A DNA stretch of 41,925 nucleotides from an uncultured Burkholderiales bacterium. GTDB taxonomy: Bacteria > Actinomycetota > Acidimicrobiia > IMCC26256 > PALSA-610. The notes under the pieces are model-generated. The model was not told where the DNA came from. It saw nothing but the letters and a program-made list of their open reading frames with translations, and did no database searches. Location: assembly GCA_964558245.1 (NCBI GenBank), contig CAZLEC010000001.1, positions 1-41,925 on the forward strand, in the 5' to 3' direction. The translations under genes were made by a program, and so were the position numbers. Positions 1 through 41,925 of the stretch are shown here, piece by piece. Within the stretch, counting starts at the first letter, position 1. Every line of letters begins with the position of its first letter.

Positions 1-648
1 CGACGGCACCCACTTCACGGCCGCGCCGAGGAACCCGCCCGATGCCAGCGGTCCCCACGCGCCGCCGAGGATCGCGAACAGCGACGTGGTGCCGCCCAGC
101 GCGGGGCCCATGGAGTCGACTGTGAGCAGGTGGCCGAGCACGATGCCGATCACCGCGAACGGCGCGAGCCCGACCAGCACGTAGCCCGTGAGCTCCAGCC
201 AGTGCACGGCGCTCAGGTGCACGCCCATCGAGATGCCCGCGGCGTAGAGCAACACGATCGACAGGGATGCGAGGGCGTAGCCGCTCAGGATCTTCGTCGC
301 GAAGTAGGTGCGCACCGGCAGGGGAGTGATGCGCAGTTGGCGGTGCCAGCCGACCGATCGTTCCTGGGCGATGCGCGCGCCGCCGGCGATCACCGCTGCC
401 ATCGAACCCCAACTCAACATGCCCACCATGTAGTAGGTCGCGAAGTTGATGCCGCCGAGCTTCTGGTGGCGGTTCGGACCGGCGACGAGGAAGAACAACA
501 GCAATGGGAACGCGAGCGAGAAGAGCATGAACCGCTTGTTGCGGAACGTCCGCAGCAGCTCGTAGCGCGTGTAGGTGAGGGGGCTCGGCTTCTTCGGCTT
601 CACCGGCGCGGTCGCCACGGTGCTCAGGGTCGCGGTGACTGACGTCAT
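1..648 (-). CDS. ABC-2 type transporter permease (N-terminal 216 codons; C-terminus lies beyond the window start)
   Basis: My own reverse-complement translation from ATG at 648-646 gives MTSVTATLSTVATAPVKPKKPSPLTYTRYELLRTFRNKRFMLFSLAFPLLLFFLVAGP... The frame stays open to position 1, so there is no stop in the window and the ORF track does not list it. The sequence is multi-span and hydrophobic, typical of ABC-2 permeases. Its start overlaps the stop of the upstream ATPase gene as ATGA (645-648). Confidence 0.8.
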   Translation of the reverse strand, partial: MTSVTATLSTVATAPVKPKKPSPLTYTRYELLRTFRNKRFMLFSLAFPLLLFFLVAGPNRHQKLGGINFATYYMVGMLSWGSMAAVIAGGARIAQERSVGWHRQLRITPLPVRTYFATKILSGYALASLSIVLLYAAGISMGVHLSAVHWLELTGYVLVGLAPFAVIGIVLGHLLTVDSMGPALGGTTSLFAILGGAWGPLASGGFLGAAVKWVPS

Positions 649-1655
649 TGCAGTGCCTCCTGCGTGATCAAGTTGTCGACGGGGTCGCCGGTGAGCGCGA
701 GGAACGCGGCCTCGAGGTTCGCGCCCAGCACTTCGATGTCGTGTGCGTCGGGGTACGCGGCGAGCAGCCCGCGCAACGCGGTGTCGGAGTCGGTGCAGGT
801 GAGGATCACGGCGTCGCCGTGCTGTTCGGCCGTCGCGACGCCGGCCAGCGCGCTGACCTTGTCCATCGGCGCGTTCGGGAGGGTCGCCCGGATCGACTTC
901 ATGCCCACGCGCGCTTTGATCTCGGTCGACGTACCGTCGGCCACGATCCGGCCCTGGGCCATGAGCACGATGCGGTCGGCGAACGCGTCGGCCTCTTCGA
1001 GGTAGTGCGTGGCGAAGATCACGGTCTTGCCGTCACGGGCGAAGTTGCGCATCGCCGACCAGAACGCGTGGCGGCCCTCCACGTCGAGCGCAACGGTCGG
1101 CTCGTCGAGCACGAGCAGTTCGGGATCGGCGACGATCGCGGTGGCGAACCGGACCCGTTGGGTCTGGCCCCCCGACAGCTTCTCCGTGCGCCGGTCGGCG
1201 ATGTCGGCCAGGCCGGTGAGCGCGAGGGCTTCGTCGACGCCGAGCGGGTTCGGGTAGAGCGAAGCGGTCAGCCGTACCAGCTCCCGGATGGTGAGCTGGC
1301 CGATGAGCGAGCCGGTCTGGAGCATCCCTCCGATGGCGCCCGCGGCCACCGCGTCGGTCGGATTCATCCCGAACAGCGCCACCTCGCCCCGGTCGGGTCG
1401 CGACAGGCCGAGCACCATGTCGATGGTGGTCGACTTGCCGGCCCCGTTCGGGCCGAGGATGGCGACGGTCTCGCCCGGCGCGATGTCGAGGTCGATGCCG
1501 CGAACGGCGTGGACCGGTCCGAATGACTTCTCCAGGCCGGTGAGCGAGATCCCGGCCCGCGGGGGTGAATACGTCGGCTGCATGCCTCGATCGTGCGCCT
1601 CCCCGGCGCTTCCGACCAGTCGCGGGCGTGACGAGTCGGGCATGACGAATGTCAT
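645..1655 (-). CDS. ABC transporter ATP-binding protein (ABC-2/DrrA-like exporter subunit)
   Basis: Walker A GPNGAGKST, ABC signature LSGGQTQR, Walker B LLVLDEPT and H-loop FATHYLEE are present. It is translationally coupled to the downstream permease. The start is uncertain: ATG 1655, or ATG 1583 (MQPTYSPP...). Confidence 0.92.
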   Translation of the reverse strand: MTFVMPDSSRPRLVGSAGEAHDRGMQPTYSPPRAGISLTGLEKSFGPVHAVRGIDLDIAPGETVAILGPNGAGKSTTIDMVLGLSRPDRGEVALFGMNPTDAVAAGAIGGMLQTGSLIGQLTIRELVRLTASLYPNPLGVDEALALTGLADIADRRTEKLSGGQTQRVRFATAIVADPELLVLDEPTVALDVEGRHAFWSAMRNFARDGKTVIFATHYLEEADAFADRIVLMAQGRIVADGTSTEIKARVGMKSIRATLPNAPMDKVSALAGVATAEQHGDAVILTCTDSDTALRGLLAAYPDAHDIEVLGANLEAAFLALTGDPVDNLITQEALQ

Positions 1656-1685
1656 GTATGCAGCGCGGCCGGGCCGCGCGTGCGA

Positions 1686-2030
1686 CTACGCGGTCTGTGC
1701 CACTCGGTTGGTCTCCAGTGCCGTACGCGACGAGCACGGGCTGCTCGGGTAGTGCGACGCGACCGTCACAACGTGCGTGTACGCCGCGGTGTGCATGCAT
1801 TCGGAGCTTCCGTGAACCACTTCGATGTCACCGCGAACGTGTGCGGGTTCCAGGACCACGGTCAGCTTGTGCGGGCTCCCGACCGATCCGAACGCGCTCT
1901 GGGCCACTGCGCCCAGGCCCGCGGACGCCGCGACGATCGCGAGCGCTGCGCACAGCAGGCGGCGGGTACGTCGCGGTGCCCGGCCCGATCCGGCCCCGTC
2001 GTGGTGGTTGTGCGCGGCGGCGGTGGTCAT
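1686..2030 (-). CDS. Small secreted protein of unknown function (His-rich N-terminus, twin-arginine-like signal)
   Basis: An internal ATG at 2030 within ORF 1686..2180 is preceded by GGAGGA 5 nt upstream (reverse complement of 2036-2041). The product starts MTTAAAHNHHDGAGSGRAPRRTRRLLCAALAIVAASAGLGAVAQSAFG, which reads as a charged n-region with TRRLL, a hydrophobic core and an Ala-rich cleavage region. It sits 30 nt upstream of the ABC ATPase gene on the same strand. I recognise no family. Confidence 0.55.
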   Translation of the reverse strand: MTTAAAHNHHDGAGSGRAPRRTRRLLCAALAIVAASAGLGAVAQSAFGSVGSPHKLTVVLEPAHVRGDIEVVHGSSECMHTAAYTHVVTVASHYPSSPCSSRTALETNRVAQTA

Positions 2031-2170
2031 CGTGATCCTCCGTGTCTCGGCGTCCGATCCGGTCGGATTCGCTGATCTCAGGATCCACCAAAGCCGGTGC
2101 GGCGTCCGTCGTCGACCCGACCGACGGTGTGTGTCGCCGCGCACACTCGAGCGCCCCGGCGACGCGACCG

Positions 2171-2261
2171 AGCCCGACACCCGTAGCGGATGTCGGGCCC
2201 TTCGGCGTCGGTGCTCAGTGGTGCCGATTCGATGTGATCGGGATGTGGAACGTCCGACCGG
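2171..2261. repeat. Copy A of a ~91-94 nt dispersed repeat (gene 3' end plus hairpin); partner at 9247-9340
   Basis: I aligned it by hand to 9247-9340 in the same orientation. Identical blocks are agcccgacaccc, gtagcgg, tgtcgggccc, gctcagtggtgccgattcg and cgtccgaccgg. Identity by eye is roughly 80-85 percent. Confidence 0.85.
2172..2198 (-). terminator. Stem-loop GCCCGACACCC-GTAGC-GGATGTCGGGC (11-bp stem, one mismatch), putative intrinsic terminator without a U-tract
   Basis: The inverted repeat is read directly from the sequence. It lies 17 nt past the stop (2215-2217) of the decayed minus-strand gene copy and is homologous to the hairpin at 9248-9275. Confidence 0.45.
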
Positions 2262-2552
2262 ATCGGTCGCCGTCTGGGAGAGGTGCGGGGTTCACCGGCA
2301 GTACCCGAGGGCGGTGAGCGTGCCCGGGTCGGCGAAGTTCTCAGCGGTCACGGTCCAACGGTGAGTCGTTTCGGCGGTCCAACCGAACGGCTCGACACCG
2401 GGGTAGGTCCTGTTCGTGAGAGCTCTTGCGTGGAAGCTCGCGAGCAGGCCCCCGAACACCAATGAGGTCCCCTTCGGGCAAGCAGCCGTCGCGCGTCCAC
2501 GGTGTCGGGGTCTCGGTCGTCGGCAGTACCGATGCAGTGTGCCGCCGCACAC
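2215..2552 (-). pseudogene. Truncated, frame-disrupted paralogue of the secreted-protein gene at 9294-10007
   Basis: Frame 1 (2215-2340) ends ...LPVNPAPLPDGDRSGRTFHIPITSNRHH*. The intact gene ends ...LPPLPVGQHV...GRTLQITVTPNRHH*. The similarity continues upstream only in another frame (ORF 2292..2552: ...CPKGTSLVFGG...TAENFADPGTLTALGYCR*, versus CSIPEGKWLVLTPGG...PADNILGLPAGPALTASDLY). The N-terminal ~125 codons, including the signal peptide, are absent. Confidence 0.55.
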
Positions 2553-2641
2553 ACTTCGGCCCCGTGCCCGGCCGTGCGTTCGCGGCGTCGTTCGCGGATC
2601 TTGTCGGCAGATCGGCGGTATTGCATGCGAGACTCCGACGC

Positions 2642-3289
2642 ATGGCGACGCGGCTGCTCGACTCGCTGGCCGAAGACGACCGGCGAACCGTGCTGGCCGC
2701 CGCGCGGCGGCGACGTTTCACCCGCGGCGAGGTGGTGTTCCACGACGGCGACCCCGGCGACACGTTGCACCTGATCGTGAAAGGCCACTTCGCGATCCGG
2801 ATCACCACTCCTTTGGGTGATGTCGCGACTGTGCGGGTGCTCGGCCCGGGTGAACATTTCGGTGAGCTCGCGGTGTTGGAGCCGGGCCCGCGGCGAGGGA
2901 GCGTGGTGTCGCTCGAAGCCGGCGAGACGATGAGCCTGCATCGCGACGACTTCGCCGGGCTGCGCGCAACCATGCCGGAGCTCGATCAGGTGCTGACCGC
3001 GGCGCTGGTGGTGGAGGTCCGCCGGCAGGCGTCGGCGTTGGTCGACGCGTTGTACGTTCCGGTCGAGCGGCGAGTGTGGCGACGGCTCGCCGACCTCGTC
3101 GAGCTGTACGGAGATGACTCTCCCGTTGTCATTCCGCTGACCCAGGACGACCTTGCGCAGTTGGCGGGCACGACTCGCCCGACAGCCAATCGCGTCCTGC
3201 GCACCGGTGAGGAACAGGGCGTCGTGGCACTGGCGCGGGGCCGGATCGAGGTGCTCGACCTCGCCGCGCTACAACGTCTCGCGCGCTAA
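2642..3289 (+). CDS. Crp/Fnr family transcriptional regulator (cNMP-binding domain plus C-terminal HTH)
   Basis: The start is ATG 2642 (MATRLLDSL...) within ORF 2426..3289. The cNMP-binding beta-roll motifs are FTRGEVVFHDGDPGDTLHLIVKG and GPGEHFGELAVL...RRGSVVS. The HTH reads LTQDDLAQLAGTTRPTANRVLRTGEEQGVV. Confidence 0.9.
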   Translation: MATRLLDSLAEDDRRTVLAAARRRRFTRGEVVFHDGDPGDTLHLIVKGHFAIRITTPLGDVATVRVLGPGEHFGELAVLEPGPRRGSVVSLEAGETMSLHRDDFAGLRATMPELDQVLTAALVVEVRRQASALVDALYVPVERRVWRRLADLVELYGDDSPVVIPLTQDDLAQLAGTTRPTANRVLRTGEEQGVVALARGRIEVLDLAALQRLAR

Positions 3290-3314
3290 ACCCGCGACCC
3301 TGAACGCGCGTCAC

Positions 3315-3339
3315 GCCCGACACGCACGGTGTGTCGGCC
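3315..3339 (+). terminator. Stem-loop GCCCGACAC-GCACGGT-GTGTCGGCC (7 contiguous bp plus a closing G-C), possible crp terminator or attenuator
   Basis: The inverted repeat is read directly from the sequence, 26 nt after the crp stop. It shares the GCCCGACAC arm with the hairpins at 2172 and 9248. Confidence 0.35.
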
Positions 3340-3530
3340 TCGGCACAGATCCGACACCGCGTTGATCGCACAGTGAGGGCTCGGCATGGCACGACTGCTG
3401 CGCAGCCGGGGAGGTGGGTATCGTGTCCGAGGCCCCGAAGAGAGCTCCTGGATCAGTCGCTCGGCGCCGCATCGAGGCGCCGGTGGGAACACCGCGAGGC
3501 TCGGGCCGGGCCGAGTGGGGGGAGACGCGA

Positions 3531-6500
3531 ATGGGAACCGTCACGTTCCTGTTCCTCGACGAGCCCGGCGACGGCGACGCGAGCCCCTCGCGCCGCGGTG
3601 TGTTGGCCGGCGACGTGCTGGCCGCAGTTCGCGCGTGCATCACGGCCTGGGGAGGCCACGAGCTCGATCTCACCGTCGACGGTTTGGGCGTGGTGTTCCC
3701 GAGCGCGGCCGCCGGGGTTGCGAGCGCGCGGGCGATGCAGCGCGCGGTGCGGACGCTGAATGGTGGAGGGCCGGGCGCGTTACGCGTCGGCGTGCACACG
3801 GGTGAGCCGCTGGCGATCCCCGGGGGCCGCTATTTCGGGGCGGCGGTATGGCTCGCGGCGCGGCTCCACAAGCGCGCGGCGCCGGGCCAGATCCTGGTCT
3901 CCGACACCGTGTTCGAGTTGCTCGATGCGACCGGCCGGGCTCGGTGCACGCCGGTCGGGTCGCTCGACCTGAAGGGCCTGAGCGACCGCGTCGTCGCGTT
4001 CGACGCGTCCTGGTCCGATGCCGGTATGCCGGCCGATGTCGACGTGGCCGGGCTGCGGACGGTCACCCTGATGACGGTCGACCAGGTGGGCTCGACCGCG
4101 CAGATCGACACGCTCGGCGACGAGTCGGCGCGCGCGATCCACGCCGCGTTGCTCGACGTGTTGCGCGAAGCGATCGGCGACCACGGCGGTCGAGAGGTGG
4201 AGTACACGGGTGACGGTTTGACTGCGATGTTCGATGCCGCGCTCGACGCGACGGGCTGCGCGGTCGCGATGCAGCAGGCCGCGTACCGCCATCGTTTGCG
4301 GTATCCGTCGGAGCAGGGCCTCGCGTTGCGTGTCGGGATCCAGAGCGCGGAAGCGGTCGCCGAGAATCGCGATTCTTGGACGGGCACTGCCCAACAAGCC
4401 GGCGCACTGTGCAGCGCGGCCGGCAACGGCGAGATCGTGGTGTCGCGGTTGGTGCGCGCGATCGCGGCGCCGCGCCGCATACACGTGTTCGAGCCGTTCG
4501 CCGAGGCCGAAGCGCCGGCCCGTGACGACGGCGCGCGGTTCTTGTTGCGTTGGGAACCGGAGCTCTCCGAGTTCAGCCTGCCGGCCGATCTCGTGGCGAA
4601 GCTGGGTCAGTTCGGATTCGTCGGCCGGCACGACGAGCTCGAACGGCTGGTGCGATTGTGGGCCGACGCGCGAGCGGGCGAGCCGCGCGTCGCGCTCGTG
4701 TCGGGTGGCGCGGGAATCGGGAAGTCGTCGCTCGCGGCGCACTTTGCCGAGATTGCGTGTGAAGGCGCGTCTACGATCGTGCTGTACGGCGCGTGCCGGT
4801 TGGGCCCACGCGACGACTACGAGCCGTTCGCCGACGCGCTTGCGCAGTACGTCTCGGCGACGTCGCGCGCGGATCTCCGCCGCCAAGTCGGAGCCCACGC
4901 GCCCGTGCTTGCGAGCGTGATCCCCGGCCTCGCGGCGCGCCTTCCCGACGTGCCCGGCGAGGTCGCGACCGGTGACGCCGAGGTGGCAGCAGTTGGTCGG
5001 GCGATCGAGGCGTTCGTTGCTGCGATCGCGCAGACCGCGCCGGTCCTGCTCGTGATCGACGATCTCCAGAACGCTGCTGCCTCGACACTTCGCGTGCTCC
5101 GCCAGGTGGCCACCACCGGCGGGTCGGTCGCCCTGATGGTCGTCGGTCTGTTCCGTGATCCCGTCGCGGGGCGTTCGCCGGTGCTCGACGCGCTCGGCGT
5201 CGACCCCGCGCGTCGCGACCAGACCGAGCACCTGGTGATCGAAGGTTTGTCCGACGATGACGTCGCCGTGCTCGTCGAGGCCGTCACACACGTCGCGCCG
5301 AGCGCCCTGACGCGCGACGCGATCGCCGCGCAGTCGGACGGCGTCCCGTACGCGGTGGTCGAGTCGGCCCGCTCGCAGATGGAGCAAGGCGTCACCTCGG
5401 ACCTTCGCCGCGCGATCGAGCAGGCCGACCACGCCCGGCTCGATCGCCGCGAGCTCCGTGAGGAGATCGCGCGCGGCGTCCTCGAGATCCAGCGGCTCCG
5501 CCAGCCGCTCGCCGCCCTGCCCGAGATCGCTGCCGGGAGCGTCGACCGCGACGGCACCCCACCCGCGCCCGGACCGTGTCCCTACCGCGGGCTGGAATCG
5601 TTCAAGGCCGGCGATGTGGAATGGTTCTTCGGGCGCGAGCAGCTCGTCGCCGAGCTCGTCGCGCATGTCGCGGGTTCGAAGCTCGTCGGCGTGATCGGCG
5701 CGTCGGGAAGTGGGAAGTCGTCGCTCGTGCGCGCCGGTCTGGTGCCCGCGCTCGACTCCGGCGCGCTGCCCGGCGCGGAGCAGTGGTTGAGCCTGGTCAT
5801 GACGCCGACCGCGCGGCCGCGGCAATCGCTCGCACTCGCGTGCGCAGCATCCGGCCGGATCAGCGGCGAGGCGGCACGCGACTTGCTCGAAGGCAGCGAG
5901 CTCGCACCACTGGTCGAGCGGCTCGTCGGGAGTGCCGGCGAGCGGGTCGTGCTGGTCGTCGACCAATGCGAAGAGCTCTTCATCGCCGCGTCCGAAGAAG
6001 AACGCGAACGGTTCGTCGACATGATCGTCGGCGCCGCCGCCGATCCCGGCGTTCCGATCACGCTGATCCTGGTGTTGCGCGCCGACTTCTACGGTGCGTG
6101 TGCCCAATATCCCGGCCTCGCCGATCGTCTCGAAGACAGTCAGGTGCTCGTCGGCGCGATGAGCGCCGACGAGATCCGCCGCACCATCGAGCTGCCCGCG
6201 CGTCACGCCGGGCTCGTGCTCGAATCCGGGTTCGCCGACGCCGTCATCGCCGATGTGAGCGGCGAGCCCGGCGGACTGCCGCTGTTGTCGACCGCGCTGC
6301 TCGAAACGTGGGCACGGCGGCGCGGGCGCAGCCTCACCCTGGCCGCGTACGCGGAGACCGGCGGGGTGCGCAGCGCCGTCGCGCGGCTCGCCGACAGCGT
6401 GTACGACGGGTTGGATCCTGCCGATCGCGATATCGCCCGGCGCATGCTGTTGCGTCTCGCGCGGCCCGGGAGCGACGACACCGTCGGCGACGTGCGCCGG

Positions 6501-9173
6501 CGGGCCCCACTCGGTGAGCTCGTCGCCGACGATCCCGCGGCGCAGCGCGTGCTCGGCCGGCTCGTCGAGCGGCGACTCGTGACCACCGACGAGCACACCG
6601 CCGAAGTTGCACACGAAGCCGTGCTGCGCGAATGGCCCCAGCTCCGGGAATGGCTCGACGACGACCGCGAGGGCCGGCGCATTCACCACCAGCTCGCCGA
6701 TGCGACCCACGAGTGGGAGAGCGCGGCACGCGATCCCGAGCACCTGTACCGAGGCGCGCGCCTGGCCGCCGCTGTCGACTACGCCACGATGCACGCGGCC
6801 GATCTGAACCCGCTGGAGCACGAGTTCCTCGCGGCCGGGCGGGCCCGAGCGACCGCCGAGCTTGACGCGTCGCAGCGCAGCGCCCGAAGGTTCCGCCGCC
6901 TCACGGCCGGTCTCGTGGTCATCCTCGTCGTCGCGCTGATCGCCGGCTCCTTCGCGCTCATCCAACGCGAAGACGCCCGCAGTCAACGCAACACCGCTCG
7001 CACTCAGCGCGACCGCGCGACGCAACAAGCCCGCCTGGCCAATGCGAGCCGGCTCGCGACCGTCGCCGTGAGCGGCGCGCCAGACGATCTCTCCCGTTCC
7101 GCGTTGCTCGCGATCGAGGCGAACCGGCTCGACGACAACGCCCAGACCCGAGGCGCGATCCTCAGCGTCGCCGAAGACGCGGCACCGGTGCGCGAGATCA
7201 TTCACGGGTCGTGGGAAACAGCCGCGATGAGCGCGGACGGCCGAACGGTCGCGACGGTGGGTGCTCGGGGCATCTCGATCGTCGACTTGAAGACCCGGCG
7301 CAGCCGCTCCATCAGCCGGCGGAACTTCAGCGGCATCCGAAGCGTGAGTTTCTCGTCCGACGGCAAACTCCTCGCGCTCGGCGGCAACGACGTCGAGATC
7401 CTCGATGCGCACTCGGGCGCTCCCGCCCGCGCGCCGTTCCGCTTCACCGACCAGACCGGGCCGGGGCGCACCCTCGTCGTGCACGTTCGATTCAATCCCG
7501 ACGGCTCGAGCATCGCGGCCATCGACAACAACGGCGGCGGATACTTGTGGTCCTTGGCGAACGGCGCGGAGCTGGCACATTTCGCCACCGGCAGCTACGG
7601 AAGCGGCTCCAGCAACGTCGTGTTCAGCCCCGACGGAAAGTGGCTCACGCTCACCGACAGTCATGCGGTCGTGTACAGCGCGCACTCGTTCCGGGCGGGC
7701 CAACTCGAGCCGCGATACCGCGCACAGCCGTACGTCGGCTTCAGTGAGTTCGACGTCGCGTTCTCTCCCGACGGCAACCGGTTCGCGGCCGCGACCGGCG
7801 GCGGCCAGATCCTCTTTCGGGATTCCGCGACAGGCGCGGAGGTCGGCCCGGCGATCTCGACCGGAACGGGAGTCGGGAGACTGGCGTTCAGTCCTGACGG
7901 CACCGCCATCGCGGGAACCCGCGCCGGCAGGATCTCGGTTTGGGACACTCGGGAGAGTGTGGGGGGCAGTCAGTCGGGCGAGCTCCTCGACGACACTCTG
8001 CTCGGCGGGACGCGCGCGACGGTGGCGTTGAGCTACGCGCCCGACGGCGCGTTGGTCGTGCTGACGACTGCCGAGATCGTGGTGCTCGATCCGCCGGCGC
8101 GACTCGGCACGTTCATTGCGCCGTCGAGCCCGATTCGGGGTTACGGCATCGAATCGCTGGCGGCCGCTCCCGACGGTCGCTCGATCGCGGCCGCCGACGG
8201 GCTCGGACGAGTACGGGTCTGGGACTTGGCCTCCGGCACGCTCGAACGAACGATCAACGCGACGACGCCGGCCGAGAGCGCGCAAGCCGTTGCGTACCAG
8301 CCCGGCACCGGGACGATCGTGGTCGGCTCGGGTGACGGAACCGTCACAGCGTGGGATCCGCGAACCGGTCGGCAGATCCACAGCCCACTTCGTTTGACAC
8401 CTCCGAGCGTGCCCGTGAACGGCAACGTGTTCTCTCCCGGAGACGGTGTGTTCAGTGTTGCGTTCGACGCCGGCGGCCGTACCCTCGTTGCTGCGACCGG
8501 GGACGGCCGCGTCGTGGTCATCGACCCGCGTACCTGGAAAGTTCGCCGGACCATCCACCTCGTCAAGGACGTGATCGAGTCGACGAGCACGCTGGCGATA
8601 AGTCCCGACGGCAACACCGTCGCGCTGGGCGCGACCGGGGTCGTGGAAGTCTCCGATATCGACGGAACACACCGCCGACAGGTCAACGTCGGACCGTTCG
8701 CAATCGAGACGCTTGCCCTCGCACCCAACGGCTCGCTTCTCGCCGCCGGGCTCGAAGACGGTCGCGTCGTACTGGCAAACCTCGCGACCGCCCACGGAGC
8801 GGGAACCATCGTGTCGAACCACGGTGGTGCCATCGCGCTCGCGTTCGACGCCAAAGGCACGACGCTCGCCGTCGGCGGCGACGACGGCGACGTCACCCTC
8901 TGGAGCGTCGCCGACCGGCAAGCAGTCGGTCCGCCCCTCTCGTCTTCCCAATCGCTCGGCATCTCCGGGCTGGCCTTCTCGCCCGACGGCAACAGCCTGT
9001 TCGCGGCCGCGGGCGACCTCTCGGTCGTGCGCTACGACCTCCGACCAACCGAACAGATCGAACGACTCTGCGCCCTGATCGGCCGCAACCTCAGCCGCGC
9101 CGAACGCGAGACATATCTCGCAGATCCGACTTCGGGTAGCCAGACCTGCCCGCAATGGCCGGCCGGTACCTGA
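3531..9173 (+). CDS. Giant multidomain signalling protein: 2 x class III cyclase-homology domain, AAA_16-type STAND ATPase, nSTAND/NACHT-like NTPase, hydrophobic span, 14 WD40-like blades (1,880 aa)
   Basis: ATG 3531 is preceded by GGGGGGAG (3517-3524).
- CHD1 (3531-4013): VTFLFLDEPGDG, TVDGLGVVF, LRVGVHTGE, AVWLAARL.
- CHD2 (4056-4448): VTLMTVDQVGST, YTGDGLTAMF, LRVGIQSAE.
- First ATPase: FVGRHDELERL, Walker A GGAGIGKS (4704-4727), Walker B VLLVIDDL (5043-5066).
- Second NTPase: CPYRGLESFKAGDVEWFFGRE, GASGSGKS (5697-5720), VVLVVDQCEE (5946-5975).
- Hydrophobic LTAGLVVILVVALIAGSFALI (6900-6962).
- Fourteen xFSPDGxxLA-type blades (7215-9041). Confidence 0.93.
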   Translation: MGTVTFLFLDEPGDGDASPSRRGVLAGDVLAAVRACITAWGGHELDLTVDGLGVVFPSAAAGVASARAMQRAVRTLNGGGPGALRVGVHTGEPLAIPGGRYFGAAVWLAARLHKRAAPGQILVSDTVFELLDATGRARCTPVGSLDLKGLSDRVVAFDASWSDAGMPADVDVAGLRTVTLMTVDQVGSTAQIDTLGDESARAIHAALLDVLREAIGDHGGREVEYTGDGLTAMFDAALDATGCAVAMQQAAYRHRLRYPSEQGLALRVGIQSAEAVAENRDSWTGTAQQAGALCSAAGNGEIVVSRLVRAIAAPRRIHVFEPFAEAEAPARDDGARFLLRWEPELSEFSLPADLVAKLGQFGFVGRHDELERLVRLWADARAGEPRVALVSGGAGIGKSSLAAHFAEIACEGASTIVLYGACRLGPRDDYEPFADALAQYVSATSRADLRRQVGAHAPVLASVIPGLAARLPDVPGEVATGDAEVAAVGRAIEAFVAAIAQTAPVLLVIDDLQNAAASTLRVLRQVATTGGSVALMVVGLFRDPVAGRSPVLDALGVDPARRDQTEHLVIEGLSDDDVAVLVEAVTHVAPSALTRDAIAAQSDGVPYAVVESARSQMEQGVTSDLRRAIEQADHARLDRRELREEIARGVLEIQRLRQPLAALPEIAAGSVDRDGTPPAPGPCPYRGLESFKAGDVEWFFGREQLVAELVAHVAGSKLVGVIGASGSGKSSLVRAGLVPALDSGALPGAEQWLSLVMTPTARPRQSLALACAASGRISGEAARDLLEGSELAPLVERLVGSAGERVVLVVDQCEELFIAASEEERERFVDMIVGAAADPGVPITLILVLRADFYGACAQYPGLADRLEDSQVLVGAMSADEIRRTIELPARHAGLVLESGFADAVIADVSGEPGGLPLLSTALLETWARRRGRSLTLAAYAETGGVRSAVARLADSVYDGLDPADRDIARRMLLRLARPGSDDTVGDVRRRAPLGELVADDPAAQRVLGRLVERRLVTTDEHTAEVAHEAVLREWPQLREWLDDDREGRRIHHQLADATHEWESAARDPEHLYRGARLAAAVDYATMHAADLNPLEHEFLAAGRARATAELDASQRSARRFRRLTAGLVVILVVALIAGSFALIQREDARSQRNTARTQRDRATQQARLANASRLATVAVSGAPDDLSRSALLAIEANRLDDNAQTRGAILSVAEDAAPVREIIHGSWETAAMSADGRTVATVGARGISIVDLKTRRSRSISRRNFSGIRSVSFSSDGKLLALGGNDVEILDAHSGAPARAPFRFTDQTGPGRTLVVHVRFNPDGSSIAAIDNNGGGYLWSLANGAELAHFATGSYGSGSSNVVFSPDGKWLTLTDSHAVVYSAHSFRAGQLEPRYRAQPYVGFSEFDVAFSPDGNRFAAATGGGQILFRDSATGAEVGPAISTGTGVGRLAFSPDGTAIAGTRAGRISVWDTRESVGGSQSGELLDDTLLGGTRATVALSYAPDGALVVLTTAEIVVLDPPARLGTFIAPSSPIRGYGIESLAAAPDGRSIAAADGLGRVRVWDLASGTLERTINATTPAESAQAVAYQPGTGTIVVGSGDGTVTAWDPRTGRQIHSPLRLTPPSVPVNGNVFSPGDGVFSVAFDAGGRTLVAATGDGRVVVIDPRTWKVRRTIHLVKDVIESTSTLAISPDGNTVALGATGVVEVSDIDGTHRRQVNVGPFAIETLALAPNGSLLAAGLEDGRVVLANLATAHGAGTIVSNHGGAIALAFDAKGTTLAVGGDDGDVTLWSVADRQAVGPPLSSSQSLGISGLAFSPDGNSLFAAAGDLSVVRYDLRPTEQIERLCALIGRNLSRAERETYLADPTSGSQTCPQWPAGT

Positions 9174-9246
9174 ACCGGCGGCGACGATGGAGGCTATGCA
9201 ACCTTGTTGTCGGCGTCGTTCGCGTTGCGTCACGGCAACGCGAAGA

Positions 9247-9340
9247 AGCCCGACACCCGGTAGCGGGTGTCGGGCCCCTTCGAAGGTCTGCGCTCAGTGG
9301 TGCCGATTCGGCGTGACCGTGATTTGCAACGTCCGACCGG
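9247..9340. repeat. Copy B of the dispersed repeat (3' end of gene 9294-10007 plus its hairpin); partner at 2171-2261
   Basis: Hand alignment with 2171-2261; see copy A. Confidence 0.85.
9248..9275. terminator. Perfect 11-bp stem-loop GCCCGACACCC-GGTAGC-GGGTGTCGGGC between convergent genes (likely bidirectional terminator)
   Basis: The inverted repeat is read directly from the sequence. It lies 75 nt after the stop of the plus-strand giant gene (9173) and 19 nt after the stop of minus-strand gene 9294-10007. Confidence 0.55.
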
Positions 9341-10007
9341 GCGTCCAGCCGGCATTGACTCCCGTGTCGTACCGAGCGAACTCGGTGATCACGTGCTGAC
9401 CGACGGGCAGTGGCGGCAACTCCACGAGGTACAAGTCACTCGCGGTGAGCGCGGGCCCGGCGGGCAGCCCGAGGATGTTGTCGGCGGGCAACTCGAGCGT
9501 CTGGATCGACGTCGTCCGGGTCCGGTCGAGGTGCCGCAACGGGTTGCCGTCGACCGTCACGTCGACCTCGCCGATGTCGTCGGTTGCGGCTTTCGCTTCG
9601 GCCCGAAGGACACTTGCGCTGTCCGTGGGATTGTCCTGGGTTTCGATGGTGCCCCCCGGGGTCAGCACGAGCCACTTGCCCTCGGGGATCGAGCACGTCG
9701 TCTGTTGATTGACGTCACTCGCGGCTGGCAGGAACCACACGGGTCCCTGTTCGTCGGGGGTGCAGATCGTCGGGTCGGCGAGTGGGTTGTCGGCAGTCGG
9801 GAGGTCGAACGACCACTGTGTCCACGCTGCGGCCTCGCTGTTCTGTGAGGAGTGCGAGAACGAATCCGACTGACCTCCCTGTGCACACGCGCCTGCGACC
9901 GACGCCGTAGCCAACGCAAGTGCGCACGCGCCGGCGAGCACCCCGGCGACTTTCGAGGAACGTCGATGACGCGCCACCCATCGTGTATGGCTCTTCTCCG
10001 TGATCAT
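9294..10007 (-). CDS. Secreted protein or lipoprotein of unknown function
   Basis: An internal ATG at 10007 is preceded by GGAAGGA. The product starts MITEKSHTRWVARHRRSSKVAGVLAGACALALATASVAGACAQ, which has a charged n-region, a hydrophobic core and Cys-containing lipobox-like sites. I recognise no family. It has a decayed paralogue at 2215-2552. Confidence 0.75.
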   Translation of the reverse strand: MITEKSHTRWVARHRRSSKVAGVLAGACALALATASVAGACAQGGQSDSFSHSSQNSEAAAWTQWSFDLPTADNPLADPTICTPDEQGPVWFLPAASDVNQQTTCSIPEGKWLVLTPGGTIETQDNPTDSASVLRAEAKAATDDIGEVDVTVDGNPLRHLDRTRTTSIQTLELPADNILGLPAGPALTASDLYLVELPPLPVGQHVITEFARYDTGVNAGWTPGRTLQITVTPNRHH

Positions 10008-10169
10008 GCTGTTTCCTTCCATAGTCGGCTTCATGACTGTCGCTATCACTGTGCGGGAGTGGCCGCAATAAATCCGTGGTTTCGCGCACGCCCGCACCGT
10101 GTCCGCCGACACAGACCGGGCAACTCGTCCGCCTCGGGAGCGGAACGGTGCCTCCGGCGGTGTGTCCCG

Positions 10170-11132
10170 CTATTGGATTCGCGCAAGCTCCGCGAGGAGG
10201 TCGTCGTCGAGTGGCCTCGCCCTGAAACCGACGTCGAGGTCGACCTCGGCGGCGGACCGCGCGCCGACGAGCACGGTGGTGACCGCCGGGTGGCGCATCG
10301 CGAACTGCAGCGCGGCGGCTCCGAGCGGGATGCCGCGGGCGCGGCACGCGTCGCGGAGGCGTCGCGCGCGCTCGAGCACTGCGCCGGTGGCCGCGGCGTA
10401 GTCGTAGGTCGGGTGCGCGTCGGGATCGATGAGCACGCCGGTGTTGAACACGCCTCCGATGATCACCCCGACGCCCCGTGCCGCGCACCGCGTCAGGAGG
10501 TCGGCCCCACTGCGATCGAGGAGCGAGTAGCGGCCGGCGAGCAGCACGCAATCGAGGTCGACGCGCTCGACGAATCGCTCGAGCATCGCGGACTGGTTCA
10601 TCCCGCACCCGACCGCGCCCACGACGCTTTCGTCGCGTAGCCGCAAGAGGGTCGGAAACGCGGTGCGGAGCGCGTCGGCTTCGTGGGCGTCGGGGTCGTG
10701 CACGAGCGCAACGTCGATGCGGTCGGTGCCGAGACGGGTCAGGCTCGCTTCGAACGATCGCATGATCCCGTCGTGCGAGAAGTCGAACTCGGGCTCGAGG
10801 TCGCCGACATCGGTGAAGATGGTCGCCGTTCGTGCGGGCCCGGCCGGTCGCAACACTCTCCCGACTTTGGTCGACAAGACGTATTCACCTCGCGGTCGGC
10901 CGCGCAACGCCCGTCCGACGCGGCGCTCGCTCACGCCGTGCCCGTCGAGTGGCGCGGTGTCGAAGTAGCGAACGCCCGCGTCCCAGGCCGCGTCGACGGT
11001 CGCGCGCGCGTCTTCGTCGGAGACTCCGGAGAACAGGTTGCCGATCGGCGCGCACCCGAGTCCGAGTGCCGTGACCGCGGGTCCGCGCCGGCCGAGCGGC
11101 CGCGGAGACGACCAGTCGTCGATCTTCGTCAC
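10170..11132 (-). CDS. Aldo/keto reductase, D-threo-aldose (L-fucose) 1-dehydrogenase-like
   Basis: GTG start at 11132-11130 overlaps the fucD stop (GTGA). The product VTKIDDWSSPRPLGRRGPAVTALGLGCAPIGNLF...AWDAGVRYFDTAP...LSTKVGR...DVALVHDPD...IIGGVFNTG has the AKR fold pattern. The upstream part of ORF 10170..11846 is out-of-frame shadow inside fucD. Confidence 0.88.
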   Translation of the reverse strand: MTKIDDWSSPRPLGRRGPAVTALGLGCAPIGNLFSGVSDEDARATVDAAWDAGVRYFDTAPLDGHGVSERRVGRALRGRPRGEYVLSTKVGRVLRPAGPARTATIFTDVGDLEPEFDFSHDGIMRSFEASLTRLGTDRIDVALVHDPDAHEADALRTAFPTLLRLRDESVVGAVGCGMNQSAMLERFVERVDLDCVLLAGRYSLLDRSGADLLTRCAARGVGVIIGGVFNTGVLIDPDAHPTYDYAAATGAVLERARRLRDACRARGIPLGAAALQFAMRHPAVTTVLVGARSAAEVDLDVGFRARPLDDDLLAELARIQ

Positions 11133-12418
11133 CGCCGCCACACGGCGCCGTCGGGGAACGCGAGTGCCGCGTACGAGTCGGGGAGCAGATCCACCGAGTA
11201 GCCGGCCGCGGTGGGCAGCACGTAGCGGCCGTCGCGCGCGACTGCCGGGTGCACGAAGTGCTCGTGGAGATGGTCGGCGAACTCGGTCGTCCGGTCGTCG
11301 AGTGAACCGCTCACGCACACGTAGTCGATCGCGCAGAGATGCTGCACGTACTCGCACAGGCCGAGCCCGCCGGCGTGCGCGCACACGGGAACGCCGAACT
11401 TGGCGGCGAGCAGGAGCACGGCCAACACCTCGTTGACCCCGCCGAGCCGGCACGCGTCGATCTGGCAATAGTCGATGGCCTCGGCCTGCATCAGCTGCTT
11501 GAACACCACACGGTTCGCCGCGTGCTCTCCGGTGGCGACGCCGACGGGCGCGACCGCGCGGCGAATGGCCGCGTGCCCGAGGATGTCGTCGGGGCTCGTG
11601 GGCTCCTCGATCCACCGGAGGCCGAACGGCTCGAGGTGGCGCATGCGCTCGATCGCTTCGCCGACGTCCCACACCTGATTGGCGTCGGCCATGAGCGGGA
11701 GATCGCCGATCTCCTCGCGCATCACCTCGCAACGGCGAACGTCGCCGGCGAGGTCGAGGCCGACCTTGGTCTTGAAGCAGCGCCAGCCGTCGGCGAGCGC
11801 CCGGCGGCACAGGTCGCGCACGGTCGCTTCGTCGTAGCCGAGCCAACCGGCCGACGTGAGGTACGCGGGATACCCCGTGCGCTCCAGCTCGGCGACGCGT
11901 TCGGCGCGTGTCGGTGCGAGCGCACGCAGCATGTCGAGCGCTTCATCCGGGTCGAGCACGTCGGTGAGGTAGCGAAAGTCGACGCTCGCGACGAGCTGCT
12001 CGGGCGAGAGGTCGGACACGAGGCGCCAGAGCGGCTTGTGTTCGACGCGCGCCCACAGATCCCAGACCGCGTTCACGATCGCCGCCGTCGCGAGGTGGAT
12101 GACGCCCTTTTCCGGTCCGAGCCAGCGGAGCTGCCCGTCGTTGGTGAGGCGCCGCCAGAACGCGGCCCCGTCGGCGACGAGCTCCTCGAGCTCGCGCCCG
12201 ACGACCAGTGGCGCGAGCTGCTCGATCGCCGCGCAGCACAGGTCGTTGCCGCGACCCACGGTGAACGTCATGCCGACACCCTCGTGCGGGCCGTCGGTCG
12301 CGAGGAACACGTACGCGCCCGAGTAGTCGGGGTCTTGGTGCACCGCATCGGAGCCGGCGAGCGTGATCGACGTCGGGGCCCGGATGTCGAGCGTGCGGGC
12401 ACCGGTGATGCGGGTCAT
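11129..12418 (-). CDS. fucD: L-fuconate dehydratase (enolase superfamily, mandelate racemase subgroup)
   Basis: The full-length 429-aa product has the FucD/ENOSF1-type N-terminus TLDIRAPTSITLAGSDAVHQDPDYSGAYVFLATDG...MTFTVGRGND. The enolase-superfamily barrel motifs KTKVG, ADANQVWD, WIEEPTSPDD, ATGEH and QIDACRLGG are present. Confidence 0.93.
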   Translation of the reverse strand: MTRITGARTLDIRAPTSITLAGSDAVHQDPDYSGAYVFLATDGPHEGVGMTFTVGRGNDLCCAAIEQLAPLVVGRELEELVADGAAFWRRLTNDGQLRWLGPEKGVIHLATAAIVNAVWDLWARVEHKPLWRLVSDLSPEQLVASVDFRYLTDVLDPDEALDMLRALAPTRAERVAELERTGYPAYLTSAGWLGYDEATVRDLCRRALADGWRCFKTKVGLDLAGDVRRCEVMREEIGDLPLMADANQVWDVGEAIERMRHLEPFGLRWIEEPTSPDDILGHAAIRRAVAPVGVATGEHAANRVVFKQLMQAEAIDYCQIDACRLGGVNEVLAVLLLAAKFGVPVCAHAGGLGLCEYVQHLCAIDYVCVSGSLDDRTTEFADHLHEHFVHPAVARDGRYVLPTAAGYSVDLLPDSYAALAFPDGAVWRR

Positions 12419-12424
12419 CTCGGC

Positions 12425-12446
12425 AGCATGTTAGAAGGAGCATGTT
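12425..12446. promoter_or_regulatory. Direct repeat AGCATGTT-N6-AGCATGTT in the 54-nt divergent fucD / SDR intergenic region (candidate operator)
   Basis: The two 8-mers at 12425-12432 and 12439-12446 are read directly from the sequence. This is the only non-coding DNA between the two divergent operons. Confidence 0.3.
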
Positions 12447-12472
12447 GGCGGCAATGTGAGGGGAGCGGAGCG

Positions 12473-13177
12473 ATGCCGGAACGGGTGGTAGTGGTCACGG
12501 GATCGGTCGGCGGGATCGGCTCGGCCATCGTCGACCACTTCACCGCGCGCGGCGACACAGTGGTCGGTCTCGACCTGCTCGACGGCGTCGACGTGTCGCG
12601 ACCCGACGATTGCGCCGCCGCGGTCGCACGGATCTTCGCGGAACACGGCCGCATCGACGTGCTCTGCAACAACGCGGGCGTCGGAGCCACCGGCGACGTC
12701 GTGGCGTCTTCGCCCGAGGAGTGGCAACGCGTGTTCGGGGTCAACGTGTTCGGTGTCGCGAACATGTCGCGCGCGGTGCTGCCCACGATGCGCGCCGCCG
12801 GGCGGGGTGCGATCGTCAACACCTGTTCGGTGGTCGCTTCGGTCGGCTTGGTCGATCGTGCGGTGTACTCGGCGTCGAAAGGTGCGGTGCTCGCCTTGAC
12901 CCGCGCCATGGCCGCCGACGAGATCGCCCACGGGATACGCGTCAACTGCGTGTCGCCGGGCACGGTCTCGAGCCCGTGGGTCGAACGCACCGTCGCCGCC
13001 CTCCCGGATCCCGAGGCCGGGTTCGAGGCGCTCCGCCGCCGGCAGCCGCTCGGGCGCATGGTCTCCTGCGCGGAGGTCGCCGCCGCGGTCGCGTATCTCG
13101 CCGACGACACGACCTTCACGACCGGCGCCGACTTCCTGCTCGACGGCGGGATCACCGGCGTGCGCATCGTCGAGTGA
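12473..13177 (+). CDS. Short-chain dehydrogenase/reductase, 2-keto-3-deoxy-L-fuconate dehydrogenase-like
   Basis: ATG 12473 follows GAGGGGAGCGGAG. The SDR motifs are TGSVGGIG (TGxxxGIG), NNAG and the catalytic YSASK. The gene sits in a fuconate-cluster context. The 5' 1.1 kb of ORF 11339..13177 is antisense shadow of fucD. Confidence 0.9.
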   Translation: MPERVVVVTGSVGGIGSAIVDHFTARGDTVVGLDLLDGVDVSRPDDCAAAVARIFAEHGRIDVLCNNAGVGATGDVVASSPEEWQRVFGVNVFGVANMSRAVLPTMRAAGRGAIVNTCSVVASVGLVDRAVYSASKGAVLALTRAMAADEIAHGIRVNCVSPGTVSSPWVERTVAALPDPEAGFEALRRRQPLGRMVSCAEVAAAVAYLADDTTFTTGADFLLDGGITGVRIVE

Positions 13178-13193
13178 TCGTCGAGGCGGAGTC

Positions 13194-14276
13194 GTGACGC
13201 TGCGCGTCGCTTTGGTCGGCGGTCCGATGTACGACCGGCTGTACGAGACGTTCGCACCGGGTGAGGTCGAGATCGTGGTTCACGCCGACCATCCGACCCT
13301 CAACCGGCGGGTGGCCGAGATGCTCGCGGCCGGTGAGCGCATCGACGTGCTCGCGACCCACTCGAAGTACGCGCCGTCGCAATCGCAATGGCTGCTCCCG
13401 CTCGACGACCTCGTCGACGACGCGGCCGTCGCGCCGTTGGCGCCGCGCGCGGTCGAGCTGTGTCGATTCGACGACGCGCAGCTCTGCTTACCCCGCCTGA
13501 TCGACGTGCGGGTGCTGTGGGTTCGCTCCGATCGGGTCGACCCCGCGCCCGACACGTGGGACGCGCTCCTTGCCTCCGACACCGTGTTCGGCTTCCCGGG
13601 GCGGGAGTCCGGCTTGTTCGGCAGCTTCTTCGAGCTCGTGGTCGGTCTCGGAGGTGGGCTGTTCGACGCCGAGGTGCACCCGACGATGGCCACCCGCGAA
13701 GCCGAGCAGGCGATCGAGACGCTCTGCCGCCTCGCGGCGCGCGCTCCCGCCGACCTCGTCGACTGGCACTACGACGAGGTCGATGCCGCGTTGCTCGACG
13801 GACGCGTCGACGCGGCCGCCGCGTGGCCCGGCGGATGGGGTGCGATACGCACGTCGGCGCTCGCCGACCGGCTGGTGCCGCATCCCTATCCGGCCGGTCC
13901 GGCTCGGCGGGTCTCCTACGCCGGCTGCCACGCGTGGGCCGTCCCGAGAACCTGCGCAGACGTCGACGGCGCGCTCGCGCTGCTCCGGCGATTGCTGGAC
14001 ACCGAGCGGCAAGCGATCGACGCGGCCGGCGGGAGCATCTGCGCGCACCGCGGAGCACTCGCCGAGGTCGAGCCGCACGGCGAGATCGACCGCCGTCGTC
14101 TCGAGATCACGCGCCAGATGATCGACGACGCCATGATCACGTACCCGCCGCTCGTCCGGTTCCCCGAGATCGAAGACGCCGGATGGTCGGCGATCCGCGA
14201 CGCGCTCCGCGGCCAGTGCTCCCCGGCCGCGGCCGCGCGTGCTATCCAGTCGGTGTCGGAGCAAATCCTTGCGTAA
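13194..14276 (+). CDS. Periplasmic solute-binding-protein-like protein lacking any signal peptide
   Basis: GTG 13194 follows GGCGGAG. The sequence begins directly with the first SBP beta-strand (LRVALVGGPMYDRL), followed by DVLATHSKY, LPRLIDVRVLWVRSD...TWDALL and GFPGRESGLFGSFFEL. This is family-1 SBP-like by eye. There is no hydrophobic leader or lipobox. Confidence 0.7.
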   Translation: MTLRVALVGGPMYDRLYETFAPGEVEIVVHADHPTLNRRVAEMLAAGERIDVLATHSKYAPSQSQWLLPLDDLVDDAAVAPLAPRAVELCRFDDAQLCLPRLIDVRVLWVRSDRVDPAPDTWDALLASDTVFGFPGRESGLFGSFFELVVGLGGGLFDAEVHPTMATREAEQAIETLCRLAARAPADLVDWHYDEVDAALLDGRVDAAAAWPGGWGAIRTSALADRLVPHPYPAGPARRVSYAGCHAWAVPRTCADVDGALALLRRLLDTERQAIDAAGGSICAHRGALAEVEPHGEIDRRRLEITRQMIDDAMITYPPLVRFPEIEDAGWSAIRDALRGQCSPAAAARAIQSVSEQILA

Positions 14277-14287
14277 CTGGGGCTGAC

Positions 14288-15496
14288 GTGGGCATCTACC
14301 GGACGTTGCGATCGGTCGTTCGTTTCGATCGCATCGAGACCGATCCCGTGCAGCGTCGGCTCGCGCGCGCCGCGTCGGTCGCCGACCTCCGGCGCATCGC
14401 CAAGCGCCGGCTGCCGGGCGGCGTGTTCGACTACATCGACGGCGCCGCCGAAGACGAGCGCACGCTCGCCGCGAACGAGCGGGCCTTCGCCGACGTGACG
14501 TTCCGACCGCGCGTGCTCCGTGGCATCGCGAAGATCGACGCGACGTCGACGATCCTCGGCCGGCCGCTCGCGTACCCGTTGGTGCTCGCGCCCACCGGGT
14601 TCACGCGCATCGCCGATCCGCAGGGCGAGCTCGCCGTGGCGCGCGCCGCCGCGCGCGCCGGGCTGCCCTACACCCTGTCGACGCTGAGCACGCGCTCGAT
14701 CGAGGAGGTACGCGGGGTCAGCGACGGGCGGCTCTGGTTCCAGGTGTACGCGTGGCGCGACCGCGGGCTGGTCAACGAGATGATCGACCGGGCCGCAACC
14801 GCACGCTTCGAGGCCCTCGTGCTGACCGTCGACACGGCGGTCTTCGGTCGCCGCGAGCGCGACGTGCGGCGCGGGTTCTCACTGCCGCCGGCCATCGGGC
14901 CGGGCACGATCGTCGACGGTGCGCTCCACCCGGGATGGACGTGGGCCTTCGTGCGCAGCGAGCCGATCCGGTTCGCCAACGTCGCCGGCCGCGACGTCGG
15001 CGACGGCGCGTCGCCCGTGAACCTGTCCGACTACATCAATACCCAGTTCGATCCGGCGCTCTCGTGGCACGACGTCGACTGGCTCCGGTCGGTGTGGAAC
15101 GGTCCGATCGTGATCAAGGGCATCCAGACCGTCGACGATGCCGTCCTCGCAGCCGACGCTGGTGTCGACGCGATCGCGCTGTCGAACCACGGCGGGCGCC
15201 AGCTGGACGGCGCGCCCGCGTCGTTTTCGCTCGTCGCACCCGTCGCCGATGCGGTCGGCGGACGCGTCGAGATCATCTGCGACGGCGGGGTCCGCCGGGG
15301 GAGCGACATCGTGAAAGCCGTTGCGGCGGGGGCGAACGCGTGTATGGCCGGACGCGCGTATCTCTACGCCCTGGGCGCGGCCGGCGAGCGCGGCGTCGAT
15401 CGCGTCCTGACCTGGTTCCGCGACGACGTCGAGCGCACGCTGAATCTGGTCGGCGCGCCCGACCTCGCGGCCCTCGACCGCACCTTCCTCGCCTGA
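14288..15496 (+). CDS. FMN-dependent alpha-hydroxy-acid dehydrogenase, L-lactate dehydrogenase (LldD)-like
   Basis: The start is GTG 14288. Motifs: GGVFDYIDGAAEDERTL, LAPTG, LSTLST, WFQVY, TVDT, IVIKGI, LSNHGGRQLDG, DGGVRRGSD. The upstream part of ORF 13388..15496 overlaps the SBP-like gene in another frame and is shadow. Confidence 0.92.
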   Translation: MGIYRTLRSVVRFDRIETDPVQRRLARAASVADLRRIAKRRLPGGVFDYIDGAAEDERTLAANERAFADVTFRPRVLRGIAKIDATSTILGRPLAYPLVLAPTGFTRIADPQGELAVARAAARAGLPYTLSTLSTRSIEEVRGVSDGRLWFQVYAWRDRGLVNEMIDRAATARFEALVLTVDTAVFGRRERDVRRGFSLPPAIGPGTIVDGALHPGWTWAFVRSEPIRFANVAGRDVGDGASPVNLSDYINTQFDPALSWHDVDWLRSVWNGPIVIKGIQTVDDAVLAADAGVDAIALSNHGGRQLDGAPASFSLVAPVADAVGGRVEIICDGGVRRGSDIVKAVAAGANACMAGRAYLYALGAAGERGVDRVLTWFRDDVERTLNLVGAPDLAALDRTFLA

Positions 15497-15510
15497 CTCG
15501 CCGAAGATCT

Positions 15511-15531
15511 CCGGTTGAAACGCTCAACCGG
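15511..15531 (+). terminator. Stem-loop CCGGTTGA-AACGC-TCAACCGG, putative terminator of the plus-strand catabolic operon
   Basis: A perfect 8-bp inverted repeat, 15 nt after the stop at 15494-15496. There is no clear U-tract. Confidence 0.45.
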
Positions 15532-15622
15532 CCTCAGGTGTTCGTAAAGTCTTGATGCCGTCACCGTTCGGATGGACCGACGCGACATGCTGAGTGTCGC
15601 GGCGCCGGCAGTTGGAGCACCT

Positions 15623-16243
15623 ATGAGTCCCCGATCACTCGCCGGTACGGCCGCACTTCTCGCGACGCTCGCGTTGACCGCGTGTGGTGCGCAATCGCAG
15701 TCGCAATCCACGGCGAGCTCGACGAGCGGTCCCGCGGCGTCGGTACCGGCCAACTCGCCTTCGACCACGGCGAACATCGTGGCCTCCGCGCCCACGGCGC
15801 CCGTGGTTCCCACCACCGTGCAGCCGCATGCGCACACCGGCGGCACCGTGGTGATTCCGTCCGGCGGATTCGGGCCGCCGGCGCAGGTGACGCTTCTGAG
15901 TTTCGTCGACCCGGCTTCGGGTGCCGACCAGTTCGCCGTCCCCGTGGCCGGTGACCGTTTCGTGGGCGTGCGGCTCCGTGTCACGTTCGGCGGCACCAGC
16001 CCGGTGCAGGAGAACCTTGCCGGCGACACCTCGATCCAGGACTCCCAAGGCTCCACCTACTCCTCCACCCAGGCGAATCTTCAGGGCTGTCCGGCGTTCA
16101 CCACGGGCTTGACCCTTTCTCCGGGCAAGACGGCGACCGGCTGCGTGACGTTCGACGTCTCGGCGGCCACGACGATCACCGAAGTCATGTTCACGCCCGG
16201 CGGACAGTTGGGCAACGTGACGGCCGAGTGGGACATCCCGTAG
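15623..16243 (+). CDS. Lipoprotein with DUF4352-like C-terminal domain
   Basis: ATG 15623 follows GGAG. The signal MSPRSLAGTAALLATLALTACGAQ carries the lipobox LTAC, followed by a Ser/Thr/Pro-rich linker. The C-terminal beta-rich domain (GDRFVGVRLRVTF...GKTATGCVTFDV) resembles DUF4352. Confidence 0.8.
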   Translation: MSPRSLAGTAALLATLALTACGAQSQSQSTASSTSGPAASVPANSPSTTANIVASAPTAPVVPTTVQPHAHTGGTVVIPSGGFGPPAQVTLLSFVDPASGADQFAVPVAGDRFVGVRLRVTFGGTSPVQENLAGDTSIQDSQGSTYSSTQANLQGCPAFTTGLTLSPGKTATGCVTFDVSAATTITEVMFTPGGQLGNVTAEWDIP

Positions 16244-16246
16244 CGG

Positions 16247-17701
16247 TCAACCGATCAGCGTCGTCTTCGGGTGTGCCGGCAGGAGGACGGGCGGTCGGGG
16301 TTGCTGGTCGAAGTCGAAGTCCTTGGTGAGGTCGCCGAGAATCGGCACGTCCTCTCGAACGGTCGGACGCGGGTCGGGTCGCCCATCGGTCTTCGGGTCG
16401 AGGCGGGCACCGCCGAGGAAGTCGTCTTCGATGAACTTGTCGTAGGCGTCGAAGCTCAGGATCTGGTGATCGACGTATCCCGACTTGGCGTACGGGCTGA
16501 TCACGATTCCGGGGACCCGTAGGCCGTAACCGTTCGCGTCCACCCTGGGCGGTACGACGTTGTCGTAGAAGCCGCCCCAGTCGTCCCAAGCCAGGAAGAT
16601 CGCGGTAGAGCTCCAGTCGGGACTCCGCATGATCGCGTTGACGACTCTCGTGACGTAGGCGACTCCGGCGCTGATCGGTGCCGGCGGGTGCTCGCTCTGC
16701 CGCTGCGACGGCACGATCCACATGACGTCGGGGAGGCGCCCGCTCTTGGCCGCCGCCATGAAGTCGTGCAACGGCTGAATGTCGCCGAGCTGGTGGTCGT
16801 TGCGGACGGTGTCGAAGTAGGGCAGGGGATTCCAGACGCCGGGCGTCTGCGCGTTCTGCGCTACCGGCGCGCACGTGACGCTTCCGGAGACGCAATCGGG
16901 CTGCTCGCCCGCCGTGACGTAGTAGCGCCACGACACGTTCGCGCGGTGAAGGAGATACGTCAGGTCGGTCCAGGCGTAGATCGGCCCGTTCTCCGACGGG
17001 ACCAATGGATTGCCGGCGCGGGGCATGTTTCCCGGGCCGGTGCCGAGGAGATACTCGGCATTGCTGCACGACTTCGGATCGTTGTGCCGCGTGCACCGCG
17101 CGGACCATTCGGAGACCATGAACAAGTGCGCCGGGAGACTCCACGACGCGTTCGGCTCGAACATGTGATCTTGCAGCACGAAGTCGCGTGCGTAGGTCCA
17201 GTAGTTGGGCAGGTCGCTCTCGGTGTGATATCCCGCGACATCCGGTGGACCCGGATTCTTCGCGCTGACACACGTCGGATCCTGAGGGTCGACGCACTGG
17301 CGGCCCACGATGCGCGCGCGCTTGACGAAGCCGTCCATCCGGCCGCCGTCGATGTCGCGCGAGGCCTCGACGATCTGATGCGGACCGCCGTCGTTGCGGT
17401 TGAGGTGGTCGGGAAACAGCCGTACACACGGACGGCCGCGGGTGTCGGGCAGGCACACCGTCGGCGCGCCGTGCTTCATCGGGATGCCGTCGGCGCCCGG
17501 GAACGTCCCGAAGTAATTGTCGAACGAGCGGTTCTCCTGCATGATCACGACGATGTGCCGGATCTTGTGGATGCCGGTCAATGCCGCTGGTTTGTGGCCG
17601 GAGAACGCATAAGCGGTCGCGAGCACGCTCAAGCTCACCGCGATCGCGATCAGCCGGGCCACTCCGGCAACCCGTCGCCGTGTGCTCGGTACGGCAGACA
17701 C
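16247..17701 (-). CDS. Phosphoesterase family protein (phospholipase C / AcpA acid phosphatase family), Tat-type signal
   Basis: GTG 17701 follows GGGGAGG. The N-terminus is [27 protein letters not shown]. The family-defining [26 protein letters not shown] and the C-terminal [20 protein letters not shown] are present. Confidence 0.92.
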
Positions 17702-17903
17702 CGCGCAAGCCTCCCCGCCTCGATTTGCCGATCACCCTGGCAGACGGCCCGGGCGGGGCAAGGAATCGCGGCAAAGTCTTGACGGGTGCGTTACGTCAGT
17801 TGAGACGCGGGCGCCGCGCGAGGCGCGTCGCGCCGGCCGCGGCGTCTTTGGCCGGTGCTCCAGCTTGTGCGGGCCGCGCCGGGCGTGATCCGTTGGGAGT
17901 CTC

Positions 17904-19355
17904 GTGGAACGCTCCCGACTTCGCACGCGCGGCACTCGGCCCCGGCCGGTGTCGGTCGCGCTCGCGCTGATCGTCGTCGTCGGCGCGGTGATCCGCTTCT
18001 GGCACCTCGGCTCGACCGCGCTGAACTTCGACGAGTCGTTCACCGCCATGACCGGCCGCCTGCCGCTCGGAAGCATCTTCGGGTTCCTCCGCAACAACGA
18101 CTCCCATCCGCCGTTCGACTACCTGCTCCAACTCCCGCTCGCTCGGGCCGGTGTGAGCCCCTTCGTCTTCCGGTTGCCGTCCGTGCTCTGCTCGATTGCC
18201 GCGCTCGCGCTCTTCGCCTGGTGGATGCGCGATCGCGGACGCGTCGGCATCTACGCCACGGCCGCGATGGCGATCTGCGCGTTTCAGGTCGTGCACGGCC
18301 GCGAGGCGCGGATGTACGCCCCGTTGGAGCTCATCGGCGTGGCGTGCGCCGTGGTCGCGGACGCGTGGCTACACACGCCGCGGCGTAAATATGCCGTGCT
18401 GGTCGGCGCGCTGACGTTCGCGGGGCTGATGACGCATGTCTCGATGCTGCTCCTGGCGGTGGGCCTGCTCGCGCTGGCCGGCCGCCGGGTCGACGCCGCC
18501 GCCTGGCAGTGGCGCGGGGCCGTTCTTGGCGGCTTGGCCGCTTGGGCTCTGCTCTGGGGTGCGTCATTCCTCGTGCAGGCACGAGGCGGTCATTCGTCGT
18601 GGATACCGCACACCACGGCCGCCCGTTTCGTCGACACCATCAGCGCGCTCGTAACCACCCAAGCCGGTGTTGCCGACATCGTGGTGGTTGCCATCTGCGT
18701 GGGTGGGATCATCTGTTGGCGTCGCGACGCGACGTTGGCGCGGGTCCTGGCGTGTTGCTGTTTCGTGCCGGCGGGCTTGGCCGGACTCCTCGGATTGCGC
18801 TCGCCCGTGCTCCTCGATCGGACGCTCACCCTCGCGGCGTGGGGTCCGCTTCTCGCGTTGGCCGTGGCCGCCGATGCGCTCAGCCGTCGAGCCCGCGCGC
18901 TCGGCTTCCCGGCGGCGGCAATCACGGCCGTGGTGATGTTGGCGTCGACGGCGGGTGCGATCGCGGCGCCCGGCCCGACGGCCGCGCTCGACCAGCTCGA
19001 CCGCGTGGCCCGTCCGGGAGACGTGATCGCGATCCAGCCGCTTCCCAAAGGTGTCGAGCTCGACTGGACGCTCGCGATCCGTGGCGACGACGGGCCGACG
19101 CGTTCGGTACAGCTCCCCGGAATCCGCGACGCCGCCGCGGTCGCGCTCACGGGCCGCCGGCCGACGGGCCGGGTGTGGCTGATGCAGATCACGAGCCGGA
19201 AGATCGCGCTGGCCGGGGACCACCTCTGCGCGCCGACCTGGCATCGCGGTCTCACTCGGATGTTCTGCATCCGGCGTGAGTTCGGGCGGCGGTTCCCATC
19301 CGGCTCAAAGCCGTCAATTGCGTCGATCTATGCGCGGTACGCGGCGATGAAATAG
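17904..19355 (+). CDS. GT-C fold glycosyltransferase, family 39 / ArnT-PMT-like membrane protein
   Basis: The N-terminus is a TM helix followed by RFWHLGSTALNFDESFT, the first-loop (F/W)DE motif of ArnT/PMT-type enzymes. About 10 further hydrophobic segments follow, then a soluble C-terminal ~130 aa. Confidence 0.8.
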   Translation: MERSRLRTRGTRPRPVSVALALIVVVGAVIRFWHLGSTALNFDESFTAMTGRLPLGSIFGFLRNNDSHPPFDYLLQLPLARAGVSPFVFRLPSVLCSIAALALFAWWMRDRGRVGIYATAAMAICAFQVVHGREARMYAPLELIGVACAVVADAWLHTPRRKYAVLVGALTFAGLMTHVSMLLLAVGLLALAGRRVDAAAWQWRGAVLGGLAAWALLWGASFLVQARGGHSSWIPHTTAARFVDTISALVTTQAGVADIVVVAICVGGIICWRRDATLARVLACCCFVPAGLAGLLGLRSPVLLDRTLTLAAWGPLLALAVAADALSRRARALGFPAAAITAVVMLASTAGAIAAPGPTAALDQLDRVARPGDVIAIQPLPKGVELDWTLAIRGDDGPTRSVQLPGIRDAAAVALTGRRPTGRVWLMQITSRKIALAGDHLCAPTWHRGLTRMFCIRREFGRRFPSGSKPSIASIYARYAAMK

Positions 19356-19476
19356 CGGAGATGGCGACTCTTTACGAAGCCGTGAGACCTGGTGACCTCG
19401 CGTTTCGGTGTGCTTGCGCGCGGTTGGGCATGCTCTTCGCGTGTACGAGCGGGTAACGCGGTCGCGGCCTCGATCA

Positions 19477-20220
19477 GTGGGCCCGCTGCGAGTTCCCGAG
19501 ATCACCGCGTACTTCTGGATCGTGAAGGCGCTCTCGACCGCGATGGGCGAATCGACGTCGGACTATCTCGTGCACGCGATGCCGCCCGCGGTCGCGGTGT
19601 GCCTCGGGTTCGTCGGCTTCACCGCGGCCTTGGCGGTGCAGTTCTCGAAGCGGCGATACATCGCGTGGGCGTACTGGCTCGCGGTCGTCATGGTGGGTGT
19701 GTTCGGCACGATGGCGGCCGACGTGCTGCACGTCGGGCTCGGAGTTCCGTATTTCGCGTCGACCGCGCTGTACGCAGTCGTGCTCGTTGCGGTGTTCGCG
19801 ACCTGGCAGCGGACCGAAGGGACCTTGTCGATGCACAGCATCGATACGCCGCGACGAGAATTGTTCTACTGGGCGGCGATCGTCACCACGTTTGCCCTCG
19901 GCACGGCTCTCGGTGACGTCACCGCGGTCTCGCTGAACCTCGGCTACGCGCTCTCGATGTTGGTATTCGCGTGCGTGATCGCGATACCCGCTCTCGGCTC
20001 TTGGAAGTTCAGGTGGAACCCGATTCTCTCGTTCTGGTTCGCGTACGTCGTGACCCGTCCGCTCGGTGCGTCCTTCGCCGACTGGGTCGGCAAGCCGTCG
20101 AGCGCGGGCGGCCTCGGGTTCGGCAGCGGTCGGGTCAGTGTGGCCTTGACGATCGTGATCGCGGCGCTGGTCGTGTACCTCGGCGTCACGCACGACGACG
20201 TGCAGGCCGACACTCCGTGA
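19477..20220 (+). CDS. COG4705-type uncharacterised membrane-anchored protein
   Basis: VPEITAYFWIVKALSTAMGESTSDYL, followed by a second similar repeat (ELFYWAAIVTTFALGTALGDV), matches this family as I remember it. The start is uncertain: GTG 19477 is preferred because homologues start just before the PEIT motif, but the ORF track start is GTG 19408. Confidence 0.75.
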   Translation: MGPLRVPEITAYFWIVKALSTAMGESTSDYLVHAMPPAVAVCLGFVGFTAALAVQFSKRRYIAWAYWLAVVMVGVFGTMAADVLHVGLGVPYFASTALYAVVLVAVFATWQRTEGTLSMHSIDTPRRELFYWAAIVTTFALGTALGDVTAVSLNLGYALSMLVFACVIAIPALGSWKFRWNPILSFWFAYVVTRPLGASFADWVGKPSSAGGLGFGSGRVSVALTIVIAALVVYLGVTHDDVQADTP

Positions 20221-20274
20221 GCAGGAGCGCGTAGCGAGCCTCGAGAAGGGCGCCGGCCCCTTAGCATCGGGCTC

Positions 20275-20946
20275 GTGCCGGGTGCGGAGATTCTCGTGGT
20301 CGAGGACGACCAGCGGATCGGTAGCTCTCTCGCTCGCGCCCTCCAAGGGCAAGGCTACGCCGTCAAGTGGGCTCGCAACGGTGCCTCTGCCCTCGAGCTC
20401 CTCGATCCCACAACCGCGTTCGTGATCCTGGATCTCGGCCTCCCCGATGTCGACGGCGTCGACCTCTGCCGAACGCTGCGCGCGCAGAGTCCCGGCGTGC
20501 AAGTGCTCATCCTGACTGCACGCGGCGAGGAGGTCGATGTCGTCGTCGGCCTCGATGCGGGAGCCGACGACTACATCGTGAAGCCGTTCGGACTGGCGGA
20601 GCTGCTCGCCCGGATCCGGGTCTGCGAACGCCGGCGACCCGACACCGCGTACCTCACGATCGGCGACCTGGAGATCGACGTCGACGAACGGCGGGTCACC
20701 GTGCGCGGCGAGCCGGTGGAGCTCTCGGTCAAGGAGTACGAGCTGGTGTTGATGCTCGGTCGCAACGCGGGCGAGATCGTGCGGCGCTCTCACTTGATCG
20801 AGTCGATCTGGGACGAGCAATCGATCGGATCGACGAAGACCATCGATACGCACGTCTGGTCGCTTCGGCGCAAGCTCGACGCGGCCGACCGTCCGAGCCG
20901 GATCACCACAATCCGCGGCGTCGGATACCGGATGGAGCGCCAGTGA
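20275..20946 (+). CDS. OmpR/PhoB-family response regulator
   Basis: The receiver domain has ILVVEDD, the phospho-acceptor context FVILDLGLPDVDG, LILTAR and DDYIVKPF. The winged-helix output has LSVKEYELVLML...TIDTHVWSLRRKL...ITTIRGVGYRM. Confidence 0.95.
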   Translation: MPGAEILVVEDDQRIGSSLARALQGQGYAVKWARNGASALELLDPTTAFVILDLGLPDVDGVDLCRTLRAQSPGVQVLILTARGEEVDVVVGLDAGADDYIVKPFGLAELLARIRVCERRRPDTAYLTIGDLEIDVDERRVTVRGEPVELSVKEYELVLMLGRNAGEIVRRSHLIESIWDEQSIGSTKTIDTHVWSLRRKLDAADRPSRITTIRGVGYRMERQ

Positions 20947-22247
20947 GACGGCGCATGCTGACCTCGATGGTCGGCATCGCAGCAGTTGCGATCGTGCTCT
21001 TCGCCTTGCCCCTCGGTATCGCGGTGCGCAGTCTCTACAAGAACCACGAGGTGATCAAGCTCGAGCGCGAAGCGACGCGCGCGGTCGTCGCGTTGCCCGC
21101 GAAGGGCCTCGACCGCAACCGCATCACGGTTCCGATCGCCTCGCGCGGCGTCACGCTCGGCTACTACGACGGGCACGGCCGTCTCATCGCGGGTTCAGGA
21201 CCGCGCGACGGCGGTCCCGATGTCGCCGGCGCGCTCGCGGATCGCGTCACCGAGTCGGGCGGACGGACTCTGGTGATCGCCGTACCGATACCCGACGAGG
21301 CGAAGGTCGTCGGTGCGGCGCGCGCCGCCGAGTCCGCGAGTCGGGTCGACGATCGCACCTACACGACGTGGGCCGCGATGTTCGGGCTCGGCTGCCTCGC
21401 GCTGATCGTCGCGGCGCTGCTCGGGCGCCGTCAGGCTCGGCGCCTCGAAGTACCGATCAACGACATCGAGACAATTGCCGTGAGGCTCGGCGACGGCGAC
21501 TTCACCGCGCGCGTCGATCCCGACCACGCGCCCGAGCTCGCGCGCGCGGCCAACGCGTTGAATCAAACCGCGATCCGGCTCGGCGACCTGATGGCGCGGG
21601 AACGCTCGTTCACCGCAGACGTCTCGCACCAGCTCGCAACCCCGCTCACGAGCCTGCGTCTCGGTCTGGAGAGCGCGTTGATGACCCCGGGCATCGACAA
21701 GCAGGGCGCCATCGAAGACGCAGTCGCGGAGGTCGAACGACTCCAGGGCACCGTCACGACCCTGCTCGCGCTGGCTCGGGATACGCCCACCGAGGAGCCC
21801 GACTGTGATGTCGAGCGTGTTTGCGTCGACGTCGCCGAGCGGCACCGAGTGTCGCTCGCGGGCGCGAGTCGCGCGCTCGTGCTCGACATCGACCCCGCGC
21901 TCCCGGCGGCCGGCTGCTCCGCCGACGCGCTGCGCGAGATCGTGGAGGTGCTCGTCGACAATGCCGAGCGCCATGGGAACGGCACGGTTCATCTGCGCGG
22001 GCGGCGCGCGGGCCGCGGCATCGTCGTGGAGATCGAGGACGAAGGAAGCGGCATCACCGGCGACACCGGGCGCATCTTCGAGCGGGAGTCGTCGCGAGCA
22101 AACGGGCGCGGCATCGGGCTCGGGCTCGCGCGTGCACTGGCCGACGCCCACGGCGCGCGCCTTCGGTTGACGAGGGCGGCGCCCCATCCCGTGTTCGCGA
22201 TCGCGCTCGTCACGTCCAGATCCGACCACGCCGGTGAGCCGGACTGA
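20943..22247 (+). CDS. Sensor histidine kinase (2 TM, HAMP, HisKA, HATPase_c)
   Basis: GTG 20943 overlaps the response-regulator stop (GTGA). There are two hydrophobic spans. HAMP: INDIETIAVRLGDGDF. H-box: FTADVSHQLATPLTSL. N-box: LVDNAERHG. G-box: GRGIGLGLARALADAHG. Confidence 0.93.
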   Translation: MRRRMLTSMVGIAAVAIVLFALPLGIAVRSLYKNHEVIKLEREATRAVVALPAKGLDRNRITVPIASRGVTLGYYDGHGRLIAGSGPRDGGPDVAGALADRVTESGGRTLVIAVPIPDEAKVVGAARAAESASRVDDRTYTTWAAMFGLGCLALIVAALLGRRQARRLEVPINDIETIAVRLGDGDFTARVDPDHAPELARAANALNQTAIRLGDLMARERSFTADVSHQLATPLTSLRLGLESALMTPGIDKQGAIEDAVAEVERLQGTVTTLLALARDTPTEEPDCDVERVCVDVAERHRVSLAGASRALVLDIDPALPAAGCSADALREIVEVLVDNAERHGNGTVHLRGRRAGRGIVVEIEDEGSGITGDTGRIFERESSRANGRGIGLGLARALADAHGARLRLTRAAPHPVFAIALVTSRSDHAGEPD

Positions 22248-22250
22248 CGC

Positions 22251-24461
22251 ATGCGCGCGCAAAGCTCACCAGTTCGTCGCCGCGGGCGGTCGATAATCGC
22301 CGGCGCGATCCTCGCGGCGCTGTTGTCGAGTCTCGCGGTAACGGTCGTGACCCAATTGTGGACGTTGCCGATGCACGTTCCCTTCCAGTACGCGCATTCA
22401 CCCGGCGACGACGAGCAGGACGCCACGCTCGACTTGATGCTGATCAAGGACATCCACGAGACGGGCTGGTTCAACACGAACCCGGCGTTGAACGCGCCGT
22501 TCGAGCAGCACTGGGCCGAGTGGCCGATGGGCGGCGATCTTCTCGCGTACACGGTGAAGAAGGCGCTCGTCGACACCACCGGCGACGTGCCGCTCACGTT
22601 CAACCTGTTCTGGCTGCTGACGTTCCCGCTCACCGCGCTCGCCGCGTTCCCGGTGCTCCGCGCGCTGCGGTGTTCGTGGTCGTCGGCGATCGTGGGCGCC
22701 GCATTGTTCTCGTTGGCGCCGTATCACTTCCGCAACGGCGCGGCGCACGAGAACCTCGCGTTCTACGTGGGCGTTCCCGTCGTCGTGCTGCTCGCGATGA
22801 AGATGCTCGGCCCCGACTCCGGGCTCCCGTCGGTCGCGGAGCTCCGGCATCGCGCGTCGTGGTGGCGGATCCGGTGGTGGCTTCTCGGCGTCGTGCTGGT
22901 CGGCGTCACCGGGATCTACTACCTCGCATTTCTCCTCGCGCTCGTCGGCCTCTGCGCGTTGGTGAGTGCGCTCGCGCGCCGCCGCCCCGGCCGGCTGGTG
23001 ATCGCGGGCGTGCTCGGCGCGGTCGGCCTCGCAACTTCGGCGGTCGCGAACCTACCCACGCTGCTCTACCGCTGGCAACACGCCACGAACCTGCTCGGAG
23101 TGCCCGATCGCGTGCGGGGCGAGTCGGAGTTCTACCCGCTCCGGATCGTCGAGATGCTCAGTCCGGTGACGGCGCACCGCTTCGGTCCGTTCGCCGCCCT
23201 TGCCGATCATCTCTACCAACCCGGGCAGGAGGGGCTCGCGACCGCGAACCTCGGGCTGCTCGCGTCGATCGGCTTCGTGTGCGCGGTGGTTGCCGTTCTC
23301 GTGCGCGGTGTTCGCGGTACGGATCGTCGGGGCTGGGCGTTCGAGGCGCGGCTCGGCGTCGTCATGATCGCGGCGTTGCTCATCGCGACGGAGGGCGGGT
23401 TGAGCCGGGTGCTCGAGCTCGTCGGCCTCCAGGGCGTGCGGGCCTGGAACCGGATCGCGATCGTTGTTGCGTTCGCGGGCATCGTCGTGCTCGCACGACT
23501 TCTCGATCGTGGACGCGTGCTGCTCCGCCGGCGGCGCGTTCCGGGCTTCCGTCTCGTGTGGGTGTTGCTGCTCGCGCTCGTTGTGGTTGTCGGGGTGCTC
23601 GATCAGGCGTCGCCCGCGTTCATGCCCGATCCCGCCGCTCGGGCGAGCCTGTGGCGTTCCGACGGCGCGTTCGTCACATCGATGCAACGCCAACTTCCGA
23701 AGCACGCGATGGTGTTCGAGCTGCCGGTCGTCGACTTCCCCGATCACAGCGCCGTCCAGCGCCTTTCGGCCTATGACCTGATCAAGGAGGGCTACCTGCA
23801 CTCGTCGACGCTGCGGTGGAGTGCCGGCGGCGTTCGTGGGCGCGACGGCGAGTGGCAGTGGCCGGCTTCGAGGCTCCCGATGCGCGATCTCGTCCGAGGT
23901 GTCACTGCGATGGGCTTCTCGGCGTTGACGCTCGACCGCAATGGGTATCGCGACAACGGCGCCTCGGAGGTGAAGCAACTCGAGGCGTTGCTCGGCGAGC
24001 CGATCGCGACGAGTGCCGGCCGCCTGCTCGCGTGGGACCTACGGCCGGCCGAGGCGACCTTGCTGGCCGGCATGAGTACGCATGCGCGTCACGCGCTCGC
24101 GCAGCAGATGCTCGACGCGCCGCGTGTCTACCTCGCTTCCGACGTAGACCCGCTCACGAATCGGGGCGACCCCCTCGCCATTTGTGCTCGTGGTGTCGTG
24201 ACGCTGGTGAACCCCGGGCGCGGGTCGGTGCGCGAGGAGCTCGAGCTGGCACTCCATCCGCGGCAGCTGCCGGCGCGCCTGGGCAAAGTGACGATCGACG
24301 GGACGGCGCTCGCGACCACGAACGGCCGGCACGGAACCGACGTGACGGTCGAGCTCCGGCCGGGTACGACCCGGGTGCAGATTGCCGTCGACATCGGCGC
24401 CGTGCGCTGCCAGTCGACGCCGACGAACGGCATGCCGTCAATCTCGGCGCGGTTCCGTTAG
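22251..24461 (+). CDS. 736-aa polytopic membrane protein with a large C-terminal soluble domain (putative GT-C-like envelope glycosyl/phosphoglycerol transferase; family not firmly recognised)
   Basis: ATG 22251 starts 3 nt after the kinase stop. The first loop is acidic (SPGDDEQDATLDLMLIKDIHETGWFNTNPALNAPFEQ). About 12 hydrophobic segments follow, then a ~260-aa C-terminal non-membrane domain. Confidence 0.75.
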   Translation: MRAQSSPVRRRGRSIIAGAILAALLSSLAVTVVTQLWTLPMHVPFQYAHSPGDDEQDATLDLMLIKDIHETGWFNTNPALNAPFEQHWAEWPMGGDLLAYTVKKALVDTTGDVPLTFNLFWLLTFPLTALAAFPVLRALRCSWSSAIVGAALFSLAPYHFRNGAAHENLAFYVGVPVVVLLAMKMLGPDSGLPSVAELRHRASWWRIRWWLLGVVLVGVTGIYYLAFLLALVGLCALVSALARRRPGRLVIAGVLGAVGLATSAVANLPTLLYRWQHATNLLGVPDRVRGESEFYPLRIVEMLSPVTAHRFGPFAALADHLYQPGQEGLATANLGLLASIGFVCAVVAVLVRGVRGTDRRGWAFEARLGVVMIAALLIATEGGLSRVLELVGLQGVRAWNRIAIVVAFAGIVVLARLLDRGRVLLRRRRVPGFRLVWVLLLALVVVVGVLDQASPAFMPDPAARASLWRSDGAFVTSMQRQLPKHAMVFELPVVDFPDHSAVQRLSAYDLIKEGYLHSSTLRWSAGGVRGRDGEWQWPASRLPMRDLVRGVTAMGFSALTLDRNGYRDNGASEVKQLEALLGEPIATSAGRLLAWDLRPAEATLLAGMSTHARHALAQQMLDAPRVYLASDVDPLTNRGDPLAICARGVVTLVNPGRGSVREELELALHPRQLPARLGKVTIDGTALATTNGRHGTDVTVELRPGTTRVQIAVDIGAVRCQSTPTNGMPSISARFR

Positions 24462-25399
24462 ATCAGCGCGCGCGCACCGGAGGCGGCGTCGGGGCGGGGA
24501 ATTCGAGCGGCCATCACCCACGGACCGCTGGTCGCGTGGTGCAGGTCCGCGCCCGGTTGGGCTCGGCGCCGGCTCGGCATCGGGATCGGCTCCGGACGCG
24601 CGAGCAGGGCCCCGCCGCGCGCGCCGTAGCAATTCGACACGTCGAAGCCGGCGGGATCGAGGTCGGCGGCGCCGCGAGTGATGAGCACAATATTTCCGAA
24701 CACGTTGACGTTGGACACGACCTTCGGGAGGTGCGCGCACGCCATGACCAACTCGAACACGAACACGGTCAGCGGCGTCTCGTCGGTCGTGAGCCAGGGT
24801 CCGACGGTTGCCGTGTGCGCCCATGACCAATCTTCGATGACGTACGCGCCGCCGGCGCGCAGCCGCGGAAACAGGCAGTTGAACGTGGCGCGCGTCGGTT
24901 CGACGAGGTGCGACGCGTCGTCGACGACCAGGTCGATCGGCTCGCCGTCGAACTCGGCGTCGAGGATCTCCCGCAGCCGTCGTGCGTTTGCCTGATCGAC
25001 ACCGCAGTACGCGGAGACGGTCTTGCCCAAGCCTCGCGTTGCAATGAAGTGCGTCAGCGCTTCGCTCGGCGTCGATCGGCGGTCGATCGTGACGAGCTTC
25101 TCGGGCTGCGTGATCTCCGCGAAGAGCGCGGCGCTGGCGCCGTCGTACGTGCCGACCTCCACGATGCGTTTCGACTCGAGGTGATGCAGGAGCTGCTCGT
25201 ACTGCTCGACTTCTCCGCGCGCCTTCAAGAGGCAGAAGTGTCCAGGCTCGGACCTGAATCGGCGGCCTGTGGGTCGGCAGGCGTACTCGATCGCGCCGAT
25301 CTCGAACGACTCGTCATCCCGCCAGGCCAACACGACGGGCGATCGTACGACGGTTCGTCGGCGCGGTGACGGGATCCCGGCGAGCGCCGAAGAATTCAC
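24458..25399 (-). CDS. Class I SAM-dependent methyltransferase, CmcI / cephalosporin-hydroxylase-like
   Basis: Motif I-like IVEVGTYDGASAALFAE and DLVVDDASH, followed by GGAYVIEDW. Its stop overlaps the stop of the convergent gene 22251-24461 by 4 nt. The start codon is uncertain (GTG 25399 lacks a well-spaced RBS). Confidence 0.75.
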   Translation of the reverse strand: MNSSALAGIPSPRRRTVVRSPVVLAWRDDESFEIGAIEYACRPTGRRFRSEPGHFCLLKARGEVEQYEQLLHHLESKRIVEVGTYDGASAALFAEITQPEKLVTIDRRSTPSEALTHFIATRGLGKTVSAYCGVDQANARRLREILDAEFDGEPIDLVVDDASHLVEPTRATFNCLFPRLRAGGAYVIEDWSWAHTATVGPWLTTDETPLTVFVFELVMACAHLPKVVSNVNVFGNIVLITRGAADLDPAGFDVSNCYGARGGALLARPEPIPMPSRRRAQPGADLHHATSGPWVMAARIPRPDAASGARALI

Positions 25400-25513
25400 C
25401 TCTTGGACTCGCTGCGGCCCGCCCCCTGCCTTCGGCGCGGCGGCGAAATGTCACCGGCGATCGCACTAGCGTCGGAAGGCAAGCGTGATCGTTCGAGCCT
25501 TGGAGTCGAAGCC

Positions 25514-26275
25514 GTGACCGCCACGATGCAGCCGTCTCCACCCACTCACGCGGCGGTCGCGGCGCGTGCCGTCGACGCCTCGAAGCTGTACGGAGCAGGT
25601 GAGGCCGAGGTCCGCGCGCTCGATCGCATCTCGGTCGAGTTCGCGGCGGGCCAGTTCACCGCGATCATGGGCCCCTCGGGGTCGGGCAAGAGCACGCTGT
25701 TGCATTGCCTCGCCGGACTCGATCGCGTCACGTCGGGGCACGTGTACCTCGGCGATCTCGACATCACCACGATGCGCGAAAAGGCGTTGACCCGCGTTCG
25801 TCGCGATCGTCTCGGCTTCATCTTCCAAAGCTTCAACCTCATTCCGACGCTCACTGCCCTCGAGAACATCACGCTGCCGATGGTCGCCGCCGGCCAGCAT
25901 CCCGATCAGCAGTGGCTCGACCACGTGATCGACATCGTCGGGCTGCGGCCGCGCCTCGCACACCGGCCTTCGGAGCTGTCGGGCGGCCAGCAACAGCGCG
26001 TGGCGGTCGCCCGGGCGCTGGCCGGGCGCCCGGAGATCGTCTTCGCCGACGAGCCCACCGGCAACGTCGACTCGAAGGCCGGCACGGAGATCCTGAACTT
26101 CATGCGGCAGGTGGTGAACGACCACGGCCAGACCATCGTGATGGTCACGCACGATCCCGCGGCGGCGAACTACGCCGACCGGGTCGTGTTCCTGGGCGAC
26201 GGCGCGATCGTCGACGAGGTAGTGGCGCCGACCGCCGACAGCGTGCTCGCGCGCATGCGCAAGCTCGGCGGCTAG
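25514..26275 (+). CDS. ABC transporter ATP-binding protein (MacB/LolD-type)
   Basis: GTG 25514 is 8 nt after GGAG; an alternative is ATG 25526. Motifs: Walker A GPSGSGKST, Q-loop FIFQSFNL, signature LSGGQQQRV, Walker B IVFADEPTGNVD, H-loop VTHD. Confidence 0.93.
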   Translation: MTATMQPSPPTHAAVAARAVDASKLYGAGEAEVRALDRISVEFAAGQFTAIMGPSGSGKSTLLHCLAGLDRVTSGHVYLGDLDITTMREKALTRVRRDRLGFIFQSFNLIPTLTALENITLPMVAAGQHPDQQWLDHVIDIVGLRPRLAHRPSELSGGQQQRVAVARALAGRPEIVFADEPTGNVDSKAGTEILNFMRQVVNDHGQTIVMVTHDPAAANYADRVVFLGDGAIVDEVVAPTADSVLARMRKLGG

Positions 26276-26280
26276 GCGCC

Positions 26281-28836
26281 ATGTGGCGGATCTCGCTCAA
26301 AGCCATCGCCGCGCGCAAGGTCCGCCTGCTGCTCACTTCGGTCGCGATCGTGCTCGGTGTCGCTTTCATGGCGGGCACACTCGTGCTCTCCGACACGATC
26401 TCGCGCACGTTCAACAACCTCGTCTCGAACGTCAACGCGGGACTCTCCGTGCAGGTACGCGCCAAGGCCTCGTTCAAGGACGTCGAAGGCAACCAGCAGC
26501 GAAACCGGATTGACGCAAGTCTGCTCGGCACGATCCGGCGCGTGCCCGGCGTCAAGGACTCGGCCGTGAGCGTCAGCGGGTTCGGCATCATCGTCGACAA
26601 GGCGGGCAAGGGGCTCAATACCTCGGGCCAAGCGCCGCCACTCGCGTTCGCGTGGGCGACCAGCGCGACCCTGAATCCGATCCACCTCGTCGCCGGCCAT
26701 GGTCCGACGGCCGACGACGAGATCGTCATCGACAAGCATTCCGCCGATCTGACCCACTACAAGATCGGCGATCTCGTGCGCGTCGTGACGGTGTCGGGCT
26801 CGGGTTCGAGCGCCCGCTACCGGCTCGCGGGCATCGGGAAGTTCGGTTCGGCCGACAGCCCCGCCGGCGCGTCGCTCGTCTTCTTCACGCCCGCAGTCGC
26901 CGAGCGCCTCCTCGCCAAGCCCGGAAAGGTCGACTCGATCCAGATTTCCGCCGAGCCCGGCGTCTCGCAGTCGACACTCGTACACCGGGTGAGCGACGCG
27001 CTCGGCCGGCCGCGCGGCATCGAGGTCGTCAGCGGTGCGTCGGTCGTGCAGGAGCAGCAGAAGACCTTCCAGGACAACTTCAAGTTCTTCTCGGTGTTCC
27101 TGCTCGTGTTCGCGATCGTCGCGCTCATCGTGGGCTCGTTCGTCATCTACAACACGTTCTCGATCACGGTGGCGCAGCGCCTGCGCGAGAGCGCGCTGCT
27201 CCGGGCGATCGGAGTCTCACGCCTCCAGGTGACGATGGGAGTGCTGCTCGAAGCGCTCGCGACTGCGGTGGTCGCGTCGGTTGTGGGGCTCGGGCTCGGC
27301 ATCCTGATGGCAAGTGGCCTGAAGGCGCTGCTCGGCGTGTTGGGCATCGACATCCCGGCCGGCGGGACCGTCGTGAAGAGCGGGACGATCATCGTCTCGC
27401 TCGCGGTCGGGATCTTCGTGACGCTCGTCGCCGCGGTCATGCCCGCCTTGCGGGCGTCGAGGGTGCCGCCGATCGCGGCCATGCGCGAAGTCGCGCTCGA
27501 AGACCGGCGAGCGAGCCGCGGACGCATCGTTGGTGGCACCATCGTGACCGCGCTGGGCCTCGTGAACCTGCTCAGCGGCCTGTTCGGCGGCGGCGGCGGG
27601 AGCGCGGGGCTGAAGATCGCGGGCGGCGCGCTGATCATCTTCTTGGGTGTGGCGATTCTGGGGCCGCTGTTCGCGAAGCCCGCGGCGCGCTTCATCGGTG
27701 CGCCGCTGCCCGCGCTGCGCGGGATCACCGGCCGGCTCGCTCGCGAGAACGCGATGCGCAACCCGAAGCGCACGGCATCGACTGCCGCCGCGCTCATGGT
27801 CGGTGTCGGGTTGGTCGGCTTCGTCACGATCTTCGCCGCCTCGGCGAAGGCGTCGGTCAACCACGTGATCGACTCGGAGATGAAGGCCGACTACATCATC
27901 AACACGTCGGGCATCGGAAGCGCGCTGCCGCCGGTGATCGAATCCGAGATCAAGCGGGTTCCCGGTGTCGCGATCGCGTCGGGTCTGCGCATCGGCTCGA
28001 TGAAGATCGGCGCTTCGGTCAAGCAGGTGGAGGCGGTCGATCCCGCGGTCGTCGATCAGCTGTTCGACATCGGTGTCACGAAGGGCAGCGTGGCGGATCT
28101 CGGCTCCGACGGGATCGCGGTCTACAAGAACAACGCGAAGTCGCACCATTGGGTCATCGGTTCGCGCGTGCCCGCGGAGTACGCCAAGACCGGACCCGCG
28201 ACGTTGACGGTGCGGGCGATCTACAACGAGCAGGTGCTCGCCGGGCCCTACGTCATCTCGCTCGCGAACTACGAGCACAACTTCGCCGACCAGTCCGACA
28301 TCATCGTCATGATCAAGACCGCTCCCAACGCGGGGGCATCGGTTCGCACCGGCATCGAGTCGATATTGAAGCGATACCCCAACGGCAAGCTGCAGAACCG
28401 CGCAGAATTCAAGGCCGCGCAGGCCAAGCAGATCAGTCAGCTGCTCAACTTGATCTACGCGCTGTTGATGATGGCGATCGTGATCGCGGTGTTCGGCATC
28501 GGGAACGCGCTGGCGCTGTCGATCTTCGAGCGGACGCGCGAGATCGGGCTGCTTCGCGCGGTCGGCCTGAGCCGCAAGCAGGTGCGATCGATCGTGCGCT
28601 GGGAGGCGGTGATCATCGCGCTGTTCGGCACGCTGCTCGGACTGCTCATCGGGGTGTTCTTCGGGTGGGTGCTCGTGCACGCCATCGCCGACCAAGGGAT
28701 CAGCCGGCTGAGCTTGCCGGCATCGCAACTCGCCGTGTTGGTCGTGCTCGGCGCGTTCGTCGGTGTCCTCGCCGCCTGGTGGCCCGCGCGCCGGGCCGCC
28801 CGCCTCGACATCTTGAAGGCGATCACGACCGAGTGA
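26281..28836 (+). CDS. ABC transporter permease with two FtsX-type domains (MacB-like, 851 aa)
   Basis: ATG 26281 is 5 nt after the ATPase stop. The N-terminus is the MacB-type MWRISLKAIAARKVRLLLTSVAIVLGVAF. There are two copies of the large extracytoplasmic domain plus 4-TM FtsX module (RESALLRAIGVSRLQV and REIGLLRAVGLSRKQV). Confidence 0.93.
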   Translation: MWRISLKAIAARKVRLLLTSVAIVLGVAFMAGTLVLSDTISRTFNNLVSNVNAGLSVQVRAKASFKDVEGNQQRNRIDASLLGTIRRVPGVKDSAVSVSGFGIIVDKAGKGLNTSGQAPPLAFAWATSATLNPIHLVAGHGPTADDEIVIDKHSADLTHYKIGDLVRVVTVSGSGSSARYRLAGIGKFGSADSPAGASLVFFTPAVAERLLAKPGKVDSIQISAEPGVSQSTLVHRVSDALGRPRGIEVVSGASVVQEQQKTFQDNFKFFSVFLLVFAIVALIVGSFVIYNTFSITVAQRLRESALLRAIGVSRLQVTMGVLLEALATAVVASVVGLGLGILMASGLKALLGVLGIDIPAGGTVVKSGTIIVSLAVGIFVTLVAAVMPALRASRVPPIAAMREVALEDRRASRGRIVGGTIVTALGLVNLLSGLFGGGGGSAGLKIAGGALIIFLGVAILGPLFAKPAARFIGAPLPALRGITGRLARENAMRNPKRTASTAAALMVGVGLVGFVTIFAASAKASVNHVIDSEMKADYIINTSGIGSALPPVIESEIKRVPGVAIASGLRIGSMKIGASVKQVEAVDPAVVDQLFDIGVTKGSVADLGSDGIAVYKNNAKSHHWVIGSRVPAEYAKTGPATLTVRAIYNEQVLAGPYVISLANYEHNFADQSDIIVMIKTAPNAGASVRTGIESILKRYPNGKLQNRAEFKAAQAKQISQLLNLIYALLMMAIVIAVFGIGNALALSIFERTREIGLLRAVGLSRKQVRSIVRWEAVIIALFGTLLGLLIGVFFGWVLVHAIADQGISRLSLPASQLAVLVVLGAFVGVLAAWWPARRAARLDILKAITTE

Positions 28837-28860
28837 CCGCGGGATGGCGCTTGGGCTCGT

Positions 28861-30828
28861 TCAGGGAGCCGCGTGGAACACGTCGTGCGGCACGGTGACT
28901 CCGGTGTTCAGGGAGATGATGTCGGCGAGGGTGTGGCGGTAGTTCACGCCGTACGCGCTCATGATCTCCGGCAACGCCTTGTCGTTCAGGTAGAAGAACC
29001 GGTCGCCGTCGCGCAGCTTCTGGAACTGGTCCTTCCAGATCGCGAGTTGGAGCTCGCCGAACTCGGTTCCGGGAACGTGACGCTCGCTCACCATTCCGAC
29101 GAACGCGTCGATCTTGTCGACACTGCCGTAGATGGCCCGCAATCGCGAGGCGAGGGTCGTGCGCCGCACCCCGGTGACGGCGTTCTCCTGGGCGCCGGGC
29201 CCGGTGGGGTCGATCAACTTCCCGTTTCGGTCGCGCAGCTGTACGAAGTCGAGGATGTGGGGATCGTTGATCGTGAGGCCGGCTCCGAGGGCGTCGGTCG
29301 ACTCGCCGGTGATCGCCGTGAAGGAGGTCTTGGGTGGCAATCCGTACGCGCGGCGCATCGCGTTGTAGCTCGGCATGCCGTGGTCGCGGCCGCGCATGAT
29401 GTCGTCGACGCCGAGATCCGACACGTCGGAGAAGCACTGCGGGTCGACGACGGGGGTCTGGCAGGCGGCCGGATCGGTCGTGCCGGGCTTCGGTATCTCG
29501 AAGAGCACGCTGCGCATCGTGTTGTCGATCTGCTCGTCGTTCTTGTACTCGTGCTCCTCGCCCAGCGCCGCGAGCATGGGGCCGAGCCCGATCTGCTGCA
29601 GCAGGGCGGGATTGCCGAACGCGACCGACAGCGGGATCGTGAGGGTGTGCTGGCTGATGTTGTCGGTGACGGCGATGCCGTCGGCCGTGAACGCCGCCAG
29701 CTGGGCGGGGGAGTACTCACCGTCGAAGAAGTCGACGTCGAACTCGCCGTGCACCATCGAATGCGCGCGGAAGCCCACCGTGGCGAACTCGTCGGTGATG
29801 CCCGGGTTCACGTTCTTGTTGTATCCCCGGTACGGCGAGAGCTTCACGCCCAGGGCCGGAAGGAACTGGGTGTACGTGATGTACTCGATTTCGGCCCCGA
29901 CGACGCGCCGCGCGATCTGGAACTTCGTTTGCGGGGTCAGCGACTTCGGAAGCTCCGCGACGATGCGGTTGTGCTCGCGCGCAAACAGTGTCTGGATCGC
30001 GGTGAGCGCGAGGTTCTCGTTGGCCCGCACGTCGCCGGCGACCACCGTGTCGGTCGGGTTGCCCATCTCCTGGCCGAAGAGGTCCATCGCCGGTGCCTTC
30101 GCGGCGTTGCCCCGGGCGGTGACGGAGGGCAGGTAGCCATTGGGCAGGAGCAGGGTGGCGCTGTTGTCCGACGGGTTGCCGTCGAGGGAGCCGTTGCGCA
30201 ACCAGTCGAGGCGGGCCGCGGACACGCCGTAGACGTTCGACCCGTCGATGAAGCTGCTGAGCGTGTTGACCTGCTGGCGCGTCGACGAAGTGCCGGTCCC
30301 CGGCGCGGCGGGTGTCCGGTTGAACGCGATGCTGCCCAGATCGTCGGTGAACGATTCGAGTGGATCGCTCGCGTTGAACGGAACCGGCACGCTCTCCGCC
30401 GGTGTTTCGTTGCGCAGACCCATGTCGTGGTCGAGGAACTGTCCCCACGCCCAACCCCATTGCGAGATGTTGTTCTCGGAAAAGAGGTTTTGGCCCACAT
30501 CGTTGAAGATGCGATTGCTGACGTAACGGGCGTTCGGGCCGCCGACCATCTTGGCGATGCCGTCGGCATAGTTCGCGGATGCGACCCGTGTGTAGTTGGT
30601 GCCGGCCTCGCCCCATTTTGGGTGTGCGGCGTTGTTGGAGGCTCCGTTGAGCATGCGAGCCGTGAAGGCCGGCGCGGCGACGGCGGTGCGGGCGCGGCCG
30701 GCGGCGGATGCGCCCGACGCCGCGCCGTCGACGCCGAGCGCCGCCAGCGCGACCGCGATCGCGAGGATCACGGTGCGGGTCGCTGCCGTCGAGAACCCGC
30801 CCGCGCGGGAGCTTCCGCCTCGGTGCAT
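28861..30828 (-). CDS. Secreted haem peroxidase of the animal peroxidase (peroxidase-cyclooxygenase) superfamily
   Basis: ATG 30828 follows GGGGGGAG. The signal peptide is MHRGGSSRAGGFSTAATRTVILAIAVALAALGVDGAASGASA. The distal-His motif is WGQFLDHD (QFLDHD = 30424-30441). Also present are RANENLALTAIQTLFAREHNR, the proximal region VGFRAHSMV and the C-terminal GDRFFY. Confidence 0.9.
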   Translation of the reverse strand: MHRGGSSRAGGFSTAATRTVILAIAVALAALGVDGAASGASAAGRARTAVAAPAFTARMLNGASNNAAHPKWGEAGTNYTRVASANYADGIAKMVGGPNARYVSNRIFNDVGQNLFSENNISQWGWAWGQFLDHDMGLRNETPAESVPVPFNASDPLESFTDDLGSIAFNRTPAAPGTGTSSTRQQVNTLSSFIDGSNVYGVSAARLDWLRNGSLDGNPSDNSATLLLPNGYLPSVTARGNAAKAPAMDLFGQEMGNPTDTVVAGDVRANENLALTAIQTLFAREHNRIVAELPKSLTPQTKFQIARRVVGAEIEYITYTQFLPALGVKLSPYRGYNKNVNPGITDEFATVGFRAHSMVHGEFDVDFFDGEYSPAQLAAFTADGIAVTDNISQHTLTIPLSVAFGNPALLQQIGLGPMLAALGEEHEYKNDEQIDNTMRSVLFEIPKPGTTDPAACQTPVVDPQCFSDVSDLGVDDIMRGRDHGMPSYNAMRRAYGLPPKTSFTAITGESTDALGAGLTINDPHILDFVQLRDRNGKLIDPTGPGAQENAVTGVRRTTLASRLRAIYGSVDKIDAFVGMVSERHVPGTEFGELQLAIWKDQFQKLRDGDRFFYLNDKALPEIMSAYGVNYRHTLADIISLNTGVTVPHDVFHAAP

Positions 30829-31058
30829 CCGGCTCCCCCCGAAAGCTCCCAAACCGCCCGTATCTGCGTACACGATCCCACAGCGGGCGCCGTCCCGCCA
30901 GGGCGGGCGCCGGACGCCCGCCGGTAGGCGGTTTATGCGCCGGCCCATCGTGCCGGGCCGTGGTCGACGGATCCACTGCCGGTCGGGACCAAGGTCATCC
31001 GCTCGGCCCACGGGCGTGCGACCAACGGCCCTACTGGCGGGCCTCGCAGGTGTCGATC

Positions 31059-31250
31059 ATGGAAGCCATGAACATCGTGTGCGAGAACTGTGGTGCGTCG
31101 GTCGTTGTACCCGACATCGACTCGCTGCGGCGGGTCGCACGGGAGGCCACCGCCAGCGAGCCGAAGTCGTTCCTCATCACGACCCGGAACGCGTACGGCT
31201 CTCGTTTGCTGCACCGCTGCGTCGTCGTCGACCGCACGCGCGCTTCGTAG
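31059..31250 (+). CDS. Hypothetical small protein (63 aa)
   Basis: The product is MEAMNIVCENCGASVVVPDIDSLRRVAREATASEPKSFLITTRNAYGSRLLHRCVVVDRTRAS. Codon third positions are strongly G/C, as in the neighbouring genes. There is no clear RBS and I recognise no family. Confidence 0.35.
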   Translation: MEAMNIVCENCGASVVVPDIDSLRRVAREATASEPKSFLITTRNAYGSRLLHRCVVVDRTRAS

Positions 31251-31385
31251 TTTCTTCCTGAATTCAAGATAAATAGACCGGCTTTGGTCGCGGAATTGCA
31301 GCCAAAAGGCTGATATTCAACCCGGGCAGCTGCCGGATCGGTCTTTCGGTCTCAGGGTGCCGATCTCGGGGTCGATGAATGGGGT
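31251..31385 (+). promoter_or_regulatory. AT-rich island; likely promoter/leader of the GGDEF-EAL gene
   Basis: A hand count gives 29 G+C in the 70 nt 31251-31320 (about 41 percent), inside an otherwise very GC-rich window. It lies immediately upstream of GTG 31386. I could not assign confident -35/-10 boxes. Confidence 0.4.
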
Positions 31386-33815
31386 GTGAAGACTGTTGTT
31401 GGCGCGCGCACCGATCTGTTGGAGCTTCGCCGTCGCGTAACGGCGTCGTTCGGTCGGGCGCGCGCGGAATCGACCCAGGTGTGGTGGCAACTCGCCGGCG
31501 GCGTCGTGCTCGCGGCGTACGTGGTGTCGTTGTTCGCGGTCCGGCGACCAGCCGCGGTATACTCGTCATTTGGGGAGGGGTGGGTGGGCAACGTCGCAGC
31601 CGCGTTGCCGATCGTGCCCATCTGGCTACGTGTGCGGCGCTCGCCGAAGCTGCGGACGGCGTGGACGGCGATGCTGATCGGGGTCAGCCTCAACGTGATC
31701 GCCGATCTCGTGTTCCTCCTGCACGATCAGAATCTGCGGCCGATCCCGAATCCGGCACCGAGCGACTTGCCGTTCCTGTTGTCGATGCTGGCGTTCATCG
31801 TCGGGGTCGCGATCATGACGCAAACCGCGTTCGGTCACGGCCACGCCAGTGTGCGTCTCGATGGCGCGGTCGCCGGCTTCACCATCGGCGCAATCGCGGT
31901 CGTGTTGTGGTTCCGGCCGGTGCTCCAGGTGAGCGGCCGGCCGCTGCAGGTCGCAGTCGGCATGGCCTACCCGCTGTGCGATCTCGTATTGCTGGTGCTG
32001 CTGGTCGCCGGACTGGCACCGCAGCGATACCGTCCTTCGTGGTCGACCGGGCTGTTGATGTTCGGCATCGGGTGGTTCGTGTTCGGCGACACCGTCTATC
32101 TCAATCGGACCGCGGCGAACACGTACGTGCCGGGCACGCCCCTCGAGGCCACGTGGGCGATCGGGATCTTCCTCATCGGGATCGCGGCCTGGGCGCCGAG
32201 CGAACGAGGCTCCGAACTCTCGGGCGAGCGTCGAGCGCGGCCGCGCGCCGGCGTTGCGCCGAGCGGGATCGGGCTGATCCCGGTGGTGTTCGGGATCCTC
32301 GCGCTCGCCGTGATCCTGGTGTCGGTGTTCCGCCACACCTCGACCGTCGCGTCGACGCTGGCAGTGGGCGCGCTCGGCGTCGTCATCGTCCGGATGGCGC
32401 TGACCCTGCGAGAAGTGCGGCAGGCGTCGGAGAACTTCCGCGACGCTCGCACCGATGTGCTGACCGGCCTTCGCAACCGCCGCGCCTTCCTGGAACAGCT
32501 CGCGTCGCAACTCCTCACGATGGGGGACGGTCAGCACCTCGGCGTGATGTTGGTCGACCTCGACGGCTTCAAGGAAGTGAACGACTCGCTCGGACACCAC
32601 AACGGTGACGAGTTGCTGCGCGTCGTCGGCCGGCGGTTCCAGCGTCGTCTCGGCGACCGGGGATCGATCGCTCGTCTCGGCGGCGACGAGTTCGCGAGTT
32701 CCTGCGTCGTCGCGTCAACCGAGACCTTGATCGCGATCGCGCACGAGCTTGCGGCAACCCTCGCGGAGCCGATCTCGCTCGAGGGTGTCACGGTTCGGGT
32801 GGGCGCAAGCATCGGCGTCTCCGTGTCCCCGGCCGACGGCGTCACCCATACCGACCTGCTCCGCACCGCCGACGTCGCCATGTACGAGGCCAAGCGCGCT
32901 CAGTCGAGCGTGTGCTCGTATCACGCCGAATATGACCTGAACAGCCGCGATCGGCTCACGTTGATCAACGACCTCCGCACCGCGATCGACGATCGAACGC
33001 TCACGCTGCACTACCAGCCGACGCTCGCGCTCCGGTCGGTGACCATCCACGGGGCCGAGGCGCTCGTCCGGTGGCATCACCCGACCCGGGGACTCCTTTT
33101 CCCCGATGACTTCGTCCCGCTCGCCGAGCGGGTCGGCCTGATCCCGCAGCTCACGCAGGCGGTGCTCGCACTCGCGGTGGCGGAGGCCGCTCGGCTGGAG
33201 GCGGCCGGCCATTCCCTGCAGATGAGCGTCAACATCTCGCGCTACGACCTGATCGACGAGCACCTCCCGAAGTTCATCGACGATCTCCTCTCGGAGCATG
33301 GCGTCGCGCACAACCGCCTGACCCTCGAGATCACCGAGTCGTGCCTGGGCGAGGAGCCCGAGCGGGTGACGCAACAGATCCACGAGCTGCGCGCCCGCGG
33401 GATCCGCATCTCCATCGACGACTTCGGCGTCGGCTATTCCTCGATGTCGCAGCTCCTCGAGCTGCCGATCGACGAGCTCAAGATCGACAAGTCCTTCGTG
33501 CTCGCGCTCGAGACCGACCACCGCGCCGAGGCGATCATCCGATCCACCATCGAGCTCGGACGCGCGCTCAACCTCAGCATCATCGCCGAGGGCACGGAGT
33601 GCGCCGACACCCTCAACCGGCTGCGGGTGCTCGGCACCGACATCGCGCAGGGGTACCACATCGCCCGGCCGCTCACGGTCGAGCAGCTCTACGAGTTCCT
33701 CGACCGCGGCCCACACCACTTCGGGCTGCTCCCCGAAGCGGTCGAGCGTCAGCCGTTGCCGTCGCCGTCGCCGATCCGCCGACCCGACACCAGATCGAGC
33801 GAGATCCCGACGTAG
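31386..33815 (+). CDS. Membrane-bound diguanylate cyclase / phosphodiesterase (multi-TM sensor, GGDEF, EAL)
   Basis: The N-terminal ~330 aa carry about 9-10 hydrophobic segments. The GGDEF domain has intact RLGGDEFAS. The EAL domain has EALVRWHHP, NISRYDL, ITES, DDFGVGYSS, ELKIDKSF and IAEGTE. Confidence 0.93.
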   Translation: MKTVVGARTDLLELRRRVTASFGRARAESTQVWWQLAGGVVLAAYVVSLFAVRRPAAVYSSFGEGWVGNVAAALPIVPIWLRVRRSPKLRTAWTAMLIGVSLNVIADLVFLLHDQNLRPIPNPAPSDLPFLLSMLAFIVGVAIMTQTAFGHGHASVRLDGAVAGFTIGAIAVVLWFRPVLQVSGRPLQVAVGMAYPLCDLVLLVLLVAGLAPQRYRPSWSTGLLMFGIGWFVFGDTVYLNRTAANTYVPGTPLEATWAIGIFLIGIAAWAPSERGSELSGERRARPRAGVAPSGIGLIPVVFGILALAVILVSVFRHTSTVASTLAVGALGVVIVRMALTLREVRQASENFRDARTDVLTGLRNRRAFLEQLASQLLTMGDGQHLGVMLVDLDGFKEVNDSLGHHNGDELLRVVGRRFQRRLGDRGSIARLGGDEFASSCVVASTETLIAIAHELAATLAEPISLEGVTVRVGASIGVSVSPADGVTHTDLLRTADVAMYEAKRAQSSVCSYHAEYDLNSRDRLTLINDLRTAIDDRTLTLHYQPTLALRSVTIHGAEALVRWHHPTRGLLFPDDFVPLAERVGLIPQLTQAVLALAVAEAARLEAAGHSLQMSVNISRYDLIDEHLPKFIDDLLSEHGVAHNRLTLEITESCLGEEPERVTQQIHELRARGIRISIDDFGVGYSSMSQLLELPIDELKIDKSFVLALETDHRAEAIIRSTIELGRALNLSIIAEGTECADTLNRLRVLGTDIAQGYHIARPLTVEQLYEFLDRGPHHFGLLPEAVERQPLPSPSPIRRPDTRSSEIPT

Positions 33816-34171
33816 CGGTCGTGCTCGCTGCGCACCCAGCGCGTGAACGGGAGGAGCCGGAGCTCGGCGACCACTGCCGGGTCGGTGACCTCGGTGGCGA
33901 TACCGGTGACGGCGACGCTCCAGCCTCCCGAACCCTGCGCGTCCACCCCGTCGATCTCGAACGCGACCACGGTGTTCGTGGTCGCTTCGGCGAGCCGGGT
34001 GTTTCGCTCGGTCTGGATCACGATCTCACCGTCGAAGAGCTGGAAGTTGACCGGGAGCACGACCGGAAGCGCGTCAACGGTCACGCCGATCCGTCCGAGG
34101 GTTTGCGTGTTCAGGAGGCGGAGGCACTCGTCGCGTTCGAGCACCTCGAGGCCGTTGCGGTCAAGTCTCAC
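33749..34171 (-). CDS. Pyridoxamine 5'-phosphate oxidase family protein (PPOX class, FMN/F420-binding split barrel)
   Basis: GTG 34171. The product starts LERDECLRLLNTQTLGRIGVTVDALPVVLPVNFQLFDGEIVIQT, which is typical of the Pyridox_ox_2-type family. Its 3' end overlaps the convergent GGDEF-EAL gene by 67 nt. Confidence 0.85.
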   Translation of the reverse strand: MRLDRNGLEVLERDECLRLLNTQTLGRIGVTVDALPVVLPVNFQLFDGEIVIQTERNTRLAEATTNTVVAFEIDGVDAQGSGGWSVAVTGIATEVTDPAVVAELRLLPFTRWVRSEHDRYVGISLDLVSGRRIGDGDGNG

Positions 34172-34301
34172 GAACGGTCAGTCTGCGGGTGCTCGGGGGC
34201 GACTCGGTAGGGCCGAAGGTCCCGAAAGTGATTCGTCATCGACCTGGCGCGAGGACCTTGGCCCCTGGCGTCGTGGGCCCCGATTGAGCGATGCTGCCCG
34301 C

Positions 34302-34862
34302 ATGATCGACACGAGGACCCGAGTTTTGGCAGTAGGCCTCCTGGCGGCGGTTGCACTCGCGGGCTGCGGGAGCAGCTCGAAGCCCGCCAGCTCGAGCACC
34401 ACGGTCGGGACGCCGACCACCACCCAACCCGCCACGACCCAACCCGCCACAACGGTGGTCACCCTGCCGGTCGAGACGATCGCCAGAGCGATCCTCCTGC
34501 CGGCGAAGGTCGCGCCGGTCAGCGACGAGTGCACGCTGGCGGTCACCAACCTCGAAGACGGCAACGTTTCTCCCTTGCTCTGCCCGGGCGGGGGAGTCAA
34601 CCGGGTGGCCTGGGTGCACTACGCGCACGGCCACGTTCGCGACCTCCCCACGACTGCGTCGAAGACGATGCAACTCGGAATGGGTGCGAGCGCAACCGCG
34701 GTACTGGGTGCGATGTGCTCCGACTACGCCAGCGTCTACGGCACGAACCCGTTGACGATTTCGGCCGAGAAGCTCGCGGCCGCTTACTACGGCTGGACGG
34801 TCACCGACACGAAGGTCTCCCACTTCGACCACACGAGTTGTCCGGCGGTACCCGCTTCGTAG
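34302..34862 (+). CDS. Lipoprotein of unknown function
   Basis: ATG 34302 lies within ORF 33843..34862. The signal MIDTRTRVLAVGLLAAVALAGCGSSS carries the lipobox LAGC, followed by a Thr/Pro linker and then a Cys-containing globular domain. An alternative start is TTG 34284. Confidence 0.75.
   Translation: MIDTRTRVLAVGLLAAVALAGCGSSSKPASSSTTVGTPTTTQPATTQPATTVVTLPVETIARAILLPAKVAPVSDECTLAVTNLEDGNVSPLLCPGGGVNRVAWVHYAHGHVRDLPTTASKTMQLGMGASATAVLGAMCSDYASVYGTNPLTISAEKLAAAYYGWTVTDTKVSHFDHTSCPAVPAS
34422..34451 (+). repeat. 2 x 15-nt tandem repeat (acccaacccgccacg / acccaacccgccaca) encoding TQPAT-TQPAT in the lipoprotein linker
   Basis: Read directly from the sequence; 14 of 15 positions are identical. 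Confidence 0.9.
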
Positions 34863-34903
34863 ACTTCGCACGGCTCGATCGCACGAGCGACCGGACGGGG
34901 CAC

Positions 34904-36328
34904 GTGTCGAAGTCAAGGCTGGTCTGGGTGTTGGTGTTGCTGGCTGTGGGCGCGGCGTGCTCGTCGCATGCGCAGTCGGCGCCACGGGCAAGCTCGTCGA
35001 CAACGTCGACGTCGGGCCCGGCGGCAACGCCGACGACCACACGCCCGGCCACCGGCGCCGAGCTGGCAACCGATGCGTTCGTATGGGGATACCCGCTCGT
35101 CGTGACCGAGCGAACGTTGCAGTCGTTGGCGTTGCTCGCGCCCGAGAACCGGCTGACGTTTCAACCGGCGCGATCGGGGATCACCACTCGCACCATCGTG
35201 GCTCCCAACACCGACACGCTGTACGGCGTTGCGCCGCTCGATCTGCGGAGTGAGCCGTACGTGCTCACGCTGCCCGCGATACACGATCGCTACTACTCGT
35301 TCCAGTTCATCTCTGCCTACACCGACTCCTTTGCCTACATCGGAACGCGCGCCACGGGCGGTCGCGCCGGGCGCTGGATGATCACGCCGCCCGGCTGGCA
35401 CGGTGCGGTGCCTCGCGGCGTCACGCAGGTTGCGTCGCCGACGCCCCAACTGCTCCTGCTGGGGCGATTCCTCGTGGCCGACGATGCCGACGTCGCCCGG
35501 GTGCACGCGTTGGCCGCCCGAATGAGTCTCGAGCCGCTCTCGACGGTCACCGGGGCGCCGGCACCACCGGCCCCGCCGGCGTTCGGCTCACCCGCCGGCA
35601 CACCCCAGTCGGTCGGCGCGGCCGGAATTGGATTCTTCGACGAGCTCGGCAATGCGCTCGCCGTCGATCCGCCCGTCGACGCCCGTGCGCGCGCGACGTT
35701 GCAGAGCTTCGCGTCTCTCGGCATCGGTGCCGGACGCCATCCGAGCACTGAGGTGCACGACGCGAGCACGCGCGCCGCGCTTGCCGCCGGCGTTCGCGAC
35801 GGCGAGCGGCTCATCGCAACCCAGCGGTCGGCAGGTGCGCGCACCGTCGACGGTTGGACCTTCAACCTGCACGTGGGCCGCTACGGCGACGATGGGCTCC
35901 TTCGGGCTGTGGTCGCCGCGACCGGTTGGGGTGCGAACGTGCCGGCGGAAGCCGTGTACGCCCACGCGTCGGTCGACGCGCAGGGCAACTCGCTCGACGG
36001 AGCCCGTCGTTACGTCGTCCACTTCCCGGCCGGGGGTCTGCCCCCGGTCAATGCGTTCTGGTCGGTGACGATGTACGGACCCGACCGGTTCTTCATCGCG
36101 AATCCGATCGACCGTTACGCGATCGGAGATCGCACGCCCGGTTTGCAGTACGGAGCCGATGGATCGCTCGACCTCTACATCCAGCACGATCCACCGGCCG
36201 GCCATGCGGCGAATTGGTTGCCGGCGCCGACCGGACCGTTCTTCCTCACGATGCGGCTGTACCTGCCGAAGCGCAGTGTCCTCGACGGTGAATACCGGTA
36301 CCCGACCGTGGAATCCGAGGGCGCGTAG
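34904..36328 (+). CDS. DUF1254 / DUF1214 domain lipoprotein
   Basis: GTG 34904. The signal VSKSRLVWVLVLLAVGAACSS is followed by a Ser/Thr/Pro linker. DUF1254-type motifs are AFVWGYPLV, NTDTLYG and YYSFQF. DUF1214-type motifs are VNAFWSVTMY and NWLPAP..PFFLTMRLYLP. Confidence 0.88.
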   Translation: MSKSRLVWVLVLLAVGAACSSHAQSAPRASSSTTSTSGPAATPTTTRPATGAELATDAFVWGYPLVVTERTLQSLALLAPENRLTFQPARSGITTRTIVAPNTDTLYGVAPLDLRSEPYVLTLPAIHDRYYSFQFISAYTDSFAYIGTRATGGRAGRWMITPPGWHGAVPRGVTQVASPTPQLLLLGRFLVADDADVARVHALAARMSLEPLSTVTGAPAPPAPPAFGSPAGTPQSVGAAGIGFFDELGNALAVDPPVDARARATLQSFASLGIGAGRHPSTEVHDASTRAALAAGVRDGERLIATQRSAGARTVDGWTFNLHVGRYGDDGLLRAVVAATGWGANVPAEAVYAHASVDAQGNSLDGARRYVVHFPAGGLPPVNAFWSVTMYGPDRFFIANPIDRYAIGDRTPGLQYGADGSLDLYIQHDPPAGHAANWLPAPTGPFFLTMRLYLPKRSVLDGEYRYPTVESEGA

Positions 36329-36428
36329 CCGAAATCCCGCGGGTACACCGGGCGTGCAACCTTTCGGGTGAGACTGTGGTCTGATCGTTCGGCCCGAGCG
36401 GCTCACCCGAACTCTCCGGGAGGTTCCC

Positions 36429-38951
36429 ATGGCCGGCGCCGCCGACTCCGATTGCCCGGCCTGCGGAGCGCGAACCGATGACGATCCCTGGTGCGGTGTC
36501 TGCGGGCTCGATCTCCGCGGTGACGAAGCGGGTCTTCTGCGGCACCTCGCAGGTGTCCTGAGCGCGGCCGAGGTCGAGCTCGCCGGCGTGCGCGCGCGTC
36601 GCGATGCGATCGCGACCGAATTGGCCGAGCGGAAGTTGGCGGCCGGCCGGTTCTTCGAGCCGCCGCCGGCGGCCGAGCCGCTCCCCGTGTTCGCGCCGCG
36701 GCCGATGCCGCGAGCAACCCGCGCGGAGTGGGGGGTCGATCGGGTCCGGAACTTCTTGCTGTGGACCGGGGCGACGCTCTTGGTGCTCTCCGCGCTCGCT
36801 TTCACCGCGGTCGCGTGGACCCATCTCGGTCCGGTTGGGCGTGCGGTGCTGTTGGTCGCGTTCACCGGGGTCTCGGCCGGTCTGGCCTCGGGAACGCGGC
36901 ACCGTCTTCCCGCGTCGTCGGGTGCGCTCACCGGTTTGACGATCGCGCTCGCGCTGGTCGACTGGCAGGTTGCCCGCCGCGCCGGCGGTTCGGGCTCCAT
37001 GTCGGGCGCGGCATGGTGGGCGATCGGAACCGCTGTTGTCGGCGCGCTGTCGGCCGGGCTTGCGCGCATCGCCGCACCGGTGCCCGCGCGCCGCGCGATC
37101 GCGGGGCTCGGGCCGGCCGCCGCGGTGTTGACGGTGATCGCGGTTGGGAACGCGGCGTGGAGTTGGGCGCTCGGGTTCGCGCTCGTCGCGGGCGTGCTCG
37201 CGGCGGTCGACCGGTTCGTCGGTGCGCGGTTGACCGATCGAGTCGTGCGCACCGCGTTGCCGGCGGCCGCGGCCGCGGTCTGGGCCGTTGGTGCGGTCCT
37301 GGCGATCGCGGCCGCGTTCGGTCCGTCTACCGTCGTGCAGACCTTCACGCCGGCCGCCGTAATGCTTGCGCTGGCCGTCACGCCGGGCCTGGGGTCGTTC
37401 GGCCGGCGACCGATCACGACGATCACGCGCGTCAATGCCTTCCTCGTGATGGCGGCCGGGATCGGCGCGGCGCTGATCTTGGCGTCCAGTTCGGTCGGGC
37501 CGGTCGGGCTGGCGACCCTGGCCGTGGCCTTGGGAAGCGTGGTGATCGCGGTCGCGCCTTCGCTCGACGCGACGGGGCGCGCTGCGGCCTACGGCGCGGG
37601 CGCCGCGGCGGCGGCCGCGGGCTTCGTGCTCGCGTTCGTCGAGGCCGCGGTGTGCGAGCTCGGTCCGCTCGCCTGGTTCGGGCACGCGTGGCAGGGCACG
37701 ACGCACGCCCGCGCACTGGCGGTTGTGGTGGGCCCGCACACGACCGGCGCCGACGCGATCGGATGGTGCGCCGTGGCGATCCTCGCGACGGCGGCCGCGG
37801 CGATCGCGATCGCGTCGGTTCCGCAGCGCGGCCAGCCGCTCGCGCGGAGCTGGCGCGCGGCGGCGGGCGGGCTCGCGCTCGCCGCGATCGTCGTCGGCCC
37901 GATCGCCGCGGGTGCCACCGTGCTCGTGGTTCTCGTGGTTGCCACCACCGCGCTCGTGCTGGCACTCGTGGGTTCGGGTCTCGCGAGCGGTCGGTACGCG
38001 CAGGCCGCGCTCGCGAGCGGCGTGCTCGCCGTGATTCCGGCGGCGCCCCTGGCGGGTTGGGCGTCCGTGACGCGGGGAACTTCCGTCTCGGTCCTCGCCA
38101 CCGTCGTCGTCGGCGCGTTCGTCGCGGCGGCGGTCGGCCGGCAAATGTCGCTCCGCGCCGCGCACGCGGGTCTCGCCGCGCTCGCGACGATCGCACTGGC
38201 TCCCGTCGTGACGCTCGCGTCCGGAGGATCGCGTCCCGTCGCCGGCTTCGTCGGCGCGGTCGTCGCCGGGATGCTGCTCCTTGCCGGCACGTCCGTGCGT
38301 CACGACACGATCGACGGGCTCGTGGTGGAGTGCACCGGCGGCGCGGGGGTCATCTTCGGAGTGCTGCTCGCCGTGCCGTCGCTCCCGTGGATGGCGGCCG
38401 CGCTCACGACGATGGTGCCGCTGCTGCTGACCGCAAGTGCGCGTCGCAGCCGGAACCTCCTCTACGGCGGTGCGGCCGGTGCCGCCGCGCTCGGCGCCAC
38501 GTGGATGTGGCTCGCGGCGGCCGGCATGACGCTGGTCGAGGCCTACACGCTGCCCGCGGCCGCGCTCGCGTTCGCGGCGGGCACGTTCGTGTCGGAGCGG
38601 GTGCGAGGGTGGTCGTGGCTGAGCCTCGGATCCGCGATCGTGCTCGTGCTCGCGCCGACCGTCGGTCTGGCGATCGTGCGGCACGACGACGGGCGGGCGA
38701 TCGCATCTGGTGTCGCGGCGCTCGCGATCGCGTTCGTCGGGGCGCGGCGCCAGTTGCAGGCGCCGCTCGTGCTCGGCGTGATCGCGTTGCTGGCGCTCGG
38801 GGTCGACAAGATCGGCCCGCAGGCCGTGCGGCTGCCGCGCTGGGTGATGCTCGCGATCGCCGGCGCGCTGCTCTTGTGGGTGGGAACGACGTTCGAGCGC
38901 CGGCGCGACGAGATGTATCGCGCCGCCCGTCGCCTCGGCGGGTTGCGCTGA
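36429..38951 (+). CDS. 840-aa protein: N-terminal zinc ribbon, coiled segment, Pro-rich linker and a very large Ala/Gly/Val-rich polytopic membrane domain (SCO7613 C-terminal-domain-like)
   Basis: ATG 36429 follows GGGAGG. The zinc ribbon is CPACG-x9-CGVCG (36453-36506). After it come on the order of twenty hydrophobic segments by eye. It ends in a charged tail, FERRRDEMYRAARRLG. The family assignment is from memory of actinobacterial SCO7613-like proteins. Confidence 0.8.
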   Translation: MAGAADSDCPACGARTDDDPWCGVCGLDLRGDEAGLLRHLAGVLSAAEVELAGVRARRDAIATELAERKLAAGRFFEPPPAAEPLPVFAPRPMPRATRAEWGVDRVRNFLLWTGATLLVLSALAFTAVAWTHLGPVGRAVLLVAFTGVSAGLASGTRHRLPASSGALTGLTIALALVDWQVARRAGGSGSMSGAAWWAIGTAVVGALSAGLARIAAPVPARRAIAGLGPAAAVLTVIAVGNAAWSWALGFALVAGVLAAVDRFVGARLTDRVVRTALPAAAAAVWAVGAVLAIAAAFGPSTVVQTFTPAAVMLALAVTPGLGSFGRRPITTITRVNAFLVMAAGIGAALILASSSVGPVGLATLAVALGSVVIAVAPSLDATGRAAAYGAGAAAAAAGFVLAFVEAAVCELGPLAWFGHAWQGTTHARALAVVVGPHTTGADAIGWCAVAILATAAAAIAIASVPQRGQPLARSWRAAAGGLALAAIVVGPIAAGATVLVVLVVATTALVLALVGSGLASGRYAQAALASGVLAVIPAAPLAGWASVTRGTSVSVLATVVVGAFVAAAVGRQMSLRAAHAGLAALATIALAPVVTLASGGSRPVAGFVGAVVAGMLLLAGTSVRHDTIDGLVVECTGGAGVIFGVLLAVPSLPWMAAALTTMVPLLLTASARRSRNLLYGGAAGAAALGATWMWLAAAGMTLVEAYTLPAAALAFAAGTFVSERVRGWSWLSLGSAIVLVLAPTVGLAIVRHDDGRAIASGVAALAIAFVGARRQLQAPLVLGVIALLALGVDKIGPQAVRLPRWVMLAIAGALLLWVGTTFERRRDEMYRAARRLGGLR

Positions 38952-38955
38952 CCGC

Positions 38956-39162
38956 TTAGAAGCGCATCTCCGTGTCGATCGAGATCGACTGCCCGCCGGG
39001 GTCGACGCCGACCCGGCACGGTGGGCAGGTCGTGGGCGTCGTGCCGTCCTTGAAGGTGCCGGCCTTGAAAGTGCGCTTGCACTCGTCGCACTCGACGTAC
39101 GTTTCGCGCGGTCGTGAGGTCACGCGCTCATGGTACCGATCGCGAGCTGTTGGCGCGGCCAC
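38956..39162 (-). CDS. Hypothetical small zinc-ribbon protein
   Basis: ...RETYVECDECKRTFKAGTFKDGTTPTTCPPCRVGVDPGGQSISIDTEMRF contains CxxC-x18-CxxC. Third-position GC is high. The start is uncertain (GTG 39162 or the internal GTG giving VTSRPRE...). There is no clear RBS. Confidence 0.45.
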   Translation of the reverse strand: MAAPTARDRYHERVTSRPRETYVECDECKRTFKAGTFKDGTTPTTCPPCRVGVDPGGQSISIDTEMRF

Positions 39163-39262
39163 GGGCTTATCGTCGCGGTCGCCGGGCCGGTTGAAGTTCG
39201 TGTGGAGATGTCAAGAGGATCGTAAGAATCGCGCCGATCGACCCGCCGGCGCCGCAGAATGA

Positions 39263-40858
39263 GTGCGTGACGCAGGTGGTCGATTGAGCGCCGTATCGCC
39301 AGTAGGTCTCCGGCCCGCCGAGGAGTGGACGGGGTCGATCACCGCTGCGGCGGTCGCGGCGGGACTCGCGCTGGTTGCGATCGCGTCGGGCTGGCGGGGC
39401 GCCGACCTGCCGGCGCAGCTCTTCCACGTGGAGATGTTCCGTCAATACGGGTTCGTGCTGTGGAACAGCCAATGGTTCTCGGGTGTGCCCACGCTCGATT
39501 ACAGCGTCCTCTCGCCGGTGCTCGGTGCGCTGACCGGACCGCTCGTCCTCGCGGCGGTGAGCGGCACTGCATCGGCATTTCTCTTCGACCGGCTCGTGCG
39601 GCACGAGTTCGGCGTCGCGGCCCGGGTCGGCTCACTCTGGTTCGCGCTCAGCATGGTCACCAACCTGGTCGTGGGACGGGTCACCTTCGCGCTGGGTGTG
39701 ACCTTCGCGTTGGCCGCGTTGCTCGCGCTCCAACGCGACCGTACGAAGGTCGCGATCGTTTGCGCGTTGCTCTGCGGGCTGGCCTGTCCGGATGCCGGGT
39801 TGTTCCTCGCGATCGCGGGTGGTGCGGTCACGCTCGCTCGACCGCACGCACGTGCTGCGGCCGCGCTGACGTGCGCGATGGCAGTTGCGCCGGTGCTCGT
39901 GATCGCCGCGGTGTTCCCGAGCCCGGGCGCCGAGCCGTACGAGCTCTGGGCGGTCGGATGTGATCTGGCCGTGTGCGCGCTCGTGCTCGTCGTTGTGCCG
40001 CGCCGCATGCGGGTGATCCGGTGCGGCGCGGCCATCTATGCACTGGTGGTCGTCGCTACTCGGCTCATGTCGAGCCCGCTCGGCGGCATCGTGAGCCGCC
40101 TCGACCAGTACGCGGCCGGCCCGTTGCTCGCCTGCGTGCTCTGGGAGCGCCGCCGCGCGCTGGTGATCGTGCTGGCCGTGCCCTTGCTGTTCTGGCAGTG
40201 GTTCCCGACGGTCGACACCATTGCGTTTTCGCGCTCCGACCCTTCCACGCACCGCGCGTTCTACCAGCCGCTCCTGGCCTATTTCACCGAGCATCCGCCC
40301 GGGTTCGGCCGGGTAGAGATCCCCAGCACGTACCGCCACTGGGAGACGGCATTCGTCGCGCCGCGCCTTGCGCTCGCGCGGGGCTGGGAACGCGATCTCG
40401 ACTACGCGTACGACGCCGAGTTCTACGACAACTCCCTGACCGCCGACAGCTACCGCACGTGGCTCGCCGACAACGCGGTGCGCTACGTCGCGCTCCCGAA
40501 CGCGCGACTCGATTCGTCGTCGACGGTCGAGGCCGGTCTGCTCAACCGGGGCTTGTCATATCTCCAACCGGTGTGGCACGACGCACAATGGCGCGTGTGG
40601 CGCTTCACGGGATACCGAGGCCTCGTCGATGGTCCGGCCCATCTCGAGGCGTTGACCGCCGACAGCTTCGAGCTCGACGTCTCTCGAGCCGGGACGGTCA
40701 CTGTGCACATCCACGACTCGCCGCACTGGGCGATCGACGGCGGCACCGCGTGTACGGTTGCCGCGCCCGGCGGATGGCTCGAGATCGAGCACGTCGTCCC
40801 GGGTGAGCTTCGCGTCACGCAAGCACTGCGCGGAACGCGCTGCGACGTGGACACGTGA
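39263..40858 (+). CDS. Polytopic membrane protein with C-terminal soluble domain (putative GT-C-like transferase; family not recognised)
   Basis: About 9-10 hydrophobic segments in the first ~300 aa, followed by a ~220-aa soluble domain (YRHWETAFVAPRLALARGWERDLD...). The start codon is uncertain (GTG 39263 from the ORF track). Confidence 0.75.
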   Translation: MRDAGGRLSAVSPVGLRPAEEWTGSITAAAVAAGLALVAIASGWRGADLPAQLFHVEMFRQYGFVLWNSQWFSGVPTLDYSVLSPVLGALTGPLVLAAVSGTASAFLFDRLVRHEFGVAARVGSLWFALSMVTNLVVGRVTFALGVTFALAALLALQRDRTKVAIVCALLCGLACPDAGLFLAIAGGAVTLARPHARAAAALTCAMAVAPVLVIAAVFPSPGAEPYELWAVGCDLAVCALVLVVVPRRMRVIRCGAAIYALVVVATRLMSSPLGGIVSRLDQYAAGPLLACVLWERRRALVIVLAVPLLFWQWFPTVDTIAFSRSDPSTHRAFYQPLLAYFTEHPPGFGRVEIPSTYRHWETAFVAPRLALARGWERDLDYAYDAEFYDNSLTADSYRTWLADNAVRYVALPNARLDSSSTVEAGLLNRGLSYLQPVWHDAQWRVWRFTGYRGLVDGPAHLEALTADSFELDVSRAGTVTVHIHDSPHWAIDGGTACTVAAPGGWLEIEHVVPGELRVTQALRGTRCDVDT

Positions 40859-40871
40859 GAGAGGTAACGCC

Positions 40872-41267
40872 TCAGCGCGAATCGGGATCCGGGCGCGCCT
40901 GCCCGGCGAGCGTTCGGGACACGAGTTGCCGGGAGAATCCCCACGCGCGGGCGATGTCGGCGATGGTCGACCCTTCCGAGAGCTGCAGGCGCCACATGGA
41001 GAAGCGTGACGCGGCGCGTGCGCGTTCGATCTCCTCGAGCCGATGCGAGAACGATGCGCGAACGGCGCCGGCTCGGGTCCGCGCCACCATGTCCGACGCC
41101 CGCACCCCCGACTGGAGGTCGCGCCGAGCCCGCTTGAGCACGGTTTCGTAGGCCCGCAGGTCGTCTCGGACTTCGGCGACGACTTTCATGAGCGCGTCGA
41201 TCTCGCGCACGGCGAGGTCGCGAAGATACTCCGACGAGGCTCCGGTCGGAACCGATTTACCCGACAT
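40872..41267 (-). CDS. Helix-turn-helix domain protein (putative transcriptional regulator)
   Basis: ATG 41267 is 5 nt after GGAG and 12 nt after the protease stop. The N-terminus is a helical or coiled region. The C-terminal HTH is GSTIADIARAWGFSRQLVSRTL. Confidence 0.7.
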   Translation of the reverse strand: MSGKSVPTGASSEYLRDLAVREIDALMKVVAEVRDDLRAYETVLKRARRDLQSGVRASDMVARTRAGAVRASFSHRLEEIERARAASRFSMWRLQLSEGSTIADIARAWGFSRQLVSRTLAGQARPDPDSR

Positions 41268-41279
41268 CAGGGCTCCATT

Positions 41280-41925
41280 CTACGGTCGGAACGGCGACGT
41301 CAGGATGCAGCACCTCAGCCCGAACAGGGAGCGCGCCCACGGGTCGATGTACACGGAGTGCTTCGGGCGGACCGGCCGGGCCGCAGTCTTTTTTGCGACC
41401 GCGGTGATCAGCGCGGCGAGCGGGTTGACGAGACCGTGGCCGAAGATCGCATTCGGTCCGAGGTAACTCGCCGTGGTCTCGATGAGATTCGTGATCCGCG
41501 CCGCGGTTGCGGTCGGATCGACGGCGACGATCAGGGCGGCTTCCGCGGAGGCGTAGGGAGTCGCCATCGAGGTGCCGGACGCGTCGGCGTATGCGTCCGG
41601 ACTGGAGCCCCACAGCGACACCACTCCGACACCGGGAGCGGCGACGTCGAGATAGGCGCCGGTGTTGCCGAACGCGGCGTGCGCGAGATTGCTGTCGACG
41701 GCGGCCACCGCGATGGCTTCGGGATAGGCCGCCGGATACATCGGTGCGTTGCCGGCCTGCCCGTTGTTGCCCCCGGCCGCGACCACGACGTCGCCTTTGC
41801 TGTTCGCGTATTGGATCGCGTTCCGGAGATCGGCCGACTTGCCGCCGCCGAGACTCAGATTGATCACCCGCGCGCCGTGATCCGCAGCCCAGATGAGTCC
41901 CTTCGCGACATTCGACGCGTTGCCC
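41280..41925 (-). CDS. S8 family (subtilisin-like) serine peptidase, C-terminal part (N-terminus beyond the window end)
   Basis: Reverse-complement translation runs ...GNASNVAKGLIWAADHGARVINLSLGG...VVAAGGNNG...YPEAIAVAAVD...APGVGV...SGTSMATPY (catalytic Ser motif)...GHGLVNPLAAL. The frame is open to the window edge. Confidence 0.9.
   Translation of the reverse strand, partial: GNASNVAKGLIWAADHGARVINLSLGGGKSADLRNAIQYANSKGDVVVAAGGNNGQAGNAPMYPAAYPEAIAVAAVDSNLAHAAFGNTGAYLDVAAPGVGVVSLWGSSPDAYADASGTSMATPYASAEAALIVAVDPTATAARITNLIETTASYLGPNAIFGHGLVNPLAALITAVAKKTAARPVRPKHSVYIDPWARSLFGLRCCILTSPFRP

Follow-up and report, generated by a model that had tools for sequence, protein, structure and literature searches.

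A STAND-type protein with a tandem cyclase module probably forms one signalling circuit with a neighbouring Crp-family regulator

Part of the analyzed DNA (the window, the whole stretch of 41,925 nt) is best explained as a two-gene signalling unit of an Acidimicrobiia-type actinobacterium, in which a Crp-family regulator and a 1,880-aa protein (the giant; Table 1) probably form one circuit. With moderate confidence, we propose that the giant is a STAND-gated sensor cyclase feeding a resident Crp circuit, possibly via a nucleotide other than cAMP. The giant would be a membrane-anchored, NLR-like protein: WD40 propellers past a single transmembrane helix would be its sensor, the STAND NTPases nSTAND1 and AAA_16 would form the switch, and an N-terminal cyclase pair (D1 and D2) would be the output. 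A ligand would induce NTP-dependent STAND oligomerisation and turn on a cyclase site to which D2 would give the metal Asps, while D1 would add the Arg, the phosphate Lys and the positions that specify the base. The cyclic mononucleotide made at this composite site would then be bound by the Crp encoded 241 nt upstream, altering transcription. Because the Crp is conserved lineage-wide, we regard the giant as an accessory input to a resident cNMP-Crp circuit and not as one of two exclusive partners. The locus would be a new variant among known cyclase-plus-Crp modules, and not a Pycsar or CBASS system.

Table 1. Features of the Crp-giant region (window coordinates).
Feature	Position	Strand	Basis or remark
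Crp/Fnr-family gene, 215 aa, cNMP-binding beta-roll and winged HTH	2642..3289	+	Pfam, PDB match, coding GC, orthologues
Phosphate-binding cassette FGELAVLEPGPRRGSVVS, aa 73-90	2858..2911	+	aligned to Mtb CRP FGELSIFDPGPRTSSATT
DNA-recognition helix TRPTANRVLR, aa 178-187	3173..3202	+	almost invariant, 120 orthologues
Crp-giant spacer, 241 nt	3290..3530		perfect 7-bp palindrome CCGACAC-N7-GTGTCGG at 3317-3337; third half-site 3351-3357
Giant gene, 1,880 aa	3531..9173	+	starts 241 nt after Crp end
Cyclase-homology domain D1, aa 1-168, C2-like, N-half degenerate	3531..4034	+	sequence/fold searches, residue alignment
Cyclase-homology domain D2, aa 169-350, C1-like	4035..4580	+	sequence/fold searches, residue alignment
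First STAND-type NTPase, AAA_16	4617..5141	+	Pfam; Walker A GGAGIGKS intact by motif scan
Second STAND NTPase, nSTAND1	5580..6737	+	Pfam E 9.8e-126; Walker A GASGSGKS
Single predicted transmembrane helix, ~aa 1122-1146	6894..6968	+	Kyte-Doolittle 19-mer maximum 2.84
WD40/PD40-type beta-propeller region, presumed sensor	7110..9080	+	many Pfam beta-propeller families; best aa 1488-1846
Strong terminator-like hairpin 3' of giant stop codon	9241..9282		19-nt arms, 89% complementary

The sequence-only reading had described a Crp/Fnr-type protein ending at 3289 with a cNMP-binding beta-roll and an HTH, and Pfam bore this out: cNMP_binding (E 1.4e-20, aa 23-108) and HTH_Crp_2 (E 3.8e-16, aa 144-213) both scored above their cut-offs. 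The ATG at 2642 was backed as the start by codon-position GC (0.79/0.47/0.82), by which the frame that stays open 5' of it appeared non-coding. The top solved relatives in the PDB were structures of M. tuberculosis CRP Rv3676 (E 8e-27, 32.6% identity). In the alignment to this protein, the essential Glu and Arg of the phosphate-binding cassette are retained, in line with the apparently intact beta-roll that had been read, and both are kept across 120 orthologues. The residue directly after the cassette Arg is Arg in place of the usual Ser/Thr; this position varies among orthologues, whose motif is GEL...PR[R/C/S]GS. Gln-Ala occupies the positions of CAP Thr127-Ser128, and the recognition helix departs from that of CAP (RETVGR) at the Glu position (PMC10187061).

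Orthologues of the window Crp form more than 120 clusters (68-90% identity) in Acidimicrobiia-type metagenomes, nearly always without the giant, which is itself almost unique. At L094, the locus of an 83%-identical orthologue, the giant is absent; other cyclase genes are close by, and the Crp gene sits among variable STAND and cyclase genes and a transposase. Thus, the window Crp can do without the giant. Its gene is core-like and conserved across the lineage, so that it is not the giant's private partner, and for this Crp the idea of a self-contained module had to be abandoned.

The giant begins on the same strand 241 nt after the Crp gene, exactly as had been read, and comprises, in this order, two class III cyclase domains in tandem, AAA_16, nSTAND1, a single transmembrane helix and WD40 repeats. 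The Pfam Guanylate_cyc match was partial (35.9 bits against a cut-off of 21.9), and PDB sequence and fold searches delimited the two class III cyclase-homology domains. The nSTAND1 Walker A motif is kept in all relatives, and a hydrophobic segment is found at the position of the transmembrane helix in 6/6 aligned relatives. An antisense ORF (3780-9233) was rejected as a gene based on the domain matches and the codon GC (0.73/0.54/0.84) in the plus frame of the giant; in GC-rich DNA, antisense frames often stay open over long distances.

The catalytic residues of the cyclase pair have been lost in a complementary way, as in C1 and C2 of mammalian adenylyl cyclase. The C-terminal half of D1 retains the transition-state Arg and the phosphate Lys, with Asp/Arg at the specificity positions and Trp at the Asn position. 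D2 retains both metal Asps (TVDQVGST, YTGDG) and has lost the Arg (replaced by Ala), the Asn (replaced by Gln) and the phosphate Lys. A composite site of the window giant would therefore carry Asp/Arg for the Lys/Asp specificity pair and Trp for Asn; we know of no characterised enzyme with this set at the Lys, Asp and Asn positions. The D2 fold resembles Ma1120 and Rv1900c (TM 0.82-0.88). In the family, none of 12 single-domain clusters departs from the metal Asps or Arg168 (Ma1120 numbering), and in 2 tandem proteins these residues are divided between D2 and D1. By these residue patterns, D1 and D2 appear to be a pseudo-heterodimer whose halves have degenerated in complementary ways and share at most one composite active site. 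What had been called a cyclase pair is thus confirmed as two homology domains, not as two enzymes, and its specificity residues are non-canonical. A division of the metal Asps and the Arg between two domains would be expected only with selection on one composite site. Because the family has Asp or Glu at the position of the adenine-specifying Lys, the cyclase may make something other than cAMP. The missing canonical Asn is no argument against activity, because the active cyclase Ma1120 has Ala at this position, where the A164N exchange lowers or abolishes activity (PMC4215837).

Linkage to Crp is conserved from the giant's side. A Crp-type gene (cNMP_binding plus HTH_Crp_2) lies at most 3 kb from the giant in 4/4 informative distant relatives (P0002, P0003, P0004 and P0006; 31-60% identical mutually and to the window giant), which together with the window make up the five family loci inspected. 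In contrast, such a gene was detected at 0/80 generic cyclase loci (Fisher p = 3e-8), where any cNMP-binding ORF occurred at 5/80, and at 0/5 loci of the nearest other architectures, namely stand-alone cyclase-AAA_16 and other cyclase-bearing nSTAND1 proteins (p = 0.004). The neighbourhood conservation to be expected of a pair thus holds for the giant and fails for the Crp, most of whose clusters lack a giant. Apart from the Crp/cNMP genes, the flanks of the giant relatives are unrelated. In the window, the Crp gene is 5' of the giant on the same strand; at L003, it is 9 nt downstream; at L001 and L002, one or two opposite-strand genes intervene. L005 has a same-strand run of four cNMP-binding genes (Crp-type, MFS-cNMP, cNMP-patatin and cNMP-aldehyde dehydrogenase), and the cNMP-patatin start overlaps the giant's stop. 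The phosphate-binding cassettes of the neighbours' cNMP domains are intact.

In the spacer (3290-3530), neither a promoter or terminator consensus nor an Rfam family was found. Its palindrome is weak as an RNA hairpin (-16.6 kcal/mol, z -1.6), loose matches to it occur at chance level in the window, and no operator-like palindrome common to the regions 5' of giants or of Crps was detected. The hairpin after the giant is very strong (-34.9 kcal/mol, z -7.2; 0/200 shuffles equally stable), and no strong terminator separates the Crp gene from the giant. As read from the sequence, this pattern would support a single Crp-giant transcription unit.

The wiring could also be reversed: the lineage-wide Crp, answering the cNMP of other cyclases, would control transcription of the giant, which would be its target and not the signal source; both directions might even operate together as a feedback loop. 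We consider this unlikely, although the Crp occurs widely and with high conservation in the absence of the giant, its L094 orthologue sits in a variable neighbourhood with a transposase, the spacer contains the perfect palindrome, and the gcyB-gcyC-cgrA promoter has its own CAP site (PMC10187061). Reversed wiring leaves unexplained why only the cyclase-bearing giants of the subfamily are Crp-linked, while SARP-, kinase- and plain cyclase-nSTAND1 relatives are not, and why three extra non-transcriptional cNMP-binding proteins surround the giant at L005; the palindrome is also absent from other loci. Somewhat less probable still is a pseudoenzyme, in which the cyclase-like pair would serve for nucleotide binding or oligomerisation without making a messenger, and the linkage would stem from joint regulation or from a common genomic hotspot. 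The non-canonical Lys, Asp and Asn positions and the low, partial Pfam score would suit it, and inactive cNMP cyclase domains have been reported from actinobacterial and cyanobacterial conflict systems (PMC7159879). However, no change of the metal Asps or the Arg is seen over ~14 clusters with identity down to 31-37%, the catalytic residues are partitioned complementarily, Ma1120 is active without the Asn, and the linkage is specific to cNMP-binding proteins, with four different output types.

An anti-phage or conflict system with Pycsar logic seems improbable. Here, the NLR-like sensor would recognise an invader and make cCMP, cUMP or another cNMP, and cNMP-binding effectors, the Crp being one arm, would defend the cell. 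nSTAND1 was first defined in counter-invader systems (PMC8195603), CRP-like cNMP transcription factors adjoin some actinobacterial conflict systems (PMC7159879), the cNMP-patatin gene at L005 is translationally coupled to the giant, and the specificity residues of the window cyclase are non-purine-like. The Pycsar/CBASS resemblance noted in the sequence-only reading persists only at the domain level, as a class III-like cyclase beside proteins with cNMP-binding domains. The PADLOC matches are weak, however (PycC, 19 bits; PycTIR, 36 bits, confined to the cNMP domain). Pycsar effectors are TIR or transmembrane killers, whereas the window lacks a toxic effector and has a transcription factor instead, the conserved core-like Crp, and its cyclase is embedded in a STAND protein; the flanks hold ordinary metabolic and transport genes.

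For the giant as an input to the resident Crp circuit, a close parallel is gcyB-gcyC-cgrA of Rhodospirillum centenum, one operon for guanylate cyclases and a Crp-type cGMP receptor (PMC10187061). There, too, a class III cyclase gene adjoins the gene of a Crp-family transcription factor that acts as a cNMP receptor, and the messenger is made and read locally. The host is unrelated to the window organism, the cyclases are separate small proteins without STAND, WD40 or transmembrane input, and the CAP signatures RT and TS are intact in CgrA but replaced by RR and QA in the window Crp. As two-domain chains with complementary catalytic loss and one active site, the mammalian membrane (C1/C2) and soluble (sAC) adenylyl cyclases resemble the giant, and AC9 and sAC chains gave its cyclase domains their best Foldseek E-values. 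In the giant, however, the C2-like domain precedes the C1-like one, the specificity and Asn residues are non-canonical, and a C1/C2-like D1-D2 packing was not resolved by AlphaFold (pTM 0.53), the predicted packing being mismatched to AC9 and sAC (rmsd ~16 A).

Cyclase-AAA_16 proteins with TPR or LuxR-type HTH ends (P0103-P0120, ~1,090 aa; at L094, Guanylate_cyc+AAA_22+HTH_77) share with the giant a class III cyclase N-terminal to AAA_16 and a non-Asn residue, Val or Ile, in place of the canonical Asn; M. tuberculosis Rv0386 is also of this STAND type. Unlike the giant, these proteins retain Lys/Asp at the specificity positions, contain a single cyclase domain and a single STAND, and lack nSTAND1, the transmembrane helix and WD40; the nearest stand-alone members have no Crp neighbour. 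The giant's nSTAND1 core, hydrophobic helix and WD40 propellers recur in actinobacterial nSTAND1-TM-WD40 proteins with XRE-HTH, SARP/BTAD or kinase N-termini, most such matches showing 27-34% identity over ~63% of the giant. The examined members lack a Crp neighbour and carry a fused, usually DNA-binding output, whereas the giant has the cyclase and AAA_16 in this place and a separate Crp gene nearby.

The window contains a Crp-type gene ending at 3289 and, 241 nt further on the same strand, the gene of a giant cyclase-STAND protein. This arrangement, proposed in a sequence-only reading, was confirmed by ORF analysis and by Pfam and PDB searches. The first product (window Crp) belongs to the Crp/Fnr family, since Pfam detected a beta-roll (cNMP_binding, PF00027; 73.5 bits, cut-off 27.5, E 1.4e-20) and a Crp-type winged HTH (HTH_Crp_2, PF13545; 59.2 bits, cut-off 27, E 3.8e-16). 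Structures of Rv3676, the M. tuberculosis CRP, were its top PDB matches (E 8e-27; 32.6% identity). It is not a CRP equivalog according to NCBIfam PRK11753 (61 bits vs. the cut-off of 266). Window G+C is ~70%; the codon-position GC of the ORF (0.79/0.47/0.82) fits a genuine gene from the ATG at 2642, and the frame that stays open 5' of this ATG looks non-coding by the same measure.

The giant shows a weak, partial Guanylate_cyc match (PF00211; 35.9 bits, cut-off 21.9), followed by AAA_16 (aa 363-537), nSTAND1 (PF20703; aa 684-1069, E 9.8e-126, 378 of 379 profile positions) and numerous WD40-type propeller families at the C-terminus (all Pfam). Its Walker A motif GASGSGKS and C-terminal WD40 propellers identify a STAND NTPase of the nSTAND1 clade. 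All family members compared have an intact nSTAND1 Walker A. The Walker A Lys of AAA_16 is intact in the window giant and replaced by Val in three relatives (P0003, P0004 and P0006), which suggests that in some members the first NTPase may serve as a degenerate adaptor. A strongly hydrophobic 19-mer lies near aa 1126, between nSTAND1 and the propellers. A hydrophobic segment is kept at the equivalent site in all six aligned relatives, suggesting that the sensor may be extracytoplasmic. The flanking genes are ordinary (ABC ATPase, aldo/keto reductase, enolase-superfamily enzyme and solute-binding protein). A long ORF antisense to the giant was rejected as a gene: the domain hits and the coding-type codon GC belong to the plus frame of the giant, and high-GC DNA often has long open frames on its antisense strand.

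Coordinates of features in the window and at the loci of relatives
Feature	Sequence	Coordinates	Strand	Description
ORF beside the pair	Window	1686-2364		No Pfam match; coding signal and strand ambiguous
Crp gene	Window	2642-3289	+	215 aa; cNMP_binding aa 23-108, HTH_Crp_2 aa 144-213
Hairpin	Window	3317-3337		7-bp perfect palindrome, 28 nt past Crp stop; -16.6 kcal/mol, z -1.6
Spacer repeats	Window	3317-3357		CCGACAC-N7-GTGTCGG, then a third CCGACAC 14 nt on
Giant	Window	3531-9173	+	P0001, 1,880 aa; ATG at 3531
Antisense ORF	Window	3780-9233	-	1,817 aa; rejected as a gene
Serial NTPases	Window	4617-6737		Two STAND-type NTPases: AAA_16, coiled-coil-like linker, nSTAND1
Hydrophobic helix	Window	6894-6968		Lone helix dividing the presumably cytoplasmic cyclase/STAND half from ~700 aa of WD40/PD40-like propellers
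Hairpin pair	Window	9208-9282		Overlapping hairpins, both strong (z -4.3 and z -7.2), before convergent ORF 9294-10112
Strong hairpin	Window	9241-9282		Past the giant's stop; -34.9 kcal/mol, z -7.2
Inverted CCGACAC pair	Window	9250-9273		Inside the probable terminator hairpin
ORF beside the pair	Window	9294-10112		No Pfam match; coding signal ambiguous
MFS_3-type transporter	L001 (P0002)	4251-5507		Beside Crp gene
MFS_3-type transporter	L005 (P0004)	3591-5270		Beside Crp gene; carries a fused cNMP-binding domain
cNMP-binding proteins	L005 (P0004)	2904-16126		Four around the giant: Crp and MFS_3, patatin and aldehyde dehydrogenase fusions
Giant fragment	L090 (Ga0182022_1331311, metagenome)	1-1881		Close relative (unquantified) of the giant's N-terminus, in three frames, without flanks
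Crp orthologue locus	L094	1-14118		Related signalling genes and a mobile element within 10 kb of the Crp orthologue

Word-indexed searches returned no more than five relatives with the full architecture (P0002 to P0006), 34-38% identical to the window giant, and one additional relative, the fragment P0121. Pairwise identity among the window giant, P0002, P0003, P0004 and P0006 was 31-60%. An exhaustive profile search added 12 or more clusters at 50% identity (1,600-1,730 aa) matching the whole cyclase-AAA_16-junction profile. The Crp-linked giants form a distinct family with the order cyclase, AAA_16, nSTAND1, TM helix and WD40, to which 14 or more 50%-identity clusters belong. The window giant falls into one 90% cluster, whose seven members, on contigs of up to 161 kb, represent the window's own population. 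Beyond this cluster and the fragment L090, word-indexed searches and pairwise identities revealed nothing more than 38% identical to it. The three-frame spread of L090 is probably due to sequencing frameshifts.

We then inspected the neighborhoods of the giants. At L001 (P0002), the Crp gene is on the same strand as the giant, 1.8 kb upstream and separated from it by an MFS gene; at L002 (P0006, Naasia sp. SYSU D00057), a Crp gene lies 2.8 kb upstream; and at L003/L004 (P0003), it begins 9 nt past the giant's stop. L005/L006 (P0004) contain a same-strand run of Crp, an MFS-cNMP_binding fusion, an 88-aa ORF, the giant and a cNMP_binding-patatin gene. The ATG of the latter overlaps the giant's stop (TGATG), a predicted translational coupling, and a cNMP_binding-aldehyde dehydrogenase gene is located 3.5 kb beyond the run. 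The phosphate-binding cassettes are canonical in all cNMP domains at the relatives' loci. The Crps at the family loci are mutually 26-55% identical. The two MFS_3-type transporters share 33% identity over 368 aa, and no MFS_3 homologue was found in the window. The remaining neighbors are unrelated between family loci, and the small ORFs 5' of the giants are not conserved. P0005 and P0121 were uninformative upstream, their contigs ending near the gene (at 355 nt for P0005); a 71-aa fragment preceding P0121 proved not to be a Crp.

As a control set, we used 80 generic cyclase(-AAA_16) loci among the matches listed from a genome-contig scan with a generic N-terminal alignment pattern (mostly Chloroflexota, ~1.05 Mb, no family members). 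Adjacency of a cyclase and a Crp-type receptor was found across lineages at 5/5 family loci vs. 0/80 and 0/5 control loci. An iterated cNMP-domain HMM detected cNMP-binding ORFs at 5/80 control loci. Fisher p values against the 80 loci were 3e-8 for Crp-type genes and 8e-6 for any cNMP gene; against the five nearest other architectures, p was 0.004. The two closest stand-alone cyclase-AAA_16 proteins had no cNMP or Crp neighbor, and neither was present within 8 kb of three nSTAND1-WD40 proteins, P0007 (SARP and cyclase), P0050 (cyclase without AAA_16) and P0041 (kinase). From these comparisons, linkage to cNMP readers is a property specific to the giants' subfamily.

Starting from the Crp, no reciprocal linkage emerged. 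The window Crp has more than 120 close-orthologue clusters (68-90% identity, nearly all 215 aa), whose named sources are Acidimicrobiia or Acidimicrobiales MAGs, and most orthologues lack a giant. At L094, the Crp orthologue is 83% identical to the window Crp, DNA similarity to the window is limited to the Crp gene, and tblastn detected no giant, only a 56-aa cyclase-domain match elsewhere. Because orthologues are widespread and one such locus is giant-free, the window Crp is a conserved lineage regulator rather than one dedicated to the giant. In the test of neighborhood conservation proposed in the sequence-only reading, the association of the giant family with cNMP readers thus held, but a strict Crp-giant pair did not. 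L094 also harbors a 160-aa ORF weakly matching Guanylate_cyc, which is convergent with the Crp gene and overlaps its 3' end, a Guanylate_cyc-AAA_22-HTH_77 protein, an nSTAND1-AAA_16-TPR gene, an IS240-type transposase and a separate propeller protein whose C-terminal tail contains Cys, as does the giant's. Variable STAND and cyclase genes seem to gather around the Crp gene, which may mark a hotspot for them.

The window Crp was aligned to Mtb CRP. The phosphate-binding cassette reads FGELAVLEPGPRRGSVVS in the window Crp vs. FGELSIFDPGPRTSSATT in Mtb CRP (PDB alignment); the Glu that contacts ribose and the Arg that contacts phosphate are present, and the residue after the cassette Arg is Arg, replacing the Ser/Thr of the RS/RT signature (Glu72, Arg82-Ser83). 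Over 120 orthologues, the cassette motif is GEL...PR[R/C/S]GS, with Glu, Arg and Gly-Ser constrained and the post-Arg position simply variable. The canonical R[ST]A is retained in the Crps of the giant's relatives. Adenine is contacted from the C-helix by Thr127-Ser128 in CAP and by Thr-Asn in Rv3676 (PMC10187061). In the alignment, the window Crp has Gln-Ala instead; its orthologues have Leu-Ser/Ala, and the Crps beside other giants Leu-Ser/Thr. The pocket appears compatible with cNMP binding, though not of the canonical cAMP-CRP type. Among the 120 orthologues, the recognition helix TRPTANRVLR hardly varies, and it lacks the Glu of CAP; therefore, a TGTGA-type site is not expected.

Next, we analyzed the two cyclase-homology domains of the giant, D1 (aa 1-168) and D2 (aa 169-350). 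Both align to the mycobacterial class III cyclases Ma1120 (M. avium) and Rv1900c in a PDB sequence search. In an AlphaFold model of aa 1-352 (pLDDT 69.7, pTM 0.53), both adopt the cyclase fold (Foldseek TM 0.82-0.88 on target to Ma1120 and Rv1900c), in line with the PF00211 match. In Ma1120, the substrate is set by K101 and D157, the transition-state Arg is R168, and A164 stands where Asn is usual (PMC4215837). D2 keeps both metal Asps (Asp184 and Asp228; motifs TVDQVGST and YTGDG), which are invariant throughout the family; in D1, the first-Asp motif is degenerate and shortened. D1 keeps the Arg at position 168 (Ala in D2) and the phosphate Lys (LKG; lost in D2). The Asn position holds Trp in D1 and Gln in D2. 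The adenylyl-cyclase Lys-Asp pair is absent from the window giant: D1 has Asp/Arg at these positions, and D2 has Glu followed by Ser or Asp. The second D2 residue depends on the alignment, because MAFFT gives Glu/Ser, with a one-residue gap just downstream and the D2 Asp one column earlier, and the gap-free HMMER alignment to Ma1120 places Asp under D157, giving Glu/Asp.

Half-domain scores against the single-domain relative P0003 were 194 (D2) and 116 (D1) for the N-half, and 161 (D1) and 136 (D2) for the C-half; P0002 showed the same pattern. Such complementary degeneration of paired cyclase domains is known from mammalian C1/C2. From the residues, we predict that the giant has one composite site, built from the D2 metal Asps and the D1 Arg, Lys and specificity residues. 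The top Foldseek E-values were obtained with two-domain chains of AC9 and soluble AC at an rmsd of ~16 A, so the D1/D2 packing of the model is unreliable and the pseudo-heterodimer assignment is based on the residue pattern.

A residue survey covered 12 single-domain signature clusters, P0001 (the window giant) and P0002 being left out. All have both metal Asps and Arg168, Val replaces the Asn, and the Lys101 position is Asp or Glu in 12/12. The Asp157 position is Gly (7 clusters), Arg (3), Ser or Thr. The canonical Lys/Asp pair is kept only in the subgroup of P0005, P0121 and P0286. The window's Asp/Arg pair is common to P0280, P0283 and P0289, and we know of no characterized counterpart. The combination of an acidic Lys position and Gly in place of the Asp recalls the bacterial guanylate cyclase Cya2, which has Glu-Gly. 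Among the Ma1120 mutants made, K101E/D157G had the best GC activity (PMC4215837).

Overall, the proposed Crp-giant circuit is partly supported. The likeliest mechanism, to which we give even chances, is a STAND-gated sensor cyclase that feeds a resident Crp circuit, possibly via a non-cAMP nucleotide. More tentatively, the giants may make a non-cAMP cNMP (e.g. cGMP or a pyrimidine nucleotide), with which an NLR-like sensor would signal orthogonally to dedicated cNMP-binding proteins encoded nearby. The readers would be a Crp with altered base contacts, an MFS exporter, a patatin lipase and an aldehyde dehydrogenase; this would be a hitherto undescribed bacterial pathway from NLR via a nucleotide messenger to several effectors. 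Reverse wiring, in which the Crp controls the giant, is unlikely. The spacer between the genes holds a perfect palindrome; loose matches to it occur at chance level (10 found, 9.1 expected), and the upstream regions at the five family loci have no palindrome in common, nor do the window and L094. A consensus scan detected no sigma-70 promoter or intrinsic terminator between the genes, and the hairpin past the Crp stop is weak and that past the giant's stop very strong, which is compatible with transcription continuing past the Crp gene and through the giant. It is quite improbable that the cyclase pair is a pseudoenzyme, given the metal Asps kept in D2 and the transition-state Arg kept in D1. 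Active Ma1120 carries Ala at the Asn position, and A164N cuts or abolishes activity (PMC4215837); the missing Asn is therefore not evidence of inactivity.

That the locus is a defense system is very unlikely. Cyclase domains for cNMPs are outputs of actinobacterial and cyanobacterial conflict systems, to which CRP-like cNMP factors are occasionally linked (Kaur et al., PMC7159879), and nSTAND1 was defined by the same group (PMC8195603). PADLOC assigned the locus to no known defense system. For Pycsar, the PycC match of the giant was poor (19 bits, E 1.8e-4), the PycTIR match was restricted to the cNMP domain of the window Crp, and the window has no TIR or TM effector; for CBASS, neither protein gave a CD-NTase (cGAS/DncV-like) hit in PADLOC or Pfam. 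Membership in Pycsar or CBASS, whose pairing logic the sequence-only reading had invoked, was thus not supported. If these rival explanations are right, the giant is an ordinary accessory sensor gene beside a conserved regulator.

If the STAND-gated cyclase circuit works as inferred, it would be a compact two-gene system in which a bacterial STAND switch has a diffusible cNMP output and not a fused effector or DNA-binding domain. It would join STAND/NLR sensing and cNMP-Crp transcription control, which are usually treated apart, and provide a natural bacterial case of a C1/C2-type pseudo-heterodimeric cyclase and a cyclase family whose specificity residues are unusual (Asp/Gly and Asp/Arg). 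In Rhodospirillum centenum, gcyB-gcyC-cgrA encodes a cyclase together with a Crp-type receptor (PMC10187061), and the window pair resembles this module type, with a cyclase gene beside a Crp-type cNMP receptor gene. Cyclase-AAA_16 fusions were common in protein searches. In the literature, we found no description of a membrane-anchored protein that combines two STAND domains, WD40 propellers and a cyclase output, with an acidic Lys position throughout, invariable cNMP-gene linkage and, in some members, a C1/C2-like tandem.

The spacer was also considered as a structured RNA or riboswitch and rejected (fold z-score -0.27, no Rfam match). Its CCGACAC heptamer occurs 33 times in the window vs. 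16.8 expected, a count reached in 0/100 shuffles; the excess could be a codon or composition effect. The overlapping hairpins downstream of the giant are predicted to be, probably, a bidirectional terminator.

Follow-up and report, generated by a model that had tools for sequence, protein, structure and literature searches.

The stretch of DNA analysed (the window, 41,925 nucleotides) carries on its forward strand a gene for a Crp/FNR-type regulator, followed 241 nt further on by a gene for a protein of 1,880 amino acids, called here the receptor. The other genes of the window encode, among others, an ABC transporter with a two-component system, an aldo-keto reductase, an enolase-superfamily enzyme and a solute-binding protein. 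The features relevant to the analysis are:

2642..3289 (+): Crp/FNR-type regulator, 215 aa, with cNMP_binding and HTH_Crp_2 domains; predicted reader of the cyclase product
3531..9173 (+): receptor gene, complete; one uninterrupted ORF of 1,880 aa plus stop codon
3531..4025 (+): cyclase-homology domain 1, 'C2-like', aa 1–165 (Pfam, 27.4 bits; alignment with Ma1120)
4053..4565 (+): cyclase-homology domain 2, 'C1-like', aa 175–345 (Pfam, E 9e-4; phmmer; column analysis)
4596..5330 (+): first STAND module, AAA_16 (MalT/AfsR-type) NTPase plus helical domain with GxP motif (Pfam; motifs)
5331..5579 (+): charged linker between the NTPases, aa 601–683, presumed helical (sequence; family consensus)
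5580..6737 (+): second STAND module, nSTAND1 NTPase, aa 684–1069 (Pfam nSTAND1, E 1e-125)
6900..6962 (+): predicted transmembrane helix, aa 1124–1144, LTAGLVVILVVALIAGSFALI, preceded by the Arg cluster RSARRFRR
6963..7214 (+): helical stalk from the membrane helix to the propellers, aa 1145–1228 (AlphaFold2 model)
7215..9080 (+): fourteen WD40/PD40-like blades of the pattern xFSPDGxxLA (Pfam; blade list; AlphaFold2 and Foldseek)
9081..9170 (+): C-terminal tail with the conserved Cys pair C1847 and C1873, motif C..GRNL..E...YL....C

The frame running from 3414 (GTG) or 3531 (ATG) to 9173 on the forward strand is the sole long one with coding-type GC3 in the region. The start at ATG 3531 is supported by a Shine-Dalgarno-like GGGGGAGA located 5′ of it, by the N-termini of homologues, which match that of the receptor (M-x-T-x-T-F-L-F), and by the gene callers, which picked the same start in four other assemblies. 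The original prediction described a single uninterrupted frame with a series of motifs; the ORF was found again, and each of the motifs translates where it had been placed. The six-part architecture proposed for the chain was likewise correct according to Pfam domains, motifs and structural models.

Since separate cyclase plus AAA_16 proteins and nSTAND1 plus WD40 proteins do exist, it was considered whether a chimeric assembly or a frameshift error in sequencing had fused two or three adjacent genes of these kinds, a worry already voiced with the original prediction. A public collection holds an identical protein, whose cluster contains four further members of 1,880 aa. In four further assemblies a gene of this length lies directly behind the same Crp gene, and its product in the sole one compared, L135, is 99.9% identical to the receptor. 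Altogether, the 1,880-aa ORF was found intact in at least five independent assemblies (from NCBI, JGI, ENA and Logan). Besides, the junction is a conserved linker in at least 125 protein clusters that are mutually 30–50% identical. With these independent assemblies, the artefact can in practice be taken as refuted, and its chances are negligible: the receptor ORF is a real actinobacterial gene of 1,880 residues.

Two NTPase modules in series and the family that carries them

In the first STAND module, the Pfam match to AAA_16 covers aa 363–537 (E 3e-25). The sequence FVGRHDELERL, translated from 4617, precedes Walker A (GGAGIGKS, K398, 4704–4727), which is followed by Walker B (VLLVIDDL, 5043–5066) and by the GxP motif SDGVPY at about 5334. 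The linker contains the family-conserved pattern R-x-DLR-x-x-REE...LQxLR and ends in DGTPPAPGP. The second module matches nSTAND1 (PF20703, a family named by Kaur et al. 2021) over its full length (profile positions 1–378 of 379), with the lead-in CPYRGL...FFGRE (CPYRGLESF from 5577), Walker A GASGSGKS (K729) at 5697–5720 and Walker B VVLVVDQCEE at 5946–5975. So, the two P-loop modules do belong to different families, as anticipated, and the motifs quoted for them are encoded at the positions quoted. The tripartite layout of nSTAND1 proteins (output, NTPase, repeat sensor) is present, with the extra AAA_16 module interposed.

The two modules differ in conservation. Within the protein, conservation peaks in nSTAND1 (48–56% identity to relatives), as compared to the WD40 region, which is the least conserved and fastest evolving (23–32%). 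The P-loop of AAA_16 is intact in the receptor, and its Walker A Lys is lost in about one sixth of the relatives; because of this loss, a scaffold role of AAA_16 seems to be more general. Two NTPase switches in series, the first of them decayed in some members, offer a handle on what is gained by having a second STAND module.

At a clustering identity of 50%, the succession AAA_16 then nSTAND1 was found in no fewer than 125 clusters of proteins, 89 of them with one cyclase domain and 5 with two. The receptor belongs to a sizeable, unstudied family, in which the form with tandem cyclases, limited to these 5 clusters, is the rare one. The idea that the two-switch design was a rarity does not hold, all the more as members are already annotated publicly ('class 3 adenylate cyclase/WD40 repeat protein' or 'nSTAND1 domain-containing NTPase'); on the other hand, a literature search gave no paper describing the domain order of the receptor, which agrees with the view that it was undescribed.

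Each half of the chain has known counterparts. Mycobacterial regulators of the Rv0386/Rv1358/Rv2488c type (LAL family) and cyclase-AAA_16-TPR proteins of about 1,090 aa also start with a class III cyclase, behind which comes at once a STAND NTPase of the AAA_16 (MalT/LAL) type with a helical GxP domain, and the first 620 residues of the receptor are 33–38% identical to them. In place of their TPR sensor and LuxR HTH, the receptor has the coiled linker and a complete nSTAND1-TM-WD40 unit, and no Pfam match to TPR or GerE domains was found anywhere in it. The actinobacterial nSTAND1-WD40 proteins (PF20703), headed by HTH, SARP or kinase domains, share with the receptor the full-length nSTAND1, the helix with its Arg cluster, the stalk, the 14-blade WD40 region and the Cys-pair tail. 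The receptor differs from them by the AAA_16 NTPase inserted between output and nSTAND1, and by using a cyclase as output where they have a DNA-binding or kinase domain.

The core AAA_16 + nSTAND1 + TM + WD40 occurs also with SARP DNA-binding domains replacing the cyclase. These sister members carry the SARP plus AAA_16 head of AfsR/SARP-LAL proteins (SARP + AAA_16-type + TPR), from which it can be said that the head behaves as an exchangeable cassette of output plus first switch. AfsR is soluble and senses through TPR repeats and phosphorylation, while in the receptor such a cassette is fused to a membrane receptor. In the two loci of kinase-nSTAND1-WD40 relatives, an FHA + HTH regulator is adjacent in both. 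The nSTAND1-TM-WD40 unit is thus headed by cyclases with cNMP-binding neighbours, kinases with FHA-HTH neighbours, or SARP domains, AAA_16 accompanying the cyclase and SARP heads; this natural wiring experiment makes the output pathway directly testable.

Predicted membrane helix, double propeller and topology

A hydrophobic helix follows nSTAND1 at this same site in 147 members of a set of 157 proteins, assembled with no requirement for a cyclase and including SARP-output and truncated members. In the 15 flanking residues, K + R averaged 6.1 N-terminal to the helix and 3.2 C-terminal to it (n = 147 helices), and the N side was the richer one in 140/147 proteins, as it was in 83/83 of a broader nSTAND1 set. 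In the AlphaFold2 model of aa 1121–1880 (pLDDT 86.1), a single continuous helix of about 60 residues spans aa 1122–1182, and the helices in and around the stalk (model residues 2–62, 67–80 and 84–97) correspond to aa 1122–1217.

Beyond the stalk, the model is all-beta over aa ~1220–1836, and many matches to WD40 and other beta-propeller Pfam models are spread over aa ~1230–1845. Fourteen blades can be read straight from the sequence, and the propeller model aligned in Foldseek over 640–700 columns with 14-blade tandem-propeller proteins (2ymu, Aip1 1nr0, Gemin5 and Utp21; E 1e-36 to 1e-25). The blade list, the model and these matches bear out the proposal of two 7-bladed propellers. The propellers are free of Cys: C1847 and C1873 of the tail are the sole ones after aa 857, and C1873 is invariant in an alignment of 32 sequences.

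The conserved Arg cluster together with the hydrophobic helix, judged by the positive-inside rule and composition, predicts that the WD40 region lies outside the cytoplasm; the continuous helix of the model and the lack of Cys in the propellers fit this prediction. The receptor is thus predicted to be single-pass, with its N-terminal 1,120 residues in the cytoplasm and a double 7-bladed propeller of about 620 residues outside. PknD of M. tuberculosis is a receptor kinase with an extracellular beta-propeller; it resembles the receptor in having a cytoplasmic enzyme, one transmembrane helix and a propeller sensor outside, while it is devoid of STAND modules. ATPases of the STAND/NLR type are understood as intracellular sensors, and a characterised STAND protein signalling across a membrane was not found in the literature. 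If the sensor is indeed outside the cell, the same STAND switch would serve transmembrane signalling.

Cyclase domains and linked cyclic nucleotide-binding genes

Domain 1 passed the gathering score of Pfam Guanylate_cyc (PF00211; 21.9 bits) with 27.4 bits, and domain 2, with 19.3 bits (E 9e-4; profile positions 7–156 of 183), remained slightly below it; in phmmer against PDB, domain 2 matched Ma1120 (E 1e-11). The AlphaFold2 model of aa 1–345 (pLDDT 83.6, pTM 0.82) displays the class III fold, with TM-scores of 0.88 to Ma1120 and 0.81 to Rv1900c. Cyclase homology at the N-terminus, as originally proposed, is therefore backed by the significant profile match of domain 1 and by the fold. The tandem pair also stood, while its limits, first set at 3531–4013 and 4056–4448, are better drawn at 3531–4025 and 4053–4565.

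The catalytic residues are shared out between the domains. Domain 1 retains the transition-state Arg (R111), with D46 and R100 at the base-specifying positions and W107 at the Asn position; its metal/phosphate site is degenerate, as it lacks the GST loop and has VDG in place of GDG. Domain 2 retains the metal Asp pair (D184 and D228), the VGST loop and GDG; it lacks the transition-state Arg (A292), has Q288 at the Asn position, and E224 and D281 at the substrate positions. So, the metal Asp pair and the Arg sit on different domains, and the set for one site is complete only if the domains pair. Neither domain contains the canonical pair, Lys/Asp (ATP) or Glu with Cys/Ser/Gly (GTP), together with the transition-state Asn. 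Complementary loss was seen in 5/5 tandem clusters, all of which retain the domain-1 Arg and have Trp where the Asn would be.

In class III cyclases, the active sites lie at the interface between the two partners of a dimer. The loss of complementary residues from domains 1 and 2 implies, at the level of sequence, that the two would form one composite active site. Mammalian membrane adenylyl cyclases (C1/C2) and soluble adenylyl cyclase likewise have two domains per chain, with complementary loss leading to one catalytic site; the resemblance to C1/C2 extends to the metal Asp pair on one domain and the transition-state Arg plus base contacts on the other. The receptor differs from C1/C2 in its reversed order, with the C2-like domain first, in the unusual residues at the base positions (Asp, Arg and Trp), and in an AlphaFold2 model that does not reproduce the canonical head-to-tail pairing: the modelled domain pair failed to superpose on 7pdf_A and 6r4p_A of AC9, the only two-domain cyclase chains found for this comparison (rmsd about 18 Å, TMq 0.39). 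The tandem would be an independent bacterial case of sub-functionalisation of the C1/C2 type, with unusual specificity residues.

As for the Rv0386 type, with which the receptor shares the habit of replacing the canonical Asn (by Val or Ala in that type), the receptor departs from it by its duplicated, sub-functionalised cyclase and by the base-specifying pair Asp/Arg rather than Lys/Asp. The product nucleotide is not predictable from Asp/Arg, a pair that matches neither Lys/Asp, the adenylyl signature, nor Glu/Gly-Cys-Ser, the usual guanylyl one. The missing Asn is not disqualifying, because Ma1120, the nearest relative with a solved structure, has Ala there and is an active cyclase. In the single-cyclase members (n = 99), the first metal Asp was present in 96/96, the second in 98/98, the GDG Gly in 98/98 and the transition-state Arg in 99/99, so that in the alignment their catalytic core is essentially invariant.

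Concerning the Crp neighbour, its Pfam matches were cNMP_binding (2.9e-20) and HTH_Crp_2 (1.4e-15), and its start at M73 of a longer ORF is backed by 215-aa homologues. The phosphate-binding cassette reads FGELA...PRRGS, with Gly after Arg and not the usual Ser/Thr. The 241-nt intergenic region that separates it from the receptor gene holds a set of inverted and direct repeats. In the clade of the receptor, a gene for a cNMP-binding-domain protein, usually of Crp type, was found within 8 kb in 8/10 distinct loci (Asp clade nearest the receptor only, its negatives being L008 and the short L058), against 2/119 control cyclase loci (Fisher p = 1e-9), or 2/67 when controls were limited to loci of at least 8 kb (p = 9e-8); this sample excludes the largest subgroup (Glu-Gly-Asn, with 43 cyclase-first clusters and 47/99 single-cyclase members). 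The placement of the linked gene varies (upstream, downstream or two genes off), and one related locus has four cNMP-binding proteins. In addition, an orthologue of the Crp neighbour (76% identical) has a short cyclase + AAA_16 gene 50 nt behind it. The invariant core across the family and the strong linkage are in good agreement with the assignment of the N-terminal cyclase as the output, and the cyclase product is probably read by the adjacent Crp-type regulator.

It should be considered that the cyclase domains could be catalytically dead, serving only in dimerisation or nucleotide binding, with Crp controlling the receptor gene through cAMP made elsewhere. This would fit the low Pfam scores, the incomplete canonical set of either domain (Asp/Glu at the Lys position and Trp/Gln at the Asn position), the inactive cyclase domains reported from related conflict systems, and the decay of the first STAND module itself in some relatives. 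The orthologue group of the Crp neighbour is highly conserved and very widespread, much more widespread than the receptor, so it may be a general regulator, not a dedicated partner, and the intergenic repeats could be its operator. However, the repeat set was not found upstream of homologues. Residues have been lost from the two domains in a complementary and not a random way, a pattern kept by each of the five tandem clusters. Among single-domain relatives, both metal Asp and the transition-state Arg never vary in the 96–99 sequences scored, and Ma1120 is active without the Asn. Moreover, the linkage extends over two different, non-orthologous Crp subgroups and over cNMP-binding transporters, a patatin and an aldehyde dehydrogenase. 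Dead cyclase domains seem thus rather unlikely.

Proposed outside-in signalling and the conflict-sensor alternative

The original prediction likened the protein to NLR-like or Avs-type conflict sensors. The cytosolic WD40 region would then bind a protein of a phage or other invader, the STAND modules oligomerise, and the cyclase deliver an alarm nucleotide leading, by way of cNMP-activated effectors, to growth arrest or death, as in Pycsar or CBASS. nSTAND1 was indeed named amid predicted counter-invader systems, cNMP cyclases are listed among the effector domains of such systems, and the WD40 region is the one that evolves fastest. In locus L005, a gene for a cNMP_binding + patatin phospholipase directly after the receptor gene resembles cyclic-nucleotide-activated effectors, and in another related locus a receptor-gene fragment adjoins a phage-type integrase. 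The PADLOC matches on the receptor were mad8 on the P-loop (9e-6) and PycC on domain 2 (1.8e-4), with nothing else and no Avs or bNACHT; the Crp neighbour gave weak matches of the PycTIR cNMP-domain type.

These defence models match only by generic P-loop or cyclase similarity, and the predicted topology has the sensor outside the cytoplasm. The window shows no defence-island context or toxic effector: the neighbours are ordinary chromosomal genes of housekeeping and transport. The pairing of a class III-type cyclase with a cNMP-binding-domain protein does resemble Pycsar, but the Pycsar partner is a toxic effector with TM or TIR domains, while the neighbour here is cNMP_binding + HTH_Crp_2, with neither. 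With a transcription factor as the usual partner, and with SARP or kinase/FHA-HTH as alternative outputs, the logic appears regulatory and not suicidal. In the four aligned 1,880-aa members of the cluster, identity is 99% or higher for each of the domains, with no local hypervariability, and a recent survey classed only 198/589 prokaryotic STAND clades as defence-associated. A conflict sensor is thus judged quite improbable, and that part of the original prediction is not upheld.

The preferred reading, with an estimated probability of about 55%, is that the receptor is a single-pass, Acidimicrobiia-type outside-in transducer with a cyclase as writer, Crp as reader and a cyclic nucleotide as output. 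The fast-evolving propellers would bind a ligand or an envelope cue, and the signal would pass through the helix and stalk to nSTAND1, the conserved primary switch, which would exchange its nucleotide and drive oligomerisation, as other STAND proteins do. AAA_16, tied to nSTAND1 by the conserved charged helix, could act as a second gate or as a scaffold positioning the output domain. A class III nucleotidyl cyclase would deliver the output: single-domain relatives would be brought into active dimers by oligomerisation, while in the receptor domain 2 would give the metal Asp and phosphate loop, and domain 1 the Arg together with D46, R100 and W107, to make one composite site like that of mammalian C1/C2. 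The cyclic nucleotide would be read by the Crp-type regulator encoded upstream, with a change in transcription.

A broader reading, which is offered tentatively, is that nSTAND1-TM-WD40 proteins might constitute an unrecognised class of bacterial transmembrane STAND receptors, in which a double propeller outside the cell would govern oligomerisation driven by the NTPase in the cytoplasm. Their dual-STAND cyclase branch might make a non-canonical cyclic nucleotide (specificity pair Asp/Arg or Asp/Gly, unlike both AC and standard GC pairs) for dedicated readers (Crp-type regulators, transporters and the patatin lipase). If true, STAND/NLR-type switching would extend from intracellular surveillance to outside-in signalling, and a new second-messenger pathway would exist in Actinomycetota. 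In the wider family, about one member in two carries a Glu/Gly signature like that of guanylyl cyclases; this bears on cGMP, whose role in bacteria is poorly known.

Reading frame and domain layout of the proposed receptor

The G+C content of the window is about 69%, and the sole frame with a codon-position bias of the coding type between 3.4 and 9.2 kb was that of the plus-strand ORF ending at 9173. Its start is likely the ATG at 3531, as judged from the GGGGGAGA stretch that precedes it, the MxTxTFLF opening shared with homologues, and the same choice made by gene callers in four other assemblies. The frames considered were:

3531–9173, plus strand: receptor gene, 1,880 aa, used as the query
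3780–9233, minus strand: antisense ORF, 1,817 aa, rejected because it fails the GC3/GC2 coding filter and looks like a high-GC shadow frame

Each of the motifs quoted in the original prediction was recovered by translation at its position. A protein cluster is headed by this very sequence of 1,880 aa and lists four further members of that length, drawn from assemblies of JGI, ENA and Logan. In four ENA assemblies of separate samples, reached by way of the neighbouring Crp gene, the same Crp gene is followed at a distance of 241 nt by an 1,880-aa gene, and the protein of the only one of these loci compared (L135) is 99.9% identical to that of the window. The idea that the gene is an artefact is thus practically negligible, being contradicted by its occurrence in separate assemblies and by the conservation, throughout a large family, of the junction between the two NTPases. 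The earlier claim of a single chain holds.

In the layout proposed from the sequence, with six parts in one chain, each domain was backed by Pfam, cyclase domain 2 alone being below the cut-off. The Guanylate_cyc profile scored 27.4 bits on domain 1 (cut-off 21.9) and 19.3 bits on domain 2 (E 9e-4), the latter value being slightly under the cut-off with most of the profile covered. AAA_16 was matched with E 3e-25, nSTAND1 with E 1e-125 over the entire profile, and WD40 and propeller models covered aa 1230–1845. The AlphaFold2 model of aa 1–345 (pLDDT 83.6) gave TM scores of 0.88 to Ma1120 and 0.81 to Rv1900c, both of them cyclases. In the model of aa 1121–1880 (pLDDT 86.1), a helix of 60 residues is followed by a short helical stalk and then by an all-beta region, which aligned across 640–700 columns with the 14-blade tandem propellers 2ymu, Aip1, Gemin5 and Utp21. 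Walker A and Walker B are both intact in the AAA_16 module, which also contains the GxP helical domain characteristic of STANDs of the MalT/LAL type; a charged linker that bears a family-conserved motif joins this module to nSTAND1. Identity to relatives was highest in nSTAND1 (48–56%), followed by AAA_16 (29–42%) and WD40 (23–32%). Sequence searches of the PDB with both STAND modules detected no solved relative.

Family census and the cyclase pair

Concerning known systems, the head of the query is similar to that of Rv0386-type cyclase-ATPase regulators, but the TPR and LuxR parts of the latter are missing, and the head of the cyclase-AAA_16-TPR proteins of about 1,090 aa is homologous to the AAA_16 module of the query. 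The body is typical of nSTAND1-WD40 proteins, from which the query differs by an additional NTPase. With query aa 1–1110, a set of 1.84 billion representative proteins was scanned in full by HMMER, and the best 150 matches were taken. Together with nine proteins of the first search (the query among them), they gave a census set of 157 proteins, which were classed by purpose-built HMMs. An AAA_16-like module precedes nSTAND1 in 125/157, which gives at least 125 dual-STAND clusters; one cyclase domain was found in 89 of these proteins, two in 5, and none was detected in 31. All five cyclase-less dual-STAND proteins inspected have a SARP head (Trans_reg_C plus BTAD), like AfsR. The original prediction knew of no described protein with the double switch behind a cyclase pair. 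This domain order and its Crp linkage are indeed absent from accounts of nSTAND1, from those of conflict-system cNMP cyclases and from a 2026 survey of prokaryotic STANDs; the dual-STAND order is common, and rare only in the tandem-cyclase form. The receptor family is common yet unstudied, and its members carry only generic names in public annotation.

The Walker A Lys of the AAA_16 module is intact in 105/125 dual-STAND proteins. In about 14 it has given way to Val, Ala, Thr or Arg, and in 6 more the P-loop motif was not found; P0003, P0004, P0006, P0133, P0134, P0136, P0139 and P0140 are among the members concerned. From this loss, the AAA_16 module can evidently act as a scaffold. The P-loop of nSTAND1 was intact in all the relatives whose sequence was inspected (P0003–P0006). 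The catalytic residues of the single-cyclase members (n = 99) were conserved wherever they could be scored: Asp1 in 96/96, Asp2 in 98/98, the Gly of GDG in 98/98 and Arg in 99/99. The residues at the specificity positions fell into several classes.

Specificity classes (Lys/Asp/Asn positions) among the 99 single-cyclase members
Glu-Gly-Asn: 47 members; 43 clusters with the cyclase first; guanylyl-cyclase-like Glu/Gly pair
Lys-Asp-Val/Asn: 20 members; adenylyl-cyclase-like
Asp-Gly or Asp-Arg: 11 members; the query's own clade (Asp-clade)
Asn-Asp-His: 5 members; Rv1900c-like

The closest solved relative of the cyclase pair, Ma1120, shows adenylyl cyclase activity; its substrate-binding residues are K101 and D157, and it has A164 at the usual Asn position, and R168. 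When aligned to it, domain 1 of the query keeps the Arg (R111) and has a degenerate metal and phosphate site, with D46, R100 and W107 in place of Lys, Asp and Asn; domain 2 keeps the metal-binding D184 and D228, the GST loop and GDG, and has lost the Arg (A292). The same split was seen across the tandem clusters, in which domain 1 has the Arg in 5/5, Trp at the Asn position in 5/5 and loss of the GDG Gly in 5/5, while domain 2 has both Asp in 5/5 and has lost the Arg in 4/5. It is unlikely that the cyclase domains are dead and that Crp merely regulates the receptor gene: each domain has indeed lost part of its catalytic set, but loss of the Asn in this cyclase clade is no evidence of inactivity, since Ma1120 is active with A164. 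In pseudo-heterodimeric class III cyclases (C1/C2), the metal is bound by ligands of one domain, and its partner domain contacts the base and the transition state. In view of this pattern of complementary residues, we infer that the tandem domains form one composite active site. When compared with two-domain cyclase chains, the confident two-domain AlphaFold2 model did not superpose as a pair on C1-C2 of AC9 (rmsd about 18 Å), so that it does not show the canonical C1/C2 geometry; the likeness to mammalian-style C1/C2 lies in the residue split.

Linkage to Crp-type regulators

A gene with a cNMP-binding domain was found at a distance of up to 8 kb in 8/10 distinct loci of the query's clade, the statistic referring to the Asp-clade alone.

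cNMP-binding neighbours of the receptor gene in the ten loci
Window: Crp (cNMP_binding plus HTH_Crp_2), 2642–3289, same strand, immediately upstream
L001 (locus of P0002): Crp, upstream by two genes
L002 (locus of P0003): Crp, downstream by 10 nt
L004 (Naasia): Crp, upstream by 2.8 kb
L005 (locus of P0004): Crp; MFS+cNMP; cNMP+patatin; cNMP+aldehyde dehydrogenase
L054: MFS+cNMP
L056: Crp, immediately upstream
L057: Crp; MFS+cNMP
L008: none
L058: none; contig short

Such a gene was present in 2/119 other cyclase-containing loci from the same scans (Fisher p = 1e-9), or in 2/67 when the control was limited to loci of at least 8 kb (p = 9e-8). The locus scan was run with a 3-sequence alignment, an 8-sequence alignment being too diverse, and a scan of species-representative genomes gave L008 as the sole new family locus. 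The Crp neighbours belong to two subgroups and the flanking genes vary from locus to locus, which means that the linkage is not plain inherited synteny. On the other hand, the Crp of the window has thousands of homologues at 70–90% identity, some of them named Acidimicrobiia or Acidimicrobiales; this calls for caution, as it may be a general regulator rather than a dedicated partner. Nearly identical Crp homologues with a taxon name point to Acidimicrobiia as the group of the host. Around P0004 (L005, 2904–16126) there is an apparent cNMP island, where the start of the cNMP_binding plus patatin gene overlaps the stop codon of the receptor.

Two loci were found beside close Crp orthologues. In L140, a 435-aa cyclase plus AAA_16 gene (9698–11005) lies 50 nt after a 76%-identical orthologue, and in L139 (1185–3776) an 82%-identical one is accompanied by the receptor only as an inverted 863-aa fragment (query aa 1029–1877, 49% identity), beside a phage-type integrase. 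The locus appears evolutionarily unstable. Among kinase-headed nSTAND1-WD40 relatives, a divergently transcribed gene for an FHA plus GerE (HTH) protein adjoins in 2/2 loci (L134, 7350–7952, and that of P0041). By analogy, this regulator is the putative matching reader of a phospho-signal, in parallel to the cyclase/Crp pairing.

A scan of 2300–3700 revealed no promoter-like site and one terminator-like site, inside the Crp gene. The 241-nt gap between the Crp and receptor genes contains, at 3317–3357, a 7-mer in triplicate, as CCGACAC (3317), as the complement GTGTCGG (3331) and once more as CCGACAC (3351), or alternatively TGTG-N10-CACA. This set may be an operator but was set aside as evidence, as the motif is missing upstream of eight homologous genes.

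Predicted topology, proposed mechanism and surroundings

An apolar stretch of about 21 residues, variable in sequence and preceded by an Arg cluster, occurs about 50 residues past nSTAND1 in 147 of the 157 census proteins. The 15 residues flanking it contain on average 6.1 Lys plus Arg on the N side versus 3.2 on the C side, with N exceeding C in 140/147; in the broader nSTAND1-WD40 set of the first search, the helix was present in 83/94, with N exceeding C in 83/83. The positive-inside rule predicts that the N-terminal enzymes lie in the cytoplasm and the WD40 region outside it, a layout like that of receptor kinases whose propellers are external. Of the Cys residues of the query, ten come before aa 858; the propellers contain none, and the tail at the C-terminus carries a conserved pair, a distribution that fits an exported domain. 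The only two Cys past aa 857 lie in the motif C-x3-GR(N/D)L(T/S)-x2-EW-x2-YLP-x(5-8)-C (window 9069–9152, aa 1847–1873), which a strict regular expression found in 92/220 family proteins, and they may form a disulfide in an exported domain.

We give a probability of roughly 0.55 to the model as a whole, in which a cue from outside acts through the STAND switches and the cyclase on a Crp reader. The cue would meet the propellers, and the signal would pass via helix and stalk to nSTAND1, whose nucleotide-dependent oligomerisation would reposition the AAA_16 scaffold and the cyclase head. Class III cyclases depend on a dimer interface, so that oligomerisation of single-domain members would switch the cyclase on by proximity; the tandem form, having its cyclase partner already built in, would need allosteric control instead. 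The neighbouring Crp would then read the cyclic nucleotide.

The original prediction likened the design to that of conflict sensors of the NLR-like/Avs type. A cytosolic sensor of this kind is distinctly improbable: PADLOC found, for the receptor protein and its neighbours, generic P-loop, ABC or cNMP-domain similarity only and matched no defence model, and the surroundings are ordinary chromosomal content. An Rfam search of the window gave no match.

Several other genes of the window can be mentioned. A 731-aa protein (28864–31056, minus strand) strongly matches animal haem peroxidases (An_peroxidase, E 1e-100), a family uncommon in bacteria. Three ORFs with coding-type GC3, at 36372–38948, 22248–24458 and 17889–19352 (859, 737 and 488 aa), had no match in Pfam, and the first of them sits in a stretch where G+C is 0.74–0.76 and the AT skew is strongly negative, between -0.33 and -0.39. 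A GGDEF-EAL protein of c-di-GMP turnover is encoded at 31314–33812, and in L002 a GGDEF-EAL gene lies upstream of the homologue as well. Finally, a gene for a DUF347 membrane protein and, after it, one for an OmpR-type response regulator occupy 19396–20943, at roughly 10 kb downstream from the receptor gene; this pair occurs again at 19468–20939 of the P0002 locus (L001), so some synteny is shared around the receptor gene.
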